Source: Phocoenobacter uteri (GTDB lineage Bacteria; Pseudomonadota; Gammaproteobacteria; Enterobacterales; Pasteurellaceae). From it: DNA of 24,000 bases. The stretch is from positions 2,042,638 to 2,066,637 of the forward strand of contig NZ_UGTA01000001.1 of NCBI RefSeq assembly GCF_900454895.1. Direction: 5' to 3'. The notes below the pieces were generated by a model. The model worked only from the letters and a program-made list of their open reading frames with translations, did no database searches and was not told the origin of the DNA. Below, piece after piece: positions 1 through 24,000 of this stretch. Position 1 is the stretch's first letter. The number at the start of each line of letters is the position of its first letter. The position numbers and the translations under genes were made by a program.

Positions 1-264
1 CCAGTAAGAGACAATAACATTGACAATCACCGCCATAAAGATTGCCCAGTAAACAAATTTTAAACCACCATAAAAGTGAATTTTATCTCTCAGAGTAAAA
101 ATAGCGGCAAAAAAAATTGTTCCAACAGAAAGCATTCCATAAAAAGGCAATGGAATAAATATATTCAACGTGATATTAGCTAGCAGAATGCTAACAACAT
201 ATAAAAAGACCAAGAAAATAGGGTGCGACAGGGTAAGCCCTCGCCATATGGGTAAATTCATCAT
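1..264 (-). CDS. 5' part of an integral membrane protein gene that runs off the window start; possibly YhhQ/DUF165 (queuosine-precursor transporter) family
   Basis: Hand translation of the reverse strand from ATGATG (264/261) gives 88 stop-free codons down to position 1: MMNLPIWRGLTLSHPIFLVFLYVVSILLANITLNIFIPLPFYGMLSVGTIFFAAIFTLRDKIHFYGGLKFVYWAIFMAVIVNVIVSYW. The sequence is strongly hydrophobic. The LLAN...GTIFFAAIFTLRD...G stretch resembles the N-terminal YhhQ/DUF165 signature as I remember it. It is absent from the ORF track because it has no stop codon in the window. Confidence 0.5.
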   Translation of the reverse strand, partial: MMNLPIWRGLTLSHPIFLVFLYVVSILLANITLNIFIPLPFYGMLSVGTIFFAAIFTLRDKIHFYGGLKFVYWAIFMAVIVNVIVSYW

Positions 265-410
265 TATTTTTTCTCCAAAACAATAAAACAGATTGATGGA
301 ACTGTGCATTTTTAAGTGATTGCACACAGGTAAGCAGAGGTATCTACGCCTGAGCGGGGCATTCTAGCAAAAATTTGAGATAATTTGGAGAATTTATAAA
401 AAATAGATAG

Positions 411-462
411 AAAACCAACCATAACTTGCTCTAAATTAACACAGTTTATGGTTGGTTTTTTT
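411..462. terminator. Rho-independent terminator hairpin downstream of the ubiH-family gene
   Basis: aaaaccaaccataa (411-424) pairs perfectly with ttatggttggtttt (446-459). There is a T-run on the + strand (to 462) and a T-rich tract on the - strand (ttctatctatttttt). It lies 18 nt below the stop codon at 480. Confidence 0.7.
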
Positions 463-479
463 AGAGAGGCACTTTTTAT

Positions 480-1691
480 TTACCAGCCCAACGCACGATT
501 AGCCACCCATTCTCGCCCTATTTTGAAATGATCTAAACCAATCAATCCTAAGGTTCTCGCAAGCTGAACAGGTAAAAATTCACAGCAAAAAATAGAAATT
601 AAGCCACTTGTTGAACGAATAATTTTATTCTGATCTGCCAAACGATTTTTTTCAAATTGAGTTAACAGAGCATAATCGCCGAAATCCTTACCTTGCTCAA
701 ACGCACCTGAAAGCAATTTCGCTAATTCATATAAATCTCGCATTCCCAAATTAAAACCTTGCCCTGCGACAGGGTGTAAAAGTTGGGACGCATTGCCGAC
801 AATCGCCAAGCGATGATGAATATGGGAAGTGGCTTTTTGGGATTGCAATGGATAACTAAAACGACGGCTAGCACGCAAAAACTTACCTAATTTCCAACCA
901 AAATTTTGTTGGAGTTTTGCCAAAAATTCTTCGTCAGAAAGGCTTAATAATTCACTTGGATCATTAACACACCACACTAACGACATCTGATTTTTGACTT
1001 CTGCCGTTTCACACAATGGCAATAACGCCAAAGGACCTTGCAAAGTAAAACGCTCAAAGGCTTGTTGCTGGTGGGGTTGAGAAATTTCCACATTCGCAAT
1101 AATCGCCGATTGATTATAATCTCGCAACTGTACCGTTTCCACACCACATTGCTTCGCGATTTGTGATTGAATACCGTCTGCTGCCACGATTAACGCCGAT
1201 TTTAACTGTATGCCTGAACTTAACGTGATTTCACAAGTGGTCTGATTTCGTTCAATATTTGTAACAGTGTCGGGGCAGAAAAGCTGAATATTTTGGTGCT
1301 TTTGAATAAGTTGAGAAAGTTCAAAACCAAGTTTGGCTAACTCAACCACCACGCCCAGTTGTGGCAAGTGCATTTCGGTGGCTTTTAAAGTGGTTTTACC
1401 AAAATGATGTTGATCTGAAACCTGAATTTTTTGAATTGAAGTGCTAATACGACGCACAACATCGCTCAAATTTGTCGTACCAAGCGGTTGAATTTTTTGT
1501 AATTTTTGCAAACTTCCTTGTGCCAATGCAATACTTCTCGCATCAAATCCCCCCTGACTTTTAAAATCTGGTTTGATCTTTTCCACAATCGCAATTTGCA
1601 TGTTGTGATCCGTAAAACTACTCAATGCCAATGCCAAAATCGACCCTGTCATCGCACCACCGACGATAACGACATCAAATTGCTGAGCCAT
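480..1691 (-). CDS. ubiH: FAD-dependent aromatic hydroxylase of the UbiH/UbiF/UbiI family (2-octaprenyl-6-methoxyphenol hydroxylase-like)
   Basis: N-terminal Rossmann motif FDVVIVGGAMTGSILAL. Conserved AFERFT..GPLALLP and HPVAGQGFNLGMRD blocks are typical of UbiH/VisC. I prefer the ATG at 1691 (MAQQFDVV..., GAGG 6 nt upstream) over the track start at 1736, because 1718-1760 forms the glyS terminator hairpin. Assignment among paralogues (ubiH vs ubiF/ubiI) is uncertain. Confidence 0.8.
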   Translation of the reverse strand: MAQQFDVVIVGGAMTGSILALALSSFTDHNMQIAIVEKIKPDFKSQGGFDARSIALAQGSLQKLQKIQPLGTTNLSDVVRRISTSIQKIQVSDQHHFGKTTLKATEMHLPQLGVVVELAKLGFELSQLIQKHQNIQLFCPDTVTNIERNQTTCEITLSSGIQLKSALIVAADGIQSQIAKQCGVETVQLRDYNQSAIIANVEISQPHQQQAFERFTLQGPLALLPLCETAEVKNQMSLVWCVNDPSELLSLSDEEFLAKLQQNFGWKLGKFLRASRRFSYPLQSQKATSHIHHRLAIVGNASQLLHPVAGQGFNLGMRDLYELAKLLSGAFEQGKDFGDYALLTQFEKNRLADQNKIIRSTSGLISIFCCEFLPVQLARTLGLIGLDHFKIGREWVANRALGW

Positions 1692-1717
1692 ATACCACCT
1701 CAATTTTTCATTCAAAA

Positions 1718-1766
1718 AAGCGGTAAGATTTTGCAAATTTTTTACTAAATCTTACCGCTTGATCAT
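1718..1766 (-). terminator. glyS terminator built from an inverted USS pair
   Basis: AAGCGGTAAGATTT (1718-1731) and AAATCTTACCGCTT (1747-1760) form a perfect 14-bp inverted repeat. On the - strand the hairpin is followed by TTTTTT (complement of the A-run at 1712-1717). It lies 13 nt downstream of the glyS stop codon. Confidence 0.8.
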
Positions 1767-1772
1767 CACAAT

Positions 1773-3839
1773 TTATTGTAAAACTGAAATATCCGCCACA
1801 TTTAAGAATAGGCGTTGTAGCGAGCCTAAAATTGCTAAACGGTTATTACGCAGTTTTTCATCTTCGGCATTTACCATTACTTTATCAAAGAAGGTATCCA
1901 CCACATCACGCAAACTTGCAAGCTGTTCTAAAATCGCTTGATATTCGCCATTCGCAAATTGCGGTGCAAGGCTTGAATTTAACGCAATGATTTTTTCTGC
2001 TAATACTTTTTCAGCGTCAATTTCACAAAGTGAAAGATCGATCTCGCCGACACTATTTTCCGCTTTGGCTAAAATGTTTGCAACACGTTTATTCGCTGCT
2101 GCCAGAGCCTCAGCACTTTCTAAGGTACGGAAATAAGCTACTGCACGCACACGAGCGTCAAAATCTGCTGGTTTTGTTGGGCGACGAGCTAATACCGCTT
2201 GAATGACATCAACTGAAATGCCTTCATCTTGATACCACGCACGGAAACGCCCCAGCATAAAATCAACCACTTCATCGACCACATTTTTATTTGATAATTT
2301 ATCGCCAAATAATTGTGCTGATTTTTGGATTAAATCCGTTAAATCTAATGGTAATTTTTTCTCAACGATAATACGCAACACACCTAATGCTGCACGACGC
2401 AACGCAAATGGGTCTTTGTCGCCTTTTGGATACTGACCGATACCAAAAATACCCGTTAAAGTATCAATTTTATCCGCCAACGCAACGCTACACGCCACTA
2501 ATGAAGTCGGTAATTCATCGCCTGAGAAACGTGGCATATATTGTTCATTTAATGCAACCGCTACTTCTTCATCTTCGCCATCGTGACGTGCATAGTGCAT
2601 TCCCATTACGCCTTGCGTATCGGTAAATTCAAACACCATATTCGTCATTAAATCGCATTTTGATAATAAACCTGCACGTTTCGCTTTGGTTTCATCGGCA
2701 CCGATTTGTTTTGCGATTTCGCCACTGAGTTGCTCAATACGAGTGGTTTTATCACGCACTGTACCAAGCTGTTGTTGGAATAATACGGTTTCTAAACGTG
2801 GTAAATTATCTTCTAAACGCTGTTTTAGATCTGATTTAAAGAAAAATTCTGCGTCCGCTAAACGTGGACGAACCACTTTTTCATTACCTTCGATCACAAA
2901 AGTTGGATCTTCTGGGTTGATATTCGACACAAAAATAAAGTTTGGTAATAAGTTGCCCGCTTTATCATAAATAGGGAAATATTTTTGATCCCCTTTCATT
3001 GTGTAAACCAACGCCTCAGCAGGTACTTCTAAGAAACGCTCTTCAAATTTCGCCGCCATTACCACAGGGAACTCAACTAATGATGAGACCTCTTCAAGTA
3101 AGTCTTCTTCAATATCTGCGATACCGCCTAATGCTTCGGCTTTGGCTTGTGAATCTTTTAAAATGATCGCTTTACGCTCTTCAAAATCCGCAATAACCGA
3201 TCCTTTTTCACGTAAAATTTCAGGATATTGATCCGCATTTGTAATTTCAACTTCTTGTTGCCCCAAGAAACGGTGTCCACGTAAAGTCGTACCACTTTTT
3301 ACACCTAAAATTTCGCCGTTGATCAACTCATCGCCAAGCAACATCGTTACAGTATGCACAGGACGGATAAATTGTACGGTCTTATCGCCCCAACGCATTG
3401 CTTTTGGAATCGGTAATTTTGCCAACGCATTGTTGATAATCTCATTTAACAAGCATTTGGTTTCTTGCCCTTTGATAACCGCACGATGTACCAACCACTC
3501 GCCTTTATCCGTTGCGATACGCTCCGCCTGATCAACCGTAATCCCACAACCTCTTGCCCAGCCTTCCGCTGCTTTGGTTGGATTACCTTGATCATCAAAC
3601 GCCGCCTTAACAGCAGGACCACGTTTTTCAATATTTTTATCTGGTTGCACCAACGCAAGCCCTAAAACTTTAACCGCTAAACGACGTGGTGCAGCAAACC
3701 ATTCCACTTTATCAAAAGTCAAACCCACTTGGTTTAACTCTTGTTCCACATTGCCCGCAAACGCCAGCCCTAATTTTTTAAGTGCCTTCGGTGGTAACTC
3801 TTCTGTGCCAATCTCGGCAAGGAAATTTTTTGTTGTCAT
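1773..3839 (-). CDS. glyS: Glycine--tRNA ligase beta subunit
   Basis: 688 aa, collinear with E. coli GlyS over its full length as I recall it ([65 protein letters not shown], ending ADISVLQ). Confidence 0.97.
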
Positions 3840-3896
3840 TTTGTTCTCTCTTTTAGACTGTTCACGCAGAGCGTGAATAATGTAATATTAAATTTT

Positions 3897-4910
3897 CTAA
3901 ACGTTATTCAACGCTCTCACTTTTTCAATTTGTTGCTGTAACTGTAATTCTGTTGGTAGATAAGGTAAATATTTTGCACTAAAAATCTGTTTTCTATCGG
4001 CAAGTACAGAATATTTTGCAATCGCCTCACTTTTCTCACTACATAACACTAGACCAATAGTCGGATTATCATCTTCGCCTTTAAATTGCTCATCATACAA
4101 ACGAACATAAGTATCCATTTGCCCGATATCTTGGTGCTTTAACTTACCAATTTTTAGATCAATCAATAAAAAGCATTTCAGTTTGAAATTATAAAAAACT
4201 AAATCAATGTAAAAATCTTCATCGCCAAAACGAATTCTTTTTTGACGCTCAACAAATGCAAACCCTTTGCCTAATTCAAGTAAAAATTGCTGTAAATTAT
4301 TGATTATTGCTTGCTCAACATTACTTTCTTGATAGGTTTTATCCTGTAAATTTAAGAAATCTAAAATATAAGGATCACGCAAATAATCCTGTACCGTTTC
4401 TTTTAATACTTCTGTTTTTTCTTCTGCTTCTTGTGCAACAACAGACTTATTTTGGCTTGCTAATAAACGTTCATAATAAAGTACTGAGATTTGACGATCT
4501 AATGCTCGAACAGACCAGTTTTGTTCAATCGTTTCCTGTAAATACCATTGTCTAGCACTAGGATCTTCAACTCGAATTAATCGTCTATAATGCGACCAAC
4601 TCAATTCGCGACACAGTGTGTCACGAATTGGAAAAGCAAGATAAAACTGACGCATATTACGTAAATTTGAAATATCAAAACCTTTACCATACATTGTAGT
4701 TAAACGCTCTGATAAATTTTGTAACACATATTTACCATACTCAGCACGCTGTTGCCCTTGCTGTTCATCTTCCACAAGCAAACGCCCAATATCCCAATAG
4801 CATTGGACCATTGCAGAATTGACCGTTTGTTTAACTTGCTTTCTCGCTTGCTCAATAATTTGAGCAATGCTTTGAGTTAAGTCATTATTTTCTGTTGGAA
4901 GATTATTCAT
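3897..4910 (-). CDS. YhcG/DUF1016-family PD-(D/E)XK nuclease-domain protein
   Basis: 337 aa. The N-terminal helical region (CYWDIGRLL...EYGKYVLQNLSERL...GFDISNLRNMRQFYLAFP) and the C-terminal restriction-endonuclease-like core (LELGKGFAFVERQKRI...FYIDLVFYN...FLLIDLKIGKL...GQMDTYV) match the YhcG/DUF1016 pattern. The putative catalytic D236 and D251-L-K253 are present. Confidence 0.85.
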   Translation of the reverse strand: MNNLPTENNDLTQSIAQIIEQARKQVKQTVNSAMVQCYWDIGRLLVEDEQQGQQRAEYGKYVLQNLSERLTTMYGKGFDISNLRNMRQFYLAFPIRDTLCRELSWSHYRRLIRVEDPSARQWYLQETIEQNWSVRALDRQISVLYYERLLASQNKSVVAQEAEEKTEVLKETVQDYLRDPYILDFLNLQDKTYQESNVEQAIINNLQQFLLELGKGFAFVERQKRIRFGDEDFYIDLVFYNFKLKCFLLIDLKIGKLKHQDIGQMDTYVRLYDEQFKGEDDNPTIGLVLCSEKSEAIAKYSVLADRKQIFSAKYLPYLPTELQLQQQIEKVRALNNV

Positions 4911-4943
4911 AAATTTGCAAATTCTCTCTAAAACCTAACCGCT

Positions 4944-5207
4944 TTAACCAAAAATAGTTTGTAATTCTTCACGCTCTAATATTACTTTTTCATCGTCTAG
5001 CACCAAAGCAGGAATACCAATATTTCCTAAACTTTTTGGCATATCGAACGCCGAGTGATTATCGCGTAATTTTAAAAAGAGTTTAAAATTCGCCATTGAT
5101 TCAAAAATATTTACACCTTCATATTCAACATTTAAGCGTTCTAATTCTTGCTTAAATGGAATCGTATCAGGGCATAAATCAGCATAAAAAAGTGTTGGTT
5201 TATTCAT
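4944..5207 (-). CDS. Small glutaredoxin-like / thioredoxin-fold protein with a single-cysteine CPDT motif
   Basis: 87 aa from the ATG at 5207 (MNKPTLFYADLCPDTIPFKQELERL...). The order beta1-CPxx-helix1 followed by a GIPALVL cis-Pro-type loop is the Grx/Trx-fold layout. There is only one Cys in the protein. The start overlaps the stop of the upstream FRG gene (ATGAATAA). The track start at 5240 would add 11 residues. Confidence 0.7.
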   Translation of the reverse strand: MNKPTLFYADLCPDTIPFKQELERLNVEYEGVNIFESMANFKLFLKLRDNHSAFDMPKSLGNIGIPALVLDDEKVILEREELQTIFG

Positions 5208-6345
5208 TTTTAGTCTTTTTATCCTCAGAAGGTTGTTCATATTTCTTTTTAATCACTTCAGCTTGTTTATCTAGTTCAGGAAATAATGTTTCTTGGCTAA
5301 TTCCTAAATATTTTAAATCTTTCAATAAGTTATCTTTACATCTATAAGGAATTGTAATACTCATTTCTTGATCAGCGATCTTAAACCATTCTTCAGTAAG
5401 AATCGCAGGGTTTTCTTTTCCTTCTTCTGTCATACCATAAAGAAAGAATGATCCTTGTTGATAAATAAGACGATCATTTGTTTTACTTGGATTTATACAT
5501 AATACTTTATAAAAATCCTGGTAATTTATAAATGGTTGGAAATAAGGTTTACTTTTCCTAATATCATTCAGCAAAGAAAGCATTTGTGGCTGTTTGCATA
5601 AGTTATTTGTAAATTGCCTAAATAAACGTTCTATAAATCTTTCGTTTAATAAGTACCTTCTAGATTTAGCCATTTCTAAAGATTCTAAGTAACGATAATT
5701 AAATTTATCATTCTCTAAGTTGATTTCCAAATAAGAAATAAGAAAATCTTGTAATTCTGAATCTATTTTTTTTGAACTTGTTAAATATTGATTTTTACGT
5801 TCTTTTTTTATGCGATATCTTCTAATAAAAAAATCACACTTAGGTATGTCTTTAAATAAATCTCTGGAAGCCTCTTTAAAAGTCTTATCATCTATTCTAA
5901 ATTTATTTGGAGCAAGGCTTAAGGCACTAATTATGGCTACTGTATCACTATCAGAGTACTTTATTTGTTTTGTTGGTACTTTAAAAACAAATACCTTACC
6001 ATCTTTTTCTTTCTCATCTGAACAAGCAAAGTATAAAGCAACCAAAGCATTAGAGGTAATATCTAATAAGCGAGTAGGGCAACCATAATGTTGCAATTTT
6101 ACGAGTTTATCAAATAATAATGTTTCTTTTTCTAAATCTTGTGGGCAAGCAGTAAACATATCATTGATAATTTTATCTTCATTTTGAATATGTCCTTTAT
6201 TTCTAAATATACTGGGTTCCAATATCCATTCACAATTGGCATGTCCTCGGAAAAAATAAGTATTTTCTAACTTATCTTCTTCCTTTACATATTTTTTAAG
6301 TTCATTCAAAAAATCAGAAATACTGAATTGCTCACTACTCATCAT
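5200..6345 (-). CDS. FRG-domain protein (function unknown)
   Basis: 381 aa. It carries the diagnostic YFFRGH...W.L.PS.FR motif (aa 30-48) and QHYGCPTRLLDITSNALVALYFAC (aa 85-108). The C-terminal NDRLIYQQGSFFLYG and LKYLGISQETLFPELD blocks are typical of full-length FRG-family proteins. Sampled rows of the gene are very AT-rich (22-37% GC by hand count, most 22-28%). Confidence 0.8.
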   Translation of the reverse strand: MMSSEQFSISDFLNELKKYVKEEDKLENTYFFRGHANCEWILEPSIFRNKGHIQNEDKIINDMFTACPQDLEKETLLFDKLVKLQHYGCPTRLLDITSNALVALYFACSDEKEKDGKVFVFKVPTKQIKYSDSDTVAIISALSLAPNKFRIDDKTFKEASRDLFKDIPKCDFFIRRYRIKKERKNQYLTSSKKIDSELQDFLISYLEINLENDKFNYRYLESLEMAKSRRYLLNERFIERLFRQFTNNLCKQPQMLSLLNDIRKSKPYFQPFINYQDFYKVLCINPSKTNDRLIYQQGSFFLYGMTEEGKENPAILTEEWFKIADQEMSITIPYRCKDNLLKDLKYLGISQETLFPELDKQAEVIKKKYEQPSEDKKTKNE

Positions 6346-6354
6346 TGCACCTTT

Positions 6355-7272
6355 TTACTTCTTACACATCGGAAACCCTAACGCTTCACGGCTTGCATAA
6401 TATGCCTCTGCGACACCTTTGGTTAATGCACGAATACGCAAAATATAACGCTGTCTTTCCGTTACCGAAATCGCTTTACGTGCGTCAAGTAAGTTAAAGC
6501 AATGTCCTGCTTTTAGGATACGTTCATAAGCAGGCAATGGTAATGGCTGTTCTAGTTCTAATAACGCTTTAGCCTCTTTTTCGTACTCTTCAAAGCAGTG
6601 GAATAAGAATTCAACATTTGCGTGTTCAAAGTTGTAAGTTGATTGCTCCACTTCGTTTTGGTGGAATACGTCGCCGTAGGTGGTTTTGCCTAATGGACCA
6701 TCTGAATATACTAAGTCGTAAACACTGTCCACGCCTTGAATGTACATTGCTAAACGCTCTAAACCGTAAGTGATTTCGCCGGTGACAGGTTTACATTCTA
6801 ATCCGCCTACTTGTTGGAAATAGGTAAATTGGGTTACTTCCATACCGTTTAACCACACTTCCCAGCCTAAGCCCCACGCACCTAGTGTTGGGTTTTCCCA
6901 GTTGTCTTCTACAAAACGAATATCGTGTACTAATGGGTCAAAACCGAGCATTTTTAAGCTGTTTAAATATAATTCTTGGATATTATCTGGCGATGGCTTG
7001 ATAACCACTTGGAATTGATAATAGTGCTGTAAACGGTTTGGGTTTTCGCCGTAGCGACCGTCAGTTGGACGGCGTGAAGGTTGCACATAAGCCGACGCCA
7101 TTGGCTCAGGACCGATTGCACGTAAACAAGTCATAGGGTGCGATGTACCTGCACCGACTTCTAAATCGAATGGTTGTACGATAGTACAGCCTTGCTCTGC
7201 CCAGTAATCTTGTAGGGCTAAAATCATACCTTGGAATGTTTTTACATTGAATTTGGTTGTTGCTGTTGTCAT
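6355..7272 (-). CDS. glyQ: Glycine--tRNA ligase alpha subunit
   Basis: 305 aa, near-collinear with E. coli GlyQ ([65 protein letters not shown], ending [11 protein letters not shown]). Confidence 0.97.
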
Positions 7273-7326
7273 TATTTGTACCTAATTCTTAAAAGTGAAT
7301 AGAAAATTGCTTTTATTATACCTATT

Positions 7327-7414
7327 AAGCGGTTAGATTTGTGAATTTTTTTGCAAATTTACACAGAAATTCTCCTGATAAAACCCGTAAAAAATAAAAA
7401 AAATCTAACCGCTT
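7327..7414. repeat. Inverted USS pair in the glyQ/yihY divergent intergenic region
   Basis: AAGCGGTTAGATTT (7327-7340) and AAATCTAACCGCTT (7401-7414) form a perfect 14-bp inverted repeat separated by a 60-nt AT-rich spacer that contains TTTGCAAATTT. Confidence 0.75.
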
Positions 7415-7418
7415 GGGG

Positions 7419-7441
7419 TATAATTGCACAGATTAAGGAGG
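7419..7441 (+). promoter_or_regulatory. Candidate -10 box and Shine-Dalgarno sequence for yihY
   Basis: Consensus TATAAT at 7419-7424 and AAGGAGG at 7435-7441, 4 nt before the ATG at 7446. No convincing -35 box was found. Confidence 0.35.
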
Positions 7442-7445
7442 CACT

Positions 7446-8291
7446 ATGCAACAATTTCTATTATTTATTAACATATTCAAAATTCGTTTTTCGGAAAATA
7501 AACTCTCGATGGCAGCAGGGCATTTAACCTATAACACGATGCTTGCGATTGTTCCTTTAATTATGGTTATGTTTTCTATTTTTGCTGCCTTTCCGATTTT
7601 TAATGAAGTCACTGGCGAGCTAAAAACCTTTATTTATCAAAACTTCGCTCCAAGTGTTGGCGATATTGTACAAACACACCTAGATAATTTTGTAAATAAT
7701 TCAAAGAAAATGAGTGCAGTAGGAACAATAGGACTGATTGCTATTGCGTTGTTGCTAATTTCAAATATAGATAATACCCTTAACACAATGTGGCATAAAA
7801 CCAAAAAACGCCCTTGGCTAATTTCTTTTGCCATTTATTGGATGATTTTAACCCTCGGACCATTACTTATTGGCGTGAGTATTTCAGTAAGTACTTACAT
7901 ACTTTCAATGAATTTTATGGGAACAGGCGAGTTAACTAATGCTGGACACCCATTTCTTTCTCTTGTGCCATTTTTTATTACGTGGTTACTTTTTACCTTA
8001 GTTTATACCATTGTGCCAAACACAACCGTATTATTCCGCCACGCCATTATCGGTGCATTATTGGCGGCAATTTTCTTTACCTTAGGTAAGCAAATTTTTG
8101 TGTGGTATATCACCTCATTCCCGTCTTATCAGGCAATTTATGGGGCATTAGCTGTGCTACCAATAATGATTGTGTGGATCCATTTAAGCTGGTTGGTGGT
8201 GTTAATCGGCGCTCAAATTGCTGCGGTGTTTAAAGATTTGATGTTAATAAATATTGGTACTCTTTCAATTGAAAATAAGGAAATAAAATGA
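7446..8291 (+). CDS. yihY: YihY/BrkB-family inner membrane protein (formerly annotated 'ribonuclease BN-like')
   Basis: 281 aa, multi-pass membrane protein. Blocks [48 protein letters not shown] and [20 protein letters not shown] match E. coli YihY as I recall it. The adjacency with dtd (ATGA overlap) is the same as in E. coli. Confidence 0.9.
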
Positions 8292-8722
8292 TTGCGTTAA
8301 TTCAGCGAGTAAAATGGGCAAAAGTAGAAATTGAAAATCAAACGGTGGGCGAGATTCAAAAAGGCTTATTGGTATTGCTTGGCGTGGAAAAAGAAGACGA
8401 TGAAGCCAAAGCGGATCGCTTGTTGGATAAAGTGCTAAATTACCGAGTATTTGAAGATAAACAGGGAAAAATGAACTTAAATGTTCAGCAAGCAAATGGT
8501 CACTTACTTATTGTTTCACAGTTCACTTTGGTAGCTGACACTCAAAAAGGCTTACGCCCAAGTTTCTCAAAAGGGGCAAAACCAAGCGACGCAGAGAAAC
8601 TATACGATTATTTTGTGCAACAAGCCACACCACGCATTTATACCCAAACAGGAAAATTTGGTGGCGATATGCAAGTGAGTTTACAAAATGATGGCCCTGT
8701 GACTTTTTGGTTGCAGGTTTAG
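8288..8722 (+). CDS. dtd: D-aminoacyl-tRNA deacylase
   Basis: 144 aa. It has the MIALIQRV N-terminus, the [17 protein letters not shown] motif and the [10 protein letters not shown]-terminus typical of Dtd. Confidence 0.95.
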
Positions 8723-8976
8723 AAATTTTAGTTAATTATCAATAAATTACCGTAGGGGAGGATTGAATGAGCAAAGCGAATGGAATATCCTCCCGTAATA
8801 TCCCCATTTTATTTATGATAAATGTGTAAATTTTAAGGAAAATATTATCGCTATCTTTTATCATATTTAAAAAGTTTTATATCGAGCAATAGGCGGATAT
8901 ACGCAAACAAGTTTTCTAATCAGCCTCTGCTACTATAATGGAATAAAGGATAAATAGGTGTTTGCTCGTTTTGTAT

Positions 8977-9043
8977 AAGCGGTCAAATTTAGAACATTTT
9001 TACAAATTTTCGATCAAATTCCACCGCTTGTCTTGTTTTTTTT
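8977..9043 (+). terminator. USS-pair hairpin plus T8 tract with no upstream annotated gene
   Basis: AAGCGGT (8977-8983) pairs with ACCGCTT (9023-9029). The flanking CAAATT/AAATTC arms pair imperfectly. T8 lies at 9036-9043. The dtd stop codon is 255 nt upstream. Confidence 0.45.
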
Positions 9044-9199
9044 AAAATATGCCCCATTTATATGCAGTCACAGAAAAATAATTCATAACAACAGTAGTAA
9101 ACGAAGTGATAAAAATCGAACGTTGAATGCTTCACATTGTGTGAATTATTTTTTCGCAGACTATACAATTCATTTATAAAGCAAGAAAGGAAAACAATT

Positions 9200-9829
9200 A
9201 TGTCTTTAAATTTTGATTCAGTAAAATTAGAAACAACCGAAGAGAAAGGTGGTTACGGTATCGGTTTACAAATCGGTCAGCAGCTTTTAGGAAGTGGCTT
9301 AGAAGTTGAGCCTAACACGGTTATGCGTGGTATCTATGACGTGTTAAACCAAAACCAACCAGCGGTTGATTTCAATGAAATTACAGCTGCATTACAAGAA
9401 TTACAACAACGTGCAGAAGACGCACAAAAAGCGATGTTTGCTGAATTTGAAAAAGAAGGCAAAGCGTTCTTAGAAGAAAACAAAAAAGCGAATGGCGTGA
9501 AAGTAACTGAAAGTGGCTTACAATATGAAGTGCTTGTTGAAGGTACAGGTAAAGTGCCAAGTGCGGAAGATAAAGTACGTGTTCACTACGCAGGTTCTTT
9601 AATCACTGGTCAAGAATTTGATAGCTCAATCAAACGTGGTCAGCCAGCGGAATTCCCAGTGAATGGCGTAATCAAAGGTTGGACAGAAGCGTTAACTATG
9701 ATGCCAGCAGGGTCTAAATGGCGTTTAGTAATTCCACACGAGTTAGCGTACGGTGAGCGTGGTGCAGGTCAATCAATCCCTCCATTTAGCACATTAGTAT
9801 TCGAAGTAGAATTATTAGAAGTTTTATAA
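9200..9829 (+). CDS. fklB: FKBP-type peptidyl-prolyl cis-trans isomerase
   Basis: 209 aa from the ATG at 9200 (AAAGGA 8 nt upstream). It is collinear with E. coli FklB (GGYGIGLQIGQQL..., RVHYAGSLITGQEFDSS, PAEFPVNGVIKGWTEAL, ELAYGERGAGQSIPPFSTLVFEVELLEVL). The track start at 9137 adds a non-homologous leader. Confidence 0.93.
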   Translation: MSLNFDSVKLETTEEKGGYGIGLQIGQQLLGSGLEVEPNTVMRGIYDVLNQNQPAVDFNEITAALQELQQRAEDAQKAMFAEFEKEGKAFLEENKKANGVKVTESGLQYEVLVEGTGKVPSAEDKVRVHYAGSLITGQEFDSSIKRGQPAEFPVNGVIKGWTEALTMMPAGSKWRLVIPHELAYGERGAGQSIPPFSTLVFEVELLEVL

Positions 9830-9837
9830 TTCTCAAT

Positions 9838-9900
9838 AAGCGGTGATATTTTTTTTACATTCTTGCAAATTTGTATAAAAATTTTACCGCTTGTTTTTTC
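9838..9900 (+). terminator. fklB terminator formed by an inverted USS pair
   Basis: AAGCGGTGATATTTTT (9838-9853) pairs with AAAAATTTTACCGCTT (9877-9892) with 2 mismatches, followed by GTTTTTTC. Confidence 0.7.
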
Positions 9901-9986
9901 TATTTTTAAATATTTGGTAAGTTTATTTTCTATCTACAAGTAAATGCTGTATTATGGAGACCTATTCGTACTAAGGAACAATTTAA

Positions 9987-11204
9987 TTGACACAATTTAA
10001 CCAACTTGGATTATCTGATCCAATCTTAAAAGCCGTAACCGAACAAGGTTACGAAACACCAACTCCCATTCAAGCACAATCTGTCCCAGCCATTCTTTTA
10101 GGCAAAGATTTAATGGCAGCAGCACAAACAGGAACAGGGAAAACAGCAGGCTTTACGCTACCCATTTTAGAGATTTTAAGCAAAGGGCAAAAAGCAAAAG
10201 CCAATCGCACAAGAGCGTTAATTTTAACCCCAACACGAGAGTTAGCCGCTCAAATTGCGGAGAATGTGGCACTTTATAGCCAATATTTAGATCTCAAATC
10301 GGCGGTGGTTTTTGGAGGCGTGAAAATCAATCCACAAATGCAAAAATTATGTCGTGGGGCGGATATTTTAGTGGCAACACCAGGACGATTACTGGATTTA
10401 CACCAACAAAATGCGATTCATTTTGACCAATTAGAAGTCTTGGTTCTAGATGAAGCGGATCGTATGTTGGATATGGGCTTTATCCACGATATCAAAAAAA
10501 TCATTCGTTTATTACCAAAAAAACGCCAAAATTTATTATTTTCAGCAACCTTTTCAGAGGATATTCGCAACCTTGCGAAAGGGCTAATTCATAATCCTGT
10601 GGAAATTTCAGTCACCCCTGAAAACAGCACCGCAGAACGTGTTAGCCAAGTGATTTATCCTGTTGATAAATCGAAAAAAACAGCACTTTTAATCAAATTA
10701 ATTCAAGACAATAACTGGCAACAAGTATTAGTATTTAGCCGTACTAAACACGGTGCAAACCGATTAACCAAATTCCTTGAAAAAGCAAAAATTCCAGCTT
10801 CTGCGATTCACGGCAGTAAAAGTCAGGGAGCAAGAACTCGTGCCTTAGCAGAGTTTAAAGCAGGCGATATTCAAGTATTAGTTGCAACTGATATTGCAGC
10901 ACGAGGCATTGATATTGATTTATTACCTCACGTTATCAACTTTGATTTACCAAACGTTGCCGAAGATTATGTACATCGTATCGGACGTACAGGACGTGCT
11001 GGTTCATCAGGTCAGGCAATTTCATTAGTGTGTGCCGATGAATTAGATGACTTGAAAGGGATTGAGCGTTTAATTCAGCAAGTATTACCACGAGAAATCG
11101 TTGAAGGTTTTGAGCCTCAAAATAAATTACCTATTACGGTGTTAGATACTCGTCCTATTCGTAAACGACCAAAGAAGAAAAAGATAAAAAATCAAGATAA
11201 ATAA
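9987..11204 (+). CDS. rhlE: DEAD-box ATP-dependent RNA helicase
   Basis: 405 aa with the Q-motif (GYETPTPIQ) and the [21 protein letters not shown] and [10 protein letters not shown] motifs. It aligns with E. coli RhlE from residue 1. The start is TTG at 9987, with AAGGA 9 nt upstream and no nearby in-frame ATG. It has a short basic C-terminal tail. Confidence 0.92.
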
Positions 11205-11229
11205 AGTCAAACTTAAACTTGGCTGATTA

Positions 11230-11259
11230 TTGAAGAGCGTGATTATTTTGTGCTATATT
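11230..11259 (+). promoter_or_regulatory. Candidate sigma70 promoter for the small lipoprotein gene
   Basis: TTGAAG (11230-11235), an 18-nt spacer, then TGcTATATT (extended -10; hexamer at 11254-11259). Confidence 0.4.
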
Positions 11260-11294
11260 TGGCTTTCAGCGACTAGTTTAATAAGGATGTAAAC

Positions 11295-11420
11295 ATGAAA
11301 AAAATAATCTTTTTATTGATGGTATCAGCCACATTTATTCTAACAGCTTGTGATAAAAAAGATGCGTGTTTGGATAGTGGTGGACGTTATAATCAAGTAA
11401 CACAGCAATGTGAGAAATAA
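11295..11420 (+). CDS. Small lipoprotein, 41 aa (23-aa mature peptide)
   Basis: Not in the ORF track. ATG at 11295 with AAGGA 7 nt upstream. Product: MKKIIFLLMVSATFILTACDKKDACLDSGGRYNQVTQQCEK, with a basic n-region, a hydrophobic core and a lipobox LTA|C. The TAA stop at 11418-11420 is followed 6 nt later by a strong terminator. Confidence 0.7.
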   Translation: MKKIIFLLMVSATFILTACDKKDACLDSGGRYNQVTQQCEK

Positions 11421-11426
11421 TAAATT

Positions 11427-11470
11427 AACATCATTTTCATTTCATCAAAATGAAAATGATGTTTTGTTTT
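11427..11470. terminator. Strong hairpin terminator between the converging lipoprotein and sdhE genes
   Basis: aacatcattttcat (11427-11440) pairs perfectly with atgaaaatgatgtt (11450-11463), followed by ttgtttt on the + strand. On the - strand the hairpin is followed by an AT-rich tract. Confidence 0.85.
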
Positions 11471-11487
11471 AGATGTAAATCTGTCGA

Positions 11488-11733
11488 TTACACTTCTAAA
11501 CTTTTTTGGATCAGTTCAACCAGTTGTTGCATTTCTGGTTGCGGTGCTTTTTCTTGATTCATTAACCAACGAAAAAGCTCTGGATCGGTAAATTTTAGCA
11601 TTTCAACAAAGGTCGTTTGCTGTGCTTCGGATAAATTATCAAAATGATTCTTATAAAATGGCATTATCATTTCGTCTAATTCTCGCATACCTCGACGACA
11701 TTCCCACTCAATTCTAAAACGATTAAAATTCAT
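11488..11733 (-). CDS. sdhE: FAD assembly factor SdhE (YgfY/CptB, DUF339)
   Basis: 81 aa with the hallmark RIEWECRRGMRELD (RGxxE) motif and the size typical of SdhE. Confidence 0.9.
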   Translation of the reverse strand: MNFNRFRIEWECRRGMRELDEMIMPFYKNHFDNLSEAQQTTFVEMLKFTDPELFRWLMNQEKAPQPEMQQLVELIQKSLEV

Positions 11734-12677
11734 TATTTTACCTCTTTTATTCTAAGCTCTTTTGGTACTTCAAAAATGGTGTTTTCTTCACAGCCATCTA
11801 ATTCTTGGATTGTATCCACGCCCAGTGTTTTTAAATGTGAAACAACGGATTGCACGAGTATTTCAGGGGCTGAGGCACCTGCTGTGATACCGATAGTTTT
11901 TACATTTTCAAGCCATTTGGGATCGATATCTTCCGCACCATCGATCAATTTGGCAGATGTTCCCATTCGTGATGCTAATTCAGCTAAACGGTTGGAATTT
12001 GATGAATTTTTAGAGCCAACCACTAATACTAATTGCGATTGTTTTGCTAAATCTCGAACCGCTTGTTGGCGGTTGGTTGTCGCATAACAAATATCATTTT
12101 TACGAGGCCCTTGAATGGCGGGGTATTTCTGTTTTAGCTCTTCAATCACATCAATGGTGTCATCAATGGATAAGGTCGTTTGCGTCATAAAAGCAAGCTC
12201 ATCATCTTGATTAAGTGCTAATTTTGCAACATCTTCCACTGATTCAACTAAATAAATGCCACCATTTTGGTTATCATATTGCCCCATCGTACCTTCAACT
12301 TCAGGGTGTCCTTCGTGTCCGATTAAAATGGCTTTTGTACCTTTTCGGCTCGCACGAGCCACCTGCATATGCACTTTGGTTACCAGAGGACAGGTTGCAT
12401 CAAACACTTTTAGATTACGATTTTTTGCTTCGTTGCGTACGGCTTGAGACACGCCGTGTGCTGAGAAAATGACGATCGCATCATCAGGCACATCATCAAG
12501 TTCTTCAACAAAAATTGCCCCTTTTTGCTTTAATCCTTCTACCACAAAGCGATTATGCACCACCTCGTGTCGCACATAAATTGGTGCACCGTGAATTTCT
12601 AAGGCTAATTCTACAATAGAAATCGCACGATCTACCCCAGCACAGAATCCTCTCGGATTGGCTAATAATATTTTCAT
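11733..12677 (-). CDS. ispH: 4-hydroxy-3-methylbut-2-enyl diphosphate reductase
   Basis: 314 aa: [19 protein letters not shown]..., [23 protein letters not shown]. The three Fe-S cysteine contexts typical of IspH/LytB are present. Confidence 0.96.
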
Positions 12678-13177
12678 TTAATCACTCTTTTTCTTCTTTT
12701 TGCCGTCTAAGAAACTTTCTAAGATCAGTAAGCCAGCACCCACAACAATGCCAATATCGGCAATATTAAAAACAGGATAATGATAGATATCCCAATAAAA
12801 ATCTAAAAAATCAATTACATAGCCGTTATATAAACGATCAACGCCATTTGCTAATGCCCCACCAATAATCAATGCATAAGCACTATTTGAAAGTTTTTGT
12901 GAATAACGATTTTTGCTTAATAATACGATTAACACCGTAGAAATAATTACCGCTAAGCTAATAAAAAAGTATTTTTGCCAACCTGAATGATCCGCTAAAA
13001 AGCTAAATGCTGCGCCCATATTGCGAACATAAGTTAAGTTAAAAATCGGTAAAATACTGATACTTTCATATAGGGCAAAACTCTTTACCACTAAATATTT
13101 GGTAAATAAATCTACCCCAAACACCACGACGCTTAGCCAAAGCCAATAAATCCCTGATTTTTCTGTTATTTTATTCA

Positions 13178-13178
<1 letters not shown>
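12678..13178 (-). CDS. lspA: Lipoprotein signal peptidase (signal peptidase II)
   Basis: 166 aa with four TM segments and conserved NxGAAFSF and FNIAD blocks. The start is GTG at 13178, overlapping the glnB TAG stop by 1 nt. Confidence 0.93.
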
Positions 13179-13549
<371 letters not shown>

Positions 13550-13560
13550 TTATAATACAT

Positions 13561-13629
13561 AAGCGGTAAGATTTTGATAAAAATTTACAAATTGTAAAAA
13601 GTGATCAAAATCTTACCGCTATATTTTTA
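13561..13629. terminator. Inverted USS pair hairpin between the lacZ stop and the glnB start (probable terminator or insulator)
   Basis: AAGCGGTAAGATTTT (13561-13575) pairs with AAAATCTTACCGCT (13607-13620). The T-rich run (atattttta) is on the + strand only, so efficiency as a - strand lacZ terminator is uncertain. Confidence 0.5.
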
Positions 13630-13637
13630 TCCATTCT

Positions 13638-16673
<3,036 letters not shown>

Positions 16674-16690
16674 TTATGGGTTAATTGCTA

Positions 16691-17959
16691 TTATACTTGC
16701 TCTGTGGTTAATTTTTTTCCTGTTAATGCAAACAGCGAGAAAATGGTGAACCCAAAGGCAATACAACCGAGAATGAAATAGGTGTCTTGGTAGCCGTGCA
16801 TATCGTATAATTTACCCACGATTGGTGATTCCACCATACTGACCACTTCTTTGATAAACTGACAAGCCACTAAGTACACGGTTGCTGAAAAATGCACTTC
16901 AAACACATTCGAAATATATTTGAATAAGCCCACTAAATAGAAGGGTACTTCAAACATATGTAAGGTTTTTAATACCACGACGTGCCACGCTTCCGTTGCA
17001 TAAGAAGAGCCTGTGATACGAATACTCATAATTACCCCCGCAATCAATAACGCATTTTTTGCACCGATAAAGCGGTTAATAATTACAGGCACGAAGAACA
17101 TAATAATGGCGTTTAATGTTTCCCCAAGCGTTGTGACGTAACCAAACATTTCAATCCCTTTTTCTTTTGATTCAAAGAAAGTATTAAAGAAATTACCAAA
17201 TTGTTGGTCAAAAATATCGTAGGTACAAGCAACACCGACAACATAAGCAATCAATGCCCAGAATTGAGGACGTTTTAACAATGCAAAGGCTTGTTTTAAG
17301 CTCACTGGATTTTTATTTTCACCTAATTTATTGATGACCGCAGAGGTTGAATTATTTGACGGTTTCATCATTGCCACCAGCACTAATAATACTACCGCCG
17401 CGATAGAGCCTAGCCAGAATACGGAATTTGGATTGGTGCTGTATAAGTTACCCGCCAAAGAGGCACAAATTCCCCAGCCAAACATACCGAACATTCTCGC
17501 ACGTCCATACTCAAAACGACTTAAACGGCTGATTCGTTCAATATAGGCTTCGGACGCAGGTGCACCACTTTTAAACACAAAGCCCATATAAGCCCCACCT
17601 GATAATGCCCCTAAAAAGACATTTACTTTTAAAAGCGGTGCAAAAACATAGATAAAGAACGGTGCATAGAAAAGCAAGGTGAGGGCAAGCACCCATAACA
17701 TATGTTTTTTAATGCCGAGTTTATCGGTTAAATAACCAAAAATAGGTTGAAAACAGATTGCCGAGAATGACATTAAAGAGAATACTAAGCCGATATCTTC
17801 CCCTGATAAGCCGTTAATGTCTCCTAACCAAATTCCCAAGAAAGGGAAACAGGTTGCCATAATGAAGAAGTAAGTGAAGAAATACGCTCCAGATACCCAA
17901 TAATTTCTGTTTGAAAGATAGTAATAATTGCTATCGTAAGATGATGTAGTTTCTGACAT
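16691..17959 (-). CDS. lacY: Lactose/oligosaccharide:H+ symporter, LacY family (MFS)
   Basis: 422 aa, alignable with E. coli LacY throughout as I recall it (YFFIM..FPF..IWL.DIN, FQPIFGYLTDKLG, EAYIERISR.S.FEYGRARMFG, TYDIFDQQFGNFF, LKTLHMFEVPF). Equivalents of E126, R144, E269, R302, H322 and E325 are all present. AAGGAG lies 6 nt before the ATG. Confidence 0.92.
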   Translation of the reverse strand: MSETTSSYDSNYYYLSNRNYWVSGAYFFTYFFIMATCFPFLGIWLGDINGLSGEDIGLVFSLMSFSAICFQPIFGYLTDKLGIKKHMLWVLALTLLFYAPFFIYVFAPLLKVNVFLGALSGGAYMGFVFKSGAPASEAYIERISRLSRFEYGRARMFGMFGWGICASLAGNLYSTNPNSVFWLGSIAAVVLLVLVAMMKPSNNSTSAVINKLGENKNPVSLKQAFALLKRPQFWALIAYVVGVACTYDIFDQQFGNFFNTFFESKEKGIEMFGYVTTLGETLNAIIMFFVPVIINRFIGAKNALLIAGVIMSIRITGSSYATEAWHVVVLKTLHMFEVPFYLVGLFKYISNVFEVHFSATVYLVACQFIKEVVSMVESPIVGKLYDMHGYQDTYFILGCIAFGFTIFSLFALTGKKLTTEQV

Positions 17960-18000
17960 AGAAAACTCCTTATTTGAGAATATTAGTTTAATTTTTGGCT

Positions 18001-18020
18001 AATTGTTAACGTTATCAATT
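18001..18020. promoter_or_regulatory. LacI/GalR-type operator palindrome O1
   Basis: AATTGTTAAC|GTTATCAATT is symmetric at 18 of 20 positions with a central CG. It overlaps the predicted lacY -10 box and spacer. Confidence 0.65.
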
Positions 18021-18030
18021 AAGTTATCAA
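18002..18030 (-). promoter_or_regulatory. Candidate CRP-dependent lacY-lacZ promoter
   Basis: On the - strand: TTGATA (18030-18025), a 17-nt spacer, then AACAAT (18007-18002). The predicted +1 is near 17995, which places CRP site 1 at -61.5. Confidence 0.35.
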
Positions 18031-18048
18031 GCTATGAATATTTAAAAA

Positions 18049-18064
18049 CGTGATCTGTATCACA
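18049..18064. promoter_or_regulatory. CRP (cAMP receptor protein) binding site 1
   Basis: cGTGATCTGTATCACA matches 9 of 10 half-site positions of TGTGA-N6-TCACA. The flanks aaa/aat also fit the 22-bp consensus. Confidence 0.7.
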
Positions 18065-18083
18065 AATGTTAAGGTTATCATTT
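18064..18083. promoter_or_regulatory. LacI-type operator-like palindrome O2 (central GG)
   Basis: AAATGTTAAG|GTTATCATTT is symmetric at 16 of 20 positions. It shares the core TGTTAAxGTTATCA with O1. Its centre lies 63 bp from the O1 centre. Confidence 0.45.
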
Positions 18084-18089
18084 TGGTTT

Positions 18090-18105
18090 TGTGATCTAGA
18101 TCTCA
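18090..18105. promoter_or_regulatory. CRP binding site 2
   Basis: TGTGATCTAGATCTCA matches 15 of 16 positions of the optimal TGTGATCTAGATCACA. Its centre lies 41 bp from the centre of site 1. Confidence 0.7.
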
Positions 18106-18113
18106 TTTTTAAG

Positions 18114-18125
18114 GTTAACGTTAAC
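18114..18125. promoter_or_regulatory. LacI-type operator-like palindrome O3
   Basis: GTTAAC|GTTAAC is a perfect 12-bp palindrome with a central CG and the same core as O1. It lies 66 nt upstream of the regulator's ATG. Confidence 0.5.
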
Positions 18126-18190
18126 AAAACATTTATACAAAATACTTTTTAGGCGTTAAAATAAGCAAAAAATTAAAAAGGATAATTAAA

Positions 18191-19189
18191 ATGGCATCAT
18201 TAAAACAAGTCGCAGAATTGGCGGGGGTCTCTTTAATGACGGTATCCAGAGCATTAAATCACCCCGAAAAACTATCAGAAAAAACCTATAATCACGTAAA
18301 AAAAGCTATCGATGAGCTGAATTATGTTCCTAATTTTTCAGCGAAGAACATTCGTGGTTCAACGGGAAAAACCATTGGCATTTTATCTTTGGGGACGGCA
18401 ACCACACCTTTCTCCGTTGAGATTATTCTTGCGATTGAAAAAACAGTAAGACAACACGGCTGGCACTCTTTTGTGATCAATACCTTTGAAGACGATGAGC
18501 AAGAGATGGAGCAGGCGGCTGAACGTTTGTTATCTTATCGCCCCGCTGGCATTATTGTGGCAAGAAATGGGTTAAAAGAGGTTAAAATTCCACAGAAATT
18601 GCGTAATATTCCTATCGTATTATCAAACTGTGTGACCAATGACATTGATGTTGCCAGCTATATTCCGAATGATTTCCAAGGACAATTTGATTTAACCGAG
18701 CTATTGGTTAAAAAAGGCTATAAAAAACCGCTGTGTATGTATATTCCAGAAATGGCAATCGCTGCCAAAGAGCGTAAAAATGGCTTTGAAAAAGCGTGGT
18801 TTAATCAAGCAAATCCGCAAACACCTGAACAACATTTTATGATTGGCACGCCTCATACTTATGAAAATGGGGCAAAGCCTCTGGAAAGATTGCTTGCGAG
18901 TAATCCTGAAAAACTCGATTTTGATATCATAGTGTGTGGCAATGACCGTATTGCATTTTTGGTTTATCAACTCTTATTGGGCAGAGGGTTCCGTATTCCA
19001 GAAGATGTTGCTGTGGTTGGTTACGATAATATGGTCGGCGTCACACACTTATTTCAACCTGCATTAACAACGGTTCAACTTCCCCACTATGAAATGGGAA
19101 AACAGGCAGCCCTGCATTTTATCGAAGGAAGAGTAACTAAAGAAGACACCTTGATCGACTGTCCGTTGATTGCGGGAGAGTCTTGTTAA
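18191..19189 (+). CDS. LacI/GalR-family transcriptional regulator (probable lac cluster repressor)
   Basis: 332 aa. It has an N-terminal HTH (ASLKQVAELAGVSLMTVSRALN) and a periplasmic-binding-protein-like sugar-binding core (VVGYDN). It is divergent from lacY. The effector cannot be assigned from sequence. Confidence 0.9.
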   Translation: MASLKQVAELAGVSLMTVSRALNHPEKLSEKTYNHVKKAIDELNYVPNFSAKNIRGSTGKTIGILSLGTATTPFSVEIILAIEKTVRQHGWHSFVINTFEDDEQEMEQAAERLLSYRPAGIIVARNGLKEVKIPQKLRNIPIVLSNCVTNDIDVASYIPNDFQGQFDLTELLVKKGYKKPLCMYIPEMAIAAKERKNGFEKAWFNQANPQTPEQHFMIGTPHTYENGAKPLERLLASNPEKLDFDIIVCGNDRIAFLVYQLLLGRGFRIPEDVAVVGYDNMVGVTHLFQPALTTVQLPHYEMGKQAALHFIEGRVTKEDTLIDCPLIAGESC

Positions 19190-19270
19190 ATTTGATTTTA
19201 ATGGTCATTTTTTGCAAATTTTTCATAAAATATGACCGCTTGTAGTTAATCATAACGGTGTATTTTTAGA

Positions 19271-19324
19271 AATTAAAAAATCCGATTTATGGGCGTTAAC
19301 CTATAAATCGGATTTTATTTTCAG
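19271..19324. terminator. Bidirectional terminator between the converging regulator and PTS IID genes
   Basis: aaaatccgatttat (19277-19290) pairs perfectly with ataaatcggatttt (19303-19316). An A-run lies upstream and a T-run downstream, so it is usable on both strands. Confidence 0.8.
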
Positions 19325-19369
19325 AAAGTTGATTACTCACTTACTTTAACTTAATTATAAAATAGCTCT

Positions 19370-20173
19370 CTATAAAATGCCTAAGAACGACAATAAAATA
19401 GAAAGCCCAAAGGTGATTGCAATCAGCATAATAGGGTTAAAACGTTTTTTAGTTAGTAAATAATACATCACCAACACGTAGCCTAATCCTAAAATATTTG
19501 GGAAAATTTTATCAAAAAAGTCTGCTTGAACAGAAACGGTTTTTTGAGCATTCACCACGATTTCACTGATCACGTTAATGTGAACATAAGAGGCAATTAA
19601 GCCACCGATAACGGTTACCCCTAAAATCGTTGCCCCTTTTGCGATAATGTCGGACTCTTTCTTAATGCGTTCTACAGCATTTATCCCTAAATTGTACCCA
19701 AGATGCGTTAAAGGAATGCGTAACAGCCAAATCGCAAGGTAAACCGCAAAGAATAAAATTGGTCCAAGAATGCTACCCGACATTGCCAAAGAGGCACAAA
19801 CCCCTGCCATAATCGGTAATAAGGTAAACCAGAATATTGCGTCACCAATCCCTGCTAAGGGGGCGAATAAGGCAAGTTTAAGCCCTTTTATTGTGGCTCG
19901 TTTTTCTTTTGCCTCTTCTAATGAAACCAGTAATCCCATTAAAAAGCCGACAAGATTTGGGTGGGTGTTGATAAATTCCAAATTGTCATTCATTGCATCA
20001 GAAAGATCTTTTTTATCTTTGTGGATTTTTTTCAATAGCGGTAATTGAGAATAGAGAAAACCACAAGATTGCATTCTTTCGTAGTTGAAACTTGCTTGTA
20101 AAAATGATGAACGAATGGCAAGTTTGGTAATATCTGATTTTGTGATCACTTTATTAGATTCCATCTTCTTCAT
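19370..20173 (-). CDS. PTS mannose/sorbose-family IID component, AgaD/AgaE-like (N-acetylgalactosamine/galactosamine type)
   Basis: 267 aa. Blocks LQASFNYERMQ, DNLEFINTHPNLVGFLMGLL, IAGIGDAIFWFTLLPIMAG and TVIGGLIASYVHINV match E. coli AgaD as I recall it. An alternative start at 20164 (MESNK) has GAGG 9 nt upstream and may be the true start. Confidence 0.88.
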   Translation of the reverse strand: MKKMESNKVITKSDITKLAIRSSFLQASFNYERMQSCGFLYSQLPLLKKIHKDKKDLSDAMNDNLEFINTHPNLVGFLMGLLVSLEEAKEKRATIKGLKLALFAPLAGIGDAIFWFTLLPIMAGVCASLAMSGSILGPILFFAVYLAIWLLRIPLTHLGYNLGINAVERIKKESDIIAKGATILGVTVIGGLIASYVHINVISEIVVNAQKTVSVQADFFDKIFPNILGLGYVLVMYYLLTKKRFNPIMLIAITFGLSILLSFLGIL

Positions 20174-20954
20174 CCTCTACTTTTTGGGTTACTTTACTAA
20201 GGGTTGATAAAATTTGGCTACGTTCTTTACCAATGTTGTACATTAACATTGCAAGTGCCACACCAACAGCAGCTACTGGCAATAAGTTAGAGAAAGTCAA
20301 GAAACTTGCCATTACAAAACCAATAATGAGATAAGGTACATATTCAAGTTTAAGCAATACTTTCAATAACATACCAAAACCAACCGCTGGTAAAATTCCC
20401 CCTGTTACTTCAAAACCGTGAGTTAGCCACGCAGGTAAGCCATTTACTAAGGCTTTCATCGGTTCTTGTGCAATATAAGCACATAAGAAAACGATAATTG
20501 CATACAAGCAACCAATGATTGCTGTTGTGGTAATGTTGATTTTTGCAATACTTTGTACATCGGCATTTTCAGCGGCTTCATCAGCTTTAACCATAAAGAC
20601 GGTGAAAGCGGAGTAGCAGAATAGAATGATATATTGCATTAAAAAGCTAAATGGTAAGGCTAAAGCCATTGCGGCTTGTGGGGTTGAACTTGTGGTATAG
20701 GCGAGAACCGTTCCCATTACCCCTGCTAAAATCGGATTTGGCGGTTGCACGCCCCCTGCGGGTGTTAAACCTGCGAAAGCAAGCTCTGTTAAACCACCGA
20801 CCATTAAACCTGTTTGTAAATCGCCAAGAATTGCCCCTGTTAAGGTTGCCACGATAATCGGTCTAAAAATAAAAAGTGCCTCAAACCAAAAATCGATCCC
20901 AACAATGAGAGCCAATATGGCAATCCCAATCCCTTGTAATAAAGTAATTTCCAT
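20154..20954 (-). CDS. PTS mannose/sorbose-family IIC component (AgaC/AgaW-like)
   Basis: 266 aa, polytopic. The sequence and its position between the IIB and IID genes are typical of a mannose-class IIC component. AAGGAG lies 6 nt upstream of the ATG. Confidence 0.85.
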   Translation of the reverse strand: MEITLLQGIGIAILALIVGIDFWFEALFIFRPIIVATLTGAILGDLQTGLMVGGLTELAFAGLTPAGGVQPPNPILAGVMGTVLAYTTSSTPQAAMALALPFSFLMQYIILFCYSAFTVFMVKADEAAENADVQSIAKINITTTAIIGCLYAIIVFLCAYIAQEPMKALVNGLPAWLTHGFEVTGGILPAVGFGMLLKVLLKLEYVPYLIIGFVMASFLTFSNLLPVAAVGVALAMLMYNIGKERSQILSTLSKVTQKVEDEEDGI

Positions 20955-20983
20955 AATTTTCTCCTTTGCTAAATGAGTTAAAA

Positions 20984-21448
20984 TTATTTAATAAATTCCT
21001 TATTGTCTCCGGGTACATCCTGTATATATAGCTTAACGCCATAATCTCGGATTTTGTGTAGATAGTCTAAGTCGTTTTCATCCACATAGACTTTTTTGCT
21101 TAGTTGCGTTTTACCTTTTGAAAAGTGCATATTACCAATATTGATTTCTTCAATCGGTACACCACCTTCAACCAGTTTCCAAGCAACTTCTGGATTTGGT
21201 ACAACAATAAAAATTTTCTGTCGGTCTGAGGCTTTATGAATGACATCAATCATTTTTTGAACACTGAAAAAGCGTACACCTGCACCAGAGGTTTGTAGCA
21301 CACTAGACATAAGCGTTTGTTGAAGGGGATCTTCTGCAACGTTATCATCAACCACCACAACTAAATTAGCTTGTAGCGTCATCACCCAAGTCATTCCAAC
21401 TTGTCCGTGAATCAGACGATTATCTATGCGAGTGAGTAAGATCGGCAT
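20984..21448 (-). CDS. PTS mannose/sorbose-family IIB component (AgaB/AgaV-like)
   Basis: 154 aa. The N-terminal TRIDNRLIHGQV contains the phosphorylatable His of mannose-class IIB. Overall similarity to AgaV as I recall it. Confidence 0.88.
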   Translation of the reverse strand: MPILLTRIDNRLIHGQVGMTWVMTLQANLVVVVDDNVAEDPLQQTLMSSVLQTSGAGVRFFSVQKMIDVIHKASDRQKIFIVVPNPEVAWKLVEGGVPIEEINIGNMHFSKGKTQLSKKVYVDENDLDYLHKIRDYGVKLYIQDVPGDNKEFIK

Positions 21449-21495
21449 AGTCTTCTCCTATTTAATAATCAAAGAATAAATAAAAAGATTGACTT

Positions 21496-21523
21496 ATTTT
21501 AGATCGGAATTTTTTAATGGCAA
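21496..21523 (-). promoter_or_regulatory. Candidate sigma70 promoter of the PTS IIB-IIC-IID operon
   Basis: On the - strand: TTGCCA (21523-21518), a 16-nt spacer, then TAAAAT (21501-21496). The predicted +1 near 21489 gives a ~41-nt leader with an AGGAG Shine-Dalgarno sequence. Confidence 0.4.
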
Positions 21524-21549
21524 TTACTAATTACTAATTACTAATTACT
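21522..21549. repeat. Heptanucleotide tandem repeat (AATTACT)x4
   Basis: Four perfect head-to-tail copies at 21522-21549 plus one extra base. The array abuts, and overlaps by 2 nt, the predicted -35 box of the PTS operon. Confidence 0.95.
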
Positions 21550-21634
21550 AGACCTAGATCACACTTTTTATCGCAAAAAGCAACTATTTTTAACAATCTT
21601 TAGTTATTTTTTGTTGTGTTTTTGCAAATTTTTA

Positions 21635-21671
21635 ATAAAAAATGACCGCTTATAATCTAAATTATAAACGG
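21635..21671 (-). terminator. Terminator of the SIMPL-domain gene (includes a USS)
   Basis: On the - strand, ccgtttataat (complement of 21661-21671) pairs with attataagcgg (complement of 21646-21656) in an 11-bp stem with 1 mismatch and a 4-nt loop, followed by tcattttttatt. Confidence 0.65.
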
Positions 21672-21708
21672 CACATAAATGTAATGATAAATTTTTTGTT
21701 GTAATAAA

Positions 21709-22425
21709 TTACTTAAACTTCGCCGTACCAGACACTTGGCTCACGATCGTTTCTTTCCCTGCTTCAAGAGGGATTTTAATTTCTTCTTGAAGTGGGGCTT
21801 TTGTCGCACCGTAGGTCATTTGAGCCATATAAGGTCGATAATAGCTGCGATCATTAAAGTTACCTAATTTTACATCATCCAAAATATATTCTTTGGCATT
21901 TAAGGCAAGCTTGATCACTTCTGCTTTATGTTGCAATTTTTGGATCATTTCAGTAGTCAGCTCATCTTCTAACATTGCCCATTTTTCAGGGGATACAGTG
22001 AAATAAACGGAATTTAAGGCAATATTTTCACCCAATGATGCGAGCAATTTTTCCATTGATTTAAAGTCTTTGCTTTTAAATTCAATATTGCCCTGTGCTT
22101 CCCAGCCTTTCACTTTCTCTTTTTCATAATGCGGATAGTTTTGAATGCCTGTTGCTTCTACTTCGATAGTTGGATATTGCTTGGCTAATTCCAGCACCTT
22201 ATTCAAATTTTTAGACACAAACTCTCTCAACTCCGTTAAGGATTCGCCTGTTTTACGGCTATATACAGAAGCGAGCATTAAGTCTTTATCAATTGTTCGG
22301 CGTACTTCGGTAGCAAAGTGAAAGGTTGATTTATAATCATCATTATTCGTGATGGTTTCTTGTGCGAATGTGCTAACTGCGGTTGCCATAAGCGGTAAGA
22401 TAAGTAAGTATTTTTGTAATTTCAT
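21709..22425 (-). CDS. Periplasmic SIMPL-domain (DUF541, YggE-like) protein
   Basis: 238 aa with a signal peptide (MKLQKYLLILPLMATAVSTFA|QE). The length and pattern (....GW.A.....F...D...........L.......V.F..S....) are typical of SIMPL/26-kDa periplasmic immunogenic proteins. Confidence 0.7.
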   Translation of the reverse strand: MKLQKYLLILPLMATAVSTFAQETITNNDDYKSTFHFATEVRRTIDKDLMLASVYSRKTGESLTELREFVSKNLNKVLELAKQYPTIEVEATGIQNYPHYEKEKVKGWEAQGNIEFKSKDFKSMEKLLASLGENIALNSVYFTVSPEKWAMLEDELTTEMIQKLQHKAEVIKLALNAKEYILDDVKLGNFNDRSYYRPYMAQMTYGATKAPLQEEIKIPLEAGKETIVSQVSGTAKFK

Positions 22426-22463
22426 TGTTTTTCCTTGAAAAGTGGATACTTAGGTTGGATTAG

Positions 22464-23198
22464 TTATTGTTCATTAAGTTCAATCACGATGGCGTGATGA
22501 GGATCGCAAGGGTCAATAATCCAGCGAATGTTACATCCAGCAAGCAACATTCCGTAAATGCGATCCGTCAATTTATTTTGTTGATAAGCTGGGCGAGGAT
22601 CTTGGGCGATCACATCTTGAATAAAAGCGAGTGGATCAGCAATCTGATATTTTGCAAATTTAGAACATAATTTGACCGCTTGTTGAACCTCATCCGTAAA
22701 GGTTACTGCTAACTTTTGAGAGGGTTTTTGCTGAGCAAAACCAGATTTTGCTTCAATTTCACAATCAGCGTAAGCAAGGTAGGGTTTGATATCTAAAATA
22801 GGTGTGCCATCAACTAAATCGACACTGCCCAGATGAAGTAATACTTCGCCATTTTTATACTCTATTCTTTCTAATTCTACTTTTGATAAACCAATCGGAT
22901 TTGGACGATGTGTGGCACGGCTAGCAAAAACCCCAATGCGTTCATTTCCACCTAAGCGTGGTGGGCGAACAGTAGTTTGAGCTTTGCGAGAAGGAATATG
23001 ATGAAATTGAAATAAGAGCCACAAATGACTAAATTGCTCTAAGCCTCGTACTGAGTCAGGGGTGTTGTAAGGGGGCAATAAGCGTAAAATTCCTTTACCT
23101 TGTGACACTAAATTGGGCTGGCGTGGAACGGAAAATTTTTCGCCATAGGGCGTTGAAATCGTGCCGATAGGGTAAAAAGTTACGGATTGAGTGTCCAT
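22464..23198 (-). CDS. trmO: tRNA (t6A37-N6)-methyltransferase TrmO (YaeB/TsaA family)
   Basis: Collinear with E. coli YaeB as I recall it ([84 protein letters not shown]). The track start at 23204 is a TTG. The ATG at 23198 (MDTQSV...) has AGGAA 8 nt upstream and is preferred. Confidence 0.9.
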
Positions 23199-23292
23199 TT
23201 GCAAATTTCCTGTAAAAAATCAAAACATTGTCGGGTATTTTATACTAAAATGCACCAATGATAAGAAAAGTAACCGATAAATAAAATTTAAT

Positions 23293-24000
23293 ATGAATAA
23301 ATCAACTATTGCCATTTGGCTGAAAACCGCTCGCCCAAAAACCTTACCTCTCGCTCTTGCGTCTATTTTAGTGGGATCAGCCTTAGCCTATGGAAATGGC
23401 TCATTCAACGGAATAACAACGCTGTTGGCTTTTCTTACCACGATTTTATTGCAAATTTTATCAAATTTTGCGAATGATTATGGCGATCACGTTAAAGGTT
23501 CAGATACCCAAGAGCGTATTGGCCCTTTAAGAGCGATTCAGCAAGGCGAAATCAGTGCAGAGCAGTTAAAAAAAGCCATTTATGTGTTGATTGGTTTGTC
23601 CTTGTTAAGTGGATTAAGCTTAATTTTTTATGCTTATCAATCGTGGCAAGATTTAATTGCATTTAGCTTGCTAGGTGTGCTTGCTATTGTGTGTGCAATC
23701 ACTTACACCGTTGGTAAAAAACCTTATGGTTATATTGGATTGGGCGATATTTCCGTATTGATATTCTTTGGGTTTTTGGCCGTTTTAGGCACATTTTATC
23801 TACAAGCTCACACCTTGCCACTTATAATTTTCTTGCCTGCTTGTAGCTGTGGATTATTATCTGTGGCGGTATTAAATATCAATAACTTACGAGATATCAA
23901 TCAAGATAAATTAGTGGGAAAAAATACCTTAATTGTGCGTATTGGTTCACAGAATGGACGAATTTATCACTTAATATTATTAAGCTTAGCGGTCATTTTT
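23293..24000 (+). CDS. menA: 1,4-dihydroxy-2-naphthoate octaprenyltransferase (partial; continues past the window end)
   Basis: Hand translation from the ATG at 23293 gives 236 stop-free codons to position 24000: MNKSTIAIWLKTARPKTLPLALASILVGSALAY...LLQILSNFANDYGDHVKGSDTQERIGPLRAIQQGEIS...YTVGKKPYGYIGLGDISVLIFFG...VLNINNLRDINQDKLVGKNTLIVRIG. This closely parallels E. coli MenA. It is absent from the ORF track because it has no stop codon in the window. Confidence 0.9.
   Translation, partial: MNKSTIAIWLKTARPKTLPLALASILVGSALAYGNGSFNGITTLLAFLTTILLQILSNFANDYGDHVKGSDTQERIGPLRAIQQGEISAEQLKKAIYVLIGLSLLSGLSLIFYAYQSWQDLIAFSLLGVLAIVCAITYTVGKKPYGYIGLGDISVLIFFGFLAVLGTFYLQAHTLPLIIFLPACSCGLLSVAVLNINNLRDINQDKLVGKNTLIVRIGSQNGRIYHLILLSLAVIF

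Follow-up and report, generated by a model that had tools for sequence, protein, structure and literature searches.

In the Pasteurellaceae, the genes for the two subunits of glycyl-tRNA synthetase probably belong to an operon of the order glyQ, grx-like, glyS, in which a small glutaredoxin-like (Grx-like) gene is bordered on either side by an accessory hotspot, and the FRG-domain gene and the YhcG/DUF1016 gene that occupy these sites in Phocoenobacter uteri are probably independent single-gene modules, partners neither of each other nor of the Grx-like protein. The site consists of two slots, cargo turns over in both, the body of the FRG gene has been replaced between sister species, and the three genes behave independently of each other.

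The window, a stretch of 24,000 nucleotides of P. uteri DNA, carries glyQ and glyS on the minus strand at a distance of about 2.5 kb. According to its ORF list, the gap is filled by three ORFs, all on the minus strand. In Escherichia coli K-12 the corresponding spacing is 9 nt, in agreement with the adjacency of both genes stated in the preliminary description of the locus. We take the glyQ-grx junction to be slot 1 and the grx-glyS junction to be slot 2. The features are, in the direction of transcription:

6355..7272, minus strand: glyQ, glycyl-tRNA synthetase alpha subunit (Pfam tRNA-synt_2e, 2.4e-147), upstream anchor of the hotspot
5308..6354, minus strand: segment replaced between P. uteri and P. 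atlanticus (blastn)
5200..6345, minus strand: FRG-domain gene, 381 aa, slot 1 cargo (Pfam PF08867, 5.5e-21; PDC-S15, 1.2e-87)
4944..5207, minus strand: Grx-like gene, 87 aa, resident between the slots (synteny; model fold)
4938..4944, minus strand: uptake-signal-like (USS) core AAGCGGT of the Apl type, whose first base is the last base of the Grx stop codon (pattern search)
3897..4910, minus strand: YhcG/DUF1016 gene, 337 aa, slot 2 cargo (DUF1016_N, 3.4e-49; YhcG_C, 3.4e-55; PDC-S02, 2.6e-145)
3861..3877, minus strand: small perfect hairpin TTCACGC-TCT-GCGTGAA in the YhcG-glyS spacer (read from the sequence)
1773..3839, minus strand: glyS, glycyl-tRNA synthetase beta subunit (Pfam tRNA_synt_2f, 2.2e-213, and DALR), downstream anchor of the hotspot

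The junctions are +9 nt (glyQ/FRG), -8 nt (FRG/Grx, with the overlap ATGAATAA), +33 nt (Grx/YhcG) and +57 nt (YhcG/glyS), exactly as given previously. The low GC content that had been estimated from hand counts is real, and the counts were roughly right: GC and GC3 are 0.276 and 0.183 for the FRG gene, 0.311 and 0.205 for the Grx-like gene, and 0.335 and 0.234 for the YhcG gene, compared to 0.428 and 0.379 for glyQ and 0.415 and 0.322 for glyS, with a GC of 0.372 for the whole window. Of the earlier conclusion that the entire insert is compositionally foreign, the part on the FRG and YhcG genes, which are compositionally atypical accessory genes, is supported, but not that on the Grx-like gene. 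Its GC lies below that of glyQ and glyS in 59 of 61 related loci, cargo-free ones included, and low GC alone was therefore rejected as proof of a foreign origin of this gene. The hairpin in the YhcG-glyS spacer is kept in P. atlanticus with a change in the loop only and is absent from the other genera compared; Rfam identified no RNA family anywhere in the window.

The locus was then viewed across the family. A relative of the Grx-like protein is encoded at 207 genome loci, the best 80 of which, nearly all from Pasteurellaceae, were examined, and synteny was determined by tblastn over 84 Grx-bearing loci, so that the sample comprises Grx-positive genomes. Context was drawn from homologues, as neither the FRG protein of the window nor the Grx-like protein of P. 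uteri matched a contig in exact look-ups. In 61 of the 84 Grx-bearing loci glyQ, Grx and glyS follow each other on one strand, the remaining 23 being mostly truncated contigs, and in all 61 the order is glyQ, slot 1, Grx-like gene, slot 2, glyS. The identity of glyQ across the Pasteurellaceae loci is 88-99%. Two species, Chelonobacter oris (L025) and Otariodibacter (L013), are free of cargo and have kept Grx; their empty slots measure 14 and 28 nt (slot 1) and 59 and 64 nt (slot 2), respectively. The cargo of the 61 loci amounts to 203 ORFs in 41 clusters and 48 architectures, and 195 of the 203 ORFs point in the same direction as glyQS. Most widespread are DUF559 and His_Phos_2 (24 loci each), YhcG (21), THAP4 heme-binding proteins (19) and GST (16), followed by OsmC and IgA1-protease autotransporters (six each), AAA_15/21 (four) and FRG (three). 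PIN7, HATPase_c_3, T5orf172, EVE, Imm33, GNAT, Mrr, a type III RM-like cluster and lipoproteins also occur. Defence-like cargo (YhcG, FRG, AAA_15/21 resembling HEC-02A, PD-T4-4_A or AriA, T5orf172 matching PDC-S57, PIN7, Mrr and the type III RM-like cluster) is matched by a similar share of GST, OsmC, phosphatase, heme-binding protein, lipoproteins and IgA1 protease. The arrangements differ widely, as in Bisgaardia (glyQ, AAA_15/21 and a 201-aa gene, Grx, YhcG, glyS) and Frederiksenia (glyQ, a 122-aa gene, Grx, GST, DUF559, glyS). With conserved flanks, variable content and empty forms among the 61 loci, the site is a new example of a core-gene-flanked accessory hotspot, located within the glycyl-tRNA synthetase operon. 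The earlier suggestion of a family-wide hotspot with variable cargo at this junction is supported, and no description of it in Pasteurellaceae or Haemophilus was found in the searchable literature.

The constant element is the Grx-like gene, a long-standing resident of the glyQS operon across the Pasteurellaceae that is fixed between the two slots. It starts at an internal ATG, which overlaps the FRG stop codon by 8 nt and yields 87 aa, while the mechanical ORF extends to 5240, and the product is 100% identical to a P. uteri 'glutaredoxin-related protein'. No Pfam match was obtained. The predicted structure (pLDDT 92.7) adopts a small Grx/Trx fold with a monothiol CPDT motif and a GIP cis-Pro loop, and its best structural matches in the PDB are small Grx/Trx-like proteins with a TM score of about 0.7. 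A PDB profile search with the alignment gave marginal Grx matches only. The protein does not belong to TIGR02196 (YruB), as it scores 21.5 bits against a cut-off of 88.55 and carries CPDT rather than CxxC; wider relatives have either CPDC or CPDT. It shares the predicted Trx/Grx fold, the position of the active site and the cis-Pro loop with COG4545-type small redoxins (neighbours BC3987, methanoredoxin, NrdH and cGrx1), but the Pasteurellaceae branch differs from these by its monothiol CPDT, the lack of a Pfam model and its fixed place between glyQ and glyS. HI0926 of H. influenzae Rd is listed as glutaredoxin-like (PMC3877243), which supports the earlier statement that HI0925 and HI0926 lie between glyS and glyQ and indicates that one of the two is the same resident gene. 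The protein would be a glutathione-linked redox protein without relation to defence.

Slot 1 of P. uteri is occupied by the FRG gene, whose product (380 aa if started at the second ATG) is a member of the FRG family, as previously assigned, with a Pfam score of 75.7 bits against a cut-off of 25, the PDC-S15 match, and F31-F32-R33-G34 invariant in the alignment. Its closest non-self homologue is only about 42% identical. The structural model has a pLDDT of 80.9, with weaker values in a helical insert at about residues 160-240 (block means 52-68). A PDB profile search with the FRG alignment yielded no match. Among the comparisons proposed in the preliminary description, PADLOC matched both cargo families to candidate defence families that each consist of a single gene (PDC-S15 for FRG, PDC-S02 for YhcG), and the Grx fold was found, but for the FRG model a Foldseek search of the PDB gave nothing beyond noise, to which the helical insert gave rise. 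The view that FRG lacks a proposed function is outdated, as the Aravind group has assigned FRG to the ADP-ribosyltransferase superfamily and predicted it to be an antiviral effector with NADase activity (PMC9503650). Following this prediction, FRG would act as an NADase-type effector of that superfamily, and the variable central helical insert is likely the sensing or specificity part. No FRG/PDC-S15 member with a demonstrated phenotype and no phage test was found in the searchable literature. The window's protein resembles PDC-S15 in its full-length HMM match, the FFRG motif and other family-invariant residues, and its occurrence as a single gene; it differs by a longer central helical insert (381 aa vs. 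about 338 aa in total) and by the lack of a preceding AAA_14/DUF4143 ATPase, which its closest relatives, from Aggregatibacter kilianii and gut metagenome contigs, do have. Outside the hotspot, FRG homologues are found after AAA_14/DUF4143 ATPases, a ribonucleotide reductase large-subunit gene or an ABC ATPase, or have no consistent partner.

The comparison with P. atlanticus demonstrated an exchange within this slot. By blastn, the DNA of both species is 94% identical at 7300..6355 and 5307..1732. The homology stops exactly where glyQ does, at its stop codon, and sets in again about 105 nt short of the FRG stop codon, and inside the replaced segment 5308..6354 a single match of 224 nt (74.6%) was obtained. 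At the protein level, the two FRG sequences share 38% identity and become alike towards the C-terminus. Thus, the body of the FRG gene was swapped between these sister species.

The YhcG protein in slot 2 combines a helical, DNA-binding-like domain at its N-terminus with a PD-(D/E)XK nuclease domain at its C-terminus according to Pfam, which also gave a weak ParB-HTH match. Its nuclease motif, D236...D251-L-K253, is intact, and the protein belongs to the YhcG/DUF1016 nucleases, as had been stated; a phmmer search with it gave one chance-level match only. As in PDC-S02, both Pfam domains are full-length, D...D-x-K is intact and the gene stands alone; it differs in its location, which is inside an aminoacyl-tRNA synthetase operon and not beside type I RM. 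The same slot carries a YhcG in 21 of the 61 loci, and these proteins form two clades, with identities of at least 74% and of about 38%. The protein would be a Mg-dependent DNA endonuclease without a methylase, and may therefore be modification-dependent or structure-specific.

The preliminary description had regarded FRG, Grx-like and YhcG as one horizontally acquired three-gene defence or stress system. This would fit the tight same-strand packing with the 8-nt FRG/Grx overlap, the low GC of all three genes, the identical order in P. atlanticus, the overlap of FRG with the Grx start codon in both Phocoenobacter species, and the presence of YhcG in all three FRG-bearing hotspot loci, which are those of the two Phocoenobacter species and Bibersteinia. 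However, Grx accompanies every kind of cargo in all 61 loci and is there even where the slots are empty, 18 loci have YhcG but no FRG, 40 have Grx but no YhcG, and the three genes are separate outside Phocoenobacter and Bibersteinia. In Bibersteinia the order is a different one (Grx, YhcG, DUF559, FRG), with FRG in slot 2 and apart from Grx. In addition, the FRG homologues outside the hotspot never adjoin Grx or YhcG, contrary to the co-occurrence that had been considered, and the Grx start is also abutted by other genes, with glyQ 3 nt upstream in locus L031 and the 201-aa gene ending on it in Bisgaardia. The identities between P. uteri and P. atlanticus are discordant (FRG 38%, Grx 93%, YhcG 94%) and speak against a shared history. 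The joint occurrence of FRG and YhcG was rejected as a link, as it reflects two independent events against a YhcG background of 21/61 (chance about 0.34 squared = 0.12) and is not significant. With Grx fixed, FRG and YhcG in separate slots and their divergence discordant, a single cargo or system is highly improbable. A smaller unit of Grx-like protein and YhcG, a redox-controlled nuclease to which FRG is an unrelated addition, would explain why YhcG follows Grx directly in 18 of the 21 YhcG loci, usually 30-80 nt after the Grx stop. It is also improbable, given that Grx lacks YhcG in 40 of 61 loci, that DUF1016 proteins are listed by PADLOC as a candidate consisting of one gene, that the Grx-like genes of Pelistega are located after LysE or SirB genes with no YhcG match adjoining them, and that in five loci one Grx is followed by a tandem of both YhcG clades. 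Compared to Caviibacterium, the identity is 84% for YhcG but no more than 59% for the Grx next to it, and the two genes have therefore different histories.

Taking FRG and YhcG as independent modules, they could still be selfish or neutral passengers, or genes of DNA or NAD metabolism, that have no anti-phage role and are kept because the site tolerates insertions. Roughly half of the cargo at the hotspot clearly belongs to functions other than defence, the PDC families are candidates only, and a PDC-S02 representative left E. coli B unprotected against T4, T5 and T7 (bioRxiv 10.1101/2024.09.26.614923). Furthermore, the conservation of YhcG clade A is on a par with that of glyS (74-94% vs. 78-99% identity), which is unusual for a fast-turnover defence gene. 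On the other hand, PADLOC picks up both families as defence-island-associated, DUF1016 genes are over-represented in the neighbourhood of type I RM and phase-variable loci (PMC9881135), and bona fide restriction genes (type III RM-like, Mrr) occupy the same slots. The swap of FRG for a 38%-identical allele between sister species is also the pattern expected under diversifying selection. A non-defence role is hence possible, if on balance unlikely.

Between glyQ and glyS, the window contains no integrase, transposase or recombinase ORF and no terminator-like site on the minus strand, and promoter-like matches are no commoner than in shuffled sequence. A repeat search at 3700-6500 gave short imperfect chance-level matches typical of AT-rich DNA, and neither target-site duplications nor att-like sites; a 14-nt inverted pair (3868-3881 and 4964-4977) brackets the YhcG gene, most likely by chance. 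The junction sequences have no common element except an SD-like AGAGA and USS cores. The full Apl-type USS ACAAGCGGT is present in five copies elsewhere in the window, further USS cores flank the operon at 7414, 7327, 1760 and 1718, and USS pairs lie just after glyQ in many related loci. The USS-like cores at the junctions, together with the absence of integrase, transposase and att-like repeats, suggest that cargo is exchanged when the conserved flanks undergo homologous recombination, probably with DNA taken up by natural transformation. The lack of predicted terminators between glyQ and glyS is the one basis on which expression of the cargo may be ascribed to read-through from the glyQ promoter. 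The requirement for transcription of the essential glyS would then select for co-directional cargo without terminators.

Like other integrase-less hotspots flanked by core genes, the site combines conserved glyQ/glyS flanks and 48 architectures in 61 loci with low-GC and restriction-type cargo, same-family allele replacement, and no integrase, transposase or att-like repeats in the window. It differs from them in that it is part of an operon encoding both subunits of a single essential enzyme, is split into two slots by a fixed small gene, and receives cargo that is almost entirely co-directional and, in this window, without detectable promoter or terminator. Unlike dedicated defence islands, it mixes defence-like with redox, envelope and virulence genes. 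Integron cassette arrays are similar in that they, too, have accessory genes of one orientation packed tightly at a fixed site, with a promoter upstream apparently driving expression. However, no integrase, attI or attC-like repeats were found at glyQ-glyS in the window, and with no recombinase ORF and no boundary repeats beyond chance the site is not an integron or another site-specific cassette system. The homology of the flanking genes breaks off right at the cargo boundaries, an indication of homologous recombination that sets the site apart from integrons. One might go further and see glyQ-grx-glyS as a recombinase-free integron-like platform, where promoterless cassettes would be swapped into the two slots by transformation and homologous recombination and expressed by constitutive read-through from the promoter of an essential synthetase operon, the need for glyS would enforce same-direction terminator-free cargo, and Grx would possibly be tied to GlyRS by redox or glutathionylation control of alpha2-beta2. 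Such a functional tie, if real, would account for the Grx-like gene never being lost. Taken as a whole, this proposal is speculative and we consider it rather unlikely.

The analysis removes a false lead, as there is no FRG-Grx-YhcG system and both families are already catalogued as single-gene candidates. The P. uteri and P. atlanticus pair represents a clean natural experiment, with FRG alleles of 38% identity in DNA that is about 94% identical, and is usable for studying FRG function and recognition by the variable insert. A further testable oddity is that a monothiol redoxin has been conserved between glyQ and glyS. Across the Pasteurellaceae, including Haemophilus, Aggregatibacter, Mannheimia and Glaesserella, a very active hotspot splits the subunit genes of an essential enzyme, and the family carrying it includes human and animal pathogens. 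As its cargo unites virulence genes (IgA1-protease autotransporters) with genes of restriction and defence, the hotspot could serve as a typing locus and as a source of new single-gene defence candidates.

Three open reading frames on one strand had been placed between glyQ and glyS in the preliminary description, and their coordinates and features were confirmed by ORF listing and Pfam; the junction lengths given from glyQ to glyS (+9, -8, +33 and +57 nt, the overlap being ATGAATAA) proved exact. The genes in this part of the window and two further ORFs are as follows.

6355-7272, minus strand: glyQ (Pfam); GC 0.428, GC3 0.379
5200-6345, minus strand: FRG-domain ORF (Pfam FRG, 5.5e-21); GC 0.276, GC3 0.183
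4944-5207, minus strand: small glutaredoxin-like (Grx-like) ORF, 87 aa, likely start the ATG at 5207; GC 0.311, GC3 0.205
3897-4910, minus strand: YhcG/DUF1016 ORF (Pfam DUF1016_N ~1e-49, YhcG_C ~1e-55); GC 0.335, GC3 0.234
1773-3839, minus strand: glyS (Pfam); GC 0.415, GC3 0.322
480-1736: ORF adjoining glyS (ORF listing)
13638-16661: 1007-aa ORF (ORF listing)

The GC content of the whole window is 0.372. The nuclease motif of YhcG (D236...D251-L-K253) is intact, and for both the Grx-like and the FRG protein there is a P. uteri database entry of 100% identity. Positions 7273-24000 and 1-1772 were covered by ORF listing and Rfam, and Rfam returned no RNA family across the window. The YhcG-glyS spacer contains a perfect 7-bp hairpin (TTCACGC-TCT-GCGTGAA, 3861-3877, minus strand) 21 nt 5' of the glyS ATG, which is kept in the sister species P. 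atlanticus with the loop alone altered and is missing from other genera; it may serve in mRNA processing or stability, or bind a protein. A 14-nt inverted pair (3868-3881 and 4964-4977, 13/14 bases complementary) lies on either side of the YhcG gene, with its arms falling in the hairpin spacer and in the 3' end of the Grx-like gene, and probably arose by chance in AT-rich DNA.

When a single genome of each species was scanned with the Grx-like alignment, 207 loci were found, the best 80 of which were almost all from Pasteurellaceae (Haemophilus, Aggregatibacter, Mannheimia, Bibersteinia, Histophilus, Avibacterium, Gallibacterium, Glaesserella, Actinobacillus and others). By tblastn with the five proteins encoded from glyQ to glyS in the window, the order glyQ, Grx-like gene, glyS on one strand was found in 61 of 84 loci, the remaining ones being mostly incomplete contigs. 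Between these genes the distances varied from 3 nt to 2.6 kb (glyQ to Grx, here slot 1) and from 59 nt to 7.7 kb (Grx to glyS, slot 2), and both slots are empty in Chelonobacter oris (L025) and Otariodibacter (L013), which leaves glyQ, grx and glyS alone. Conservation of this order, cargo-free loci included, marks the Grx-like gene, as judged from gene arrangement, as long settled in the glyQS operon of the Pasteurellaceae rather than part of any insert. HI0926 of H. influenzae Rd, located between glyQ and glyS, has been listed as glutaredoxin-like (PMC3877243). In E. coli K-12, the glyQ-glyS gap is 9 nt. The low GC content of the Grx-like gene is intrinsic and no evidence of recent import, since it lies below that of glyQ and glyS in 59 of 61 loci, empty ones included.

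The accessory ORFs filling either slot (cargo) were highly diverse, with 41 clusters and 48 distinct architectures in the 61 loci. The junction is therefore a hotspot with variable cargo, as the preliminary description had suggested.

Cargo of the two slots (families assigned by Pfam and PADLOC; PDC, PADLOC candidate defence family)
Nuclease- or defence-like
YhcG / PDC-S02: 21 loci, always slot 2
DUF559: 24 loci
AAA_15/21 ATPase with HEC-02A, PD-T4-4_A or AriA-like matches: 4 loci
FRG / PDC-S15: 3 loci
Mrr nuclease: L015
PIN7, HATPase_c_3, T5orf172 / PDC-S57, EVE, Imm33
Co-directional cluster of >10 kb: L024, 1-9928 (Bisgaard Taxon 45, CP182107.1), slot 1
Other
Secreted histidine phosphatase: 24 loci
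THAP4-like heme-binding protein: 19 loci
GST: 16 loci
Membrane protein: 16 loci
OsmC: 6 loci
IgA1-protease autotransporters (Peptidase_S6, 1339-1730 aa): 6 loci, Aggregatibacter
GATase, GNAT, several lipoproteins

The L024 cluster comprises genes for an SNF2-type helicase, an AAA_15/SMC-like ATPase, an N6/N4 DNA methylase and a type III Res subunit; no glyQ occurs within 10 kb upstream, and in the sister strain L023 glyQ directly adjoins Grx. All IgA1-protease-type autotransporters reside in slot 2 (L046, L051, L053, L055, L056, L059), and thus the hotspot also bears virulence cargo. Taken as a whole, the glyQ-glyS junction is a hotspot for accessory genes in general, with nuclease and defence-like genes prominent among them, and does not amount to a dedicated defence island.

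Two YhcG clades can be distinguished, which share at least 74% and ~38% identity with the window protein. Both occur in one slot 2 behind a single Grx-like gene in five loci (copies ~80% and ~38% identical to the window protein), directly in tandem in L029, L033, L040 and L043 and with a PIN7 gene intervening in L058. The slot 2 YhcG genes of L061 and L062 are each broken into two ORFs (276 + 77 aa and 240 + 121 aa) and look like pseudogenes, indicating cargo decay in some lineages.

It had been proposed that FRG, the Grx-like protein and YhcG form one defence or stress system. In favor of such a unit, YhcG is also present in all three FRG-bearing hotspot loci; however, this co-occurrence goes back to two independent events, with YhcG present in 21/61 loci overall (p ~0.12). 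Nor is FRG alone in closely adjoining the Grx start: glyQ itself lies 3 nt upstream of it in Mannheimia indoligenes (L031) and a 201-aa gene ends on it in Bisgaardia. The three-gene system was rejected on separate occurrence (18 loci have YhcG but no FRG, and 40 have Grx but no YhcG), on the other contexts of FRG, whose relatives elsewhere were never found with Grx or YhcG, and on discordant divergence, as window and Caviibacterium are 84% identical in YhcG and 59% in Grx. Mixed arrangements are glyQ - AAA_15/21 ATPase - 201-aa gene without family match - Grx - YhcG - glyS in Bisgaardia, glyQ - 122 aa - Grx - GST - DUF559 - glyS in Frederiksenia, and Grx - YhcG - DUF559 - FRG - glyS in Bibersteinia.

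Apart from the identical P. uteri entry, no relative of the window FRG protein exceeds ~42% identity. The nearest homologues, from Aggregatibacter kilianii (L004, 4688-7020) and six gut-metagenome contigs (L005-L010, 4691-7017), are encoded directly downstream of an AAA_14/DUF4143 ATPase gene with gaps of 2-14 nt, and the pair may be a two-gene module whose ATPase is missing from the P. uteri copy. FRG follows the ribonucleotide reductase large-subunit gene in Cardiobacterium (L092, 3318-6029) and an ABC ATPase gene in Moraxella (L094, 3360-6005), while the Neisseria relatives have no consistent partner. The co-directional position 15-30 nt past a housekeeping gene in Cardiobacterium and Moraxella, like the 9-nt gap after glyQ in the window, suggests that FRG genes habitually ride housekeeping transcripts.

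P. uteri and P. atlanticus (L011) both carry FRG in slot 1. Their DNA is ~94% identical over window positions 7300..6355, stopping exactly at the glyQ stop codon, and again over 5307..1732; the intervening stretch aligns only along 224 nt of the conserved FRG core (74.6% identity). Protein identity is 38%: alignment holds for the N-terminal core and the C-terminal region, the last ~35 codons become nearly identical, and the center (~residues 146-252), a lower-confidence helical insert in the structure model (block means 52-68), does not align. Allele swaps by recombination at defence-type loci leave this pattern in the sequence, which suggests that the central insert may be the variable, specificity-bearing part.

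FRG and YhcG matched the PADLOC single-gene candidate families PDC-S15 (1.2e-87) and PDC-S02 (2.6e-145), and members of both families are also encoded by phages (PHROGs). Enrichment of DUF1016 genes next to type I RM and phase-variable loci has been reported (PMC9881135), and one PDC-S02 representative failed to protect against T4, T5 or T7 (bioRxiv 10.1101/2024.09.26.614923). Our unproven best guesses are a predicted stand-alone, NAD-consuming abortive-infection effector for FRG and a predicted methylase-less DNA endonuclease, modification-dependent or structure-specific, for YhcG.

The Grx-like protein matched no Pfam model, and its score against TIGR02196 YruB (21.5 bits) was far under the 88.55 cut-off. 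The CPDT motif and G-I/V-P loop are conserved among 27 aligned homologues, and the AlphaFold model (pLDDT 92.7) superposes at TM ~0.7 on the small glutaredoxin/thioredoxin-like proteins BC3987, methanoredoxin, cGrx1 and NrdH. Searching 1.8 billion representative proteins with a profile retrieved 657 relatives; among the best 149, the active site is CPDC in 63 and CPDT in 34, and thus the protein is a monothiol branch of a small redoxin family. In one relative (P0161, 286 aa), the Grx-like domain is fused C-terminally to a ~200-aa N-terminal domain. Homologues 54-61% identical occur in Pelistega (Betaproteobacteria; L030, 10001-10258; L073, 9998-10258) away from glyQS, downstream of a LysE exporter or SirB gene, suggesting that the redoxin itself spread horizontally.

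Between glyQ and glyS in the window, no integrase or transposase ORFs, no att-like or target-duplication repeats and no terminator-like sites were detected, and promoter-like matches were no commoner than in shuffled sequence. An Apl-type core of the uptake signal sequence (USS), AAGCGGT, lies on the Grx stop codon, further cores flank the operon, and USS pairs directly follow glyQ in many relatives. In Haemophilus and Aggregatibacter, hairpin-forming inverted pairs of the Hin type (AAGTGCGGT ... ACCGCACTT) occur 0-60 nt after glyQ (e.g., L046, L049, L052, L059, L061, L063-L067); they resemble terminators, yet lie inside the operon. In the simplest model, natural transformation would bring in cargo, homologous recombination within the conserved flanks would exchange it, and read-through would provide its expression.

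The glyQ-glyS region is a fresh instance of a known feature type, the core-gene-flanked hotspot, and no description of it was found in the searchable literature. Compared to other such hotspots, it is unusual in lying inside the operon of an essential two-subunit enzyme, in its fixed redoxin anchor and in its almost entirely co-directional cargo (195 of 203 ORFs, the 8 exceptions being mostly short and doubtful). Selection for continued transcription of the essential glyS would explain this near-universal co-orientation.
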